The translations under genes were made by a program, and so were the position numbers. Below the pieces are notes generated by a model. That model saw nothing but the letters and a program-made list of their open reading frames with translations. It had not been told where the DNA came from and did not search any database. From IMG/VR virus record IMGVR_UViG_3300028048_002245: DNA of 56,767 nucleotides. The stretch is one strand, 5' to 3'. The DNA is from an uncultured virus (IMG/VR IMGVR_UViG_3300028048_002245). Its lineage: Duplodnaviria > Heunggongvirae > Uroviricota > Caudoviricetes. This document shows positions 1 to 56,767 of the stretch, in pieces (positions within the stretch are counted from its first letter, which is position 1; each line of letters starts with the position of its first letter).

Positions 1-1154
1 AGTCGCTCTGTCATAAAACCAAAGAACACCCTTCTCCTAAGTATGATTTTGATTCCAGATTCTATAAGATGCCGTCATATATACGCAGAGCGGCAATATA
101 TGAAGCTATAGGTAAAGTGTCATCTTATAAATCTAACCTTGCTAACTGGGAGTCAAATCCTACTGGTAAGAAACCCACTCTTAAAACTTGTGGGTACGTA
201 TATCCATCCCTATATCGCACCGGGATGTATAAATTTACAGATAATTATTCTGCACAGATTAAGATATACCGTAACAATACATGGGATTGGCTGCCAATTA
301 GTCTTCGTAAATCAGACATGGACTATATCTATCGCAGATGCAATGGACGCAAGATGTGCGCTCCTACGCTTCAGAGGCGAGGCAAAGAATGGTTTTTAGA
401 TTTCCCGTTTGAAGAAGAGGTTACTCTTACAGATACAAATAACCTTGTAGTTGGCGTTGACCTTGGCTTAAATTCGGCATGTACGTGTTGCATCATGGAT
501 TTAAAAGGCACTATCTACGGCAGACGTTTTCTTAGACTGCCAAGTGAAACAGACCGTTTGAACCATGCTATAAACCGTATAAAGAAAGCCCAACAGTATG
601 GTAATCGCAAGATGCCTAGGCTGTGGGCTAAAGCTAAAGGTTTAAACGATGATATAGCTGTTAAAACAGCTAACTTTATCATAGACACAGCTAAAATGCA
701 CCATACTGACACCATAGTTTTTGAACACTTAGACCTTGCAGGCAAAAAACATGGTTCTAAGAAACAGAAACTTTATATGTGGAAGGCAAAGTATGTGCAA
801 TCTATGGTAACAGACAAGGCTCACAGACTCAGTATGAGGATATCCCATATTTGTGCATGGGGAACATCGCGACTAGCGTTTGATGGCAGTGGCAGGGTTC
901 TTCGTGGTAAAGAGGCAGATATGCCTACATACAGTTTGTGTAAATTTCAAAATGGCAAAACATACAACTGCGATCTTAACGCTTCGTATAATATAGCAGC
1001 CCGCTATTATATACGAGAAATCTTAAAATCCTGTTCGGTGACGGACAGGTTGGACATTGAGGCTAAAGTTCCTCATTGTTCTAAGAGAAGCACCTGCACG
1101 TTAGCTGACCTTATTAGCTTAAATGCGGTCTTAGACAACAAATCAGTTGCCTAA
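1..1154 (+). CDS. tnpB: IS200/IS605-family TnpB RNA-guided nuclease (5' end outside window)
   Basis: RuvC motifs VGVDLGLN, IVFEHLD, NCDLNASYNIA; frame is open from position 3, so the gene starts upstream of the window. Confidence 0.85.
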   Translation, partial: SLCHKTKEHPSPKYDFDSRFYKMPSYIRRAAIYEAIGKVSSYKSNLANWESNPTGKKPTLKTCGYVYPSLYRTGMYKFTDNYSAQIKIYRNNTWDWLPISLRKSDMDYIYRRCNGRKMCAPTLQRRGKEWFLDFPFEEEVTLTDTNNLVVGVDLGLNSACTCCIMDLKGTIYGRRFLRLPSETDRLNHAINRIKKAQQYGNRKMPRLWAKAKGLNDDIAVKTANFIIDTAKMHHTDTIVFEHLDLAGKKHGSKKQKLYMWKAKYVQSMVTDKAHRLSMRISHICAWGTSRLAFDGSGRVLRGKEADMPTYSLCKFQNGKTYNCDLNASYNIAARYYIREILKSCSVTDRLDIEAKVPHCSKRSTCTLADLISLNAVLDNKSVA

Positions 1155-1266
1155 GTGCTGAGTTTATGCTGTATGGACAGAAACGCAGTCCGATGCCCCT
1201 AAAAGGCAACTACAATGTAGATTGTAGCAATAGGAAGCACGCGACTTTAGTCGTGCGAGGCTTCAC
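1155..1266 (+). mobile_element. IS right end / omegaRNA (reRNA) scaffold of first TnpB element
   Basis: Hairpin GCACGCGACTTTAGTCGTGC followed by terminal TTCAC directly downstream of tnpB. Confidence 0.7.
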
Positions 1267-2307
1267 TTAGTCTGTTGCAGGTATGTTTTCCATAACAACT
1301 TTGTTACGCCCTGTAGTTTTCGCCTTATACATCAGTTCATCTGCTTTTTTTAGGCTCAGATCAAAACTTTCGCCATCGTATTCAGCAACGCCTATAGATA
1401 CCGTTATAGGAATATCATGGTTTACTGAATTTTTGTTTTCAGTTGCTATAGCACGTCTGATGCGTTCAGCAACTTTTCCTGCTCCCTTCAGTTCGGTATT
1501 TATAAGGACGATGACAAATTCCTCGCCACCCCATCTGAAGAGATAATCTTCATTGCGTATACAGTCTCTTGTAGTCGTTGCTATAAATTTCAGTACTTCA
1601 TCTCCCATTTCATGCCCATAGGTATCATTTACATTCTTAAAATGGTCTATATCGAGCATGAGCATTGACATCGGAAGTCTGCCCTTTATCCTGTTTGTAC
1701 CACTTATAAGAAGATCTGTTGCTTTTTTCCGATTGTAACATCCTGTAAGAGCATCTGTCACAGACAGATCCCTTAACTGTTTTTCTGCTTCATACTGCAT
1801 CTGATAATTTTTATCTACAGAAAAAGAGAGAATTGCTGTTATAATCAGACTTGTATAGAGAAATATTACTGACTCAAGAAGATGGTCAGGAGTTAGAAAT
1901 ACCAGAGCCAGTGTTATTTCTGCACCAAAGGTTATCGTGGATGTTGTCATATCACGCAGACGCAGAGGAAAATTTGAAGCAAACAGACCGAAAAGAAGCA
2001 TCATGAGTGACATTGATATTGTTCCACTGTTTTTTGTCACCAGATGCGACAGAAAACAACAGAAGAATGTCATATGTGGTATCATAGCCAACAGAAGCCT
2101 CTTTATGACGTAATTGTTGCTTTTACGGTAAATAGCATACATAATAAGAGCAGCTGCTATCAGACTACCTCTGAAAGCCAGAGACGGAGAATAGATGTCT
2201 TTCACATAGATACAGTCTATGACATAAAATGTTGCCGTTACAAATATTGTGACAATAGCTGAGTAAAGAGAAAGTTTTCCGTATGTTCTGAACTTGCTTT
2301 CAAGCAT
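1267..2307 (-). CDS. Membrane-anchored diguanylate cyclase (GGDEF)
   Basis: N-terminal TM helices; DALTGCYNR, DIDHFKNVNDTYGH, RWGGEEF motifs. Confidence 0.93.
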   Translation of the reverse strand: MLESKFRTYGKLSLYSAIVTIFVTATFYVIDCIYVKDIYSPSLAFRGSLIAAALIMYAIYRKSNNYVIKRLLLAMIPHMTFFCCFLSHLVTKNSGTISMSLMMLLFGLFASNFPLRLRDMTTSTITFGAEITLALVFLTPDHLLESVIFLYTSLIITAILSFSVDKNYQMQYEAEKQLRDLSVTDALTGCYNRKKATDLLISGTNRIKGRLPMSMLMLDIDHFKNVNDTYGHEMGDEVLKFIATTTRDCIRNEDYLFRWGGEEFVIVLINTELKGAGKVAERIRRAIATENKNSVNHDIPITVSIGVAEYDGESFDLSLKKADELMYKAKTTGRNKVVMENIPATD

Positions 2308-2339
2308 TGTAGATAACCTCCAATAAATAGTTTTAGTTC

Positions 2340-4265
2340 TTGAATGGAGAGATAATGTCAGCTTTAGCAGATTTACTTACAAGAAGCATAACAGGTGAAA
2401 TATCTTTTTCACCGTATGCAAACATTATAACAATGGTGTTCTGTGTAGCTATTTTTATAGCTATGAAAACATTGCCCGAACAGCAGAGCAGAGAACATCG
2501 TTATATAATCCTGTCATGCCTGTTTATCTTCCTTGCTGGGACAGCCGGTTGCACATATTTCTATATTATACTACCTTTTCGAAAAATCTTTAGTATAAAT
2601 GCGATAGTTTTTATGCATGACTGTTATTATCTCTGCATGATGGTGACTCTGCTGCTGTATATGTATTTTGTATGTGAGGCAGTCTCAGCTGATATGGAGC
2701 GTATATATCTTCCTACGGCTCTTATCCATGTCGGATGGATGATGGCGGTTATGCTGTCCCAGATGACGCATATCGGCTTCTGGGTAGATCAGAACAAAAA
2801 CATCCATGAGAGCTATTTTGTTGATGTGTATACATTCTGTTTCATATACTATATATTTGTCTCGGAATGGATAATCATGTCATCGAAACATATTCTGTAT
2901 TCAAAGATAAAGATTAACATGGCGTTTACTTTCACGCTCCTTACCGTAGTGAATATCCTGCAATGTTTTCTGGTGACAGACACGTTTGTAAATCCTTCAC
3001 TGCTCATACCTCTCATATATTTTATAACTGTGTTCAGACAGAACTCATTCGACAAAAAGACAAACATGATGAATGAGGAATCGTTTGTGAGTGACATATC
3101 TCACAGGATAGAGGCACATGGCAGATTTTATATAGGACTTCTGGATGTTGACGGGCTGCCGTTTATAACAGACAGCAAAGAAGGAAACAGTGATTTCAGG
3201 CAGTTCTGCCGTGATATAGATTATCATGGGATGATATACAGACTTGGAAGAAACCGTCTCGGGATAATACTGAAGAGCACAGAAACAGACCTTATAACAC
3301 AAAGCCTGCAAAAACTGTACCTGAAATACAATGAAAACTATAAAGGCATCATAGTACCAAACCTTAAGGAAATGAAGACAGGAGACGAACTGCTTTTTGT
3401 TGCTACTGCATTTCTGAATGACATACGGGATAAAGAGATAAGAGAGGTTATCTACAGTGAGACAATAAAAAAGGATATAAAGGCACGGCTGCTTGCCAGA
3501 AGAGTACTTGCTGACATAGCCCACAAGAAAAACCTTGAAGATGGAAGGGTGCGTGTCTTCTGCCAGCCTATATTTGATAACAGGACAAAGCGTATAGCAT
3601 CCGCAGAAGCCCTTATGAGGATATATGTACCCGATTATGGGTTTCTGTTTCCTCAGACTTTTATTCCTATAGCAGAACATTACGGGTATATACATATACT
3701 CTCGATGATCATCCTTGATCATGTCTGTCAGTATATCGAAGAGGGTGAATGGGATGGTATGGTGACAGTGAATTTCTCTACAACTGAGTTCTTAAAAGAT
3801 GATTTCATACCTGATGTTACAGGGATAGTAAAAAAGTATGACATATCTCCGGAAAAGATAGGCATAGAGATAACCGAGAGCCGGATGGAAAAAGACTTTG
3901 CAAAACTGAAAGCGACCGTACAAAAGATGCGTGATCTAGGGTTCTCCATTCTGATCGATGATTTCGGAACGGGATATTCAAATCTTAACAGGATTTTTTC
4001 ACTGCCTGTATCAGTCGTGAAATTTGACCGTTCACTTCTTATATCTTCAGAATCAGACGGAAGAGAGGAGATAATGAAAGAGCTGTCCTCTCTGTTCAGA
4101 CATCTTGGCATAAAAACACTATGCGAAGGGATTGAGGAGCAGAAGGATGAAAAGTTCTGCTCTGATATGAAGATAGATTATTTTCAAGGGTATCTATATT
4201 CGAGACCTATCCCTATAGAAAATCTTGTCAAGATATCTAAAAAAAATAGACGACAGGTACAATGA
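2340..4265 (+). CDS. Membrane-anchored EAL-domain c-di-GMP phosphodiesterase
   Basis: About 7 hydrophobic segments; QPI, EALMR, IEITES, DDFGTGYS, KFDRS, EGIE, QGY motifs. Confidence 0.92.
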   Translation: MNGEIMSALADLLTRSITGEISFSPYANIITMVFCVAIFIAMKTLPEQQSREHRYIILSCLFIFLAGTAGCTYFYIILPFRKIFSINAIVFMHDCYYLCMMVTLLLYMYFVCEAVSADMERIYLPTALIHVGWMMAVMLSQMTHIGFWVDQNKNIHESYFVDVYTFCFIYYIFVSEWIIMSSKHILYSKIKINMAFTFTLLTVVNILQCFLVTDTFVNPSLLIPLIYFITVFRQNSFDKKTNMMNEESFVSDISHRIEAHGRFYIGLLDVDGLPFITDSKEGNSDFRQFCRDIDYHGMIYRLGRNRLGIILKSTETDLITQSLQKLYLKYNENYKGIIVPNLKEMKTGDELLFVATAFLNDIRDKEIREVIYSETIKKDIKARLLARRVLADIAHKKNLEDGRVRVFCQPIFDNRTKRIASAEALMRIYVPDYGFLFPQTFIPIAEHYGYIHILSMIILDHVCQYIEEGEWDGMVTVNFSTTEFLKDDFIPDVTGIVKKYDISPEKIGIEITESRMEKDFAKLKATVQKMRDLGFSILIDDFGTGYSNLNRIFSLPVSVVKFDRSLLISSESDGREEIMKELSSLFRHLGIKTLCEGIEEQKDEKFCSDMKIDYFQGYLYSRPIPIENLVKISKKNRRQVQ

Positions 4266-4454
4266 CAGGACGACAGGTAGTGAGGAACAATAAAGAAAAA
4301 AATCCTGTCTGCTGTATAATCTTTATAAGGGTATGTTGCAAGGATATATACCAGAAAATGTCAATATCAATATATACGAAAGGAATCCGCTGCGGACAGT
4401 CAGTTCTGGCTACCATGGTATGGCAGGCGTGTTGGAGCGGTATGGTAAAAGACT

Positions 4455-5126
4455 ATGAAAACAACTAAACTCAAGGCAGTCATCCCTGTTCTGCTCTGTA
4501 CGCTTGCTGTCACATCATGTAGTACTACCGACTCATTAAAAAAGTCGGTGTCAGATGCGGGCAGCAGGGTCAAAGAGACCGTCACTCATAAAGGCGTATT
4601 TTCAGGAATGACAGAATCTATGAACGGTACCCTGGATAAATACAGCACAGACAATGCTATATCAAGGAGTCCATATACAGATGTTGCTCACTTTATGAAC
4701 ACGCTCTGCAAGAAAGACGTGAAAAAGGCGAAAACATATCTTTCCAAGGAGACTGCTTCCCGGAACAAAGCTGAAAAAAAACTCAAAAAGATATGCGATT
4801 ACCCGAAAGGTAAGATAGCTGCCGTAAAGATAAACGAGAAAAAAGATATAGATATGACGAAGATAAAACCCAAAGAAGGAACGTGGGGGTTTTACTCAGG
4901 TAAAGGCGATAATACCGGATCAGTAGAATACATAGGTGGAAATATGAAGTATCACGTCATCATACAGGCAACTGATGACAAAGGCCGTATGTACAGATAT
5001 GATATAGACTATTATGCTTCTAACAAGGATAAAGGACAGGAAGGGGTAAATAAAGTGAGTGTCGTAAGGATAAAGGACAGGGAATCCTTTAAACCTGAGG
5101 ACGATGAGAAAACGGCGACACTGTAA
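4455..5126 (+). CDS. Putative lipoprotein
   Basis: Signal peptide with lipobox-like LAVTSC. Confidence 0.7.
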   Translation: MKTTKLKAVIPVLLCTLAVTSCSTTDSLKKSVSDAGSRVKETVTHKGVFSGMTESMNGTLDKYSTDNAISRSPYTDVAHFMNTLCKKDVKKAKTYLSKETASRNKAEKKLKKICDYPKGKIAAVKINEKKDIDMTKIKPKEGTWGFYSGKGDNTGSVEYIGGNMKYHVIIQATDDKGRMYRYDIDYYASNKDKGQEGVNKVSVVRIKDRESFKPEDDEKTATL

Positions 5127-5288
5127 TTCCCTTGCGATAATCCTAGGCAGTCAGAGTACCGGAATATTAGATATCCTGATTCTATTCAGGCGGCAGATAG
5201 ACACAGATTTGTGCCTGTCTTTTTTATAAAAAGTTTTCAAAAACCATTTACAGATGTTTCTTGTGTGATAGTATATAACCATAGAGCA

Positions 5289-6710
5289 GTTGACATACCC
5301 ACGGGCTTGCCCGTGGGATTCCAGAGAAGTATGATGTCTTACGACACCCTTATTCTCTGTGGACTAGCCAAAAGCCCACTACGCAGTCCTTCCATACGGA
5401 AGTTCTGATTACTTTTACGGATGATATTTGCCGCACCGTTAATGTCTGCATTGACACATGTTCCATCTGCAGAACAGTACAAACCACGGCGGACTCGCTT
5501 TCCACTAAACTTTTTAATGTACGGATGCTCTACATCAAACTTTGGAAGCGGATCATCGTCCAGAAAACTAGATTTTGACGTATAGGATTCTTCCTGCTCC
5601 ACATAGAGGATGCCTTCCTGTTCGCAGAGTGAAGCCAGAATCTGGCGAAAATCACCAAAACTGATTTGTACAAAGTTCTGATTGTTACGTCTGCCAAGGT
5701 TTGAATCATGCTTGAAGTCCGGATTGTAACCGACAACGATCGTACCAATACCGTTATCGATGCAGTGATTAACAATATATCTGGCTGACTTACGCATAAT
5801 GTCCTTTGTACGGTTATTCCGCTTTCTGGTAAGTGTATCCATACGATGCGTCCACTTCTGGTTCTGATGGTCGGAAATCGACTGATAGTAAGCTTTCTGT
5901 TTATTCCAGTAGCGGTTGATTGATTTGAGTTTACGCCCGTCCATAAGGAACGAGGTCCCGTTATCGGTTATACAGGAAGCCAGATTGTCTACGCCGATGT
6001 CGATTCCCATGATACCATTGTTGGACGCTGGCTCTTTGGTGAATGTTTCATAGCAATACTGAATCTTAAAATAAGTGCCATCGTAATTCGGAAGGACGCG
6101 GACTTCCTTGATTTTTCTGTCAGCCAGACGTTCCGGGAATGGGATCTGGATACTCTTAATATCATGAGTTTTTGCAAACTCGTGGCTCATAGGTATGGAA
6201 ATCATTCCGTTTTTGATATGGATCGCATTGGTTGACAAAATCAGATTAAAACAACCGCCCTTTTTACGATAGTGGGGAATCCTTACGTCATGGTAACGGT
6301 AGTCCCCGGCTTTGCATTTCTTGATGAGGTTAAAGAATGACTTGAAACTGCGGTCTGCAATCTTCAATGTCTGCTGTGCGATGCCAGCTTGAAGAAGGCC
6401 GTAATTCTCATTTATTTTGCAGTAATGATAGTTACTTTCGTAGTTCAGGAATTTCTTCTCATGAAAAAAATACTGGCGGATGTTGTACAGAGCCACGTTG
6501 TACAAGTTGTTACTGTATTGGCACATCTCGCGGAGGCAGGCATACTGCTTTTTGCTGAGTCCGCGAATTACGTTTGTCTGTGTCAAAAACATGAATGTCT
6601 CCTCCTTTCTAATATTGCTATATTGATATTATATGATAATATTATATATTTGTCAAATAGAAAGCGGCTTTCATCCCACAGGCAAGCCCGTGGGTTTTAC
6701 GCCGCAATTT
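5289..6710 (-). mobile_element. IS200/IS605-family element carrying only tnpB (IS1341-like)
   Basis: Subterminal hairpins CCCACGGGCTTGCCCGTGGG (5298) and CCCACAGGCAAGCCCGTGGG (6675) flanking tnpB. Confidence 0.8.
5339..6592 (-). CDS. tnpB: TnpB RNA-guided nuclease
   Basis: GIDIGVDNL, QEESYTSK, NADINGAANI motifs. Confidence 0.9.
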   Translation of the reverse strand: MFLTQTNVIRGLSKKQYACLREMCQYSNNLYNVALYNIRQYFFHEKKFLNYESNYHYCKINENYGLLQAGIAQQTLKIADRSFKSFFNLIKKCKAGDYRYHDVRIPHYRKKGGCFNLILSTNAIHIKNGMISIPMSHEFAKTHDIKSIQIPFPERLADRKIKEVRVLPNYDGTYFKIQYCYETFTKEPASNNGIMGIDIGVDNLASCITDNGTSFLMDGRKLKSINRYWNKQKAYYQSISDHQNQKWTHRMDTLTRKRNNRTKDIMRKSARYIVNHCIDNGIGTIVVGYNPDFKHDSNLGRRNNQNFVQISFGDFRQILASLCEQEGILYVEQEESYTSKSSFLDDDPLPKFDVEHPYIKKFSGKRVRRGLYCSADGTCVNADINGAANIIRKSNQNFRMEGLRSGLLASPQRIRVS

Positions 6711-7564
6711 ATAACATCTATATCAGAAAGGAAGGTTTTTATGAGCGGTATCAGTCATGCAGATGACAAAAAATGAAAAAAGCAGCAGATGAACTCAGAC
6801 AGATACTGTACTGTTGACAATTCATATATAGATTTGAATGACAATCCTTATACAGAATTTTTTTCGGGTTTCTAAATTTGCCATCTTACATAAGCCGTTT
6901 ACAGAAATATAAATGATGATATACTTGGAACTGCACCGAAAAAACGGTTTCAGCATTGCTCCATCAGAGGAGCAGAAGGAGTGTCTAATGTCTTTTACTA
7001 AATCAAAGGTGAAATTTGCTGTTATGATGACAGGGTTCGCAATGATCCTGTTCATGATGATCGGAATGTTGCATCCTGTAAGCGTAGAGCCTCGCACAAG
7101 AACCGAGGCAGAGCAGATCGAACAGGCCCGGTAAAAAGTTTCAGACGAAAGATTCCGAAGATCGCAGCTGTTAATTAAATGGGTAAGCATATTGCGGAAT
7201 AGAGGGCTTTGCAGACTTCTGGATATTTCAGTCATTGTCTTGGGTTTTGAAATGCTATTTGAATTTTAAGTAAAAGACAGATGCAGAAGAAAGTGTCTAT
7301 ATGCTCTGTCTTGATATCCATAGCAGGGCTATGGTTGTGTTCCTGATGAGTCAGGAATGGCAGAATGGGATTGTCGTGAGATCTCGCGAGGTTTGATGTC
7401 GTATGACATAATCATCCATGTGGCGATACGATACCGTCTGAAGAGAATATAAATATAACAGAAGCCATATCTTATTTTAGGATATCAGACTTCTGTTTTT
7501 TTGTACAAAAAAAATCATCCTGCCTTACGGGGCGACAGGATGATTCAGAGACTATTTTATAAAT

Positions 7565-9055
7565 TTAGGCAACTTCTACGATATAGCTGAGGCAGACAGC
7601 ATCGTTATCGTAGAAGGCAACCTCGTCGGCACGAAGCCATGTGTTCGCTTTTGTGGCGTGGACGCAGTTGTAGCCATTTTTTTCGACCTCGTCCTTGGAA
7701 TAAGAACGAGTGTTAGCCACAAACCACGGATTGCCATAGGCACAGGTGAACAGACCAAGAAAACCTGTCTTCGCCGTGCCATGAGCCCATGTCGTACCAT
7801 GAGTATCAGTATAATTGAAACTCTTGGCAAACGATGGGGCGGTGTAATTAGCTGCACCGAGCATAGTCCCATGCTCATGGGTAAAATCTTTATCAAGCGA
7901 ATTTATGATTATCGCTGCCCACGAAGCTGTATGTGAGCCGTGCCAAAGCAGTTTGAACTTTTTTATGCCGTGCTTCTTCGCATAAGCACGCATCTTCTGT
8001 TCCTGCTTCTCCGGCTTCACACGCCAGATGTTTACGACACGAGAGCGGAAGGACGGTTCTATATGCTCCAGAACCTTCTTCCTCTGTTCGTCTGTTGCCT
8101 TCCAGACGTGGATTCCATAGTCATAGAACGACTTATGATCTGTATCCACAGCCGGCTTAGACGAGCCGAGAACTGAACCTTCCATAGCCTGAAGAAGGTT
8201 TTCCTCTCTTTTGATGATGTCTGTAAAATCATCTGCCTTTTTTGCAAACATATCATTAACGTCATCTCCGAGCGGATCTCTCTTACGGGGAGAGAGTGCC
8301 ATGAGCATGGCAAGATGACGATTGAAGCCTTTTACAGACTTCATCTTGCAGAGTGATACAAACTCTGCTTTTGCACTCTGCACCTGCTTCTCTGTTACGG
8401 GAGATACGAGAGTGTTTTTTACTGTCTGATGTGCTGCCTGCATCAGACGGTTATACAGTTCCTCATTATCGAGGTGACGGCGGGTATCCGGCTTGGCAGT
8501 TACTGCTGATACTACCGTCTTTTTGTTCAGGTGTTTTTTGACCTTCCCGTAGATAAGATCAGTCACATCTATATAACCTTTCTGTATCTTTTCATAATAC
8601 AGAGGCCAGTACAGCCATAAAGGGTAGTACCCCTGAACCATTCTTAGAGATTTTTCTTGAATGCCGTTATAACCGCATTCAAGTTCTCCTGTATTGTTTT
8701 TTGGGAATAAATGGTAACGCTTATAGTTACCATACTTCCCCGAGCCTGGATTCACACATCTCAGCTCAGCTTCTAGGTAGCTTGACCTTTTTAATACCCC
8801 GTATGGGATATTATTGTACTGTCCGCTGATATGGACAGCCGGTTTCTGAGCGTCTGCATCTCTTGTCCCGTCACAAGAGAACGTACCTCTTTTCAGAAGC
8901 CTGAATCCTGCTGTGTACCCATTTACGGTTATATCCATGTAATTGGGTACTGGTAGATTAGGTATAAGCTCACCTGCCTGTCTGAATAAATCAGATTCTG
9001 TTCCGTCAAAGTTAATCGTCTTTGACAGGTTGTTTGTTGCAATTTCTGCCTGCAT
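7565..9055 (-). CDS. PARP-like ADP-ribosyltransferase
   Basis: LLWHGS, GTMLGAANYTA, KSFNY and DEVAFY match the PARP H-Y-E triad layout; RBS AAAGGAG before ATG at 9055. Confidence 0.8.
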   Translation of the reverse strand: MQAEIATNNLSKTINFDGTESDLFRQAGELIPNLPVPNYMDITVNGYTAGFRLLKRGTFSCDGTRDADAQKPAVHISGQYNNIPYGVLKRSSYLEAELRCVNPGSGKYGNYKRYHLFPKNNTGELECGYNGIQEKSLRMVQGYYPLWLYWPLYYEKIQKGYIDVTDLIYGKVKKHLNKKTVVSAVTAKPDTRRHLDNEELYNRLMQAAHQTVKNTLVSPVTEKQVQSAKAEFVSLCKMKSVKGFNRHLAMLMALSPRKRDPLGDDVNDMFAKKADDFTDIIKREENLLQAMEGSVLGSSKPAVDTDHKSFYDYGIHVWKATDEQRKKVLEHIEPSFRSRVVNIWRVKPEKQEQKMRAYAKKHGIKKFKLLWHGSHTASWAAIIINSLDKDFTHEHGTMLGAANYTAPSFAKSFNYTDTHGTTWAHGTAKTGFLGLFTCAYGNPWFVANTRSYSKDEVEKNGYNCVHATKANTWLRADEVAFYDNDAVCLSYIVEVA

Positions 9056-9159
9056 GTTATGCTCCTTTCTGCATCTGCAAACAAGAAGCCCCTGTATCAC
9101 GGGACTTCGACTGAAAGTAAAATCCCTGATGATACTCAGGCTACAGGCTGTAAATAAAA

Positions 9160-9260
9160 CAAAAAAGTCATCAGGTCAGATATAGTATCTGTCCTGATGA
9201 CTTTAAATTTCTTATCAACTGTCTGCTCTTTTATTATATCATAAAACCATATAAAGTAAA
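9160..9260 (-). promoter_or_regulatory. Promoter + conserved leader + terminator-like hairpin
   Basis: TTTACT..TATAAT, then TGATAAGA, then AAAGTCATCAGG..CCTGATGACTTTTTT; member of a 7-copy family. Confidence 0.6.
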
Positions 9261-9373
9261 ACAAAAAATTTTTAAAAACCATTTACAGAAAATAGATATA
9301 TGATAAACTTAATATATCGAAAGAGATAACCAATACGCAGATGATTGTAAAGAATCAGGAAAGGAAGTTTTTT

Positions 9374-10168
9374 ATGAAGAGAATTGAGATGGTTGACGTT
9401 AAGATTGAGTACCCAGAAGATTATCAGGGAACAGAAAAGGTAGAAAATCTGATGAAGATTATAGGCAGAATGAGGAAAATGGATTTTGTCGGACTTCCTT
9501 TTGACGACCTGCTTCATTTTGAAGGCTCTATGCCAAAGAAAGTATATGCCGATACTCTGGCTGAGATTACAAAAGAATACGGTATGACAGATGACATCGA
9601 AGGTCTCGAAGATGTCCTTGCCTCAGAATATGACCGTGAGATAAGCATAGAATCACATGAGCATCTTGAGAACTGGGAATATGTGCTGAAATCACTGAAA
9701 AATCTTGCAACAGAGCTTTCTGTTCCCGGACTTAAACTTACGGCAGGATGCGAGATTGATGATGAACAGCTTTATGATGAAGACGGTTTTGAAGAATCCG
9801 AGAATATTTTCTGGTACGAAGTTAATGACGGTGAGTTCTCGGTGCATAATAAAGATATCGCTGCAATTAGAGACGAGATGTACAGCCTGTCGAGAGGAGC
9901 AAAATCAGTACAGAAGTATATCAGAGGGATTCTTGAAAATCCCGAATTTAAGGGACAACTGGTTGATTCGGTAGAGGATTTCCTAGACGAGAGCGGAGTA
10001 AAATCCATTCCTTCAAGTGAAAAAGAAAAGAAACTTGCAGGCGACACGGATAATGAAAACGCAGCCATTATCTATGGAGCTGATTATGACAGAATTGCCG
10101 ATTCTCTTACTACGACCATCAGGAACTGGATTGGCAGTGATACGGAATCCGAAGGTGGCGACAGATAA
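9374..10168 (+). CDS. Hypothetical acidic protein
   Basis: Long ORF with RBS, downstream of AAAACCATTTACA promoter. Confidence 0.7.
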   Translation: MKRIEMVDVKIEYPEDYQGTEKVENLMKIIGRMRKMDFVGLPFDDLLHFEGSMPKKVYADTLAEITKEYGMTDDIEGLEDVLASEYDREISIESHEHLENWEYVLKSLKNLATELSVPGLKLTAGCEIDDEQLYDEDGFEESENIFWYEVNDGEFSVHNKDIAAIRDEMYSLSRGAKSVQKYIRGILENPEFKGQLVDSVEDFLDESGVKSIPSSEKEKKLAGDTDNENAAIIYGADYDRIADSLTTTIRNWIGSDTESEGGDR

Positions 10169-10301
10169 AACAGGGGTAAACTCAATTAGTGGTTGAAAAG
10201 CATTGCGTACAATACGGTTTTCAACCACTTGTTACAGATAGCCTAAAACAGGAAAAACCGACAGGAACATAGATTGCTGTTACGTGATATAAGGAAAAAC
10301 T

Positions 10302-10691
10302 ATGAAAAAATACAATGCGACAATGAAGATAACGGGAAGATACGAAACTCATGTGCAGGCAGTGTCTTCCCGTAAAGCTGAAGACAGGGCTGTTCAGAAA
10401 TACAGGGATACAGATTTCACGGAACTGGAAGAGATTATAGATACGGGAGAACCCGAGACAGTACTTGAAGGTTCAGACAGTACAGCAACACTGAATATGC
10501 TGCATATCAAAGAAAACAAATATCTGGTCTCTTTTCTTGTTACAGGATATGCAGAATGGTCTATTGAAGCTGAATCTTATAAGCAGGCAAGAAAAAAAGC
10601 AGAGAGCATCTTTATCAACACTGATTTTGGACTAAAAGATGTTGCGGAATATACCGATACGTCTACTCTCGACATAGTCGAGCAGTCTTAA
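10302..10691 (+). CDS. Hypothetical protein (two similar halves)
   Basis: RBS AAGGA; repeated TG.Y..V.A.S..KA..KA....TDF motif. Confidence 0.7.
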   Translation: MKKYNATMKITGRYETHVQAVSSRKAEDRAVQKYRDTDFTELEEIIDTGEPETVLEGSDSTATLNMLHIKENKYLVSFLVTGYAEWSIEAESYKQARKKAESIFINTDFGLKDVAEYTDTSTLDIVEQS

Positions 10692-10757
10692 AACTGAGGT
10701 AATAAGAAATCCGAATTTATCCACAAAAAAAGCTCTCCTAGGAGAGCTTTTGTTGGA

Positions 10758-10901
10758 TCATTGATCCTGATCATTCACAATCTCGGCCCAAGAAGATTTA
10801 ATCTTCTTGTCGAGACCAAATTTGTGGATGAGTCTGAAGATCTCCTTCAGGATCCGCTTTCCAGCGAATCCTAAACAAAGACCTATAAACAAGTTACCCA
10901 T
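10758..10901 (-). CDS. Small hydrophobic peptide (47 aa)
   Basis: Strong RBS AAGAAAGGAGGTG before MGNLFIGLCLGFAGK; own promoter and structured leader; terminator at ~10727-10751. Confidence 0.55.
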   Translation of the reverse strand: MGNLFIGLCLGFAGKRILKEIFRLIHKFGLDKKIKSSWAEIVNDQDQ

Positions 10902-11103
10902 GGCTAACACCTCCTTTCTTGTTAATATGGTGAGCCAAGTATAATCACGGGTCTGCAAGTTCCCGTGATAAACAAAAAAGCCGTTACCATCAAACTCCCT
11001 GCTTTGAGGGAGGAGAGATAGTAACGACTTTATAACTTTTAACTCTAAATATGATTAGATTATAAACTAATATATCCACATTGTCAACTATACATGAAAA
11101 ATA

Positions 11104-11263
11104 GGGTATTTAAGAAAATTGGTGGCTGCAGATCCATCAGCCGCGATAAAGGTATTGAAACCAGTGCATTTGCCAAATCCGGTTACCACCTTTTTTCTTA
11201 TAGAAAATGGATGATACCGACCACCTTTTTTCTTACAGAAACCACCTAAAAACTTACATACCC
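11104..11263. mobile_element. MITE with GGGTATKTAAG terminal inverted repeats and 8-bp target duplication
   Basis: TIRs GGGTATTTAAG / CTTACATACCC; flanking direct repeat GAAAAATA; internal ACCACCTTTTTTCTTA repeats. Confidence 0.75.
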
Positions 11264-11365
11264 GAAAAATATTAAATATAACATTATATGATACATTTAC
11301 AATAAGCCAATAAATGGTATAATATAAGCACAATAAATGCAGTCTGCATTTGGAAAGGATAAGCT

Positions 11366-11707
11366 ATGGTAGCTGATATAGAGAAGATAAAAGAAAAGTT
11401 TGGTATCGGAAAAAAGAAAGTGGTATCTGAAGAGTCTATCGAAGCTGTAGACTATGGTTATTCGTCGTATACGTTTGAAATCTTTTCAGGAGACAGGCGT
11501 GTGGGGACAATAACAGTAAGTGACATGGGAGACGATATCCGTGATACCATGAGAGATTTTCTTCAGGAACTGGTCTTTAACGGCAGGATATATGATACAG
11601 ATGTCATAAGGATTGTACTGACATCTGCATATCCTTCTGTAGATGAGGATGAAGATAAAGATGGTCTGATGTATGAAGGAAGCGTGAAAGAATACAATGT
11701 GGCCTAA
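11366..11707 (+). CDS. Hypothetical protein
   Basis: ORF with RBS AAAGGA and TTTACA..TATAAT promoter. Confidence 0.65.
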   Translation: MVADIEKIKEKFGIGKKKVVSEESIEAVDYGYSSYTFEIFSGDRRVGTITVSDMGDDIRDTMRDFLQELVFNGRIYDTDVIRIVLTSAYPSVDEDEDKDGLMYEGSVKEYNVA

Positions 11708-11822
11708 ATGCCAGCAATGGGGAAAAATATTATTATGTTGAGACAAGGAGCGGAAATGACCAACAGAGAATGGCTTGAAAATATTGGAGTGCCAGATGAA
11801 ATGATCAGATGTGATGAATATG

Positions 11823-12090
11823 CTCACTAATACCCACGGGCAAGCCCGTGGGGTTGCAATAGAAATACTGTAACCCTGAGTGAGTAGCCTAAGTGCTTTA
11901 AGCACTACGTTAAGAGAGAATATATAGTTACCTGTGGATGTAGTACCAAGTCCACAGCTCTAAGGTCTGTGATTAAACAATTCTGAGGTATAGGAACAGT
12001 GTTGCAGACATATAAAACCTCTCATTAACATTGGCGATGGTACACCAACCACCCTCCGGGGTGAGTGACTAAAACCTTTCAAGGTTTTAA
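11823..12090 (+). ncRNA. omegaRNA (HEARO-like) scaffold
   Basis: Conserved structured region upstream of iscB (AGCCTAAG..CTACGTT..AACATTGGCGATGG), shared with other copies. Confidence 0.8.
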
Positions 12091-12106
12091 GAAAGGAGTA
12101 CGACCT

Positions 12107-13345
12107 ATGGTCTATGTATTATCAAAAACCGGACAGCCTTTAATGCCTACAGAAAACCATGCAAAGGTTCGTATTCTCTTAAAACAAGGCAAAGCAAAGG
12201 TGGTAAATGAGTGTCCGTTTACAATACAACTGTTGTATAGTAGCACGAACTATACGCAAAAGGTAACTTTAGGTGTAGATAGCGGAAGTAAACATATCGG
12301 TCTTTCAGCAACTACAAAGAACAAGGTGCTTTTCGAGTCAGATGTAGAGCTTAGAAACGATATTGTAGATTTACTTTCTACTCGCAGAGAATTAAGGCGT
12401 TCCCGTAGGAGTCGTAAAACCAGACACCGTAAACCAAGATTTAATAATCGCAAGCGTAGTGACGGGTGGTTGGCACCTTCGGTAAAACAAAAGGTGAACT
12501 CTCACATTACGATGATAGCAAAAGTACACAAGATATTGCCTATCTCGAACATCGTAGTAGAAGTAGCCTCTTTCGACATCCAGAAGATTAAAGATCCTAC
12601 CATAAGTGGGGACGATTATCAACATGGCGAACAATTAGACTTTTGGAATGTCAGGGAATATGTGCTTTTCCGTGACGGTCACACTTGTCAATGTTGTAAA
12701 GGTAAGTCCAAAGACAAAATTCTTAATATCCATCACATAGAGAGTCGTAAGACTGGCGGCAACGCACCTAACAACCTGATCACACTGTGTGAAACCTGTC
12801 ACACAGGCTATCACAGAGGAACGATAAAACTGCCTAAGACAATACATAGAGGAATGTCTTTTAAGGATGCTACATTTATGGGTATCATGCGTTGGGCTTT
12901 GTACGATAAGCTTAAAACTATATATCCAGATGTAAAACTTACTTACGGATATATCACTAAAAACACTCGTATAAAGAACGGTTTGCCAAAGGACCATTAC
13001 ATAGATGCTCGTTGTATTAGTGGTAATCCTAATGCCATTAGTAATGGAGATGTCTATTATTACAAAAAAGTCCGTTGCCACAATAGACAGATACACAAAA
13101 ATACCATCCTTAAAGGCGGTTATCGTAAACGAAATCAGGCTCCGTATGAAGTTAAAGGTTTTAGGCTGTATGATAAGGTTCTGTGGAAAGGATGTAAGTG
13201 TTTCATTTTTGGCAGACGCTTTACAGGACGTATGGATTTAAGGCTTTTAGACGGAACACATATTAACGCATCTGTAGGATATAAGAACCTAAAGTTGTTA
13301 AAAATGCGTAGTAGTTATCTTATAGAACAAAGAAAGGTAGGTTAA
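12107..13345 (+). CDS. iscB: IscB RNA-guided endonuclease
   Basis: PLMP motif, RuvC-I GVDSGS, Arg-rich bridge helix, VEVASFD, HNH (HHIESR..NNLITLCETCH), HYIDARCI. Confidence 0.95.
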   Translation: MVYVLSKTGQPLMPTENHAKVRILLKQGKAKVVNECPFTIQLLYSSTNYTQKVTLGVDSGSKHIGLSATTKNKVLFESDVELRNDIVDLLSTRRELRRSRRSRKTRHRKPRFNNRKRSDGWLAPSVKQKVNSHITMIAKVHKILPISNIVVEVASFDIQKIKDPTISGDDYQHGEQLDFWNVREYVLFRDGHTCQCCKGKSKDKILNIHHIESRKTGGNAPNNLITLCETCHTGYHRGTIKLPKTIHRGMSFKDATFMGIMRWALYDKLKTIYPDVKLTYGYITKNTRIKNGLPKDHYIDARCISGNPNAISNGDVYYYKKVRCHNRQIHKNTILKGGYRKRNQAPYEVKGFRLYDKVLWKGCKCFIFGRRFTGRMDLRLLDGTHINASVGYKNLKLLKMRSSYLIEQRKVG

Positions 13346-13604
13346 ACGCGGTTCCTCCCACAGGCAAGCCTGTGGGTTTCCCCGCTAAATATTTATGACG
13401 GAGAAAAAGGACGATGTGGAATCTCGTTACGCATTTCATATTCTGAGCAGCCATGGCAGACAAAAAAAGTATTACAATAGCTATAGTATCTGCAGCAGGC
13501 TCGGAAGTTCAGACACTTTCAAGGTGGTACGTTGAAAAATATATACCAGAGAAGGTGCTTGCAGATGAGGATACAATCAGGGATTTCCTGAAGACTGAAT
13601 ATTT

Positions 13605-15713
13605 ATGAGAAAAAGTGTTGAAAAAATGACAAAAGCTCTCAATAGCAGAACTGATGATATAAAAGCATGGTTTGCCAAGAGTGAGCTGCCAGTAAAAGAG
13701 CTTGAATATTACCTGTCTCTGTTAAAGAATTTTCCGGATGCAGAAATAGAAGACTGCGCCAGATGGGTTGGCCTGTGTCAGGACAAACAGGAAAAGATCT
13801 GTCCTTCCAATCTTCTGAAACTGACCATGCTTGATAAACAGCAGAGAAAGACAGATTACGGCAGACAATATACCGTATACGTTCCAACAGCAGAAACTGT
13901 TGAATTTCCATATATTCCTCTCGCCACTCTTCTTGAGAGGATTGGCAGATTTGAAAAATCTGCATTTTCTATAAAGTCACTGGCTGAATTTATCTATATT
14001 GGATTGTCAGATGACGAGATTTGTGCTTTGTCAGGAAAAGCGTCAGAATACAGGCAAAATATGGAGCTTTTAGGTAACTGTGATGATACGCAATACAAAA
14101 GAATCCTTGCAGAAGCATCCAGCGCTGTTGTAATGTCGATAGTTAAAGGTATATCCCGTAATGACATAATGAAACTGTTTGACGTATTCATGGATTGTCT
14201 TACAAAGCATAATGATTCTGTAGCAAATAATGGTCTGGACAGGAGCAACAGGACTCTTTCAGAGATAGTAAGTCTGTATGCCTGCTATGGTAGCAACCAT
14301 CTGATTATGGCTGTGTATTCATGGAACGGTGATTTTGAAAAATGCCCTGTATACAATATCTATAAGAATATTGAGAGTCACCAGTCACATCCCGGTGCTG
14401 TAGATTCGAAGTTTTTTATTACGGATGATGAAAAGACGAAAGCAGAAGAACTTATAAGAACAATAACAAAGACTTACCATGACAATATCGCGTCTTATTC
14501 TATCCAGTTGGGCATTCCGGCATATACCATATGCTGCCGTTATTATTACTGGACCAAATTCGGCCAGGTAATTTTATCTTGTGGAGACACTAAAATATCG
14601 CCTAATAACGATTCATCATGCAATGACAGATTTTGTCTACGGAAAGAACATAACACAAGAGAAGATGAGAGCCTTGAACTGTATTTTGATGGAAGAGTCT
14701 TTCTCAAGAGCGAGAAGACAAGATCCTCATACCGTCTACTTACGCTTTCGGATATATCGAGGCTTTATGACACATATGGTGTGGTATATGGCTTTGTGTT
14801 TGATGCTCTTATGTCCAAGGCAGCAGGCTGTGGACTGTATGATATCTACCAGGAGATGAAAGAAGGACTTGCTGTATTTCCTCCGCTGTCATATTCAGAC
14901 TGTATCGGGCTTAAGACAAAGAATGAGATAATGCACCTTTATAAGAGCGTACCTGATGTAAATTACAATAAACATCCGATATCCTCGTCATATCTGTTTA
15001 AATCCGCTTTGCAGTATTTCAGAAAGGAAGACAGACCGTATCTCACAGAATATTTCAGACAGGGAATATATGACGATATAGTTCCTCACAGGGGGGTAGG
15101 CTATTCGCCTGATAAATGGACTGTGGTCTTCTCCGATGTAAGGACAAAGTATATAATGGATATCCTTATTAAGACAAACGGGATGAACCTTAATAATGAT
15201 GAGCATATAATTCTTAGGGATTACGTGAATGATCATCTTGACAGAAAGTTAAAACTGAAGCTAAGAAGAAGCTTTAAGAAGATACAGGATATCCATGTAA
15301 AGATGCAGCAGGAGAGAATCGAAAGAGAGATGTGTAATGATAAGAATTATCAGATAAAGATGCCTAAAAAATCTGTCTTCCAGAAGCTCAGAAGAAAGCT
15401 TCCAGGAGATTTTGAGTGGATAACAGATACAAAGAGACTTGTGAATGAAGGAATAAATATGAACCATTGCGTAGCATCGTATGCTCCTTATATTTCAAAT
15501 GACACGTCTGCTATATACCATCTCTGTTATCATAAAAAAGGTTCAGATTATGACGGAAGACCATACACAATAGAGTTCTATAGCAATAAGGGATGTTATT
15601 ACATAAACCAGATACAGAGTCCTTATGACAGAGGCTGCCCGGATGAGGTTCGTGAATATGTTAAGTCTTGCGTTGACAAAGTGAACAGAAAACAGGATAA
15701 GTCAATATATTGA
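13605..15713 (+). CDS. PcfJ-like domain protein
   Basis: C-terminal LVNEGINMNHCVASY...TIE motif typical of the PcfJ-like family. Confidence 0.7.
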   Translation: MRKSVEKMTKALNSRTDDIKAWFAKSELPVKELEYYLSLLKNFPDAEIEDCARWVGLCQDKQEKICPSNLLKLTMLDKQQRKTDYGRQYTVYVPTAETVEFPYIPLATLLERIGRFEKSAFSIKSLAEFIYIGLSDDEICALSGKASEYRQNMELLGNCDDTQYKRILAEASSAVVMSIVKGISRNDIMKLFDVFMDCLTKHNDSVANNGLDRSNRTLSEIVSLYACYGSNHLIMAVYSWNGDFEKCPVYNIYKNIESHQSHPGAVDSKFFITDDEKTKAEELIRTITKTYHDNIASYSIQLGIPAYTICCRYYYWTKFGQVILSCGDTKISPNNDSSCNDRFCLRKEHNTREDESLELYFDGRVFLKSEKTRSSYRLLTLSDISRLYDTYGVVYGFVFDALMSKAAGCGLYDIYQEMKEGLAVFPPLSYSDCIGLKTKNEIMHLYKSVPDVNYNKHPISSSYLFKSALQYFRKEDRPYLTEYFRQGIYDDIVPHRGVGYSPDKWTVVFSDVRTKYIMDILIKTNGMNLNNDEHIILRDYVNDHLDRKLKLKLRRSFKKIQDIHVKMQQERIEREMCNDKNYQIKMPKKSVFQKLRRKLPGDFEWITDTKRLVNEGINMNHCVASYAPYISNDTSAIYHLCYHKKGSDYDGRPYTIEFYSNKGCYYINQIQSPYDRGCPDEVREYVKSCVDKVNRKQDKSIY

Positions 15714-15754
15714 CCATATTGACTATACCGGCTATTTAAGATATAATATTTAAG

Positions 15755-16370
15755 TAATCGGGCGGGAATTCTCGGGAACTTGTTCCCGAGATGAAAGCCC
15801 GTAAAATGAATACTATCTGTATAGATAAGAAACAGCATAACTTCTTGCTTATTCTTTCAGAACATGTTATACTATATGTATGAACAAATATACGCATGGA
15901 CGTACCTGTGTCTATAACATAAATTACCATATCGTCTGGTGTGTAAAGTATCGTCGCAAAGTGCTGTCACAAAAAATATCTGAACGGCTTTATGAACTCT
16001 GCCATGAGATTGCCAAAGCAAAAGGCTTTACAGTCGTAGAAGTTAAAGTCGGCGAGAATGACCACGTACATTGTTTTGTGTCTGCTCCGCCAAAGATATC
16101 CATCACACAGATCGTAAAATACCTGAAAGGCATATCAGGCAACAGACTTCTGGAAGAATTTCCTGAACTCCGTAAATCTTTGTGGAAAGGGCATCTCTGG
16201 AACGGCAGTTACTTTGTTGAGACTATTGGCTCTACATCCGAGGATAACATCAGACGCTACATCGAAAGGCAGAAGAACGTTCAGCTATGAACAAAGCATA
16301 CGTTTACAGGCTGTACCCTACAGCCGACCAGAAAATCTTATTTGCAAAAACGTTCGGCTGCTGCCGTAAG
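15755..16370 (+). mobile_element. Truncated IS605-type element (left end, tnpA, first 28 codons of tnpB)
   Basis: Hairpin CTCGGGAACTTGTTCCCGAG; near-identical to 46931-47531. Confidence 0.85.
15880..16290 (+). CDS. tnpA: IS200/IS605 Y1 transposase TnpA
   Basis: YHIVWCVKYRR, HUH motif DHVH, YIERQ. Confidence 0.95.
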   Translation: MNKYTHGRTCVYNINYHIVWCVKYRRKVLSQKISERLYELCHEIAKAKGFTVVEVKVGENDHVHCFVSAPPKISITQIVKYLKGISGNRLLEEFPELRKSLWKGHLWNGSYFVETIGSTSEDNIRRYIERQKNVQL

Positions 16371-16473
16371 TGTCAAAGACAGGAGCTACAGAAAAAGCGA
16401 TACAGATGTATATGGAGACTGTGGACAAGGCGATGAGTTCGGTAAGCAAAGAAGATAAAGGAGCAGATGACTG

Positions 16474-17196
16474 ATGTATGGATTATATGGAACCGAAGGA
16501 GCCGTGAAGGTTCTGCTCGTTACTGCAATCATTATTTTTGTCTGCTGGCTAATATGGTTTTATGTTCACAACCCGTTTAAATTCCCCTATATAGTATTAC
16601 GGCTTGATGTCAGTAAACGCAGAAAACCACAGATAACGGATATTATTGATGAATATTTGAATGAACATAGGATGGAGTTCCTTGAAGCGAAGCACGAAAG
16701 ACTTATCTCATGGAAGAAGCGGCAGAAAGAAAGAATTCCTACAATGCTGTTTTCTAATCATAGATTGAAACAATATAAGTCAGTATGTACCGACAAACCG
16801 ATTATAGTGATATTGTCCCGTAATCACACAAGATATCAGCAGAGGAACTATCAGAAGTATGCATATACTGTAACCGATGAACAGGACCGGATATATCTCA
16901 GCTGGAAATGGATAATAAATCGGTATAAGCAGCTTGAAGAGATCGGTCATGAATGTACACTTCGAGAATATGGGATAAAAGATCAGAGACGCCTTATGAC
17001 TCCCGCTCTAAGAAAACAGATTGCTGAAAGAGATAATTATACTTGTCAAATATGCGGTAAATATATGCCAGACGGTGTGGGGTTACAGATAGATCATATC
17101 ATTCCGGTCGCTAAGGGCGGCAAGACTGTACCCTCTAATCTACAGGTACTCTGTTCTAAATGTAACGGAGCAAAGAAAGACAAGTTGGACTTTTAA
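16474..17196 (+). CDS. HNH endonuclease with N-terminal transmembrane helix
   Basis: RDNYTCQICG...IDHIIPVAKGG...NLQVLCSKCN. Confidence 0.88.
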   Translation: MYGLYGTEGAVKVLLVTAIIIFVCWLIWFYVHNPFKFPYIVLRLDVSKRRKPQITDIIDEYLNEHRMEFLEAKHERLISWKKRQKERIPTMLFSNHRLKQYKSVCTDKPIIVILSRNHTRYQQRNYQKYAYTVTDEQDRIYLSWKWIINRYKQLEEIGHECTLREYGIKDQRRLMTPALRKQIAERDNYTCQICGKYMPDGVGLQIDHIIPVAKGGKTVPSNLQVLCSKCNGAKKDKLDF

Positions 17197-17300
17197 GCAA
17201 AGAAAAAAGCCCTCGGTCCTCTGTTCTTACAACAGTGGATCGGGCTTTCATCTGTCTTTATGATACCACGTTCTGTGATTTTGTCAATAACACTATAGTA

Positions 17301-17708
17301 TTACTTTGAATATTCCAGTAATTCTTCATTTTTCTTTATGATGAGCATTTTCCTCATCCTGGGCTTCTTGTTGAAGATAGCTGCAAATTCCTTTATTGCT
17401 CTGGATTCTTCCATCTTACATCGTCTCAGATCTATGATGACATATTTCGACTGATCCATAGCTTTACGAAAAATATGCTCTACGGTATGCTTTCCGTCAC
17501 CTATCGGACTTTTCATTTCCCAGTTCAGCCCATCCATATACAGATCCGGTGAATGTACACCCGGAATGTTGCTGCGCTGTATGAACCTGACATTCTTGCC
17601 TCTGTCTGCAAAATAGCGGGCTATCCTGAACTCATGCTCCTCTGGAAGATCTTCAAGATCAGATACATCTATATTTCCACGTTTGATATCACTTTTCTTT
17701 TTACTCAT
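17301..17708 (-). CDS. Stand-alone CdiA-CT-like PD-(D/E)XK nuclease
   Basis: SPDLYMDGLNWEMKSP..KA..QS..VIIDL pattern recalled for CdiA C-terminal tRNase-like domains. Confidence 0.6.
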   Translation of the reverse strand: MSKKKSDIKRGNIDVSDLEDLPEEHEFRIARYFADRGKNVRFIQRSNIPGVHSPDLYMDGLNWEMKSPIGDGKHTVEHIFRKAMDQSKYVIIDLRRCKMEESRAIKEFAAIFNKKPRMRKMLIIKKNEELLEYSK

Positions 17709-17852
17709 TGCCCTATTGTACTATAAGGACATCAGAGTTTCAACCAAAAAAACACCACCCGACTTTTATTCAAAAGTGGATGGTGTTTAAGGTTTCTGCC
17801 TTGTCAATGCCTTAACTAATTAGCATTGTGCAGGACGGGTGGAGGTATAAAG

Positions 17853-18356
17853 ATGATCAGAGATGACGTGGAAGTTTTTGGTAATATCTGGGCTGATATA
17901 GAGGAGGCTCCAGAAAAAACAAAAAAATCTTTTGGAGAGAAGGTTTTTGACGCAGCTACAAAGCTGATCAAAGAAAATCCAAAGGATTTTCAGCACGTTG
18001 CTCCTCCAGAGGAGGTGACACTTGACAGTGATAGTGTGTCATTGTCATTCAACATTTATCCTGATGAATATCAGGACGAAGACACCATCGTTGATGGCGC
18101 CTATTTTGATAAATCGTTTGGTAATTATTTACCAAACGAGAGGGTGATTCGCACCCTCGTGTGGGATTTTTCGGAAGCTGAGGACGAGCTGAAAAAGCTT
18201 TCCGATCTTCTGGATGAAAAATTTCCAGGGGAAAACAATCCAATTCTGGCAAGTCTCTTCGATTTTGAGACAGATGATTTGCCAGAGGCACCACAGGATG
18301 ATGCCGAGGAATATGAGCCGGAGCCACCTGATTACTGGTACGACGACCGGCGATAA
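17853..18356 (+). CDS. Hypothetical acidic protein
   Basis: RBS GGAGG before ATG at 17853. Confidence 0.65.
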   Translation: MIRDDVEVFGNIWADIEEAPEKTKKSFGEKVFDAATKLIKENPKDFQHVAPPEEVTLDSDSVSLSFNIYPDEYQDEDTIVDGAYFDKSFGNYLPNERVIRTLVWDFSEAEDELKKLSDLLDEKFPGENNPILASLFDFETDDLPEAPQDDAEEYEPEPPDYWYDDRR

Positions 18357-18473
18357 CATCACATTTGAAGAAGCTGAAAAGCTTGTTGAAAATGCGTGGT
18401 GGAGAGAAAAGAAGGGGGAGTAAAAAAAGAAAAGCACCTATTCAGCTATGCTGAACAGGTGCTTTTTTGATAC

Positions 18474-18520
18474 GTCAACAGCCCACGACCCTAAAGGGTC
18501 GTGGTTTCCTTATTAAATTT
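18474..18520 (+). mobile_element. Minimal single-hairpin IS200/IS605 derivative (47 bp)
   Basis: GTCAAC start, CCACGACCCTAAAGGGTCGTGG hairpin, AAATTT end followed by ATGAA. Confidence 0.55.
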
Positions 18521-18564
18521 ATGAAAAAGCCCTCCGCATTGTAGTACAATGGGAAGGCTTTTTA

Positions 18565-18894
18565 TTATACTCGTCCCAGAGACTTACATCCAACGATGCG
18601 TCCCTTGTCATCCCTTACTGACTCGTTCGGGATGAAAATATCGTTTCTATTAGGAACTCTCTGTGCCACCAGAGAAGAAACGATATAGACTGTATTTTCA
18701 GCCGGAGCTGGCAGACCTTCGACCTCTCCGTACTCGGTACGGGTTACTGGAATTCCATTATAGTCCTCTCCAGTAAGGACTGTTTTTGATGATACCCTTG
18801 CAAGCTGACCGGAAGGCTCTATCACAAGGATTTTTTTGCCATCACTGTTTACGAAAGTGATGGCGTGAGGGGTAAGATTTACGAGTTTCGTCAT
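18565..18894 (-). CDS. Conserved phage-type hypothetical protein
   Basis: NLTPH N-terminal motif and GLP..YIVSSLVA pattern seen in phage hypotheticals; RBS GGAG. Confidence 0.7.
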   Translation of the reverse strand: MTKLVNLTPHAITFVNSDGKKILVIEPSGQLARVSSKTVLTGEDYNGIPVTRTEYGEVEGLPAPAENTVYIVSSLVAQRVPNRNDIFIPNESVRDDKGRIVGCKSLGRV

Positions 18895-18999
18895 ATGACA
18901 TCTCCAAGTGTCTACCATACCCCTCCAGATGCGGGGAATGGATTAAAAGGAATAATCATTCACCGCTTCTGGCTGCGGATAGCGGAACTATTGTCCGCA

Positions 19000-19692
19000 T
19001 TATCTGACCCAGGACAGGTCAAGAGACTTGTCATTGAGTTTGTTTCTTCCATCTGCAACAGGGATGATAGCAGACATTACATCTGCTATTTCATCCTGTT
19101 TCGGATAGGAGAAATTTTTTTTTCGTGCTGTTATCAGTTCTTCAGCCGTTTTAGGCATGAAGTCATTGACATCAGCACCCACATTTACGGCAGTGGGGAC
19201 CATTCTGTCCATCAGAACCGCAGGTCCTGCAAGTCCCTCATGGACATGACCATAGAAGAGCCATCTGCCCTTCCATAATCCGTCCCATTCTGCCAACGGA
19301 TAATGACTCAGATACAAGTCATATCCGCTTACAGTAAGATATTCGTGGGAAGATATCTTACTGAAACACGAACAGAACCTTTTGCTGTTGAGCAGGGCTC
19401 TGTCGTGATTGCCTGTTATCAGGTGAAGTTCTGGTCTGAGACTCTTCAGGAGTCTGACCAGAGCAGTAGTATCGCACCCATAACAGGCAACGTCTCCGAC
19501 AATATATAATATGTCGCTTTCAGTGCAGCGACTGTTTATATTGTCGGAGATTTTTTTGTTCATTTCTTCTATGTCTTTAAACGGTCTGTGAGCCGTTTCA
19601 AGTATCTGATCGTAGAAGAAATGGGTATCGGCAGTGAAAAAAATCTGCCGATCTTTAGAGTTACTTTCATGGTTTTCGTGATGATGCCCCAT
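19000..19692 (-). CDS. Calcineurin-like metallophosphoesterase
   Basis: DTH, GD, GNHD, HYP, GHVH motifs. Confidence 0.9.
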   Translation of the reverse strand: MGHHHENHESNSKDRQIFFTADTHFFYDQILETAHRPFKDIEEMNKKISDNINSRCTESDILYIVGDVACYGCDTTALVRLLKSLRPELHLITGNHDRALLNSKRFCSCFSKISSHEYLTVSGYDLYLSHYPLAEWDGLWKGRWLFYGHVHEGLAGPAVLMDRMVPTAVNVGADVNDFMPKTAEELITARKKNFSYPKQDEIADVMSAIIPVADGRNKLNDKSLDLSWVR

Positions 19693-19948
19693 GATTTCAC
19701 CATCCTTTCTGCATCCGGTACCGTCTTTACGGATGCAAGTATCCCTGTCTCAGACGGGAGACATGTTTTTCTTGCTCAGGCATATAAAATGGCAAGAGCA
19801 AGGACAATGATGAAGATAAGTCCTCCAAAGGTTGCCATAGTGGTCATCCTTTCTTTTATCTTCCGTCTGAAAACGGGAGATAAATGTGACAAAATTCCCG
19901 TTTCAGCGGTTATGAGGAACAGGGATGTCAGCCCCTGTTCCCTGACGT

Positions 19949-20049
19949 AAAAAAGTCATCCGAATTTCCTTGTGGAATTTCAGATGACTTTAAAATGTCT
20001 TATTACTATTACAGAGATTATTATATATCAGATATCCGGCTACGTCAAA
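19949..20049 (-). promoter_or_regulatory. Promoter + TAATAAGACATT leader + terminator hairpin
   Basis: TTGACG-17-TATAAT, then AGTAATAAGACATT, then AAAGTCATC..GATGACTTTTTT. Confidence 0.65.
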
Positions 20050-20142
20050 TCATTATCTCGTAGACGAAAATAGTCCATAGTCATTTATATCTTAAGAAAA
20101 ATACCCCTGACAACGCATAGAGCGTGTCAGAGGCATACTTAA

Positions 20143-20478
20143 TTAGAACGGGACATATTCATATCCCAGTTCGCTTATCAGGGCTTGCTGAGAGGCAGTA
20201 GGCTTCAGCCAGTCGGGATAAGTGATCTGTCTGTTTTCCGGGATTACCATTACGGCTTCGGTATCTTCAAACACCTTCTCCCAAAAGCCCGGCTGATAGC
20301 GGTCTGTACCATCATCATAAAGGCTCTCGATGATGCGGTGATCTTCGCTTCTCATGCCGTAGTTGAAGCAGCCTGATACCATATCTCCCATAGGGAAGAT
20401 ATAGATTGCCTGAAAAGGGTCGTGAGTAAACTCTACGCCCTCATTTTCAAGTTTTGATACAACATCTTCTGGTGTCAT
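20143..20478 (-). CDS. Hypothetical protein
   Basis: RBS AAAGGA before MTPEDVV. Confidence 0.65.
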   Translation of the reverse strand: MTPEDVVSKLENEGVEFTHDPFQAIYIFPMGDMVSGCFNYGMRSEDHRIIESLYDDGTDRYQPGFWEKVFEDTEAVMVIPENRQITYPDWLKPTASQQALISELGYEYVPF

Positions 20479-20766
20479 ATTTTTTTCCTTTGTTGCAGAC
20501 ATATAAGATTGTCTGCAAGCGGGCATCCTTTCCAATTGCCCGTAAATAAACAAAAAGACCGGAAGCATCCGTATCTGGGTGTCTCCGGTTCTGATGTTTC
20601 TTATTACTGTTTACAGGTTTATTATAAATCACAGGTGCCGATATGTCAAAATGTAGAAATAATTTTTGAAAACCATTTACAGAATAATATATTATGATAC
20701 TATATATACATAGGGAAGAAACAGAGTTGATATGTCTTTAATAGCAGGGCATAGAAAGGAGTCTAT

Positions 20767-21099
20767 ATGTTAGCAGATTTAAGTACGATTTTCAGTAAAA
20801 ACACGGATATTTCAGCTAAAGACAGGAAAAAAGCTGTCAAAGGGGTAGAGATAATCCTGGCGGCTCTCGGGGCTGAACTGTACACCGACAAGGAAGCTGT
20901 ATACCGCTCTATTGACCGCGATTATCAGGCAAGTGACGCAGTAGAGACTGTACGTTCTCTTTATGGTGATGCCAAGGCTGATAGCCTTACAGAAGATGAA
21001 ATCGATCGCATCATATATTACTTTGATAGAAATAATGAGTCAGACCTGCCTGAAGATGAGGTCTGGGAAAATGCAGTTTCTCTTGCACTTGGAAACTGA
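20767..21099 (+). CDS. Hypothetical protein
   Basis: RBS AAAGGAG; upstream AAACCATTTACA promoter. Confidence 0.7.
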   Translation: MLADLSTIFSKNTDISAKDRKKAVKGVEIILAALGAELYTDKEAVYRSIDRDYQASDAVETVRSLYGDAKADSLTEDEIDRIIYYFDRNNESDLPEDEVWENAVSLALGN

Positions 21100-21442
21100 A
21101 TATGTCAATTACCCTGCCCCATAATGGGGCGAGGCTTGTCGGGTCTCCATCTCAATATGGTCTACAATCACACCTAGATGAAAGGAAGGCACAACATGAC
21201 ACTTAACAATGCAATGGAACTTGAACAAACAAATTATGAAAAGGCACTCATATTATTATCTATGGGGTATGCATCAAAACTTGATAAAACAGGATGCCTT
21301 ATATTCGATTTAGGCTATAATACATTCGGGTTTATAAAGTCTTCGCCAGAAAACCCATTACCTTTAGGTGATGAGATGAATGGCGGGTAGAATATATATA
21401 CAGAAAATCCAATTTTCGAGTCTTTAGAAAAGAGAAAACCGT

Positions 21443-21642
21443 ATGTATCTTACTGTAAAGCAGCAGATCAAACATCTGTCAAAGGAAGACTACCGCACCC
21501 TCAGAGAACTCTGCCATACTGCAAAGAACCTGGCAAACGAAGCTATCTATAATGTGCACCAGTATTACTTTGCGGAAGGCGAGTTTCTAAAATACGAAAA
21601 GAATTACACTCTTTTAAAGAACAGCCCTAATTACAAGTTGTT
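21443..21642 (+). pseudogene. tnpB: 5' fragment of tnpB with IS left-end hairpin, truncated by a MITE
   Basis: MYLTVKQQIKHLSKEDYRTLRELCHTAKNLAN... resembles the N-terminus of TnpB 5339-6592; left-end-like hairpin at ~21345-21388. Confidence 0.75.
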
Positions 21643-21836
21643 GGGTATGTAAGTTTTTAGGTGGTTTCTGTAAGAAAAAAGGTGGTCGAATAACCTCATC
21701 TGAAATCGATAAAGCCTAGCCGCGTCAGTGTTGCTGCAGATCATAGCGACGGGAAAACCACCAATTTTCTTACAGTCAGCGGTAGTTCAAAACTACTTAA
21801 ATGAATTGAAGTTACCACCTATTTTCTTACATACCC
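21643..21836. mobile_element. GGGTAT-TIR MITE (copy 2)
   Basis: TIRs GGGTATGTAAG / CTTACATACCC and same internal repeats as 11104-11263, opposite orientation. Confidence 0.7.
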
Positions 21837-21941
21837 TATTTTAAAAAAAGAACCACCCTTTTCTCATCTGAGAATCGGGTGGTTCTTCTTTTTCAGCCCT
21901 GTCAATGCCTTAACTTATAGCATTGTGTATACCTTATGTGA

Positions 21942-22499
21942 TTATGCTACCTTTTCAGCATGGTTCTTTGCGAACCGTGCCACTTCCTCGAAGTCAGCAT
22001 AATAATCTAAGCGATCATATTCTTTTTCGGTCAGAGCGACCACTATAGTCTCTGACCCTGTTGGTACGTCGTGTGAGGATTCACAGCATACCAGTGTCTT
22101 CCCGCCAGTAGATACAGATACTGGCGAGATTGAGGCTTCGTAGCTTCGGCTAAAAGCCTCTTCTACGTTCTTTACGAGCTTGTACCCGCTCGCACCGTCC
22201 CATCTGCAGCCTCTGGTAAATACCAGATAACCGTAGCTAGGACGTAAAAGAGAAGATAAGACTTCATCTCTGAAATCCTCATCTATCTCACCATCCGACC
22301 AGTCTGTTGCCTCATATACAGACTGATTGTAACTATTGATTGCTTTTTCGTCCAGAAGTACAGTGCAGTCCGCACCACTGTACTCCTTCAGAAATTTTTC
22401 GTCCGTTACCTTGTCGATATCGACAGGGTAAAGGGTAAAAGCCTCTGTCAGATTTGTGTCTGCCCACTGTCGGCAGGCTTTCTTGAAATTTTTCATCAC
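21942..22499 (-). CDS. Hypothetical protein
   Basis: RBS AAGGAGG; followed by a terminator. Confidence 0.7.
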   Translation of the reverse strand: MMKNFKKACRQWADTNLTEAFTLYPVDIDKVTDEKFLKEYSGADCTVLLDEKAINSYNQSVYEATDWSDGEIDEDFRDEVLSSLLRPSYGYLVFTRGCRWDGASGYKLVKNVEEAFSRSYEASISPVSVSTGGKTLVCCESSHDVPTGSETIVVALTEKEYDRLDYYADFEEVARFAKNHAEKVA

Positions 22500-22822
22500 C
22501 TTTGTGCCTCCTTAGCACACTTGTCCGTCTCCAGAATGACGGACTGAAAATAGTAGTCATACCGTCTTTGGAAACGGCATCAGAGAATTAAATCCCCATA
22601 CATAAAAACCGCCACCAAATTCCTGAAAAGGACTTTGATGACGGTTAGAATGTCTTATTAACTTTTATGAAATTCATTATAGCCCCCTTGAATGATTTTG
22701 TCAAGCGTGGCAAAAATAAATAAAAATACTTTTTGAAAACCATTTACAGAAATGTGTAATATGGTATGATTATATCATCAAAAAAATAAATGAAGTACCG
22801 AAAGGAGTAAAGGATATAAGCT

Positions 22823-23086
22823 ATGACAGATAAAAATTTTTTAGTCCAGATAAAGGATGACAACGGAGTTCGAGGAGAGATTATGACAGCCGACAAGATA
22901 ATCGACCGTCTTGATATGGCAGATATATACGAAGAAGAACTTCGTATATTCGATATATCCCGCTTCGGATATATTGAAGAACTGTCTATAAATGGATGTT
23001 GGTCAGATCCGGAAAATCCGCTCTATATCTGGTGTACAGACAGCAACGGAAAAGTTGTCATTGACGGCTATGGGACAGACCACTGA
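22823..23086 (+). CDS. Hypothetical protein
   Basis: RBS AAGGA; AAAACCATTTACA promoter upstream. Confidence 0.65.
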   Translation: MTDKNFLVQIKDDNGVRGEIMTADKIIDRLDMADIYEEELRIFDISRFGYIEELSINGCWSDPENPLYIWCTDSNGKVVIDGYGTDH

Positions 23087-23360
23087 TACGGTGGTCTGGA
23101 ATACCTGTTGGGTACAGATAAAAACAACAGGACAAAAAATAAGCAAATATGAAGATTTGCTTTTAATTTCCCCGCTCAAGTTCTCCGGGGAAGTAAAATA
23201 TTGACACAGGCACTATAGTAGTGTTTATGTAGCCGAGAGCGTTTATACTGTGCCATATACGTAGTGGTACTGTATACGTCTGAAAGGACAGCAGAGACGG
23301 GCTATACCGGGCTGAATGGCTTATCCCTGAAAAAAGTCATCAGAGTCAGCTAAAAAAATA

Positions 23361-23589
23361 GGGTATTTAAGAAAATCGGTGGTAAGTTAAATGTTTTTAA
23401 TCAATTTAACTATGTGCGTAACTGTAAGAAATCTGGTGGTTTTTGATTAGGTCTGATGGACTCATTGTCAGTATTAGTGCGGATTTGCCTGTTTCAGTAC
23501 TGTATTGACAACCACCTATTTTCTTATAGAAATCTGTTGTCAACGACCACCTTTTTTCTTACAGAAACCACCTAAAATCTTAAATACCC
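23361..23589. mobile_element. GGGTAT-TIR MITE (copy 3)
   Basis: TIRs GGGTATTTAAGA / TCTTAAATACCC with several ACCACCTWTTTTCTTA repeats. Confidence 0.7.
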
Positions 23590-23714
23590 TAAAAAGAACC
23601 ATCCCTTTTCCAACCGAGAATCGGGTGGTTCTTTTTTTGTTCTGTCAATGTTTTAGCTAATTTACATTGCCTTTATTGGAAGTTCTGCCAGTTTTCAATT
23701 ATTTATCGCTTGTA

Positions 23715-25196
23715 TCAGAAGCGTATCTCTTCATCGTAGACACAAAGATCCGCTTCGTTCATGAAAAGAAGCTTTCCGTCGCTGTCAGAATTCATAAGAG
23801 TAGTCAGGGCACACTTGTAAGCACCTTTTACATTAAGCCTTATAAGCTGCCAGAGATCCGTAAATGTATCGATCACAGTATATTGGTAGTCGTCAACCTT
23901 TTTGCAGGCAAGGATCGCAAGGAAGCGGTAATCCTTCTTCTCTCCCGTATCACGCCATATAGCTGTAAAAGGGATGTAGAAGTCTGCATTGTGATTTTCT
24001 GCTACAACAGCATCTTTAACAGGGTCGATCCACTTCCCCGTAGCAAGTACCATGTCGCTTTCGGCATTAAGCATCTCAAAATCAGAAAGCCAGTCATTCT
24101 CTAGACCGTAAATCGTTTCTTTGTTGCTGTCTACATGCTCATAAAGATGCTCCAAGACACGTTCTGCCTTTTCGTATATTTCATCCGGCACAGGGAACAC
24201 ACCTGTTATCAGGGGCGAAGAACAGTGTGAACCGTTTTTATCAGAATGTGCCTTTCTCACAGCCCGGCGTCTTTCGATCCATTTCTTATCCACAGCCTTG
24301 TATTCTGCAAGGAAATCAAGCACCGCAAAGCGCCTTTCCATTATCACCTTATATGCAAGAGCAACAAAATAGTCGTCCGTAATTGCCCCTGTAGCAGGAC
24401 TATTATCACTGTTGTTTACGAGAGTGTAGAGGGTATAGGTCGGATCTTCATCGACACTCTGAAAAGTAAACTCAGGTCTTGTAGAAACAAATTTCTTTGC
24501 CTCTTTCTCCGCTTCTTCCTTGCTGTCATAGGTAAGGTTGCATGGGGCAAAATCCATCACATACTTTCTTTCGACCTCATCATTCATCTCATAAGGACAG
24601 GAAATGACAGGTCTATACGTGAATTCCCCGCTTTCCAGACGTGCGATATGCACTCCGTCAGGGAGATCCTTCACCGGAGTATGCATATCTTTAAGCTTAT
24701 CTAAGGCAGCAAGGAAGAGATCCTTGTTCTTCCCCAGCTGATCCGCTCTTTTCTTTATTATAGCGTCAGTTGATCCGATAAACACCTTGTTGGCAGCGGG
24801 GATGTTTTCCCCAGAAAGGAGGATATCCTTTATAAGAAGTCTTTTTGCGAGCGGGTCGATAAGTGCTAAGATATCAGCCATACGCCTTATGCAGAAACTC
24901 GGGGCAGTGCGAGGCTCTTTGTTTTCTGCATCCTTACCGTAGCGACCCTTTGCATCCTTAACCTTTGAGTCGTCATCCCCAAAGATAGCCCGCAGCAGTT
25001 TTTCCTCTGCTGACATAGGGATCTTATTAAGCGTGTCCTGCCGTGTCCTAACGTGTTCTGCTGTGTCCTGCTGTGTCCTACCATGTCCTACTATGTCCTG
25101 CTGTGTCCTACCATGTCCTACTATGTCCTGCTGTGTACTCATGTTGTTATCCTTTCTATTCTCTGCCTCTGTTGTGTTGTCCTGCTGTGTTAACAT
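23715..25196 (-). CDS. Hypothetical protein with N-terminal TQQDIVGHGR repeats
   Basis: 493-aa ORF; RBS AAAGGAAG; 10-bp periodic DNA repeat at 25033-25140. Confidence 0.65.
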   Translation of the reverse strand: MLTQQDNTTEAENRKDNNMSTQQDIVGHGRTQQDIVGHGRTQQDTAEHVRTRQDTLNKIPMSAEEKLLRAIFGDDDSKVKDAKGRYGKDAENKEPRTAPSFCIRRMADILALIDPLAKRLLIKDILLSGENIPAANKVFIGSTDAIIKKRADQLGKNKDLFLAALDKLKDMHTPVKDLPDGVHIARLESGEFTYRPVISCPYEMNDEVERKYVMDFAPCNLTYDSKEEAEKEAKKFVSTRPEFTFQSVDEDPTYTLYTLVNNSDNSPATGAITDDYFVALAYKVIMERRFAVLDFLAEYKAVDKKWIERRRAVRKAHSDKNGSHCSSPLITGVFPVPDEIYEKAERVLEHLYEHVDSNKETIYGLENDWLSDFEMLNAESDMVLATGKWIDPVKDAVVAENHNADFYIPFTAIWRDTGEKKDYRFLAILACKKVDDYQYTVIDTFTDLWQLIRLNVKGAYKCALTTLMNSDSDGKLLFMNEADLCVYDEEIRF

Positions 25197-25271
25197 AATG
25201 ATTCTTCCTTTCTTTAAAACATCTGCCAGATTTTTCTCTCCTCTACTATATAGCCGTGAGAGAGGGCAGAA

Positions 25272-25786
25272 TCTGACGTTTTTACAAAACTTTTTTCATT
25301 TTTTCTATTCGGACTGTCGGACTGTTAATCCTGTCCGGTCCAGTCCGGCTTATCCCTGATCCTTATCATAACGTCTCCTTTCGTGTAACGATAAGAATAA
25401 TTCGCGATACGAATAACCCTTTCATGACACGAATAACCCTTTCATGATACGAAAAGAATAATTCGTGATACGAATAATTCTCTCGTGGTACAATAGTTCT
25501 TCTTCCTCTCTATCTCTGACGTTTTTACAAAACTTTTTTCATTTTTTCTATTCGGACTGGTCGGACTGTTAATCCTGTCCGGTCCAGTCCGGCTTATCCC
25601 TGATCCTTATCATAACGTCTCCTTTCGTGTAACGATAAGAATAATTCGCGATACGAATAACCCTTTCATGACACGAATAACCCTTTCATGACACGAATAA
25701 CCCTTTCATGACACGAATAACCCTTTCATGATACGAAAAGAATAATTCGTGATACGAATAATCCTCTCATGGTACGATAGTTCTTC
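25272..25786. repeat. Tandem ~243-bp duplication containing 20-bp iteron-like repeats
   Basis: Units start at 25272 and 25515; ACGAATAACCCTTTCATGAY occurs twice in unit 1 and four times in unit 2. Confidence 0.9.
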
Positions 25787-25992
25787 TTTCTTTCTATTTA
25801 TCCACACCCAGAAGCGGGATATTTTTACAGTAGATTTTTATTTTTTTCTTTTCCTTTACTATATAGCTATGGGAGAGAACGGAATCTGACGTTTTTTGGA
25901 AAAATTTTGCTTTCCACTATACACGACTTTTTCCCTTCTATATCTTCCGTCAAAGAAAAAGCCAGAAAACCGTACCCCTGCTCAAAAAATTT

Positions 25993-26047
25993 GTTAGTTG
26001 CAAGTTAGTCTCAAGTTAGTTGCAAGTTAGTCGCAAGTTAGTCGCAA
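25993..26047. repeat. 11-bp tandem repeat x5 (GTTAGTYKCAA)
   Basis: GTTAGTTGCAA GTTAGTCTCAA GTTAGTTGCAA GTTAGTCGCAA GTTAGTCGCAA. Confidence 0.9.
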
Positions 26048-26229
26048 GTTGGCATTAAAATAATGACTGATTTATTTCGATTGAAACCATGTTTCTTTAT
26101 GGGGCGGGTAATTGACAGTTCGGAATAAGGGCTTCTTCCATATATAAAAAGAAGTCTTTTGTGTTTACATATTTTTATATTATGTTATAATATCATTATA
26201 AACAATCAGTTTAATGAAAGGAGAAAATA

Positions 26230-28338
26230 ATGTCCTATGTTCATCTTCATCTTCACACGGACTATTCAATACTCGATGGTCTTGGGAAGATAAAAGATTA
26301 TGTCAAAAGAGCAAAAGAGCTTGGCATGGACGCTCTTGCCATAACCGACCATGGAGTCGGATATGGTCTCGATGACTTCTATGACGAATGCAAGGCGGGC
26401 GGGATAAAGCCTATTCTTGGATGCGAGTTCTATGTAGCACCTGCTGACAGAAAATTAAAAGAGGCTGTTGACGGTGAGAGCTATTATCATCTGATACTGC
26501 TCGTAAAGAACGAGACAGGTTACAGAAACTTATGTAAGCTCATCACCCGCTCAAATACAGAGGGATTTTATAAAAAGCCCAGGATTGATTTTTCGCTGCT
26601 CAGACAATTTCATGATGGTCTTATATGTACATCTGCCTGCGTAGCAGGAGAAGTATCTAAAAAGATATTGAAAGGAGATGTGGAAGGAGCAGAAGAGACA
26701 GCCTTAAAATACAGAGATCTGTTTGGCGATGATTATTATCTGGAAATACAGAAACACGGTATCATGGATGAAGCGAAAGCTTTTCAGATTATCATACAGA
26801 TAGCAAGGAAGTATGATATACCTCTTATCTGTACTAATGACTGCCATTATGTATATCCTGAGGACAAGGAAGCTCACGACTGGCTTTTATGTATGCAGAC
26901 AAAAAGCAATCTTGACGATCCTGAACGTTTGCATTATGAAGGTGATTATTCATTACGGTCAGAAGAAGAAATGCGAAGTCTGTTCCCAAATCTTCCTGAT
27001 GCTTTTGATAATACCGTAAAGATTGCAGATAAATGTAACTTTGATTTCACCTATGCTCATAAGCCGTCGGATTACAGGATGCCAAAAGTCTTCATCCCGC
27101 CTGAGTATGGAAAAGACTATTTCCAGTATATGTCAGACGAAGCTTATAAGGGACTTGACTGGAGATATCCTGAAGGTCATCCTGAAAGGCAGCAGGCAGA
27201 AACACAGCTTGAGTACGAGCTTGGTATCATAAAGCAGATGGGATTTGCTGAATACTTTCTTGATACCAGAAAAACGATTATGTGGGCAAAGGCTCATGAT
27301 GTGCTTGTTGGTCCGGGAAGAGGATCCGGTGCAGGTTCGGTAAACAATTATTGTCTTGGGATTACCGACATCGACCCTATCAAGTACCACCTTATTTTCG
27401 AGCGTTTTCTTAATCCTGAACGTATATCCATGCCTGATATAGACGTAGATTACGAATTTGACAGGAAAGACGATGTGATAAAATCAGAGGCTGATTCAAA
27501 CGGCTTAGACCATTTTTCAAAGATACAGACATTCACGGCAATGCTTCCGAAAGGAGCGATAAAAGCCTGTATAAGAGTAGTCGGACTTCCACCGAAGATA
27601 GGAGATCATTTTTCAAAGATGATTCCCGATGATGCGAAAAGCCTTGAAGAAGCTATGCAGTTAAATCCTGATCTCAAAGAGGAAATTGAAGGTAATGAGG
27701 ATTACAGGAAGATATGGAATATAGCAACAAAGATACAGGGAACAAAGAGCGCAGTATCGACTCATGCATGTGGTCATATCCCAACTCCTGTTCCATGCGA
27801 AGACCTTTATCCATGTTCTGTAGATAAAAAGACAGGATATCTTGTATGCCAGTATAATATGGCAGAAGTAGAACATCTGGGCAACCTGAAGAAAGACCTT
27901 CTGATGCTCAGAAACCTTACCGTCATCTCATATGCAAGAAACGAGCTGAAGAAACAGGGTATAAATGTTCCTCTCTGGAATGAAGATATACTCAACGATA
28001 AGGAAACGCTTGCTATGCTGTCCAGAGGAGAGACAATGGGAGTTTTTCAGCTCGAAGGAGCGGGAATAACCCAGTTCATAAAAGAACTTCGCCCTGATTC
28101 CTTCGAGGATATCATAGCAGGTGTCTCTCTCTACAGGCCTGGACCAATGGATTTTATTCCTCAGTACGTTCAGGGAAAGCATCATCCTGAAACAATCCAT
28201 TATCTTGTTCCACAGTTAGAGCATATCCTGGAGCCTACATACGGTGTCATCGTATATCAGGAGCAGGTAATGCAGATTGTACGTGATCTTGCAGGCTTTT
28301 CAATGGGTCGTGCAGACGTAGTAAGAAAAGCGATGGGT
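26230..28338 (+). CDS. dnaE: DNA polymerase III alpha subunit, exon 1
   Basis: PHP domain HLHLHTDYSILDG, GPGRGSGAGS, catalytic MPDIDVD; ends RKAMG. Confidence 0.95.
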
Positions 28339-28924
28339 TGACCGAAAGGTTACTAGCCCGCCCATATGGAAACATATGGGGTAACATAAAGCTAAAACGG
28401 TGAAAGCATTATTTCTGTTATGTAATCTAATAAGGAGGTTGAATGAAGATTACAAAACAGGATAAGGAAAAAATTATTCAGATGTATAAAGATGGCATGA
28501 ATGGAGCTGAAATTGCTCGAATAGTACCGTTCAGTCATGATACTGTATGTAAGGTACTAAAAGATGCAGGTTTTAATCAGAAAAAAGTCGTTTTGATAAA
28601 TTAAGTTTCATAACAGAAGATGCTAATACCGTGGTAACTGTCTAAATTAAAAAGTAGCAGTACCGTAACGCATTCCTGCTGAACCTTCGCTGAAATGCGA
28701 AGAATATAATGCAGACAAGAGAGCTTTACACGATATGTATAGCATATCAGATACCGGGTACGCTCCGGATCTCCAAACGTACAAGCATACAAAGTATGTG
28801 ACGTGGGTGATAGTTTATGCTGGGCTGGGTCTGAACTGACAGACCGTATCAGGATATATCCTGTATGGGCGAAACCATAAGCTCCAGAACCAGAGGATAA
28901 AAAGCCTCTGGGATAACAGAACCG
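28339..28924 (+). ncRNA. Group I self-splicing intron in dnaE
   Basis: Exon ends in U (GGT), intron ends in G; splicing restores RKAMG-KKK; IGS GCCCG pairs with exon TGGGT; core-like motifs AAAACGGTGAA, CTAATACCGTG, GTAACGCAT / TATGCTG. Confidence 0.85.
28443..28604 (+). CDS. Intron-encoded 53-aa HTH peptide (homing endonuclease remnant?)
   Basis: RBS AAGGAGG; MKITKQDKEKIIQMYKDGMNGAEIARIVPFSHDTVCKVLK; flanked by inverted repeat TTCTGTTATG / CATAACAGAA. Confidence 0.55.
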   Translation: MKITKQDKEKIIQMYKDGMNGAEIARIVPFSHDTVCKVLKDAGFNQKKVVLIN

Positions 28925-30319
28925 AAAAAAAAGATGGATATAATGCTTGCCGAGAAGAAAAATTTCATCTACGGCAACGACGAACTGAATATACCTGGAT
29001 GCATAAAGAACGGCATATCTGAAGAGAATGCCGAGACTATTTATAACCAGATGATAGACTTTGCAAAGTATGCTTTCAACAAATCCCATGCAGCAGCCTA
29101 TGCTGCTATATCAATGGAGACTGCATACCTGAAGTGTCATTACCCGGTCGTATATATGGCAGGTCTCATGACTTCTGTATCAGATAAGACCGACAAGCTT
29201 GTAAAGTATGTGGCCGAATGCAGGAAGACAGGGATACAGATTCTTTCACCTGATATAAACAGTTCAAGAGTCGGTTTTACTGTCGAAGGAGATGGGATCA
29301 GATTCGGACTCAATGCCGTAAAGAAAGTAGGAGATGCAGTATCAGAAGAAGCCGTAAATGAAAGAAATAAAAACGGCAGATATGAATCAGTCATAGACTT
29401 TATAGAACGAAATCCTGACATCAACTCTGGAGCAATGGTCTCACTTGCTAATGCAGGTGCATTCTCGTTCGGATATTCAAGGAACAGCCTTTCCACATAC
29501 ATGAAGAGCGTGTATGTGGACAAAAAGAAAGAGAGCAAAAATCAGGTCGCAGGACAGATGTCTATCTTTGATCTTGCAGGATTCAGCAAAGCAGATGAGG
29601 ATGCTGATTATTTCAGACCTCTTCCTGAGTATGATAAAGAAATCCTCCTTAAAAAAGAGAAAGAAGCTACCGGAATGTATCTGTCAGGACATCCTCTTGA
29701 TGAATATGCCGAGGTACTTGATGAGGAAGATACTATCGAAGCATCGGACCTTGCAAAAGAGACTGATGATGAAGGAAATATCATATCAAACGGAACTGCA
29801 AAAGACGGGCAGAAAGCCACATTTGGCGGAATGGTAACAGAACGCCGTATAGTAACGACCAAGAAAGGCGAGCTGATGGCATTTGTAACTGTTGAAGGAC
29901 GTGACGGTCAGATTGATGTTGTAGTCTTCCCTAAGACATATCAGGAATGCAAGCAGCTAATTGGTACAGATGATGCCAAGGTTCTTGTAAAAGGCACTGT
30001 GAGCCTGTCTGAAGATAAAAATAACAGTATCCTTGCAGACAGCATAACAGTATTAAGAAAACCTACCCGTAATCTGTGGCTGCATCTGAAGGATAAGCAG
30101 TCATATTATGATTGCAGGGACAGGGTTATGGATATGGTTGCCAATAATCAAGGATATGACAATCTTCTCATCGTGATTGATGATTATGACGGAGATAAGA
30201 AAATAAGAAACATGGAAAGGATAGCAGATGCTGATTCTCTGAAAAGTTATCTGTCAAAGGAATTTGGAGAAGATAATGTTGCCATTACCAAGGCAAAATT
30301 GAAGAAACCCCGATGCTAA
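28925..30319 (+). CDS. dnaE: DNA polymerase III alpha subunit, exon 2
   Basis: FAKYAFNKSHAAAY, EKEATGMYLSGHPL, OB fold. Confidence 0.95.
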   Translation, partial: KKKMDIMLAEKKNFIYGNDELNIPGCIKNGISEENAETIYNQMIDFAKYAFNKSHAAAYAAISMETAYLKCHYPVVYMAGLMTSVSDKTDKLVKYVAECRKTGIQILSPDINSSRVGFTVEGDGIRFGLNAVKKVGDAVSEEAVNERNKNGRYESVIDFIERNPDINSGAMVSLANAGAFSFGYSRNSLSTYMKSVYVDKKKESKNQVAGQMSIFDLAGFSKADEDADYFRPLPEYDKEILLKKEKEATGMYLSGHPLDEYAEVLDEEDTIEASDLAKETDDEGNIISNGTAKDGQKATFGGMVTERRIVTTKKGELMAFVTVEGRDGQIDVVVFPKTYQECKQLIGTDDAKVLVKGTVSLSEDKNNSILADSITVLRKPTRNLWLHLKDKQSYYDCRDRVMDMVANNQGYDNLLIVIDDYDGDKKIRNMERIADADSLKSYLSKEFGEDNVAITKAKLKKPRC

Positions 30320-30418
30320 AGCATCGGGAATGAATGCCACCATTAGTAAATGTAGTCAGAACTATTAACGCACGGAAAATGCATATGTATCACATAGAAA
30401 TTGAAAGGAGATGCTGAT

Positions 30419-30670
30419 ATGATACCGCATAAAGGGGCCCTGAAGCCGGATGAGATGGAAAAATTGTGGAAAATGTACACAAATGACGGATACACGCAGT
30501 CAGAGCTTGCAGAGAAATTCAGGATAAGCCAGTCAACGGTTTCAAACTGTATCAGCAGGGTAAAATACAACCATGAAATAAAAGAGCTTAAAGAACTGAA
30601 AAAGAAGGCTTTACAGCAGAAAATGAAACCTTATATCGGAGACGCAGAAACTACGGAAGAGGATCAATAA
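30419..30670 (+). CDS. HTH DNA-binding protein
   Basis: YTQSELAEKFRISQSTVSNCI. Confidence 0.75.
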   Translation: MIPHKGALKPDEMEKLWKMYTNDGYTQSELAEKFRISQSTVSNCISRVKYNHEIKELKELKKKALQQKMKPYIGDAETTEEDQ

Positions 30671-30680
30671 CAGATAACAG

Positions 30681-32251
30681 CTCACTAATACCCACGGGCA
30701 AGCCCGTGGGGTTGCAGTAGAAATACTGTAACCCTGAGTGAGTAGCCTAAGTGCTTTAAGCACTACGTTAAGAGAGAATATATAGGTACTTTGGAATGTA
30801 GTACCAAGTTCCAAACACTACGGTCTGTGATTAAACAGCTCTGAGGTATAGGAGCAGTGTTGCAGACACATAAACCTCTCATTAACATTGGCGATGGTAC
30901 ACTAACCACCCTTCGGGGTGAGTAACTAAAACCTTTTAAGGTTTTAAGAAAGGAGTACGACTTATGGTCTATGTATTATCAAAAACCGGACAGCCTTTAA
31001 TGCCTACAGAAAACCATGCTAAAGTACGTATTCTTTTAAAGCAAGGTAAGGCAAAGGTAGTACACCGCTGTCCGTTTACAATACAACTGTTGTATAGTAG
31101 CACGAACTATACACAAAAGGTAACTTTAGGCATAGATAGTGGAAGTAAGCATATTGGTCTTTCAGCAACTACAAAGGATAAAGTATTATTTGAGTCTGAT
31201 GTAGAGCTTAGAAACGATATTGTAGACTTACTTTCTACTCGTAGAGAATTAAGGCGTTCCCGCAGGAGTCGTAAACTCCGTCATCGTAAACCAAGATTTG
31301 ATAATCGCAGACGTGGTAAGGGGTGGTTAGCACCTTCTGTAAAACAAAAAGTAGACTCTCACATTACAATGATAGCCAAAGTACATAAAATACTGCCTAT
31401 CTCGGATATCGTAGTAGAAGTAGCCTCTTTCGATATACAAAAGATTAAAGATCCTACCATAAGTGGGGACGATTATCAACATGGCGAACAATTAGACTTC
31501 TGGAATGTGCGTGAGTACGTCCTCTTTCGTGACGGACACAAATGTCAATGCTGCCACGGAAAATCAGGAGATAAAATTTTAAATGTACATCACATTGAAA
31601 GCCGTAAGATAGGCAGCAACGCACCTAACAACCTGATCACACTATGTGAAACCTGTCATACCGGGTATCATAAAGGAACCGTAAAACTACCTAAGACAAT
31701 ACATAGAGGAATGTCTTTTAAGGACGCTACGTTTATGGGTATCATGCGTTGGGCTTTGTATGGGAAACTTAAGTCTATATATCCAGACGTAAAACTTACT
31801 TACGGATATATTACTAAAAACGTTCGTATAAAAAACGGCTTGCCAAAGGATCATTACATAGATGCTCGTTGTATTAGTGACAATCCTAACGCTGTCAGTA
31901 ACGGAGATGTTTATTATTATAAAAAAGTTCGTTGCCACAACAGGCAGATACATAAGAATACCATCCTTAAAGGTGGTTATCGCAAACGTAATCAGGCACC
32001 GTATGAAGTTAAAGGTTTTAGGCTTTTTGATAAGGTGCAGTGGAAAGGATGTAAGTGTTTCATCTTTGGCAGACGTTCTACAGGGCGTATGGACTTGAGG
32101 CTTTTAGACGGAACGCATGTTAACGCATCTGTAGGATATAAGAACCTGAAGCTGCTAAAAATGCGTAGTAGTTATCTTATAGAACAAAGAAAGGTAGGTT
32201 AAAGGCGGTTCCTCCCATGGGCAAGCCCATGGGTTTCCCCGCCAAAAATAT
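30681..32251 (+). mobile_element. IscB-encoding IS element (copy 2) with omegaRNA at ~30681-30950
   Basis: Same ends and omegaRNA as 11823-13394; followed by ATGA. Confidence 0.9.
30964..32202 (+). CDS. iscB: IscB RNA-guided endonuclease
   Basis: PLMP, RuvC, bridge helix, HNH; close paralogue of 12107-13345. Confidence 0.95.
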   Translation: MVYVLSKTGQPLMPTENHAKVRILLKQGKAKVVHRCPFTIQLLYSSTNYTQKVTLGIDSGSKHIGLSATTKDKVLFESDVELRNDIVDLLSTRRELRRSRRSRKLRHRKPRFDNRRRGKGWLAPSVKQKVDSHITMIAKVHKILPISDIVVEVASFDIQKIKDPTISGDDYQHGEQLDFWNVREYVLFRDGHKCQCCHGKSGDKILNVHHIESRKIGSNAPNNLITLCETCHTGYHKGTVKLPKTIHRGMSFKDATFMGIMRWALYGKLKSIYPDVKLTYGYITKNVRIKNGLPKDHYIDARCISDNPNAVSNGDVYYYKKVRCHNRQIHKNTILKGGYRKRNQAPYEVKGFRLFDKVQWKGCKCFIFGRRSTGRMDLRLLDGTHVNASVGYKNLKLLKMRSSYLIEQRKVG

Positions 32252-32473
32252 ATGACAGATAATAATACATGTCCATGTAAAGGATGCACAACGAACACCG
32301 GCAGATCAGTAGGATGTCATGCTGAATGCGTGAAATATTTAGAATGGGATAAAGCCCGCAAAGAAGCAAAAAAGGAGCTGAATAAAGTTATTGCATTTCA
32401 GAGGCTGCAACATAACGACCTGCAATACCGTATAGAACATTCAAGAAGAGTCGTACACCAACATCGGGGCTGA
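32252..32473 (+). CDS. Small Cys-rich phage-type protein
   Basis: CPCKGC..R..GCHAEC..Y..W motif. Confidence 0.65.
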   Translation: MTDNNTCPCKGCTTNTGRSVGCHAECVKYLEWDKARKEAKKELNKVIAFQRLQHNDLQYRIEHSRRVVHQHRG

Positions 32474-32541
32474 GAGAGGACAAACAAATGTAAAGCAGAA
32501 AGAGAATATGCACAGAAACTAAAAGAACTGGAGAAAGCCGA

Positions 32542-33087
32542 ATGATTATAACTAAAGAAAGACCTAAAAAGCAGAAACAGACACGGATAATGGTGTTTTT
32601 TACCGGAACCCGTCTTAAAGACATGAAACCAGGAGATTATGCTATTACAAAACATGGAAACAGGAATGTAGCGTACCTCATCACAAGTCTTACGAGGATA
32701 GAAGAAAAGTGGCATACAAAGAAGATTCTTCTTATAGATATGCATACCGGGCAGAAAGTCTGGACATGCGAAGGGGAAGACTTTGCACAGCCTAAAAAGC
32801 CAAGACATGACAACCATGACAGACTGTGGTGGATCGCAAGAGCGGACTGCGACTGTTATAAAAGGGATGAAATGGATGATATTCCTGTTGGAAGTCTCAT
32901 CTCTGTAATACCGGTAAGCGACAGAGTAGGCGGAGAAGAATCAGTAAGAATTGTGAAGGCAGAAAAGTCGGAGACTGAGGCAGAGTATTTTAATGTGTTT
33001 ACAGGAGAACCATGGAATCCTGATACGACAAGCAAAGAAACAGAATTTTTTGTAAGAACTTATCCATTTATGGGCTTTCAGATATAA
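32542..33087 (+). CDS. Hypothetical protein
   Basis: 181-aa ORF with RBS GGAG. Confidence 0.6.
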   Translation: MIITKERPKKQKQTRIMVFFTGTRLKDMKPGDYAITKHGNRNVAYLITSLTRIEEKWHTKKILLIDMHTGQKVWTCEGEDFAQPKKPRHDNHDRLWWIARADCDCYKRDEMDDIPVGSLISVIPVSDRVGGEESVRIVKAEKSETEAEYFNVFTGEPWNPDTTSKETEFFVRTYPFMGFQI

Positions 33088-33238
33088 ACAATGGTGAAAA
33101 TTTTATACGAAAAAGTGTTGAGAAGATGATAAACAGCCTGCAATTTCAATTATTCATAAAATTTTCGGTATTTACTTTACTGTGATGTATGCTATAATAA
33201 CAACATATAATGACATAAAGAAAGGATGGATAAATCAT

Positions 33239-34471
33239 ATGTCAAGGGCAAGAGGCACATATGAAAAAGTACCCGCCAACGCCAAAGAAACGATGCATGA
33301 AGGCGTGTATGCTACTCCTGACGGGGAAATATATAAGATAGACAGTTATGGTGATAAATATATCAAGACAAACAGAGATGCCATAAATGTAACAGCTAAG
33401 GGGCAGTGTGTAAACAGACAGCGGTTGGTATGTGAAGCCTTCCATAAAGATGAATACAAAGACGGAAGCATAGCTGTAATCATAGATAAGACAAAGCCTG
33501 TTACTGCTGATAACGTCCGTTGGGAAGAAAGACAGTCCATGAGTTCCGCAAGAGCAGTCCGGGTGATAAGAAAGCGTCATCGGGATGAGAAAAAGAACAG
33601 GTATAAGAGAGAAAGTCTTGTCTATGATTATCTGTCAGCCGATCATTATGATGAAGGAGAACGTGAGATTGCTGAGATGTATGTAAACGACGGTCTCACG
33701 TTAAGACAGATCGCAGCAAAAAAGGGAATGTCTGCTCCGTGGATAGGGACAATACTCCGAAAGATCAAGGAAAGGGATAAGATACCAGGAGCACTTCCTC
33801 CAAAGTTAGAGGTAAAACCCGAAATAGATACAAAGAAGCTGCTTTCAGTAGAGGAACTTCAGAGCCGTTCAGGACTGACTATAAGAGAATTTGCTGAACG
33901 ATATGGTTACGAATACCGCAAGATACAGATATGGGAAAGAGGAGAACACTTGGGTAAAGGCAAAGGCAGTTCGCTGCCGCTTCCTGAAGACCTGAAAAAA
34001 CTTAATGATCAGGTATTGTCTGATGAAAAAAATCTCAGAAATCCTGTAACAAAACCTCTGGATAAAAGCAATACGAATCTTGAAAAGGTAATATCAGCTG
34101 TCCCTGAAGTGCTTATAGTTTCAAAAATAGGCAGCAGATATTACGGGATATTTGCCAATTCAAGAGAGGAACTGCTCGGATGCATAAATAGGAATGACTT
34201 ATATAAGGACAGCAATGGAATATATGAGATTGTATCAGTAAGGAAATTCCTGTCAGATGCAATAAAAAATGATGCCGATGCACTTGCTTTCATTAACAGC
34301 AGTGACGATGATATACAGTATCTTACTGAGAAAGGACAGTATCTGTTCGATTCAAGGAAACGGCTTTTGGGCAAATCCATAGCTGATGCAAACAATATCG
34401 GAGTCAATCTCTATATGTCGCTGTATGCAAACGGATGGCATTACTTTATTGAAAATGACCTTCAGTATTAA
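33239..34471 (+). CDS. Multi-domain DNA-binding protein (degenerate HNH-like + two HTH)
   Basis: RLVCEAF..DKTK..ADNVRW resembles HNH_3 without its His; LTLRQIAAKKGMS and LTIREFAERYGYEYRKIQIWE are HTH-like. Confidence 0.55.
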   Translation: MSRARGTYEKVPANAKETMHEGVYATPDGEIYKIDSYGDKYIKTNRDAINVTAKGQCVNRQRLVCEAFHKDEYKDGSIAVIIDKTKPVTADNVRWEERQSMSSARAVRVIRKRHRDEKKNRYKRESLVYDYLSADHYDEGEREIAEMYVNDGLTLRQIAAKKGMSAPWIGTILRKIKERDKIPGALPPKLEVKPEIDTKKLLSVEELQSRSGLTIREFAERYGYEYRKIQIWERGEHLGKGKGSSLPLPEDLKKLNDQVLSDEKNLRNPVTKPLDKSNTNLEKVISAVPEVLIVSKIGSRYYGIFANSREELLGCINRNDLYKDSNGIYEIVSVRKFLSDAIKNDADALAFINSSDDDIQYLTEKGQYLFDSRKRLLGKSIADANNIGVNLYMSLYANGWHYFIENDLQY

Positions 34472-34699
34472 ACAGAATATGCACTTTCAGGCAGGAATCA
34501 TTCCTGCCTTTTTTATCATTTTGCGAGCAGAAAACCCATAAGCTTAAGTTCAAGGGAACTTCAACATCTATGTGTCGATATACGACGGGGATGTAGGCAG
34601 GAAATATACGATGCCTTCCGTTATTACAGGCAGCACGGCGGATGTCAGCGAAACGTAAGGGAATGCCACAGCGTATAAGCTTGATAATGTTGTATAAGA

Positions 34700-34835
34700 T
34701 CTGGGTAACCTGGTTAATATCCCTCAGTTGCTGAAATCCAGGGTGGGTATCTATGATTTCAACAATAAGATCTGAATCTACAGATATGTAGCCATAAACA
34801 GGATCTTTGAACTTCTTGACATCATTCATCGGCAA
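34700..34835 (-). pseudogene. N-terminal fragment of HD-domain dNTP triphosphohydrolase-like protein
   Basis: KKFKDPVYGYI...IIDT..FQQLRDINQ is the typical N-terminus; similarity ends before the HD motif. Confidence 0.6.
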
Positions 34836-35197
34836 GTTCCCAAAGCCCTAACATTGCTCTTATTAACAAATGCACTAAGTATATCAAATGTAAGGTAACT
34901 TCTAAACTTAGACCACAAATCCTCTATATTCTTGCCCTCTTTAAGAAGAATTCCTTTCCCGTCTGAGCCCGTATATAATTCAAAAAAATCTGCATAATCA
35001 TACAAAAAACGATTCGTGCGATCACGTGAGAGCACAAGAACGGCCCTTTCACCATCCTCGCTATTGATATAGTTGACAACCGCATTTCCATAGTCTTCAA
35101 GTGCCTTAAACGAAACCTTTGTATTACTGTTATCTTTTTCAAGAAGCTCTATAAGTGCATTAGCTGCAAGATCTTCAATTCCAATATAAACACACAT
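34826..35197 (-). CDS. Hypothetical protein overlapping the HD-domain fragment
   Basis: 123-aa ORF with RBS. Confidence 0.7.
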   Translation of the reverse strand: MCVYIGIEDLAANALIELLEKDNSNTKVSFKALEDYGNAVVNYINSEDGERAVLVLSRDRTNRFLYDYADFFELYTGSDGKGILLKEGKNIEDLWSKFRSYLTFDILSAFVNKSNVRALGTCR

Positions 35198-35279
35198 AGC
35201 ATTACCTTCTACTATTTTCAGATATCTGATATCTTATACATAATAAGTACAGTCAAAAACAACAGACAAAATACAAATC

Positions 35280-35564
35280 CTACACAAGATTATTGTCGTT
35301 ATCTGAATGTTCTTTCAGATAATACTGTATAGCATCGATTATCATAAAGATATGGAATCTTATGATACTGCCAAGTTCTCCGTCCATAGCGGGCTTTTCA
35401 TCGGCACGTCTGCCATTTGTAAGATTAAGGCTCTGATTTTCTATATCATACGAACAGTCAAACAGATACTGACCTCCTCCTGAGGCATTAAGAGTAAGAT
35501 CCGCCTTAAAACAGCCACCATCTTTTTCTGATATCTCCACGTTGCTGAACTCACATACTGCCAT
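35280..35564 (-). CDS. Hypothetical protein
   Basis: RBS GAGGTG before MAVCEF. Confidence 0.6.
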   Translation of the reverse strand: MAVCEFSNVEISEKDGGCFKADLTLNASGGGQYLFDCSYDIENQSLNLTNGRRADEKPAMDGELGSIIRFHIFMIIDAIQYYLKEHSDNDNNLV

Positions 35565-35971
35565 ATCTGTATCACCTCTGTTATCAGAATATCGTCCTAT
35601 ATCATAGAAAAAGGTTCTGTCCCTGGCATAGCACAACGGGCAGAACCTATTTCAAAGATTCATTTTTCAGTTACAATATAGCATAAAATCCTGATATTTG
35701 CAATCAGGAATACATCTCCGAGTTTTCTGATCATACCGTTTCTTTATTTATCCAGAACCGTCGCTTTCTTCCATCTATTCACCGAATCTGTCTGCAACTT
35801 CGGAAAACAAAGAAAATCAGAGTTTATGACATATAATCAGAACAGAAATGGTGCAGTAAAAGAGCTGTCGATTGCTCAAAAACAGTTTACATATCACTGA
35901 TATGTGGTATGATAAACACATAGTATCATAATTTCATATACGGTCAGTCAGACCGACAAGGAGGTACGCTC

Positions 35972-36550
35972 ATGTTAGGAAAAAGCAGACTAAAAAAAGG
36001 CATCGCCTGCCTGCTGCTCGCTGCAACAGCCGTATCAGCAGTCCCCTTAACGGGACAGATGACGCAACTGGCAGTAGTATCGGCAGAGGCAAAGGCAAAG
36101 AAGACAAAGACAAAAAATGTCACATTCAAGGGTATCACTTATAAGATTCCCAAAAGATATAAGTATAACAAGAAGGGCTCTGTATCTGAAAAAGTTGATG
36201 GAAAGACCTATGAGTGTATAGATTACTAGGCAAATGCGGTAACGACCGACAAAGAAACAGGGGAAAATTTCATAAACCTGTGTCCTCCCGAGATCAGCAT
36301 AGGGACAGAAAATTCCATGCTATCCAAGAAAGAAATGAAAAACATGGGGATGAAGGTGTCTGACATTAAGATTGCAGGATATAAGGCAAGAAAGGGTGTC
36401 ATAGATGCAGTCCTTGATAACGGTCTCGACAAGACACACGTAGTAGTGGCTGTTTTCAAAAAGGGCAGGGATATAATCGTCATAAGATCAAAAGAAGCAG
36501 ATGAGATAGACAGTATTCTGAAATCCGCCAGAAAAGCCAGAAAGAAGTAA
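35972..36550 (+). pseudogene. Secreted protein with one in-frame TAG
   Basis: Signal peptide; ORFs 35972-36229 and 36317-36550 are in one frame, open except for TAG at 36227. Confidence 0.6.
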
Positions 36551-36645
36551 GGGGTAAACTAAACGACAGACAGGACAAACATCAACGGCAAAACTGTCGT
36601 GTGGCTGATGATTAGATATACAGAAAAAAAGAAAGGAAAAGAACA

Positions 36646-37908
36646 ATGGATAAGAAAGACATCTCTATGATAAGAAAGAGATATAAGAAGGGCGAGGACA
36701 ACTTCACCCGTATTGCCGGATGTTATGTGAGTAATGAGAAGCAGATAATTTCAGAATTTGCTGACAGTCCGCACAGTATGCCGGAAGATGAATATTTCAG
36801 GTACATCGACATTGCAAAGAAGAGCCTGAGCGGAAAGCTCGGTAACAATATCCTAATGCTTCCGTTCAGATCAGATGAATATGAGAACGGGTCAGTGTCA
36901 GGAGAGGTGACAGGACTGCTCGAAGAGGTAAGAAAAAGCGGTCTCAAAGATGAAGGTATACTGGAGCGGTACTATCAGCATATCATAAACACCTATACGA
37001 CAACAGATAACTATCTTATTGTCGTATTTGCAGATACATATGATGTACCGTCAACTGCTTCCGACGGGACAGATCTTGATGAATCAGAAATAGTATTCGA
37101 CTATATCCTTACAGCCATCTGTCCTGTTAAGCTTTCAAGTCCAGGACTTGGATATAGAGAAGATGAAAATCGTATAGGAACGCTTATTCAGGAATGGACG
37201 GCAGCTCCTGTTGAAAGTGCATTTATGTATCCTGCTTTTTCTGACAGATGCGGAGATGTGTATCATGTCACAGTCTATGCAAAGAAGCCGGATGCCCCGC
37301 CTGCTGATTTCTGGATGGAAGGACTCCATGTAATAACAAAACTCTCTGAGTCCCAGAAAAAGAAAACATTCCTCACAATGGTGGAAGGTGTTGTTACTAA
37401 TGACAGTGAAGAAGATCATGATGAAGCAATGTTCAATGTGGCAGATTCCCTGTCAGACTATATAAGCAGCAAACAGGAGTTGCAGGGTGATGACGAACCT
37501 GTGTCTGTGTCATCCGATGAGATTACAGATATCCTCACTGATGCCGGAATAGAACAGGAAAAAGCCGAAAAAGTTGCCAAGGAATATGATGATGCATTCA
37601 GCGAAGAGAAAGACAGACCTCTGGCAACAGAACTTCTTGAAGAAAAGCTGTTAAAAAACCAGAAGCTGTATCATGAGAAGCAGGCACTCCAGAGAGAGGT
37701 ATCAAGGCTTCACACTGAAAAAGATAAGAACAGCAATATAGAAGAAAAGGCTGTATCCGGCGATCCGTCCGTAACATCAATACGTATAAGTCCCGACAAA
37801 AAGAGCGGTGTAAAATTTACAGAGATTGATGGTCAGAAGTATGTCGTCATACCTGTAACTGATAACGAAAAAATAACAGTAAATGGAGAAGAGCAGAGGC
37901 AAGACTAA
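36646..37908 (+). CDS. DUF4317-like protein
   Basis: RIAGCYV, DNYLIVVFADTYDVP, ICPVKLSSPGLGY, FMYPAFSDR, IDGQKYVVIP motifs. Confidence 0.8.
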   Translation: MDKKDISMIRKRYKKGEDNFTRIAGCYVSNEKQIISEFADSPHSMPEDEYFRYIDIAKKSLSGKLGNNILMLPFRSDEYENGSVSGEVTGLLEEVRKSGLKDEGILERYYQHIINTYTTTDNYLIVVFADTYDVPSTASDGTDLDESEIVFDYILTAICPVKLSSPGLGYREDENRIGTLIQEWTAAPVESAFMYPAFSDRCGDVYHVTVYAKKPDAPPADFWMEGLHVITKLSESQKKKTFLTMVEGVVTNDSEEDHDEAMFNVADSLSDYISSKQELQGDDEPVSVSSDEITDILTDAGIEQEKAEKVAKEYDDAFSEEKDRPLATELLEEKLLKNQKLYHEKQALQREVSRLHTEKDKNSNIEEKAVSGDPSVTSIRISPDKKSGVKFTEIDGQKYVVIPVTDNEKITVNGEEQRQD

Positions 37909-37914
37909 TGTTAT

Positions 37915-37962
37915 CTCCCTAATACCCACGGGTAAGCCCATGGGTTTCCCCACCAAAAATAT
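37915..37962 (+). mobile_element. 48-bp minimal derivative of the IscB element
   Basis: CTCCCTAATA + single hairpin CCCACGGGTAAGCCCATGGG + TTTCCCCACCAAAAATAT, followed by ATGA. Confidence 0.7.
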
Positions 37963-38069
37963 ATGATATCTTAATTTATAGAAAGCACCCGTTCTGAATA
38001 TCTTCAGAACAGGTGCTTTTTGTTGTAACAAAAAAAGAGCCGTCGTTGTGACAGCTCTCTTTTTGAATC

Positions 38070-38666
38070 TTAGCAAGCAGCCCACCCATAGAATAGATAA
38101 TGGTGCTTTTCAAGCAGTATCTTATCTTTCATATTCTTTGGATGAGGCCTGCTTTTATAGACCTTCTCAGTGATCTTCATATCGGTTACTCTTTCTGTAC
38201 CCGATACAAGAATCTTCTTTTTATAAACAAACCCATAGGTCTGTCCACTTTTAAGAAGAGACTTTTTCAGGTATTCATCAGCCTCCTTTTTTGTGTTGAA
38301 TTCCTCATCATTAAGATAAGAACCGTGAACTATATATTTCACTAAATACTTGGGAGGCTCCTTGTGAGTAGCCTGCCTGCTCACCAATCGCAGCGTATAT
38401 GATACGACACCGCAATCTATGCAGGTTGCCACCCTCTTTTTCCCATTGTCTTCAGCTTCCATGACCTTTTTGGCTTTTTTTAGCTCGGTCTTTGTGAAAA
38501 CCTTGGTGTTTATGCCCCTGAAATCGAGACGGTCGCAGGTTGATATTGTGCCGTTATAATAATCGGCACCATGCTCAAACTTGGCTCTATCGACCAGGTG
38601 AGCATATGCTTCAGAGGCAGTATAACCTTCTGCCTCTATATGAAAGCTAGTTGCTCCCATAAGCAC
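38070..38666 (-). CDS. Hypothetical phage-type protein
   Basis: MGATSF...YNGTIS...YLFYGWAAC; RBS GGAGGTG. Confidence 0.7.
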   Translation of the reverse strand: MLMGATSFHIEAEGYTASEAYAHLVDRAKFEHGADYYNGTISTCDRLDFRGINTKVFTKTELKKAKKVMEAEDNGKKRVATCIDCGVVSYTLRLVSRQATHKEPPKYLVKYIVHGSYLNDEEFNTKKEADEYLKKSLLKSGQTYGFVYKKKILVSGTERVTDMKITEKVYKSRPHPKNMKDKILLEKHHYLFYGWAAC

Positions 38667-39000
38667 ACCTCCTCTCTGACACAGAGAGAGGTTCGTAAAA
38701 CTCCACGAACCTAATTCCTGCCTTTGCCAAGACAGAACGAAGCCCAGCCCTTATCTTTTCCTCCGATGCAATCTTTTCTGCATCAGAGGCCAGACAGAGG
38801 CCAAGCCTTGCACTGGCTACAAGAGCCTCTATACAGAAATCTATAAGAAGCTCCTGCATTTTCCGGCTCTGATTTGTTGAGATAGTCAGAGCCTTTCTAC
38901 CGCCCATGTAAAAATCGATCATATTATAATTGATCACGGGTTTCCACGTATGGATATCAAATACATATCCATGTTTTTTTTTAACATTTTTTTCTTTCAT
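38647..39000 (-). CDS. Hypothetical protein
   Basis: RBS AAAGGAGG. Confidence 0.65.
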   Translation of the reverse strand: MKEKNVKKKHGYVFDIHTWKPVINYNMIDFYMGGRKALTISTNQSRKMQELLIDFCIEALVASARLGLCLASDAEKIASEEKIRAGLRSVLAKAGIRFVEFYEPLSVSERRCAYGSN

Positions 39001-39221
39001 AAAACGCCTCCTTTGCGTTAAAAGAAAAAAGCCGTCTGCTGATTCTCATGAATCTGCAAACGACTTAAATCTCATTACAATGTTTACATATACAGTATAT
39101 CTAAAACAGACCTTTATGTCAAATTTTTTATCAAAAACCATTTACATAAATCTATTATATGTTATGATTGTATCATCAAAAAGAGAAAAAAGTAGCTTTC
39201 TTATTAAATATATGAAAACAG

Positions 39222-39482
39222 GTGATGATGATGCAGACAGTTACATGCGATAAGTGTGGGAAAAAAGTACCCGTAAAAGGCAGCGTGAGTTTTTTCGATC
39301 CAAATAAAAGTCATACTGTAATATTATGCAGCCAGTGTCAGGCTGGCGTCCCAGTTCATGGTCGTTGGATTGATGTAGGATGCAACTGCCATGAATGCTC
39401 CGTATGCCACTACGTTATACGTGCAGATGAGAACTTTAGCTCTTATTATTACTGTCCACATTGCGGGGCGGAACTTGAATAG
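39222..39482 (+). CDS. Zinc-ribbon protein
   Basis: Four CxxC motifs; HGRWI..CSVC..YCPHCGA. Confidence 0.7.
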   Translation: MMMMQTVTCDKCGKKVPVKGSVSFFDPNKSHTVILCSQCQAGVPVHGRWIDVGCNCHECSVCHYVIRADENFSSYYYCPHCGAELE

Positions 39483-39595
39483 TTTGCAATTCCTGTATGT
39501 GAATTTCAAAAATCATTTACAGATATATTATATATGATATGATTACTATATAGAAAAAGCCAACATCAACAAAAAACCAAAAGGAGGCAGCCAAT

Positions 39596-39912
39596 CTCAC
39601 TAATACCCACGGGCAAGCCCGTGGGGTTGCGGTAGAAATACTGTAACCCTGAGTGAGTAGCCTAAGTGCTTCGGGCACTACGTTAAGAGAGAATATATAG
39701 TTACCTGTGGATGTAGTACCAAGTCCGCAGCTCTAAGACAAGTGATTAAACAATTCTGAGGTATAGGAACAGTGTTGCTTGTATAAAACCTCTTATTAAC
39801 ATTGGCGATGGTACACTTACCTCTCTTCGGAGAGAGTTATTAAATCCCTTATAGGATTTCAAAAGGCGGTTTCTCCCACAGGTAAGCCTGTGGGTTTCTC
39901 CGCCAAAATTTT
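39596..39912 (+). mobile_element. Non-autonomous IscB element retaining the omegaRNA but lacking iscB
   Basis: Both ends and omegaRNA scaffold similar to 11823-12090; followed by ATGA. Confidence 0.85.
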
Positions 39913-39958
39913 ATGACAGTACATATCTTACAGGCAACGGCAGAAAGGAAAATTACTT

Positions 39959-40135
39959 ATGAAGATAACATTTGAAGTACCGGACAACACACTGATGATA
40001 AATATTGAATATACTTATAGAAGGGAATCTGGCTCTCTCGGTACATCTACTTCTCATGTATTTACAGAAGATATCAGGTCGGGTAAAGTCCTTAAGGCAA
40101 CACCGAGGAAGAAAAACGTGGAACAGGTAAAATAA
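39959..40135 (+). CDS. Small hypothetical protein (58 aa)
   Basis: RBS GAAAGGA; MKITFEVPDNTLMINIEY... Confidence 0.5.
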   Translation: MKITFEVPDNTLMINIEYTYRRESGSLGTSTSHVFTEDIRSGKVLKATPRKKNVEQVK

Positions 40136-40156
40136 CGAGGAGAAGAGGTAAAGATT

Positions 40157-40423
40157 ATGACAAAAACATCTATAATATGTGATATCTGCGGAAATGAAAT
40201 ATCGGTTTCCGATAAAAACAGTGCAAATCCACAAAATCATAAGGTCACAGTTCCTGTCATCTTTCATACAAATCAGGAAGACGGCAGACCAGTTGAACCA
40301 TATGTATCATTTGAAAGTATTGATATCTGCAACGAATGTCTTATGAGGCTGACAAATCTACATGCCGATGGGTGTCAGGGATACAATGAGTATTTCTGGG
40401 ATACAGAAATTGACAAAATCTGA
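40157..40423 (+). CDS. Small Cys-containing hypothetical protein
   Basis: CDICG...DICNEC; RBS GAGG. Confidence 0.65.
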   Translation: MTKTSIICDICGNEISVSDKNSANPQNHKVTVPVIFHTNQEDGRPVEPYVSFESIDICNECLMRLTNLHADGCQGYNEYFWDTEIDKI

Positions 40424-40772
40424 CTCTGAAATAACCAAAATTTAGCAAAGAAAAAGAAGTGTCGTGGTATATCATAGTCCTCAGATGGAAAACAGGATAA
40501 GCAGAAGGAGATGTTTTTTATGGTAGTAAAAATGACAGAATGGGCAGGAATGATGCTCCTTGCAATAGCTTTTTCAAGATTTCTGATGATAGTGACCAAT
40601 TCTGATCCGGATTCCGTATGGGACGCTACAACAAAAGCTGAAGACAAGGTCATGGGTTTTCTGGGAAACATACGAGATCCTGCTTAAAAAGCAAAAAATA
40701 AGAACAAAAACTATTTACATATAAGCGTAATATGATATAGTTATATCTGTCAAGAGGAAATGATTTCTCTAT

Positions 40773-40846
40773 GGACCATTAGCCCAACTGGTCAGAGCAG
40801 GCGGCTCATAACCGCTCGGTTCGGGGTTCGAATCCCCGGTGGTCCA
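40773..40846 (+). tRNA. tRNA-Ile2/Met (CAT)
   Basis: Cloverleaf GGACCAT..GTGGTCCA, anticodon loop CTCATAA, GTTCGAA T-loop; overall sequence resembles Firmicutes tRNA-Ile2. Confidence 0.9.
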
Positions 40847-40919
40847 TTTGCAGGATATATCCACCTTTCCTGGCAGTCCGGGTAATGGCGGACTGTTGAC
40901 AACGATATATCCTGTGCAA

Positions 40920-41291
40920 GGGCCTGTAAAGGTTTCGACGGTGGGTTGAAAACTTAATATGCGTGCCAGTCTGGAAGATCTGTAAAACTTCCACCCAAAT
41001 GTAAACGACGAAAATCGTGAGTACGCTTTTGCTGCCTGAGTAATCAGACATGCTCCTCCCGTTAAGAGGATAAGCTCCATGGATATCACCGCTGTAATCC
41101 ACGGAGTTAAATGAAGCGGTTATACAGAGGCAGCCATGCCGTAATAAACCTCTGAAGAATTTCTTATTCCGGCACAGACGAATACACATTGCCTGTTCTG
41201 TGTACCGTCCAAGCATGGGAACAGTGATACGCACGTAGTATATTATGTGATTAGATTGCATCGGACACGGGTTCGACTCCCGTCAGGTCCA
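40920..41291 (+). ncRNA. ssrA: tmRNA
   Basis: 5' GGGCCTGTAAAGGTTTCGAC; 3' GGGTTCGACTCCCGTCAGGTCCA with G3-U70 pair; tag ORF DENREYAFAA* at 41007-41039. Confidence 0.92.
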
Positions 41292-41357
41292 CTTAGCGTG
41301 ATAAATGACAGGTCAAAGGGACCCCTGAATATCCATACCAGGGTTTTAACCTGTAAT

Positions 41358-41430
41358 GCTCGTGTAGCTCAGCCGGTAGAGCACGTGACTTTTAATCACG
41401 GTGTCGAGGGTTCGATCCCCTCCACGGGCA
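41358..41430 (+). tRNA. tRNA-Lys (TTT)
   Basis: Cloverleaf GCTCGTG..CACGGGCA; anticodon arm CGTGA-CTTTTAA-TCACG. Confidence 0.92.
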
Positions 41431-41749
41431 CTTGGGGACTGCGATCATCAGTATCGTATCCCCGCTTTGACATGAAACTCCTTTCCGTAGCGGTCAACAA
41501 CCGCTATACCTGCATGGTGTATACGAAGAGTATATCAGTGGTTCGACTCCCTGACAGGTATTTGCCCGTATTATCAGACGGGCAAGGATATTTTTATATT
41601 CTCCCCCTATAAAGCGGTTAATAGCCGTAGTGCGGTGGCAGACCCGATTCTCTTCACCCTACTTTGGAATCATCAGGTGCAACTCCTGAACCGCACATTT
41701 ATGTCTTTGTAATGGCTTTGTACATAAATTGTACAGCAGAGGCATATCG

Positions 41750-41910
41750 CTCACTAATACTCACAGACAAGCCTGTGGGGGGGTGTCTAACAGCCCTGAG
41801 TGAGTAGTCTAAGCTCTGAACAGGGGCTACGTTAAGAGAGAAAACAGTTCTTGAGGTATAGGGGGTGGTTTCTCCCACGGATAAACCTGTGGGTTTCCCG
41901 CCAAAATTTT
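41750..41910 (+). mobile_element. Internally deleted IscB-element derivative
   Basis: CTCACTAATA start, partial omegaRNA, distal hairpin, followed by ATGA. Confidence 0.75.
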
Positions 41911-41961
41911 ATGATTCATTTTTCATCGAGTTCTCCTTAAGAAATCGGGCTTATCTGAAGC

Positions 41962-42136
41962 ACGAAGCTTACCGCATCTTCCGATGCGGGGAATAGGCTA
42001 AAATCTATGTAGGGCGGGGACCGCCCGAACTAAAGCCTGTGGAGCTGGCTCTGACGGGGTATACCTTTAGCGGGGTATGCTAGTTACCACCAGTCTTGAA
42101 GCAGGAAGCTCGGCTACTTGTAGCCGAGTAGTTCAC
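41962..42136 (+). mobile_element. Orphan IS605 right end / TnpB omegaRNA scaffold
   Basis: Closely similar to 48556-48728; terminal hairpin CTCGGCTACTTGTAGCCGAG and TAGTTCAC end. Confidence 0.8.
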
Positions 42137-42157
42137 GCGATAACAAGGAATACAGAC

Positions 42158-43843
42158 ATGAATGATACAATAACAGCCAGAAAATATGATATCAGTCTGG
42201 TAAAGATAGCTTCATATACAATGAAAGCCCGCCTTTATCCGAACATACATCAGGAAAAATATATGCAGGCCATCTTGGATGGTATAAGAAAAGCCAGCAA
42301 CGGGACAAAATACTGTCTTAAAAACCATCTGTATCCCGAACTTGAAAAGCCGGGAAAAGACGGCGTGACAATGTTCCCAGACTGGAAGTACATCGGAAGC
42401 AGTGCATGGCTTGAAAAGCTGAGAGACCTTTATCCGGGGATCAGAGGCATAGTTCCGGGAGCCTCACTTTCATCAAGCGTCGGCGGAGCGATAGCCTGCG
42501 ACCTGAAAAAGGGATGGGAAAAGCTCGGAAAGCTGCCTACCGACAAGTGGATGAATCTTAAAGACAAAAAGGGAAGACCTCGGGTAAAGAACTATTGTAA
42601 AAGATTTCCGAGGACAAGTTTCTGGATACAGATACCGACAGACAGGATCAAATATGTTGACGAGAAGCACGTATGGATAAACCTTTTCCCAACAAAGAAG
42701 TTCGAAGATGACACTCCTTTTGGCAGAATAAGAATCCGTGGATGGAACAGCAAGATCACGTTTGATGAAAACGGATCTCCTGTACCCGTACAGAAGAATG
42801 TCGGAGTAAGAATTTCGATAAATGCCTGCGGAGAGTGGTATATAGCATTTTCTTTCCAGAATGCATACAGACCTGTAAAAGTAAGAACGGACATTGAGAG
42901 AACGCCTATAGGCATCGATCCCGGCATCAAGTATTCCCTTACGGATTCCGACGGGGAACACTATGAGAACAGGAGACACAAGGAACGCCTGCAGGATCAG
43001 ATAAACTTCTACAAAGATCAGATGAGCAGAAGGCAGGGGTCGTGTAACGCAGAGTTCAGAAAAAACCGTAAGGAAGCCTGGAAATGGAATGATGAGCATA
43101 AGGAAGAGATCGAAGCAGGAAAAGCAGAAAGAAAATCTGTAGCAGAGTCAAAACGATACCTGAAGGCAAAATACAGGGCAGCCCGTCTTGAAAAGAAGGC
43201 TGTTGACAGAAGGAATAACGACCAGGGAGTTATGACCTCAGAGATCATCGCGAAAGCTTCGCATCTGTATCTTGAATCGCCTGACATAAAGGCAATAATG
43301 CAGGATCAGGAGATGGGCATTCTGGCAGCTGACGCTGCTATGGGTGAAAACCTTCTGAAGCTCAAATATAAGGCTGAATGGAGCGGTATAGGATATCACG
43401 CCATAGACAGGGAAGCACCATCGACACAGAAATGTTCGGCGTGCGGATATGTCTTAAAAGATGATGAAAAGCTGAAACTAGGAGACAGGGAATTTATATG
43501 CCCGGTCTGCGGTCATAAAGAAGACAGAGACGAAAACGCTGCAAAAGTCATACTCGCTACAGGTAAACAGGAAGAAGCTGACGGCATTCCGTCATACGTA
43601 CCTCCGAAGGAAAAGCCTGTAAGAGAATATAAGGATACTCCAGTATCGAAAAAGCATCCTGACGTATTCGTTCATTTCAGCAATGAGATGAAGGAGGCAT
43701 ATAAAAATCCTTTTGTTCTTGTAGATAAGGATGGAAATGTGATCGATGATGCCCAGGGATACGGCTTTACAAAGGCTGCTGATGCGAGAAAGTATTGGAA
43801 TGACCATATAAGAAAGAAAAAGAAGGCAGCAGAAGCTGTCTGA
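42158..43843 (+). CDS. CRISPR-adjacent TnpB-derived RuvC effector (candidate compact Cas12-like), ~561 aa
   Basis: YTMKARLYP N-terminus, RuvC-I IGIDPG, RuvC-II YLES, zinc finger CSACG/CPVCG, RuvC-III DRDENAA; RBS AAGGA before ATG 42158; CRISPR array 191 bp downstream. Confidence 0.8.
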   Translation: MNDTITARKYDISLVKIASYTMKARLYPNIHQEKYMQAILDGIRKASNGTKYCLKNHLYPELEKPGKDGVTMFPDWKYIGSSAWLEKLRDLYPGIRGIVPGASLSSSVGGAIACDLKKGWEKLGKLPTDKWMNLKDKKGRPRVKNYCKRFPRTSFWIQIPTDRIKYVDEKHVWINLFPTKKFEDDTPFGRIRIRGWNSKITFDENGSPVPVQKNVGVRISINACGEWYIAFSFQNAYRPVKVRTDIERTPIGIDPGIKYSLTDSDGEHYENRRHKERLQDQINFYKDQMSRRQGSCNAEFRKNRKEAWKWNDEHKEEIEAGKAERKSVAESKRYLKAKYRAARLEKKAVDRRNNDQGVMTSEIIAKASHLYLESPDIKAIMQDQEMGILAADAAMGENLLKLKYKAEWSGIGYHAIDREAPSTQKCSACGYVLKDDEKLKLGDREFICPVCGHKEDRDENAAKVILATGKQEEADGIPSYVPPKEKPVREYKDTPVSKKHPDVFVHFSNEMKEAYKNPFVLVDKDGNVIDDAQGYGFTKAADARKYWNDHIRKKKKAAEAV

Positions 43844-43852
43844 TAATAAAAA

Positions 43853-43990
43853 ACGGTGAGGCTTAGCCACCGTGTAGTGCGAACCCTTAATACACATCAT
43901 GCCTGCGTGATGTTCGCACTACGAAATGTCTGGTCTACGGTCTTTTAATAGGCATAAAAACCTGTAACTGACCGGCAGGAAACAGACCGA
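43853..43990 (+). ncRNA. Candidate tracrRNA/scaffold RNA
   Basis: Stems ACGGTG/CACCGT, perfect GTAGTGCGAAC/GTTCGCACTAC, ACATCATG/CGTGATGT; loop CTTAAT complementary to the repeat 3' ATTAAG. Confidence 0.5.
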
Positions 43991-44034
43991 TACCATATAT
44001 TGACATGCGGATTATGCTATAACAGAATATTGCG

Positions 44035-44308
44035 GTTGCAATCCGCATGGATTATACGGATTAAGAGGATGTAAGAATGGTGAATTGTCTGCAAAGGATG
44101 TGTTGCAATCCGCATGGATTATACGGATTAAGAGAAGACTTCCTTTGTCTTTGTCAGCGATAGCTCTGGTTGCAATTCGCATGGATTATACGGATTAAGA
44201 GAAAAACTCCGACAAAAGCGACAATCTCGACAAGTTGCAATCCGCATGGATTATACGGATTAAGAGTTTAGTAAAGTTGCAGTCCGCATGGATTGTACGG
44301 ATTAAGAG
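44035..44308 (+). CRISPR. CRISPR array: 5 x 33-bp repeats, spacers of 34, 34, 32 and 9 nt
   Basis: Repeat GTTGCAATCCGCATGGATTATACGGATTAAGAG at 44035, 44102, 44169, 44234, 44276 (last degenerate); internal hairpin AATCCG/CGGATT. Confidence 0.93.
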
Positions 44309-44372
44309 ATGGCAATAGATTTATTTTCGGGAGCTGGTGGTTTGTATATAGGCTTTAAAAGCAGGATTCGAT
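44309..44372 (+). pseudogene. Fragment of a C5 DNA methyltransferase N-terminus
   Basis: AIDLFSGAGGLYIGFK (motif I FxGxGG), continuing as AGFD after a frameshift; then cut by an inverted IS end. Confidence 0.6.
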
Positions 44373-44590
44373 ATGAACCTCACATGACTAAAGTCGCAGG
44401 TGTTGGCCTGCTGAATTATAAAAAAGCCACCCGGCGTGACCAGGTGGTTAAGAGGGGGAGTATGAAAAACGAAAACAATTTTCAGCTAATACTATAGCAG
44501 AATGTTTCAGATTTTGCAAGACTAAATTGCAGATTTTTTCAAATTTATTAGAAACGGGAAAGTCTGCATCATACAGATTGGGAAAAAAGA

Positions 44591-44791
44591 ATGAGGTACA
44601 GCGATATAAGAGCACGTATACTTGCTTCCATGGCAGAGCAGCGACATAATTATGCGTGGCTTGCTGATAAGACCGGGTATCCAGAAAAGTCAGTAAAGAT
44701 GTGGCTCGCAGGAGCAAAGGAGCCGAAGGTGAGCATTCTTATAAGTATGCTTGCAACACTCGGACTAAGACTTAATGTTGAAAAGGAATGA
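44591..44791 (+). CDS. XRE-family HTH protein
   Basis: LADKTGYPEKSVKMWLAGAKEPKVS. Confidence 0.75.
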   Translation: MRYSDIRARILASMAEQRHNYAWLADKTGYPEKSVKMWLAGAKEPKVSILISMLATLGLRLNVEKE

Positions 44792-45663
44792 GGAAAGGCA
44801 GAAAGATGGATAAAGACGAACTCGCCAAAAAGATGAAAGTTATCGTACAGAGCGAAGAAGACGCACTCAACAGTATGACTGATGAAGAGATGGAAAAAGA
44901 AGCAGTATCATGGTATGAAGAAAATCCGAATAATTTTTCAAAGTGGTTTCCAAAGATAAAAGACTGTGGTATGCTTGTTCCGAAGTCAAAGGTTTTCAAA
45001 GTTCCGGGAAGGGTGATACAGGCATTTTTTGACCCGGTGCGTCCGGAAGAGGATAAGATCATAACCGAATGGGTAAGAGGTACCGTCATGTCGAGCATAA
45101 AGGATATGACCGCATTCCTTTTCATAAAAAACGGAACGTTCTCAGATAAATTTAATTTTAATGAAGGATGTTTCTGCCGAAAGAGCCTTCACGAGTTGGT
45201 AACACACATAACAAACATATGCTATGATGCAGAGCTCTGTGGGGCGGGCGGACTGTCTGAAATAGTCATAAGAGAATTCATTGGGACGCCTTACTACATC
45301 GAGAACAATATCCCGTGTATCTACAATGGCATGCCTTTGAGGCCTGAATTTAGGGTTTTTTATGACTTTGACAACAGAGAAGTTCTCTATTCGGTATTTT
45401 ACTGGGATTATGACTACTGCCACAAAGACATAGAAAAAAACGCCACAGACAGGATCATATATGACAGCGTGTACAACAATATCAAAGGGTTCTATGATGC
45501 TCATGCCCACGATGTGGAAGATATAATCGCAACACACATGAAAACTGTTGATATGACGGGCAAGTGGTCTGTGGACGTTATGTACAACGAAGAAGATAAA
45601 ACATACTGGCTCATAGACATGGGAACAGCACAGGCATCTGCATATTGGAAGGAAAAGGATTGA
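44788..45663 (+). CDS. Hypothetical protein (ATP-grasp-like motifs)
   Basis: FIKNG, VIREFI, PEFRVF, WSVDVM..WLIDM pattern. Confidence 0.6.
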   Translation: MRKGRKMDKDELAKKMKVIVQSEEDALNSMTDEEMEKEAVSWYEENPNNFSKWFPKIKDCGMLVPKSKVFKVPGRVIQAFFDPVRPEEDKIITEWVRGTVMSSIKDMTAFLFIKNGTFSDKFNFNEGCFCRKSLHELVTHITNICYDAELCGAGGLSEIVIREFIGTPYYIENNIPCIYNGMPLRPEFRVFYDFDNREVLYSVFYWDYDYCHKDIEKNATDRIIYDSVYNNIKGFYDAHAHDVEDIIATHMKTVDMTGKWSVDVMYNEEDKTYWLIDMGTAQASAYWKEKD

Positions 45664-45834
45664 AGCTCCCCTCTGCTAAAGCAGAGGGGATTCTATATAT
45701 CCAAAAATATAAAATTTGTAAAAAAGTAAAAAATGTAATGATTTTGTAATATTTGCTGTATAATATCTCCTGTAACCACATCTGATATAACCCTTTATGG
45801 GGAAGTTCAGACAGACGAGTTAAAGGAGATATTT

Positions 45835-46917
45835 TTGAAGTTTCAGAAAGTAAAACAGATTCTATTAAGTGTGATAATAATCACAGGTTCCGTTGCAGTT
45901 CCCATGAATGTGTCGGCAGATGCCGTGACAGGCATGACAGAAAGTGTCCAGTCAGTACCTGTTGTAACGGAGATATCGGATGACAGGACGGTGACTGGTG
46001 ATAACAGCCATATCACAGATGAAGTCAGGGATATGCTCAATGACCTGTTTGAAAAAGACAAAGACGGAAATGTTATTGCGGTTCATACGGGAATAAGCTG
46101 GCAACAGAAGATATATGACATACTAGGCAGTGAACCAGAGGATGAGCAGACAGATGCAAAGGCAGATGATAAGAAAGTGAAATCTGACAAGGAGCTTTCT
46201 GATAAGCCTGATACTAATGAATATCATTATAAGTATGTACCTGACGGTGGCAGTCTTAACCCATTCAATGGTGTCTATTATGGACCGTCAGGCAGGGAGA
46301 CATACTATAACCTTGATATGAGCCGTGTAGTCTATTATATGAAGGTTATGGGTATAGACAAGAAGTACTGGGTAAGAGATGACGGGGTAAAGATGTATGG
46401 CGACTACGTGATGTGTGCTGCCAACCTTGATCTGAGACCAAAGGGAACCATAGTGCAGACTTCACTTGGAAAAGGCATCGTTGTAGATACGGGCGGTTTT
46501 GCCTACGGAAATGGAGAAGGAGGCAGACATCAGCTTGATATTGCAGTCGCCTGGGGCAGTAGCAGCTGTGGAAAAGCAAAGAGATCTGAAGACAACAAAA
46601 AAAATAATCTTACCGAAGAAGAAAAAAATTCCAATAAAAAGCTGAAAAAAGAACAAAAAAAGACTGAGAAAGCCAAAAATAATAAGAAAAAAGACAATAA
46701 AATAAAATCTGGCAAAGATAAAAATAATGAGGTGGAAACAAAAGACAGAGCAACTGCAAAGAACAGGGAGCAGGAGTCTGAAGTCCCAGGTCAGACAAAA
46801 ACTACAGAAGATAATACAACGAGTACTGACGATGTAACGGGCAGCAGTACTGAATTTTCTGATTCGGACGATATTGTTGAAACAGAAAATACGGATTCTG
46901 TCACAGAATACCATTGA
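45835..46917 (+). CDS. Secreted protein with 3D-like (cell-wall) domain and Lys/Thr-rich tail
   Basis: Signal peptide; YVMCAA..RPKGTIVQTSLG.GIVVDTGG..LDIAV. Confidence 0.6.
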   Translation: MKFQKVKQILLSVIIITGSVAVPMNVSADAVTGMTESVQSVPVVTEISDDRTVTGDNSHITDEVRDMLNDLFEKDKDGNVIAVHTGISWQQKIYDILGSEPEDEQTDAKADDKKVKSDKELSDKPDTNEYHYKYVPDGGSLNPFNGVYYGPSGRETYYNLDMSRVVYYMKVMGIDKKYWVRDDGVKMYGDYVMCAANLDLRPKGTIVQTSLGKGIVVDTGGFAYGNGEGGRHQLDIAVAWGSSSCGKAKRSEDNKKNNLTEEEKNSNKKLKKEQKKTEKAKNNKKKDNKIKSGKDKNNEVETKDRATAKNREQESEVPGQTKTTEDNTTSTDDVTGSSTEFSDSDDIVETENTDSVTEYH

Positions 46918-47040
46918 GGCTCGTGAACTACTCGGGAACTTGTTCCCGAGATGAAAGCCCGTAAAAAAGAATGCTATCTGTATAGATAAGAAACAGCGTA
47001 ATTTCTTGCTTATTCTTTCAGAACATGTTATACTATATGT

Positions 47041-47451
47041 ATGAACAAATATACGCATGGACGTACCTGTGTCTATAACATAAATTACCATATCGTCTGG
47101 TGTGTAAAGTATCGTCGCAAAGTGCTGTCACAAAAAATATCTGAACGGCTTTATGAACTCTGCCATGAGATTGCCAAAGCAAAAGGCTTTACAGTCGTAG
47201 AGGTTAAAGTCGGCGAGAATGATCATGTACACTGTTTCGTATCTGCTCCGCCAAAGATATCCATCACCCAGATCGTAAAATACCTGAAAGGCATATCAGG
47301 CAACAGGCTACTGGAAGAATTTCCTGAACTCCGTAAATCTTTATGGAAAGGGCATCTCTGGAACGGCAGTTACTTTGTTGAGACTATTGGCTCCACATCC
47401 GAGGATAACATCAGACGCTACATCGAAAGGCAGAAAAACGTCCAGTTATGA
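47041..47451 (+). CDS. tnpA: IS200/IS605 transposase TnpA
   Basis: Protein identical to 15880-16290. Confidence 0.95.
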   Translation: MNKYTHGRTCVYNINYHIVWCVKYRRKVLSQKISERLYELCHEIAKAKGFTVVEVKVGENDHVHCFVSAPPKISITQIVKYLKGISGNRLLEEFPELRKSLWKGHLWNGSYFVETIGSTSEDNIRRYIERQKNVQL

Positions 47452-48590
47452 ACAAAGCATACGTTTACAGGCTGTATCCTACAGCCGACCAGAAAATCTT
47501 ATTTGCAAAGACCTTCGGGTGCTGCCGCAAGATCTGGAATCTCATGCTAGGTGACCGCATAGATGCCTACAACGATTATGGGATAACCCTGCTCCCGACA
47601 CCTGCATGGTATAAATCAGATGACAGGTATTCGTACCTCAAAGAAGTAGACTCCCTTGCACTTGCAAACGTACAGCTGGCATTGCAGAAAGCTTACAAAG
47701 CTTTCTTTGATGGTATAGCAGAGTTCCCGAAATTCAAGTCAAAACGCCGTGCAAAACTGTCATACACTACCAATAACCAGGGCGGGACCATCTCTGTTGC
47801 GGATAATGCTGTCCGTCTTCCCAAAGTCGGCATGGTAAAAGCCAAGATCCATAGAAATGCTCCTTCCTATATGGTGTTAAAATCCGCTACTATATCATGC
47901 GACAAGTGTGGCGGATACTATGTTTCCATACTTTATGAGTATGACAGGGCTGATATCTTTAGCAATACCCATACATCTGACGACCCGGAAAAACTTCTGG
48001 GACTTGATTACAAGTCAGACGGTCTGTACGTCGATTCCGAGGGCAGATGTGCCGATATGCCGCACTTCTACCGTAAGGCTCAGAAGAAGCTGAAACACCT
48101 CCAACGGGAACTGTCACGCAAAGTCGGTTCAAAGAAGGGCGAGACACCTTCCCACAACTTTGAAAAACAGCTTGCCAGAGTCCGTAAACAATACAGGCAT
48201 GTGGCAGACCAGAGACGTGACTATCTCCAGAAGCGGTCAACCGCCCTTGCTGATGAGTACGACCTTATCGGGACAGAAGACTTATCACTCAATGGGATGT
48301 CATCTTCCAAAGGACTGGGGCTGGGGAAAGCAACAAACGATAACGGCTTTGGTATGTTTATCCAGATGCTTGCCTACAAAATGGCCGACAGAAATAAACA
48401 CCTCATAAAGGTAGGCAGAGCTTTTCCGTCAAGCTAGCTGTGTCAGTGTGGCTATAAGAATCCGATAACCAAGGATCTCTCTGTCCGCACTGTTGTATGT
48501 CCTGTATGTGGCCGTATATATGACAGGGATGTGAATGCAGCCATAAACATCAGAAACGAAGCTTACCGTATCTTCCGATGCGGAGAATAG
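47448..48590 (+). pseudogene. tnpB: tnpB with in-frame TAG before the zinc finger/RuvC-III
   Basis: FPSS*LCQCG...[15 protein letters not shown] continues in the same frame after TAG at 48435. Confidence 0.85.
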
Positions 48591-48749
48591 CTTTATCCAT
48601 GTAGGGCGGGAACCGCCCAAACTAAAGCCTGTGGAGCTGGCTCTGACGGGACATGCCTTTAGCGGGGTATGCTAGTTACCACCAGTCTTGAAGCAGGAAG
48701 CTCGGGAACTTGTTCCCGAGTAGTTCACTTTTCAAGCAGCTCGTCTTCA

Positions 48750-48854
48750 TTGATTAATTGTTTCATTTGGTGTATACTGTAAGGGTAAACAGTAATAAGA
48801 CATTAAATTCGTCACAGAGTATTTTTATAATAAAAACTCTGTGGCGATTTTTTT
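48750..48854 (+). promoter_or_regulatory. Promoter + TAATAAGACATT leader + terminator hairpin upstream of gmk
   Basis: TTGATT-17-TATACT, AGTAATAAGACATT, then GTCACAGAGT..ACTCTGTGGC and a T run. Confidence 0.6.
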
Positions 48855-48978
48855 GTCGGGATACGGCTTCGCAACCATATCCTTAAACCTGTCTGCAACA
48901 GGGAAAGCGGTATATGCTGTAAAAACAGCTGATTCACTTCTCTTCGTTGCAGAGGGGAGATAGTGGGAAAGGATAAAT

Positions 48979-49551
48979 ATGTTACTCATTATAGCAGGAA
49001 AATCCGGATCAGGTAAAAATGCTGTATCAGGCAGGCTTCTTACCCCCGAAATGGGATGCCACAGGATAGTGACGTTTACAACACGTCCTATGCGTCCAGG
49101 GGAAAAAGAGGGTGTTGACTACCATTTTGTGTCTGACGAAAAATTCAGTCAGATGGTAGCCAAAAGACAGTTTGCTGAATGGAAAGAGTACCATCCGGCA
49201 TGCGGTGACGTATGGAAATATGGTAGCCGTATCACAGCTGATATGCTGAATTCGGATGAAATATATCTCATAATCCTTACCCCTGCCGGGTTAAGAGATA
49301 TAAAGAAGAAATTCAAGGGACACGAGGAAGATATCGCAAGTATCTATCTGCGTGTTCCCGAGGAGACACTTGAAAAGCGTCTTAAAGGCAGAGGGGATGA
49401 CATGACAGAAGCTGTGAGAAGGCTTGCTGCCGACAAAAAAGATTTCGACGGCTTTGAGTCATCGGTGGATTATGTGATCGATAATACAGGCTCGATTAAT
49501 GAGACTGTTGGTAAGATTGCAGATATAATCTCCAATAGATTCATAGAGTAA
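48979..49551 (+). CDS. gmk: Guanylate kinase
   Basis: GKSGSGK P-loop; TTRPMRPGEKEGVDYHFVS. Confidence 0.9.
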   Translation: MLLIIAGKSGSGKNAVSGRLLTPEMGCHRIVTFTTRPMRPGEKEGVDYHFVSDEKFSQMVAKRQFAEWKEYHPACGDVWKYGSRITADMLNSDEIYLIILTPAGLRDIKKKFKGHEEDIASIYLRVPEETLEKRLKGRGDDMTEAVRRLAADKKDFDGFESSVDYVIDNTGSINETVGKIADIISNRFIE

Positions 49552-49793
49552 TATAGAGTAATATAGAGTAATAAACTCTTCAGTCATCGTTTTTTCCCGC
49601 ATCGTTTATCGGTGCGGGTTTTTCTTGTTTTGTCAACTACCCACGGTCTAAAGGCCGGTGGGCTTGCAACTGCCCGGTAGTGCAATAGAATTTAGTCTCC
49701 TACCTTTAACCCCAGACAATAGATGCCCGTGGCGTTGCATTAACAGGGTGGTTGACAGCACCCTACATACACAAGTTATGCTTATGTATGGCG

Positions 49794-50978
49794 TCAGTCT
49801 TTATCTGACGACTGAGCCTGCGTCAGGTACTCTATTCCCATGCGGTGCAGGTTCATAGCTGCTATGCGGTCATCGTTTGATGTGTAGCCACAGTTACAGC
49901 ATTTAAAGATGTGTTTGAAATGGTCTCTGTTAGCTTTTTCGACATGTCCACACTTAGGGCATGTCTGGCTGGTGTACCTTGGATCTACCTTTATAACAGT
50001 GTCACCTTTACGGGCAGCCTTGTACATAAGTTTAGTCTCAAGATCATAGTAAGCCCAGGATACTGATATATAGCGGTCTTTGGTCTTTATGCGTTCGGTA
50101 GCCCCACGGATACCAGTAAGATCTTCCAGCACAAAGAGAGTACTATCAGCCTGCGACTCCACGAGTGCCTTAGACAGACAATGATCCACATCGTCCATCC
50201 AACGGTTTTCTCTGGAACCGATAGCTTTGAGTCTTCTCCTTGAAGATGGAGTACGACGTTTCTGAAGCTGAGCGCGTACTTCTTTATAATGGGCACGACG
50301 ACGTTTAACGTCACGGCCACTGTAAAGAAAAGTCTTACCCTCTGAATTATACGCACTGGCGAGGAATCTTATGCCACGGTCAATGCCGACTACATTTTTT
50401 ACAGCGGACGGTACAGGAGAGTCTGGCACAACTTTTGTTACTGGCACATAAAGAAAAAACTTTCCATGCTTATAAACAAGTTTTGCTGTACCGAACTTTG
50501 AACCAGGAGCAAAAGCCCAATCCATAGCGTTGCTATAAAATGATACCTTAATACGACCATTGAGTGTGTTTACAGAAAAGAGCATCTCTCCTGTGACTTT
50601 ATCTTTAACAAGAGAGTAGTCCCTGTTCCACACCAATGACACCTGCGGTGTAGTAAACTTTGGTATGATTCTGGCATTGCGCTTAGACTTTCTAAATCTG
50701 TCGGGGTGCTCTGCCTGCATGGTCTGTATAGTTTTATAAGAAGCTATAACCGTTCTTGTCACACTTACAGCCATCTGAGATGGTAAAGTAAATACACTGC
50801 GACAGGTATCGTAAGTCTCTTTCTGTACCTTGAACTGGTTCAAAGGCATCTGGTGGTCACTTACATACTTTGCTACATAAGAGCAGGCAAGAGAATAAGC
50901 CTTCATTGTTTTGATAAGAAGGCTCATATCACTCTCAGCCGGAAGGATATGCAGTTTTGCCGTAAGTGTTTGTTCCAT
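49794..50978 (-). CDS. tnpB: TnpB RNA-guided nuclease
   Basis: VGIDRG, VLEDL, TSQTCPKCG, CCNCG, NDDRIAAMN. Confidence 0.92.
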   Translation of the reverse strand: MEQTLTAKLHILPAESDMSLLIKTMKAYSLACSYVAKYVSDHQMPLNQFKVQKETYDTCRSVFTLPSQMAVSVTRTVIASYKTIQTMQAEHPDRFRKSKRNARIIPKFTTPQVSLVWNRDYSLVKDKVTGEMLFSVNTLNGRIKVSFYSNAMDWAFAPGSKFGTAKLVYKHGKFFLYVPVTKVVPDSPVPSAVKNVVGIDRGIRFLASAYNSEGKTFLYSGRDVKRRRAHYKEVRAQLQKRRTPSSRRRLKAIGSRENRWMDDVDHCLSKALVESQADSTLFVLEDLTGIRGATERIKTKDRYISVSWAYYDLETKLMYKAARKGDTVIKVDPRYTSQTCPKCGHVEKANRDHFKHIFKCCNCGYTSNDDRIAAMNLHRMGIEYLTQAQSSDKD

Positions 50979-51048
50979 AAATTGATTCCTTTCACTAAAT
51001 ATATTATACTATAACTGTTAGTGAGAGTCAAGCAATAAAGGATATCTT

Positions 51049-51450
51049 ATGGACCAGTATATACGACACAACAGACACAAGTACGATTTGGAAGTACACC
51101 TTATCTTTGCAACCAAGTATCGGAAACAAATACTCAAAGGAGCTTTGGCTGATGACATTAAACAAAAAATATATGACATCTGCAACCGTGATGGTTATAG
51201 TATCGTAGCCATGGAAACAGACAAAGACCATATCCATATACTGTTAAGGTATGGAGTAACTGACCGTGTATGCGATATCGTTAAGGTACTCAAACAGGAG
51301 ACTACATACTATATCTGGCAAAGATATTCTAAGTTTCTTAGACAATGCTATTGGAAAAAGAAAATCTTTTGGTCTGATGGATACTTTGCCTGTAGCGTGG
51401 GAAAAGTCTCACGGGCGACAATAAAACATTATATCGACACACAGGGGTAG
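51049..51450 (+). CDS. tnpA: IS200/IS605 transposase TnpA
   Basis: HLIFATKYRK, DHIH, FWSDGYF, YIDTQG. Confidence 0.93.
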   Translation: MDQYIRHNRHKYDLEVHLIFATKYRKQILKGALADDIKQKIYDICNRDGYSIVAMETDKDHIHILLRYGVTDRVCDIVKVLKQETTYYIWQRYSKFLRQCYWKKKIFWSDGYFACSVGKVSRATIKHYIDTQG

Positions 51451-51787
51451 TCCGGTCGCTCCTCCCACCGCCTAAAGGCAGTGGGCTTCCGCTCCCTCAA
51501 AATTTGGTGAACCTCACACGACTAAAGTCGCGGGTGTTAGCCTGCTTTAAGAAAAGCATCCAGAATTACCTGGTATGCGGTCGTGGTCGTGCTTCTGGTT
51601 TATCCGGAAACACGTCCAGCGTTCAGACATTATGCAGATATACTCATATCATATCTGCTCGGAACTCACTCAGTTCCGACAGGATTTGCCAGCCGCTGGA
51701 CATATCTGATATGGCAGCAGCTGGTATTCCCTGTCAGATGGTTAGTCGGGCTGTTACCGTTCTAAAATTTTTTGGGTTATTTTAGGA

Positions 51788-52840
51788 TTATTCTAGCTTC
51801 AGTTTATATGCTTTATCTATCAGCTTCGGCACTTCCTGCCTGCGATTGTTCCCTATATCGGCATAGCGGGCAGTTGTATTTACCGACTCATGACCCAATG
51901 CATCCTTGACCAGATATATATCATTCGTCTCCCGGTAGAGCTGGGTGGCGAATGTTGAACGTAATTTATGTGGTGTTATATGCTTGTTCGGGATGACAGC
52001 TGAGTATTTCTTTATCATACGCTCTACAGAACGCACAGAGAGCCTGCTGCCCTTACGGGAGATAAACAGGGCAGTAAGAGAGGTGTCCTTGGGTCTTTCA
52101 TTGTCCAGATAACTTTGTATTGCATACATGGCTTCTTCGTCAAAATAAGCATAGCTTTCATTGCCACCTTTTCGTATAATCCTTATCGATCTGTTTTTCA
52201 TGTTTATATCGTCAAGATCAAGCCCTACAAGCTCAGATATACGGATTCCTGTACGGAGCAGGAGAGTGACTATGGCGATGTCCCTTTCCTTCATCTTGTC
52301 ACAGGCTTCTTTCTGTTTCGCAGTAAGTGTCTCGCCGGATTCTACGTTGTCAACAAAATCTTCGACTTCATCATTTTCCATCATAATGATAGCTTTTTTC
52401 TTGAGTTTTGGATTAGGGATAAGAACTGTAGGGTTATTTTTGAGCATTTTCATGTTCTGAAGATATTTGTACAGACTTCTGAGAGCAGAAAGCTTCCTTG
52501 CCTTGCCAGTAGCCGAATTCTGATATGTTTTTCCGTCACGTTCATAACTCGTAAGGAATACAAGATATTCCTGTATATCCTGAGCTTCGAGATTATCCAG
52601 TATATCTACAGAAACAGATACTACATCCTTTATTGACGGGTTGCTTTCTGTAATATAGTAAAAGAACACATCCAGATCATAAGCATATCCGAGAACTGTC
52701 CTTGGCTGTGCATTCTTTACTGATAGATAAAATGAGAAGAAATCTTTTGTATAGGACGGCATGGATTTTTCCATTGTCTGTATTTTCTTTATGATCGATG
52801 CTTTCTGGCTGTCCAGATATCTGTTCGACGGATTCGACAT
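51788..52840 (-). CDS. Tyrosine recombinase (XerC/XerS-like)
   Basis: Catalytic R (TGIRISEL), K, HKLR, LGH and Y residues present. Confidence 0.92.
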   Translation of the reverse strand: MSNPSNRYLDSQKASIIKKIQTMEKSMPSYTKDFFSFYLSVKNAQPRTVLGYAYDLDVFFYYITESNPSIKDVVSVSVDILDNLEAQDIQEYLVFLTSYERDGKTYQNSATGKARKLSALRSLYKYLQNMKMLKNNPTVLIPNPKLKKKAIIMMENDEVEDFVDNVESGETLTAKQKEACDKMKERDIAIVTLLLRTGIRISELVGLDLDDINMKNRSIRIIRKGGNESYAYFDEEAMYAIQSYLDNERPKDTSLTALFISRKGSRLSVRSVERMIKKYSAVIPNKHITPHKLRSTFATQLYRETNDIYLVKDALGHESVNTTARYADIGNNRRQEVPKLIDKAYKLKLE

Positions 52841-52946
52841 AATATATACCTCCTGTCATAATGTCGCAAAGTGAATATTTGACGGCATTATAGACACAAC
52901 ATAATATTACCACTCTGCTCCTGATCTGTCAAATAATATTTTACCT

Positions 52947-54287
52947 TCATTGTGTTGGAGGCATAATAAATTTTCCGTGCTTCTGTATATGTGATCGTTT
53001 TTCGATTTCCTCTGGTGTCATTTGTGAAGAAATTGAAAGCAAAACCTCTTCAAGACGAGGATTTATTCTTAAATTCCTTTCTCTTTTTCTTCTAACAATG
53101 CCAAAACATCCGACAGGTGAAATATATATATCTTCAGGTGCATCCGGAGAAACAATGGCACTCATGTCTTTAAATTCACAATTTTCAGGTGTGGCCGTAC
53201 AGTTTAAAGTATAATATGTACCAACCTCAACAAGTTCTTTTCCAAAATCGATGAAAAAACCTTGTTTATCGACATCCGTTATTTTCGATAACAGTAAATC
53301 TCTTCTCTTATCCAGATTCAAATTATCTTTATCATATTCTAGGAGACGTTTTCCAATCCATCGTACTACCGGAACAGCCCAGGAATTTCCTATAACCTGA
53401 TACCTGTTTGTTTTTTTAGCCTTTGGCAGATATGTATAATTGTCGGGAAAGCCCATCAGTCTTTCGCATTCCAGGGTTGACAATCTACGGATTCTGTCAT
53501 CCTGAACCACAAAAAGGGAGCCATTATAAGCGGCTGCATTTCCGTTCCATTTGGTACCATATGCAGAATACAGGCAGTCTGTATATTCTCTAAAGACTTC
53601 AAAATGATGCCCTTCTTTTTCAAAAGTAAGGGGTGCAGATGGATATTTCTGCAACTCATGCGTATGTATTTCAAAGAGGATATTTTCTGGAAAAAAATCT
53701 TTTCCCCCAGCTATCAGATAAAGCCGTCTTCTTTGTTGCGGCAAACCAAAATACTTAGCATCAAGAACACGCCACGCAATATTCCTTTTTGGACCGTGGA
53801 TTACGCCTGCATTGGGCCAACGTTTACGTTCTATAACATTTGAAAAACCTGCTAACAAACTTACAAGACATCCAAATGCATTTGTTTTATCTGTCAAAAC
53901 ACCTTCGACATTTTCCCAAAATACTATGCCATGGCTTTTTCCTTCCTTCTTACGTTTTTCATCATTTGCCTCCACGATGTCAACAAACTTCAACGTAAGA
54001 TTCCCTCGGTCATCATTTAAGCCATTTTGCCAGCCAGCCAAAGAAAAGGCCTGGCACGGTGTCCCGCCACATAACAAATCAGGAGCCAAAATCTCCCCTT
54101 TTTTTATTTTCTTAGGTATATCATTCATGTCTCCCAGATTTGGCTTATCTGGATATTTCGCCTTTAGGATTTGCGATGGAAAATCTGCTATTTCGGAAAA
54201 CCAATCAAACTCCATTCCTAAAGGTCTCCAGGCAACTGATGCGGCCTCAATGCCTGAACAAATACTTCCAACTTTCATACATTTCAT
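52947..54287 (-). CDS. C5 cytosine DNA methyltransferase (no cognate restriction gene seen)
   Basis: CSGIEA (motif I), GGTPCQAFS (IV), WENVEG (VI), QRRRR (VIII), IGNS (X). Confidence 0.92.
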   Translation of the reverse strand: MKCMKVGSICSGIEAASVAWRPLGMEFDWFSEIADFPSQILKAKYPDKPNLGDMNDIPKKIKKGEILAPDLLCGGTPCQAFSLAGWQNGLNDDRGNLTLKFVDIVEANDEKRKKEGKSHGIVFWENVEGVLTDKTNAFGCLVSLLAGFSNVIERKRWPNAGVIHGPKRNIAWRVLDAKYFGLPQQRRRLYLIAGGKDFFPENILFEIHTHELQKYPSAPLTFEKEGHHFEVFREYTDCLYSAYGTKWNGNAAAYNGSLFVVQDDRIRRLSTLECERLMGFPDNYTYLPKAKKTNRYQVIGNSWAVPVVRWIGKRLLEYDKDNLNLDKRRDLLLSKITDVDKQGFFIDFGKELVEVGTYYTLNCTATPENCEFKDMSAIVSPDAPEDIYISPVGCFGIVRRKRERNLRINPRLEEVLLSISSQMTPEEIEKRSHIQKHGKFIMPPTQ

Positions 54288-54478
54288 TCGTTGATAAGAC
54301 GCTCATACAGTTTCTGCTTCCAGACAGGTCATGACCGTATCTTAGCAATCGTCACGTCATAAGTCTCCCTGTTAAGCCATTCGGGTTTCTTGCCTACATT
54401 TCCTTTCTTACGGACAGGTGGTTTTTCTGTAGACATAGGTTTTGATGTGTACATAGGTAGGTATCCTATCACTCACTT

Positions 54479-54640
54479 TCAGTTGATTTGTCGCCCGCTT
54501 TGCTCCTTTGCCTTGCAATCCTTGCATATATACCAACATATCAGGTGGAGGTCTCTTGAATCTAACCTGTGGTGGAGTATGCTTGTTTCATCAATCGGAA
54601 AATGCTTTTTGCATCTGTAACATTTAACCATTCTTTTCAT
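54479..54640 (-). CDS. Small zinc-finger-like protein (53 aa)
   Basis: MKRMVKCYRCKK...ICKDCK; start codon abuts the IscB element end. Confidence 0.5.
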   Translation of the reverse strand: MKRMVKCYRCKKHFPIDETSILHHRLDSRDLHLICWYICKDCKAKEQSGRQIN

Positions 54641-56278
54641 AATTATTCTGACGGCGGAAACTCCGATGCTTTAGCATCGGGGTGGAGCCGTCTTTATCCT
54701 TTCTTTTGTTAAGTGTTGTTCTCTGGTACGATATATCTGTCCACCATATATCCGCTACAAGGCTGTATCATATGTATTTTTTTGCAGCTGACGGAACCGT
54801 TGTTTACTTTACCTGTACCATTAAAGAGCCTTATGTCAAAATATCCTGTTTTACGTCTGCCAAAAATGAAGTAATGGCTCCAGCCTTTGTATGATACATG
54901 GTCAAAGAGCCTGAAGCCTTTTATCTCATATTCAGCCTGATTACGTTTTCTGATACCGTCCTTAAGTATTTTAGCTTTGTGTATCTGCCTGTTGTGGCAT
55001 CGTATCTTTCTATATGCATACACTACGTCACCATCTTTACAGGTGCTCTTGGCATCTGGATGACCACTTATGCATCTGGCATCTATGTAATGGTCTTTTG
55101 GCAGATTATGTTCTATCCTTGTATTCTTGGTGATGTATCCGTATGTCAGATGTACATCAGGATACAATCCTTTCAGCCTGTCATTGAGCGCCCAACGCAT
55201 GATACCCATGAATGTGGCATCCTTAAAGCTCATGCTACGGTGTATCGCTTTTGGCAGCTTCACAACTCCCATATGGTATCCTCTGTGACACGTTTCGCAC
55301 AAGGTTATCAGGTTGTTCGGTGCATTACCGCCGGTCTTTCGGCTTTCGATATGATGGACGTTAAGTATCTTATCGCCTGACTTACCGTGACAGCACTGAC
55401 ACTGATGACCATCCCTGAAGAGTACATATTCTCTTACGTTCCAGAAGTCGAGCTGTTCACCTTTCTGATACTCGGTGCCCTGAATATCCGGGTTCTTTAT
55501 CTTCTGGATGTCAAAAGACGCAACTTCAACTGTTATTTTTGTTATTGGCAGTATCTCATGTACTTTTTGCACTGCCGTAAGATGTGTCTCGACTTTTTCT
55601 CTTACTGATGGAGCAAGCCATCCGTCCCCACGCCTGCGGTTATCGAAGCGTGGTTTTCTGTATCTTGTTTTGCGGCTCCTTCTGCTCCGTCGGTACTCGC
55701 GCCTTGTGGAAAGTTCATCCACTATATCATTTCGCAGCTGTATATCAGCTTCAAACAGGACTTTTGTCTCCGTAGTTGCCGACAAGCCTATGTGTCTGCT
55801 TCCTGCGTCTACCCCAAGACTTATATCCTGCGTATATTCCGTACTGTCATACAGAAGTCTTATCGTGAATGGATACCTCCTGACTGTCTCTGCCTTTTTA
55901 GTCTTTAACAGGATACGGACTTTTGCATGGTTTTGTGTAGGCATCAGAGGCTTGTTATCTTTACTCAAAACGTAGACCATTAGTCTGCATCCTCCTTTCC
56001 TAGTATTAGAGCACTAAGGTTCTAGCTTCTCACTCCTAAGAGTGGTCATCGTACCATCGCCAATGTTATCGGAAGGTTTATATGTCAGCAGCACTGTTCC
56101 TACCTCACAGAGCTGTTTAACCACTGACCGCAGTGTTCAGAGCTTGGTACTACACCCTGAAGTGCCTGTATATTCTTCCGTAACGTAGTTCTTTAAGAGC
56201 TTAGGCTATTCAATGTGGGATTATGAGTTGGCAAAGCCTTCTCATAATCCCCTATGCTTTAGCATAGGGGTCGTTGAA
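54641..56278 (-). mobile_element. IscB-encoding IS element (second family) with omegaRNA at ~55990-56278
   Basis: Ends TTCAACGACCCCTATGCTAAAGCATAGGGG and CCGATGCTAAAGCATCGG; followed by ATGAA. Confidence 0.88.
54709..55980 (-). CDS. iscB: IscB RNA-guided endonuclease
   Basis: PLMP, GVDAGS, bridge helix, HNH, HYIDARCI. Confidence 0.95.
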   Translation of the reverse strand: MVYVLSKDNKPLMPTQNHAKVRILLKTKKAETVRRYPFTIRLLYDSTEYTQDISLGVDAGSRHIGLSATTETKVLFEADIQLRNDIVDELSTRREYRRSRRSRKTRYRKPRFDNRRRGDGWLAPSVREKVETHLTAVQKVHEILPITKITVEVASFDIQKIKNPDIQGTEYQKGEQLDFWNVREYVLFRDGHQCQCCHGKSGDKILNVHHIESRKTGGNAPNNLITLCETCHRGYHMGVVKLPKAIHRSMSFKDATFMGIMRWALNDRLKGLYPDVHLTYGYITKNTRIEHNLPKDHYIDARCISGHPDAKSTCKDGDVVYAYRKIRCHNRQIHKAKILKDGIRKRNQAEYEIKGFRLFDHVSYKGWSHYFIFGRRKTGYFDIRLFNGTGKVNNGSVSCKKIHMIQPCSGYMVDRYIVPENNT

Positions 56279-56562
56279 TCTGTCGCCTCGTCCATCTTTG
56301 CTCCGCAGTAAGGACAGTATTCAAAAAGCTGCTGACCGTAGTCTGTATCCCAGTACGCTTCTTCATGACACTCGCTACAGTAATACACGCCATTGCTGTA
56401 TTCCGCCCAATGTCCGTGCTTCACAGGGTCGATCGTAGGCTCTAAATCGACTAGCCTTACATCTTCCTGCCTGCACTTTGGAAAAAACGGCTCTCCGCTC
56501 TCCTTGAATTTCTTGTAAATGCTCACTCTCAGATGCTCTGCATCAATTAATCTCTGGCTCAT
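56242..56562 (-). CDS. Phage-type zinc-ribbon protein (C-terminus altered by IS insertion)
   Basis: MSQRLIDA...PVKHGHW..CSEC..YCPYCGAKMD. Confidence 0.8.
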   Translation of the reverse strand: MSQRLIDAEHLRVSIYKKFKESGEPFFPKCRQEDVRLVDLEPTIDPVKHGHWAEYSNGVYYCSECHEEAYWDTDYGQQLFEYCPYCGAKMDEATDSTTPMLKHRGL

Positions 56563-56641
56563 TCTGCTACCTCACCTATCCTCACACCATAATTAGGGCA
56601 AAACCTTTTCTTATTTACCCCTTTTTTTCTCATAGTAGTAT

Positions 56642-56767
56642 GTCAACTACACCCCGACTAAAGTCGGGGGCTTGTGGGGTGTGACTCAAGTGCTTAAGAT
56701 ACATGATTACATACCACAACTTATCCAGATACAGCAGACTCGCTAAATACCCCGCAGGATATAAAGT
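56642..56767. mobile_element. End of another IS200/IS605-family element, probably running out of the window
   Basis: GTCAACTAC + CCCCGACTAAAGTCGGGG hairpin. Confidence 0.55.

Follow-up and report, generated by a model that had tools for sequence, protein, structure and literature searches.

A probable stand-alone TranC-type CRISPR module related to LaTranC

Analysis of a 56,767-nucleotide stretch of DNA recorded as an uncultured virus (IMG/VR IMGVR_UViG_3300028048_002245; the whole stretch is called the window below) revealed a TnpB-derived effector gene homologous to LaTranC, a CRISPR array downstream of it and, between the two, a candidate scaffold RNA that covaries with the array repeat. 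We conclude, with a probability of about 0.85, that the locus is a stand-alone, TranC-type, type V-like CRISPR module, a divergent relative of LaTranC that would function under RNA guidance. LaTranC has been described as a "transposon-CRISPR intermediate" (Jin et al., Cell 2025, 188:6283; PDB 9JFO, 9JFP, 9JFQ), and passages of three further sources (PMC13565253, PMC13639567, bioRxiv 10.1101/2025.09.28.678669) present TranC systems as TnpB-derived intermediates in which the guide RNA is divided into a tracrRNA and a crRNA. Such systems are the clearest living evidence of the transition from transposon TnpB to CRISPR Cas12, and are sought as very small genome editors.

A preliminary description of the locus had proposed a miniature Cas12-like protein or an intermediate between TnpB and Cas12. 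This reading is supported by the match to LaTranC, the conserved array, the covariation between scaffold and repeat, and the lack of Cas1, Cas2 and Cas4 in the window. The same description had claimed novelty and had accepted that membership of a characterised group would defeat the claim; because the protein falls inside TranC, which is such a group, the claim is lost. The locus leaves the known picture unchanged and provides concrete material for testing it.

An effector of the LaTranC family

42158..43843, + strand: effector gene, a TranC-type, TnpB-derived protein with predicted RuvC nuclease activity (homology, structure model and alignment)

The open reading frame encodes 561 amino acids. 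An alternative ATG upstream, at 42077, would give a product of 588 amino acids. We set the start at 42158 because the upstream ATG lies within an unrelated insertion-sequence end fragment (41962-42136) and because a pig-gut variant of the locus departs from the window sequence upstream of 42137. The 726 nt upstream, which are structured (z = -5.4), were considered as part of the system and rejected as insertion-sequence debris.

The protein contains the three RuvC acidic residues and the zinc finger that had been noticed earlier. Alignment of 28 family sequences revealed that the RuvC residues, D254 (IDPG), E373 (YLES) and D458 (DRDENAA), and the zinc-finger cysteines, C426, C429, C448 and C451, are invariant. 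The effector is 144-167 amino acids longer than the window TnpBs (417 and 394 amino acids) and its similarity to them is almost nil (best local E = 0.003), in line with the size excess and divergence first reported for it. Its C-terminal extension comprises approximately residues 480-561.

The invariant triad bears on whether the protein might use its guide RNA only to bind or regulate DNA, without cutting it, like TldR, Cas12m or Cas12c. According to a review, nuclease-dead repressors arose repeatedly in related TnpB and Cas12 lineages, and no target sequence for the locus was found. However, all three acidic residues are retained throughout the 28 family members, and LaTranC, the nearest characterised relative, is reported to cut DNA (with the PAM 5'-TTC) and to edit genomes. 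A non-cutting role is therefore very unlikely.

Searching the PDB with phmmer returned LaTranC (9jfq_A) as the top match (E = 3e-54), over effector residues 14-548 including the C-terminal extension, with TnpBs (approximately 1e-15 to 1e-19), Cas12n (9j09; 1e-13) and Cas12f (approximately 5e-4) as the next matches. Identity to LaTranC is 30%. The AF2 model of the effector had a pLDDT of 84, and Foldseek also ranked LaTranC first (9jfq_A, E = 3e-35, TMt 0.83; then 9jfo_A), followed by the TnpBs of ISFba1 and ISDra2. Among NCBIfam models, the effector passed the general guided_TnpB model (132 bits; cut-off 100) and did not reach the cut-offs for IS200_TnpB (111 versus 425 bits), IS607_TnpB (85 versus 350), Cas12f2 (16.8 versus 450) or c2c8 (31 versus 350; E = 1.4e-7). 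Thus, by sequence, by Foldseek and by the guided_TnpB model, this is a TnpB-derived effector homologous to a characterised TranC.

We considered whether the effector could belong to an older named Cas12 subtype (Cas12f/V-F, Cas12n/V-U4, Cas12m/V-U1 or c2c8) instead of TranC. PADLOC matched it to Cas12u4 (1.8e-24) and Cas12f (2e-24), the c2c8 model gave the E value above, and both Cas12f and Cas12m structures were among the Foldseek matches. However, the same PADLOC models gave ordinary TnpBs from the window scores as high or higher, and every curated cut-off was missed widely. The Foldseek TM scores were 0.45-0.62 for Cas12f and 0.71-0.83 for LaTranC, and the PDB sequence match to Cas12n was far weaker than that to LaTranC. 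An older subtype has very little chance of being the right assignment. Identification of the effector as Cas-delta (described as 867-936 amino acids and tracrRNA-free) was also rejected.

A similarity search with the effector yielded 35 proteins at E ≤ 7e-39, then a gap down to TnpBs at 5e-17, and just 31 cluster representatives at E ≤ 1e-30 were present among 1.84 billion. One protein, P0002, is 99% identical to the effector. A quick tree (64 rows) recovered the family as a clade with SH-aLRT 99; the window copy fell in group A (19 rows, SH-aLRT 93), a subgroup sister to group B, which contained the LaTranC-like loci L037 and L042. Scored against LaTranC, the window copy obtained 188 bits, the lowest of those tested (relatives: 284, 656 and 728 bits). 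The locus thereby adds a divergent member, at 30% identity to the sole solved structure.

Some relatives are degenerate or shortened. Relative L001 lacks an array and stops short of the third RuvC motif, L053 retains the scaffold with a single partial repeat, and P0061 (433 amino acids) lacks the C-terminal domain. When P0061 was compared with 401 genomes of the order to which genome G005 belongs, the only full-length match was the TranC of G005 itself, the others being plain TnpBs. A single-protein query with the effector found no close relatives in viral or genome contig collections. Against isolate phages, tblastn with the effector gave only ordinary TnpB-level matches (approximately 25% identity), and megablast with window positions 41000-46000 gave no match.

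The C-terminal domain had no usable match in Pfam, PHROGs or the ESM Atlas. As a separate observation, a motif in this domain of the TranC family is also present in a family of small phage proteins of unknown function; the locus thus adds a link between the two that is unexplained.

A predicted scaffold RNA that covaries with the repeat

The gene is separated from the array by 191 nt (43844-44034). The features of this interval and of the array are:

43844..44034, + strand: candidate tracrRNA-like scaffold region, stop codon to first repeat (z = -4.9 when folded jointly with repeat 1)
43853..43873, + strand: stem 1 hairpin, with compensatory changes in 5 of 6 pairs
43862-43866 with 44061-44065, + strand: pseudoknot of the stem-1 loop CTTAG with TTAAG, repeat positions 27-31 (coordinates for repeat 1); 5 of 5 pairs compensatory
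43874..43922, + strand: stem 2 with inner hairpin, near-invariant GTGCGAAC...GTTCGCAC, 43877-43884 pairing with 43912-43919
43928..43987, + strand: stem 3, branched and variable, a prediction from this sequence alone and unalignable in the family
43988..44018, + strand: putative anti-repeat, core CATGCGGATT at 44004-44013, with 21 predicted pairs to repeat positions 4-28
44000..44028, + strand: sigma-70-like promoter match (TTGACA, 17 nt, CAGAAT), a consensus match only
44035..44308, + strand: CRISPR array of five 33-nt repeats (44035-67, 44102-34, 44169-201, 44234-66, 44276-308)
44068-101, 44135-168, 44202-233 and 44267-275, + strand: spacers of 34 nt, 34 nt and 32 nt, and a 9-nt stub

An adjacent array of repeats and variable spacers therefore stands in place of the single guide at a transposon end. 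The five 33-nt repeats and the 191-nt gap are as first described. The statement that all spacers are 32-34 nt long does not hold, as three full spacers are followed by a 9-nt stub ahead of a degenerate last repeat. The sigma-70-like match would put the start of transcription approximately at the first repeat. A 62-amino-acid open reading frame at 44309, beginning at the last repeat, was rejected as unsupported.

It had been proposed to check whether homologues keep such an array. Of the relatives that could be assessed, 27 of 28 carry an array with a 32-33-nt repeat, 176-297 nt past the gene. Because it recurs in this way, the gene-scaffold-array layout is not due to chance.

Comparison of the scaffolds revealed that 97.8% of cells were paired over stems 1 and 2 and the pseudoknot, compared with 31-52% when the partner was slid by 1-3 columns. 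Compensatory changes occurred in 12 of the 19 pairs, the covariation score was matched by none of 500 shuffles, and the window copy retains every covarying pair. The hairpin at 43853-43873 is terminator-like; it was rejected as a terminator, since it is the conserved stem 1. The locus thus adds comparative proof that the terminal bases of the repeat and the loop of the first scaffold hairpin co-evolve as a pseudoknot, a trace of the splitting of the RNA.

Of 13 aligned loci, 12 had an anti-repeat, situated 16-47 nt ahead of repeat 1. In the window copy it is short, with 10 contiguous pairs, and its pairing is moderately supported (z = -3.0; 2 of 200 shuffles equally good). In silico, the guide RNA thus appears to consist of two mutually pairing parts, a tracrRNA-like scaffold and a crRNA. 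The repeat substitutions are C9>T in repeat 3 and A7>G and A20>G in repeat 5. As had been claimed, all three fall at paired positions of the minimum-free-energy hairpin of the repeat and each gives a G-U pair. The same three substitutions, which as only three changes are weak evidence, also preserve the pairing with the anti-repeat. Since pairing is kept in both, they do not discriminate between the hairpin and the anti-repeat duplex.

Could the locus instead be an ordinary mobile IS200/IS605 or IS607 TnpB, with downstream repeats that are unrelated or present by chance? Passage of the guided_TnpB model would fit, as would the "transposase" label that PHROGs gives to relatives of the effector and a window rich in such elements. 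Against this, the IS200_TnpB and IS607_TnpB scores are far under their cut-offs, no TnpA is adjacent, an array is present in nearly all relatives, covariation links the scaffold loop to the 3' end of the repeat, and the gene is single-copy in the window and dissimilar to the resident TnpBs. This reading is already contradicted, and we give it next to no chance.

A possible mechanism and related systems

A model that accommodates the TranC assignment is as follows. The 561-amino-acid protein would be a TnpB-derived nuclease with a single RuvC site. The 191 nt past its stop codon would yield a tracrRNA-like scaffold equivalent to the 5' part of the ancestral TnpB right-end guide RNA, and the array would yield repeat-spacer crRNAs. 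In these, the anti-repeat would bind the repeat over its first two thirds, and the stem-1 loop would bind the terminal TTAAG; the resulting pseudoknot, beside the guide, would re-form the one-piece TnpB RNA out of two pieces. The spacer-derived 3' guide could then bring the protein to PAM-flanked double-stranded DNA, to be cut by the RuvC site. Spacers would be gained at the gene-proximal end, presumably in trans, since the window holds no adaptation genes.

Like LaTranC, the locus combines an effector of approximately 560-575 amino acids with an adjacent short array and a scaffold between gene and array, and has neither adaptation genes nor TnpA. It differs in that its 33-nt repeat has a strong internal hairpin, its anti-repeat is shorter and just 16 nt from repeat 1, and it lies in an insertion-sequence-dense region, whereas LaTranC is surrounded by housekeeping genes. 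A preprint (bioRxiv 10.64898/2026.03.27.714800) describes TranC clade 11 (numbering after Jin et al.; e.g., RuTranC11). There, the arrays hold 3-17 repeats (median 5) of 32-36 bp (median 33), the effectors have enlarged REC and WED domains and an elongated, structured C-terminal domain, and a tracrRNA is encoded between effector and array, with no Cas accessory genes associated. All these descriptive traits fit the locus, a comparison made by description and not by sequence. According to the preprint, the Cell paper had reported clade 11 as monomeric, which suggests that LaTranC is clade 11; Cas12f, by contrast, is said there to act as a dimer. CauTranC9, which the preprint describes as a phage-borne TranC of TnpB size with unexpanded domains, 38-bp repeats and an array said to target phages, resembles the locus in being a TranC on a mobile element (here a putative one) without adaptation genes, and belongs to another clade.

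The IS200/IS605 TnpBs (ISDra2, 8H1J and 8EXA; ISFba1, 8IAZ) have the same RuvC and zinc-ribbon core, and their omega RNA likewise has the guide at the 3' end of the scaffold and a pseudoknot beside the guide. In contrast to them, the effector is approximately 150 amino acids longer, the scaffold is divided into a trans RNA and repeats, and many exchangeable guides replace the one fixed, flank-derived guide of TnpB. The locus also lacks TnpA and, apparently, transposon ends. Cas12f (V-F) and Cas12n (V-N, formerly V-U4) are similarly miniature, TnpB-derived and tracrRNA-dependent, and likewise combine an array with one RuvC site, but the effector does not satisfy their curated models and its structural similarity to them is far weaker.

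Genomic setting and array turnover

The region around the effector is packed with insertion sequences. The nearest Y1 transposase (TnpA), at 47041, is in a separate insertion sequence with its own TnpB, and none adjoins the effector. The flanks of the relatives (34 open reading frames) contained no Cas1, Cas2 or Cas4 and no IS200/IS605- or IS607-type TnpA. Judged by this absence of TnpA near the effector and in the relatives' flanks, the system appears to lie outside a transposon. No Cas1, Cas2 or Cas4 model matched any of the 63 window open reading frames of at least 70 amino acids, confirming the lack of adaptation genes that had been noted; the window thus holds no CRISPR-Cas locus complete with cas1 and cas2 (cas4 being optional). 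Two neighbouring proteins, one of 291 amino acids and one with DUF4317, had no relatives in the viral contig collection, so these proteins lent no support to a viral nature of the element.

Tentatively, and with low confidence, the TranC might travel on a large mobile element saturated with insertion sequences (a jumbo phage, or a megaplasmid, from bacteria of ruminant and pig guts), which would use it in conflict with other mobile elements. Its array might be updated through a borrowed host adaptation machine, despite a repeat unlike those of host arrays. As for the small phage proteins with the C-terminal motif, they could interfere with TranC by mimicry or as decoys; alternatively, the domain could have been captured from them.

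The preliminary description had proposed that the system might act against competing mobile elements or the host. No spacer had a protospacer among isolate phages or plasmids, in the window or in the fetched loci. Whole-array blastn (E up to 10) gave only chance-level matches of 20-28 nt in phages (E = 3) and no matches in plasmids; against the window and 27 fetched relative loci, the best spacer matches had 10-12 mismatches. The repeat, searched as a 30-nt pattern, had 0 matches in the viral contig collection. Contigs from an RNA library matched 42108-44064 and 44035-44131 without differences, which is not proof of transcription, and left 44192-44399 uncovered, a contig hole that proves nothing.

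Contigs of the same locus from other animal-gut runs differed in their arrays. In one run (X10), a different spacer followed repeat 1 and spacers 2-3 were retained. In a second (X12), repeats 1 and 4 were separated by 232 nt, compared with 166 nt in the window, and the end consisting of repeat, 9 nt and repeat was retained. A third (X16) had one further 34-nt spacer. Since the gene-proximal spacers differ and the distal end is fixed, we conclude that the array turns over. The locus thus adds natural evidence of gene-proximal turnover without local adaptation genes, which prompts the question of what machinery adds the spacers.

These variants also bear on whether the locus could be a decaying relic, a once-functional TranC module now frozen or inactive, its array collapsing. 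The array is very short, its last repeat is degenerate and one spacer has just 9 nt, degenerate relatives (L001 and L053) exist, and insertion-sequence debris adjoins the start of the gene. However, the open reading frame is uninterrupted and retains the full set of catalytic and zinc residues, no covarying pair is missing from the scaffold, and the gene-proximal end of the array varies among samples. Because the distal end, including the 9-nt stub, is retained in the pig-gut variant while the proximal end varies, the stub is an old fixed trailer and not a recent collapse. Moreover, five repeats is the median reported for such systems in a published survey. We consider decay unlikely.

Spacer content also varied among the relatives. 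Those with one repeat held 21 distinct spacers in 5 loci, none in common, and those with another repeat held 40 distinct spacers in 6 loci, again with none in common.

The effector and its nearest characterised relative

The locus is a real TranC-type (transposon-CRISPR intermediate) mini CRISPR module, and a new, divergent member of that already published kind. It comprises:

42158–43843, + strand, effector ORF of 561 aa
Starts at 44035, 44102, 44169, 44234 and 44276, five 33-nt repeats, sequence GTTGCAATCCGCATGGATTATACGGATTAAGAG plus two variants

The effector stop codon lies 191 nt ahead of the first repeat, and the spacers are 34, 34, 32 and 9 nt long. The preliminary description had the gene and array right, except that its last "spacer" is a 9-nt stub ahead of a degenerate terminal repeat. 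Its interpretation of a TnpB-to-Cas12-type mini system with an array also stood; its claim of a new kind did not, as TranC was published in 2025 and structures have been solved. The module is probably functional.

The only Pfam match of the effector was the Cas12f1-like TNB domain (1e-17). The protein passed the general NCBIfam guided_TnpB model (132 bits, cut-off 100), scored far under the cut-offs of the IS200_TnpB, IS607_TnpB, c2c8 and Cas12f2 models, and scarcely resembled the TnpBs of the same window. Among all PDB sequences, the best match was the TranC protein LaTranC (9jfq_A, 575 aa; E 3e-54, query residues 14–548), in an alignment that takes in the C-terminal extension, followed by TnpBs (about 1e-15 to 1e-19), Cas12n (9j09, 1e-13) and Cas12f (about 5e-4). 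We built an AF2 model on 28 family sequences (pLDDT 84). Foldseek with this model again ranked 9jfq_A first (E 3e-35, TM 0.71/0.83, 30% identity); 9jfo_A came second, ahead of ISFba1 and ISDra2 TnpB. Cas12f, Cas12m and the remaining structures were much weaker than 9jfq_A.

LaTranC and TranC come from Jin et al. (Cell 2025, 188:6283), here as relayed in PMC13565253, PMC13639567 and two preprints. According to bioRxiv 10.64898/2026.03.27.714800, TranC clade 11 proteins show enlarged REC and WED domains and an elongated, structured C-terminal domain; their repeats are 32–36 bp long (median 33), with 3–17 per array (median 5), and the tracrRNA lies between effector and array with no associated accessory genes. 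As described there, and compared by description only, this is the anatomy of the window locus.

The C-terminal domain of the effector (residues ~485–561, window 43607–43840) carries a motif, V-x-D-x-x-T/G-x-x-L/I-D-D-A-Q-G-Y/F-G-Y/F, that is common to small proteins on large viral contigs (38–56% identity over 30–70 aa; loci L007–L016, L018–L022, L024–L027 and L070–L087). Of 17 distinct ORFs extracted, 15 are 94–158-aa proteins with the motif close to the N-terminus. The viral_contigs collection yielded no full-length effector relatives: 19 of its 21 loci shared the C-terminal motif only, and 2 were TnpB-like. Pfam, PHROG and Atlas gave these motif proteins no assignment; a weak similarity to DUF1508 (E 0.04) is the sole hint. 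The shared motif could represent a captured domain or a mimic.

A rare family with the array as a shared trait

The effector family is rare. A word-indexed search returned 55 proteins at E ≤1e-10, of which 35 matched at E ≤7e-39 and were mostly 540–564 aa; after a gap, TnpBs followed at 5e-17. An exhaustive search of 1.84 billion entries gave 31 representatives at E ≤1e-30, 1401 at 1e-10 and 7537 at 1e-3. RuvC residues D254, E373 and D458 and the four zinc cysteines were unchanged across 28 family sequences.

In a quick tree of 64 rows, which left out rows under 380 aa and a 99% twin (P0002) and has SH-aLRT support only, the family came out as a single clade (45 rows, support 99), separated from the TnpBs by a long branch. 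Within it, group A (19 rows, support 93) includes the window protein and its sister P0012 (support 99), and group B (24 rows, support 100) includes the relatives at L037 and L042. Since L042 and L037 score 728 and 656 bits against LaTranC, versus 284 for L029 and 188 for the window protein, LaTranC goes with group B. Separately, proteins P0061–P0086 (430–495 aa) match effector residues ~15–470 (31–38% identity, E 1e-57 to 1e-30) and have no C-terminal domain; they might represent the closest TnpB ancestors or a separate TranC clade.

Loci of relatives came from species-representative genomes (6 loci, with MAG labels Oscillospiraceae, Eubacterium, Faecalibacterium, Limiplasma, Faecousia and Clostridiales) and metagenomes (60 loci). 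L028, which shares 5631 identical nt with the window on a 23.7-kb contig, is not independent evidence. We considered a locus assessable if it had the 3′ end of the gene and at least ~375 nt downstream; L006, L034, L050, L051, L055–L057 and L059–L062 (contig end at or near the gene, or a fragment match only) and the weaker L063–L069 were excluded on these grounds. At least two repeats of 32–33 nt, the first 176–297 nt past the stop codon, were present in 27 of 28 assessable loci. L053 kept the scaffold and a single partial repeat; in L001 the gene is cut off ahead of the third RuvC motif and no array is present. The repeats are related across the family, sharing 5′-terminal G..(G/A)CAA and 3′-terminal (A/G)..G.AAG. 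The array is thus a family trait. On the L002 contig (G002:C278, contig positions 34–127), two further TranC-type repeats lie at the contig end, ~2.9 kb past the first array and beyond an HNH-domain gene and a 530-aa ORF; they may belong to a second array.

The scaffold RNA between effector and array

The intergenic region plus repeat 1 folds unusually well (z −4.9). RNAalifold on a 13-locus alignment, checked by pair counting, gave three elements, listed here with two further predictions:

43853–43873, stem 1, compensatory changes in 5 of 6 pairs
43877–43884 with 43912–43919, stem 2 (GTGCGAAC...GTTCGCAC), nearly invariant
43862–43866 (stem-1 loop CTTAG) with repeat positions 27–31 (TTAAG), pseudoknot, compensatory changes in 5 of 5 pairs, 98.5% of cells paired
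43988–44018, window anti-repeat, core CATGCGGATT, z −3.0, 21 predicted intermolecular pairs
44000–44028, predicted sigma-70-like promoter (by consensus match only), which would place the start of array transcription close to repeat 1

Taking the 19 pairs together, pairing holds in 97.8% of cells; sliding the 3′ partner by 1–3 columns lowers this to 31–52%. Each pseudoknot pair occurs as 3–4 pair types. None of 500 shuffles reached the covariation score; given that related sequences were compared and that their own alignment also supplied the structure, the slid controls and the count of pair types are fairer evidence. In 12 of 13 loci, with L036 unclear, the first repeat is preceded at a distance of 16–47 nt by an anti-repeat able to pair with repeat positions ~1–29. 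Several group B loci have a strong one (z −3.9 to −7.6), and those of group A are modest; for the window, 2 of 200 mononucleotide shuffles did as well.

In TnpB right-end RNAs, a pseudoknot adjoins the guide, as in the ISDra2 structures. Here the 3′ strand of the guide-side pseudoknot sits in the repeat. We read its move into the repeat as the trace left by the splitting of the RNA.

Array turnover, adaptation genes and genomic setting

Relatives with the same repeat had different spacers: two such groups, of 5 and 6 loci, contained 21 and 40 distinct spacers, none of them shared, and a third group of 10 loci contained 11 distinct spacers, some of them shared. The window locus is present in 20 public runs, 6 of them RNA libraries, which belong to 10 studies and are recorded as bovine and pig gut; we compared contigs from four of these runs. 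X10 has different sequence after repeat 1, and one of its contigs runs from repeat 2 to repeat 4, with spacers 2 and 3 and repeat 3 in between. In X12 (pig gut), the stretch between repeats 1 and 4 is 232 nt long, versus 166 nt in the window, with spacers 1–3 uncovered; from repeat 4 onward, including the 9-nt stub, repeat 5 and what lies downstream, the sequence is retained. X16 has an additional 34-nt spacer between two repeats. Thus, the array is variable at its gene-proximal end and fixed at its distal end, as expected from leader-end acquisition. Contigs from X3, an RNA library, are identical to 42108–44064 and 44035–44131, which is compatible with transcription of the locus and does not prove it.

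As the preliminary description had held, the array has no accompanying cas1 or cas2: Cas1, Cas2 and Cas4 models matched none of the 63 window ORFs of at least 70 aa. They also matched none of 34 ORFs flanking 15 relatives, mainly housekeeping genes along with a small number of defence-like ATPases, methylases and HTH genes; one large serine recombinase lies near L041. Three of five MAGs containing relatives encode Cas1 elsewhere. Since the TranC-type repeat occurs nowhere else in these three, beyond the same contig or the same array continued on another contig, the repeat of the relatives does not belong to a distant class 1 locus, an alternative raised earlier. We infer that spacers are acquired in trans. 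No spacer target turned up among isolate phages or plasmids, in the window or in the collected loci of relatives; the system may act against other mobile elements or the host, as the preliminary description proposed.

The 56.8-kb window (~40% GC) contains:

11823–13345, HEARO RNA with full IscB (RRXRR + HNH)
18568–18918, − strand, 117-aa protein (PADLOC 'Unk_01, unknown small protein sometimes fused to CARF', 2e-31)
25033–26050, tandem repeat blocks of 10-, 11-, 20-, 30- and 40-nt units (e.g. four 20-nt units, 98% identity), just upstream of dnaE
26230–30319, DnaE (DNA polymerase III alpha) as two ORFs of 703 and 461 aa, ~590 nt apart
30681–32202, HEARO RNA with full IscB
39596–39820, HEARO RNA without adjacent iscB
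40772–41431, cluster of tRNA-Met, tmRNA (tag DENREYAFAA) and tRNA-Lys, just upstream of the locus, with no other translation genes in the region
54709–56278, HEARO RNA with full IscB

It also has at least four TnpBs, three IS200-type TnpAs, an integrase, a C5 methylase, GGDEF and EAL proteins, a PARP-like protein, a CdiA-C-like toxin domain and many ORFs without family assignment. This density of RNA-guided transposon nucleases is unusually high for 57 kb. No capsid, portal, terminase or tail genes were seen in the window, and IMG/VR gave no match to the repeat and no close relatives of two neighbouring proteins. Such tRNA/tmRNA clusters occur in large phages and some plasmids. The best DnaE matches in the phage collection were uncultured gut "Bacteriophage sp." records (46–47% identity); the DnaE split may be genuine or due to an intron or some other insertion, and the iteron-like tandem blocks may mark a replication origin. 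We call the window a mobile-element-like, insertion-sequence-saturated region.

The 726 nt upstream of the effector are structured (z −5.4), without a match in Rfam, and are insertion-sequence debris. A solo 175-nt piece (41962–42136), ending 21 nt ahead of the effector start codon, is a 90% copy of 48556–48728, the right-end guide-RNA scaffold of an IS200/IS605 element (47041–48728) directly after its TnpB (47448–48437). The piece is multi-copy in gut metagenomes (~10-fold depth, many differing continuations past 42136), where other copies have a TnpB-like D-I-N-A-A-I-N-I coding end in front, and it is absent upstream of the effector in a pig-gut variant. Farther upstream, 41744–41842 and 41864–41914 resemble HEARO 5′ parts (72–73% identity) and sequence just downstream of iscB genes (79–90%), so that 41744–41914 looks like a gene-less IscB element remnant below Rfam detection. 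Just past the array (~44400–44483) lies a short element at 5- to 6-fold depth in DNA runs, where contigs break at 44452 and 44483; on the minus strand it contains a GC-rich hairpin with a T run behind it, and a 33-nt copy (91%) lies at 51514–51546.

Follow-up and report, generated by a model that had tools for sequence, protein, structure and literature searches.

The locus under study raises the question of what kind of RNA lies between the gene of a TranC-like effector and the CRISPR array downstream of it, and how this RNA recognizes the repeat. A sequence-only reading had placed here a tracrRNA- or scoutRNA-like scaffold half of a split TnpB omegaRNA, pairing with the repeat by a pseudoknot, and had proposed an internal loop as the pairing site. 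The window, i.e. the whole stretch of viral DNA that was analyzed, comprises 56,767 nt. It was compared with 28 other loci that carry a related effector together with the RNA and one or more repeats, which gives a set of 29 loci. Kept outside this count were L001 (identical to the window), L007 (the contig ends in hairpin 1), L068 (its effector is missing the C-terminal domain, and neither RNA nor array was seen), L074 (an N-terminal fragment), L173 (an array beside an unrelated RNA) and the duplicates L105, L109, L110 and L304.

The effector gene and its surroundings

The effector gene (42158-43843, plus strand) codes for a protein of 561 aa with the RuvC residues D254, E373 and D458, a zinc finger and a folded C-terminal domain. 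Sequence and fold both point to LaTranC as the closest relative. It is the top solved relative by sequence (PDB 9jfq, E 3e-54, aa 14-548) and the top fold match of the structure model (E 2.3e-35, TM 0.56, 30% identity), which has a pLDDT of 85 overall and mean values of 82-90 per block in aa 491-560. The RuvC triad is intact, all three residues being invariant in the 27 of 27 aligned proteins. The structured C-terminal domain aligns with LaTranC up to aa 548 and does not contain the tracrRNA, which begins 3' of the stop codon. In a quick tree of 42 proteins, in which LaTranC was not a row, the effector belongs to an 18-row clade (SH-aLRT 95), and its subgroup is sister to L071, L072, L073 and L106; the protein of L072, a member of the same clade, matches LaTranC at E 7.8e-201.

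Two other assignments were rejected. Cas12f as effector class was discarded since LaTranC is far closer by sequence and fold: the PDB match to Cas12f (E ~5e-4) covers the zinc-finger region only, the identity in the fold search is 13-16%, and the zinc-finger domain PF07282 is the sole domain common to both proteins. An IS200/IS605 TnpB with a one-piece omegaRNA does not fit because the RNA is followed by an array and not by a transposon right end with a flank-derived guide. NF038281 scored 111 bits, compared with a cut-off of 425. No Cas1, Cas2 or Cas4 family was found in the scanned ORFs, which include most window ORFs of at least 90 aa, a few antisense-type ORFs lying outside the scan.

The window contains genes for DnaE, a tmRNA, two tRNAs, three IscB and several TnpB proteins, and we infer that it is a large mobile element. 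A cluster of tRNA-Met, tmRNA (tag DENREYAFAA) and tRNA-Lys at 40772-41431 adjoins the system; the DnaE gene, an ORF with a PARP domain (7565-9100) and GGDEF/EAL genes belong to the same region. At 41962-42136 lies a remnant of an IS605-type right end or omegaRNA, whose terminal TTCAC lies 21 nt upstream of the start codon of the effector, and which has a second copy at 48556-48728. This remnant may have replaced the effector promoter or may supply it. A longer effector start at 42077 falls within it, and the protein P0001 has 561 aa. RNA-library contigs part at 42136-42137 and continue into differing flanks. The segment 41744-41915 is repeated beside IscB genes (11818, 13350, 30680 and 32204) and also at 37925, 39596 and 39865; these copies are probably IscB element ends without a gene.

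Homologs were sought in several collections. In viral contigs, a close relative was not found using a single protein or a close alignment as query, and an exact search with the RNA motif of the close clade gave 0 matches. Of the phage and plasmid collections, one contained only 4 distant TnpB records and the other none. Family- or order-wide genome searches gained three loci in one family (4/401 including the centre) and, in three other groups, nothing beyond the centre. The effector gene of L116 is broken by a stop after 377 aa, and in L117-L119 the effector match covers this shortened range as well, while the array, the RNA and its pseudoknot match are intact.

A conserved structured RNA downstream of the effector gene

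The region 43853-44034 folds with -54 kcal/mol (z -3.37), and 0 of 200 shuffles were as good. Within it, fold, covariance model and antirepeat together delimit a predicted tracrRNA of about 165 nt at 43853-44017 (plus strand), the exact ends being estimates. It starts with hairpin 1 (43853-43873, plus strand), the counterpart of omegaRNA stem 1, whose stem ACGGTG/CACCGT had been noticed before and lies at 43853-43858 and 43868-43873. In an unfitted MAFFT alignment of 20 sequences this hairpin is conserved, with 91.6% of the cells paired and compensatory changes in five of six pairs. The corresponding value for stem 2 (43874-43922, plus strand) is 94.4% (20 sequences, unfitted alignment). Stem 2 consists of a conserved GTGCGAA/TTCGCAC core, an internal loop (43885-43893, plus strand) and an inner helix. 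The sequence-only reading had seen here a perfect 11-bp helix, GTAGTGCGAAC (43874-43884) with GTTCGCACTAC (43912-43922), and a nested 8-bp helix, ACATCATG (43894-43901) with CGTGATGT (43906-43913). Both are located correctly, but they share nucleotides 43912-43913 and would not form at full length together; the 8-bp helix also includes a G-U pair. A predicted stem 3 (43928-43987, plus strand) was obtained from the single-sequence fold only and is variable among homologs.

Hairpin 1 and stem 2 were combined in a covariance model, built as had been suggested from homologous loci (19 loci, the window left out). It recovered this RNA as the sole locus in the window, at 43850-43930 with 40.2 bits (E 7e-9), apart from a reverse-strand shadow. 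The model gave 0 matches in 88 control loci and 0 matches in 67 ordinary TnpB loci (L121-L187, among 100 sources), and it misses L111 and the main module of L240, both without stem 2. In Rfam, nothing matched the RNA region at E up to 5. Judged from fold and conservation, the predicted structured RNA is real and conserved.

In L112 (3290-3330), and also in L113 and L114, a near-consensus promoter TTGACA-17-TATAAT lies directly before hairpin 1, which suggests a separate tracrRNA transcript in these three loci. Unlike in L112, the promoter scan of the window listed none at this place.

Predicted pairing of the first hairpin loop with the repeat

Hairpin 1 has a nine-base loop in which A-G-G precedes a five-base segment. 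Loop positions 4-8 differ among the loci in step with repeat positions -7 to -3. In the window, the loop strand CTTAG (43862-43866, plus strand) would pair with TTAAG of repeat 1 (44061-44065, plus strand). This combination is absent from all other loci of the set, therefore both sides have changed together. The other combinations are TGCAG:CTGCA, TCCAA:CTGGA, TTCAG:CTGAA, TCTGT:GCAGA, CACAA:TTGTG, CGCAA:TTGCG, CTCAG:CTGAG, TTCAA:TTGAA, CCCAA:TTGGG and CTGGC:GCCAG. All five pairs are present in 28 of the 29 loci and four of five in the remaining one, with L069 and L073 corrected by motif. In 26 of the 29 loci, a G before the loop segment stands opposite repeat A(-2).

The 11 distinct combinations form 54 of 55 possible pairs, compared with 36.4 +/- 2.8 after permutation (0/200000), and hairpin picking blind to the repeat, with L006 anchored by hand, reached 51 of 60, where permutation yielded 33.8 (0/100000); these permutation counts overstate significance since the loci are related, and they are not probabilities. 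The blind rule had chosen the wrong hairpin in L069 and L073, both later corrected by motif. Within the unfitted MAFFT alignment (20 sequences), 99 of 100 pseudoknot cells are paired, 41 of them with substitutions in both strands; compensatory changes occur in each of the five pairs, and sliding the register lowers the paired fraction to 24-46%. Four modules found later in L115 and L240 added 20 Watson-Crick pairs out of 20. Eleven different loop/repeat solutions would be hard to reach by descent alone.

A different partner had originally been proposed, namely CUUAAU within CCTTAATAC (43885-43893), opposite AUUAAG at the 3' end of the repeat. Its location in the unpaired internal loop of stem 2 and the 6-nt match were confirmed. 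In the window, CUUAAU (43886-43891) forms six perfect base pairs with the repeat, and the duplex energy of -4.3 is similar to the -4.1 of the hairpin 1 pairing. Across the loci a weak excess was found, 57.5% of the cells being paired compared with 51.5% after shuffling (3/500), and a test in the same register reached p 0.015 with wobble pairs, but 0.21 with Watson-Crick pairs only. Against this site, 51 of 120 cells are unpaired and a best-run test without the window gave p=0.42. The caution that a match of this length may be chance was justified: it occurred in 16% of 5000 dinucleotide shuffles within the last 10 nt of the repeat and in 74% anywhere. Moreover, a contig of run X11 from a related strain carries 43891 T>C, which breaks the site (a single contig, with the repeat end outside its view), and 43866 G>A, which perfects the hairpin-1 pseudoknot by turning its wobble into a Watson-Crick pair. 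We consider it highly improbable that the stem-2 loop provides the pseudoknot; the weak excess may be due to relatedness or a minor contact, and the site is not conserved as repeat partner or as a helix. Pairing of TAAT, CAGT or AAGT in the stem-2 loop with the repeat was likewise rejected after best-run and alignment tests. Taken together, the covariation indicates that the predicted five-base pseudoknot is formed between the loop of hairpin 1 and repeat positions -7 to -3, and not by the internal loop of stem 2.

For this lineage, the pairing can be written as a rule that finds the tracrRNA and orients the array: the reverse complement of repeat positions -7 to -3 is found at positions 4-8 of the loop in the first hairpin. 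Joining guided only by the antirepeat and minimum free energy can overlook the pseudoknot or put it in the wrong place. No description of this covariation was found among the literature matches listed; figures and preprint supplements may list the protein and RNA.

Two viral contigs of the sister clade carry three tracrRNA and array modules with one effector: L115 (1635-1990, 3418-3910 and 3962-4320) and, on the reverse strand, L240. The repeats differ by module, and each loop matches its own repeat at five of five positions and the others at two to five of five. These modules are possibly parallel or orthogonal guide sets. No description of three modules per effector was found among the literature matches listed, to which figures and preprint supplements may add.

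Antirepeat, linker and CRISPR array

The second contact of the predicted tracrRNA with the repeat is an antirepeat of about 25 nt (43993-44017, plus strand), which pairs with repeat nt 4-25. Its core is CATGCGGATT (44004-44013), whose complementarity to the repeat had been recognized in the sequence-only reading; a perfect 10-nt match anywhere in the repeat occurred in 0.7% of the 5000 shuffles. The duplex in the window has -21.8 kcal/mol, and 6 of 300 shuffles were as good. Over 18 loci, the antirepeat tracks its cognate repeat, with a cognate sum of -429 compared with -301 +/- 14 permuted (0/50000). In 9 of the 18 loci the top-ranking repeat is the cognate one; for the window it ranks third of 18. 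The duplexes of L240, L111, L009, L070 and L207 did not surpass shuffles. The end of the duplex lies in most loci at about repeat position -9, adjoining the pseudoknot. Co-folding with the repeat, a check that had been recommended, pairs the antirepeat with repeat 1 in a cis fold of -71 kcal/mol.

Antirepeat and array are separated by an unusually short linker or leader of 17 nt (44018-44034, plus strand), and two candidate promoter elements overlap linker and antirepeat. One is the extended -10 element TGCTATAAC (44015-44023), which is in place as previously noted, but is not listed by the promoter scan, as it ends in C and not T. The other, TTGACA-17-CAGAAT at 44000-44028, is listed. Promoter-like matches overall (7 compared with 5.0 +/- 2.5 expected) are not above chance. 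The leader end before repeat 1 (44032-44034 in the window) reads TTGCN or TTTGCC in most loci, though the repeats differ; it may be an integration signal for Cas1-Cas2 acting in trans.

The array (44035-44308, plus strand) consists of five 33-nt repeats, starting at 44035, 44102, 44169, 44234 and 44276, with spacers of 34, 34, 32 and 9 nt. Repeat 5 has two substitutions. Because spacer 4 (44267-44275) comprises only 9 nt, the array may be decaying; short or collapsed spacers occur in L009 and L111 too. Exact 22-nt scans of viral contigs with spacers 1 and 2 and a phage blastn search with 44068-44275 gave no targets, and the best self-match in the window (22/34) is no target. As no protospacer was found, no PAM was derived.

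RNA-library contigs and alternative readings

Parts of the stretch are contained in 20 runs, and four RNA-library runs from four studies were compared. Contigs cover the RNA region in all four, these contigs being strandless and possibly including DNA. In three of the four runs the RNA region has deeper contig coverage than the gene, but contig depth cannot rank the parts and was not used, and the contig starts 43860 and 43862 were not taken as RNA 5' ends. Run X5 contains, between the repeats, a spacer that is absent from the window. The variant 44007 G>A of this run would disrupt a pair of the antirepeat, provided that the repeat there has not changed too; among the variants listed, 44013 lies in a bulge and 44017 keeps a wobble pair.

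Two further readings of the locus have to be weighed. According to one, the first unit is a natural one-piece sgRNA, in which tracrRNA, 17-nt linker, repeat 1 and spacer 1 are joined in cis and later spacers act in trans. The antirepeat ends only 16 nt before repeat 1, compared with 41-45 nt in L002, L006, L008 and L069 (19 nt in L009), the cis fold pairs the two, and contigs of runs X5 (43862-44067) and X6 (43860-44080) bridge the RNA into the repeat. A bridging contig does not equal a single transcript, however; promoter-like elements overlap the linker, and two RNAs could still arise by cutting of a co-transcribed precursor. We regard the one-piece sgRNA as rather unlikely. With similar reserve, and only as a speculation, one could see here a split omegaRNA that has been partly re-joined, with the newest spacer in cis and older ones in trans. 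Across the wider clade, the five-base pseudoknot may serve as a pairing code, with the three-module loci L115 and L240 as examples.

The other reading, in which the region is just a terminator or a remnant of a TnpB omegaRNA without function and CATGCGGATT is half of a decayed repeat, has very little probability. Hairpin 1 does score like a terminator on the minus strand, the 10-mer also resembles a direct copy because of the partial palindrome in the repeat, and spacer 4 has collapsed. Such a remnant is contradicted by the window's own CTTAG:TTAAG combination with its joint change on both sides, by the intact catalytic residues of the effector and by the different spacer in run X5. The homologs keep the antirepeat at the same place, and the idea that CATGCGGATT is half of a decayed repeat was not borne out.

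From the sequence comparisons we conclude that 43853-44017 very probably encodes a tracrRNA which corresponds to the 5' part of a split TnpB omegaRNA and belongs to a type V system of the TranC kind (clade-11-like). The essential claim of the sequence-only reading, a scaffold half that pairs with the repeat by a pseudoknot, agrees with the relationship of the effector to LaTranC and with the published TranC arrangement.

Proposed mechanism and comparison with known systems

The working model for this tracrRNA draws on TnpB and Cas12f biology for the steps of read-through, trimming, guide positioning, cleavage and spacer supply. Transcription continuing from the effector gene would produce the RNA, the RNP would protect it, and a host RNase such as RNase III could trim the antirepeat:repeat duplex. 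The CRISPR repeat would supply the 3' part of the omegaRNA-like scaffold, and the pseudoknot would fix, in the WED/RuvC pocket, where the spacer guide begins. Cleavage of double-stranded DNA beside a 5' PAM is expected from the intact RuvC domain. Spacers may be supplied in trans by Cas1-Cas2 of another system, and the likely role would be defense against, or competition with, other mobile elements.

The scoutRNAs of Cas12c and Cas12d pair with the repeat by a short, pseudoknot-type interaction and are not known to have a long antirepeat. The predicted RNA of the window shares the short pairing, but it has an antirepeat of about 25 nt, so that the term scoutRNA-like does not apply, and its effector is unrelated in size and sequence. 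The tracrRNA:crRNA of Cas12f shows the same two-part pairing of a pseudoknot (R:AR-1) and a long duplex (R:AR-2) (PMC10097598), whereas its effector is far more distant from the window effector than LaTranC.

In the omegaRNA of ISDra2 TnpB, the loop region that follows the 5' stem arm is reported to be the partner of positions -5 to -3, and the pair of -2A and -106G to be non-canonical (PMC10097598). The predicted RNA of the window resembles it: the loop of the 5' stem would pair with bases that directly precede the guide, up to -3, a G faces A(-2), and a stem-4-like duplex adjoins the pseudoknot. The ISDra2 RNA, in contrast, is one molecule that ends at the transposon right end and has three canonical pseudoknot pairs; in the window there are five predicted pairs, and the 3' half is provided by the CRISPR repeat. 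The pseudoknot partner predicted from sequence was also the wrong one in ISDra2, as described in the same report (PMC10097598).

Later articles (PMC13565253, PMC13639567) name Jin et al. 2025 as the source of TranC systems and of the division of omegaRNA into a tracrRNA and a crRNA; the concept is thus already published, and the window adds a divergent, apparently intact TranC. TranC effectors are described as having ~300-600 aa, and for LaTranC a 5'-TTC PAM and a 157-nt engineered scaffold with stems and a triplex are given in a preprint whose main text does not use the word pseudoknot (bioRxiv 10.1101/2025.09.28.678669). Clade 11 is described with repeats of 32-36 nt (median 33), of which an array has 3-17 (median 5), and with an elongated, structured C-terminal domain; its tracrRNA was located between the effector and the array, and a PAM is given for 15 members (bioRxiv 10.64898/2026.03.27.714800). 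The window corresponds to this clade in the size of its effector (561 aa) and in LaTranC (PDB 9jfq, 9jfo) as best match by sequence and fold including the C-terminal domain. It has the same order of effector, predicted tracrRNA with antirepeat, and array, the 33-nt repeat length and five repeats equal the clade medians, and no accessory cas genes were found. It differs from LaTranC in that its effector is only ~30% identical and belongs to a sister subgroup of the LaTranC-like proteins, and in its repeat and pseudoknot sequence. The intergenic span is also shorter than in LaTranC-like loci, with 176 nt compared with 177-211 nt from the hairpin-1 loop to the array, and only 16-17 nt lie between antirepeat and repeat 1. 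As a divergent TranC with a defined guide design, the system is directly testable as a compact nuclease.
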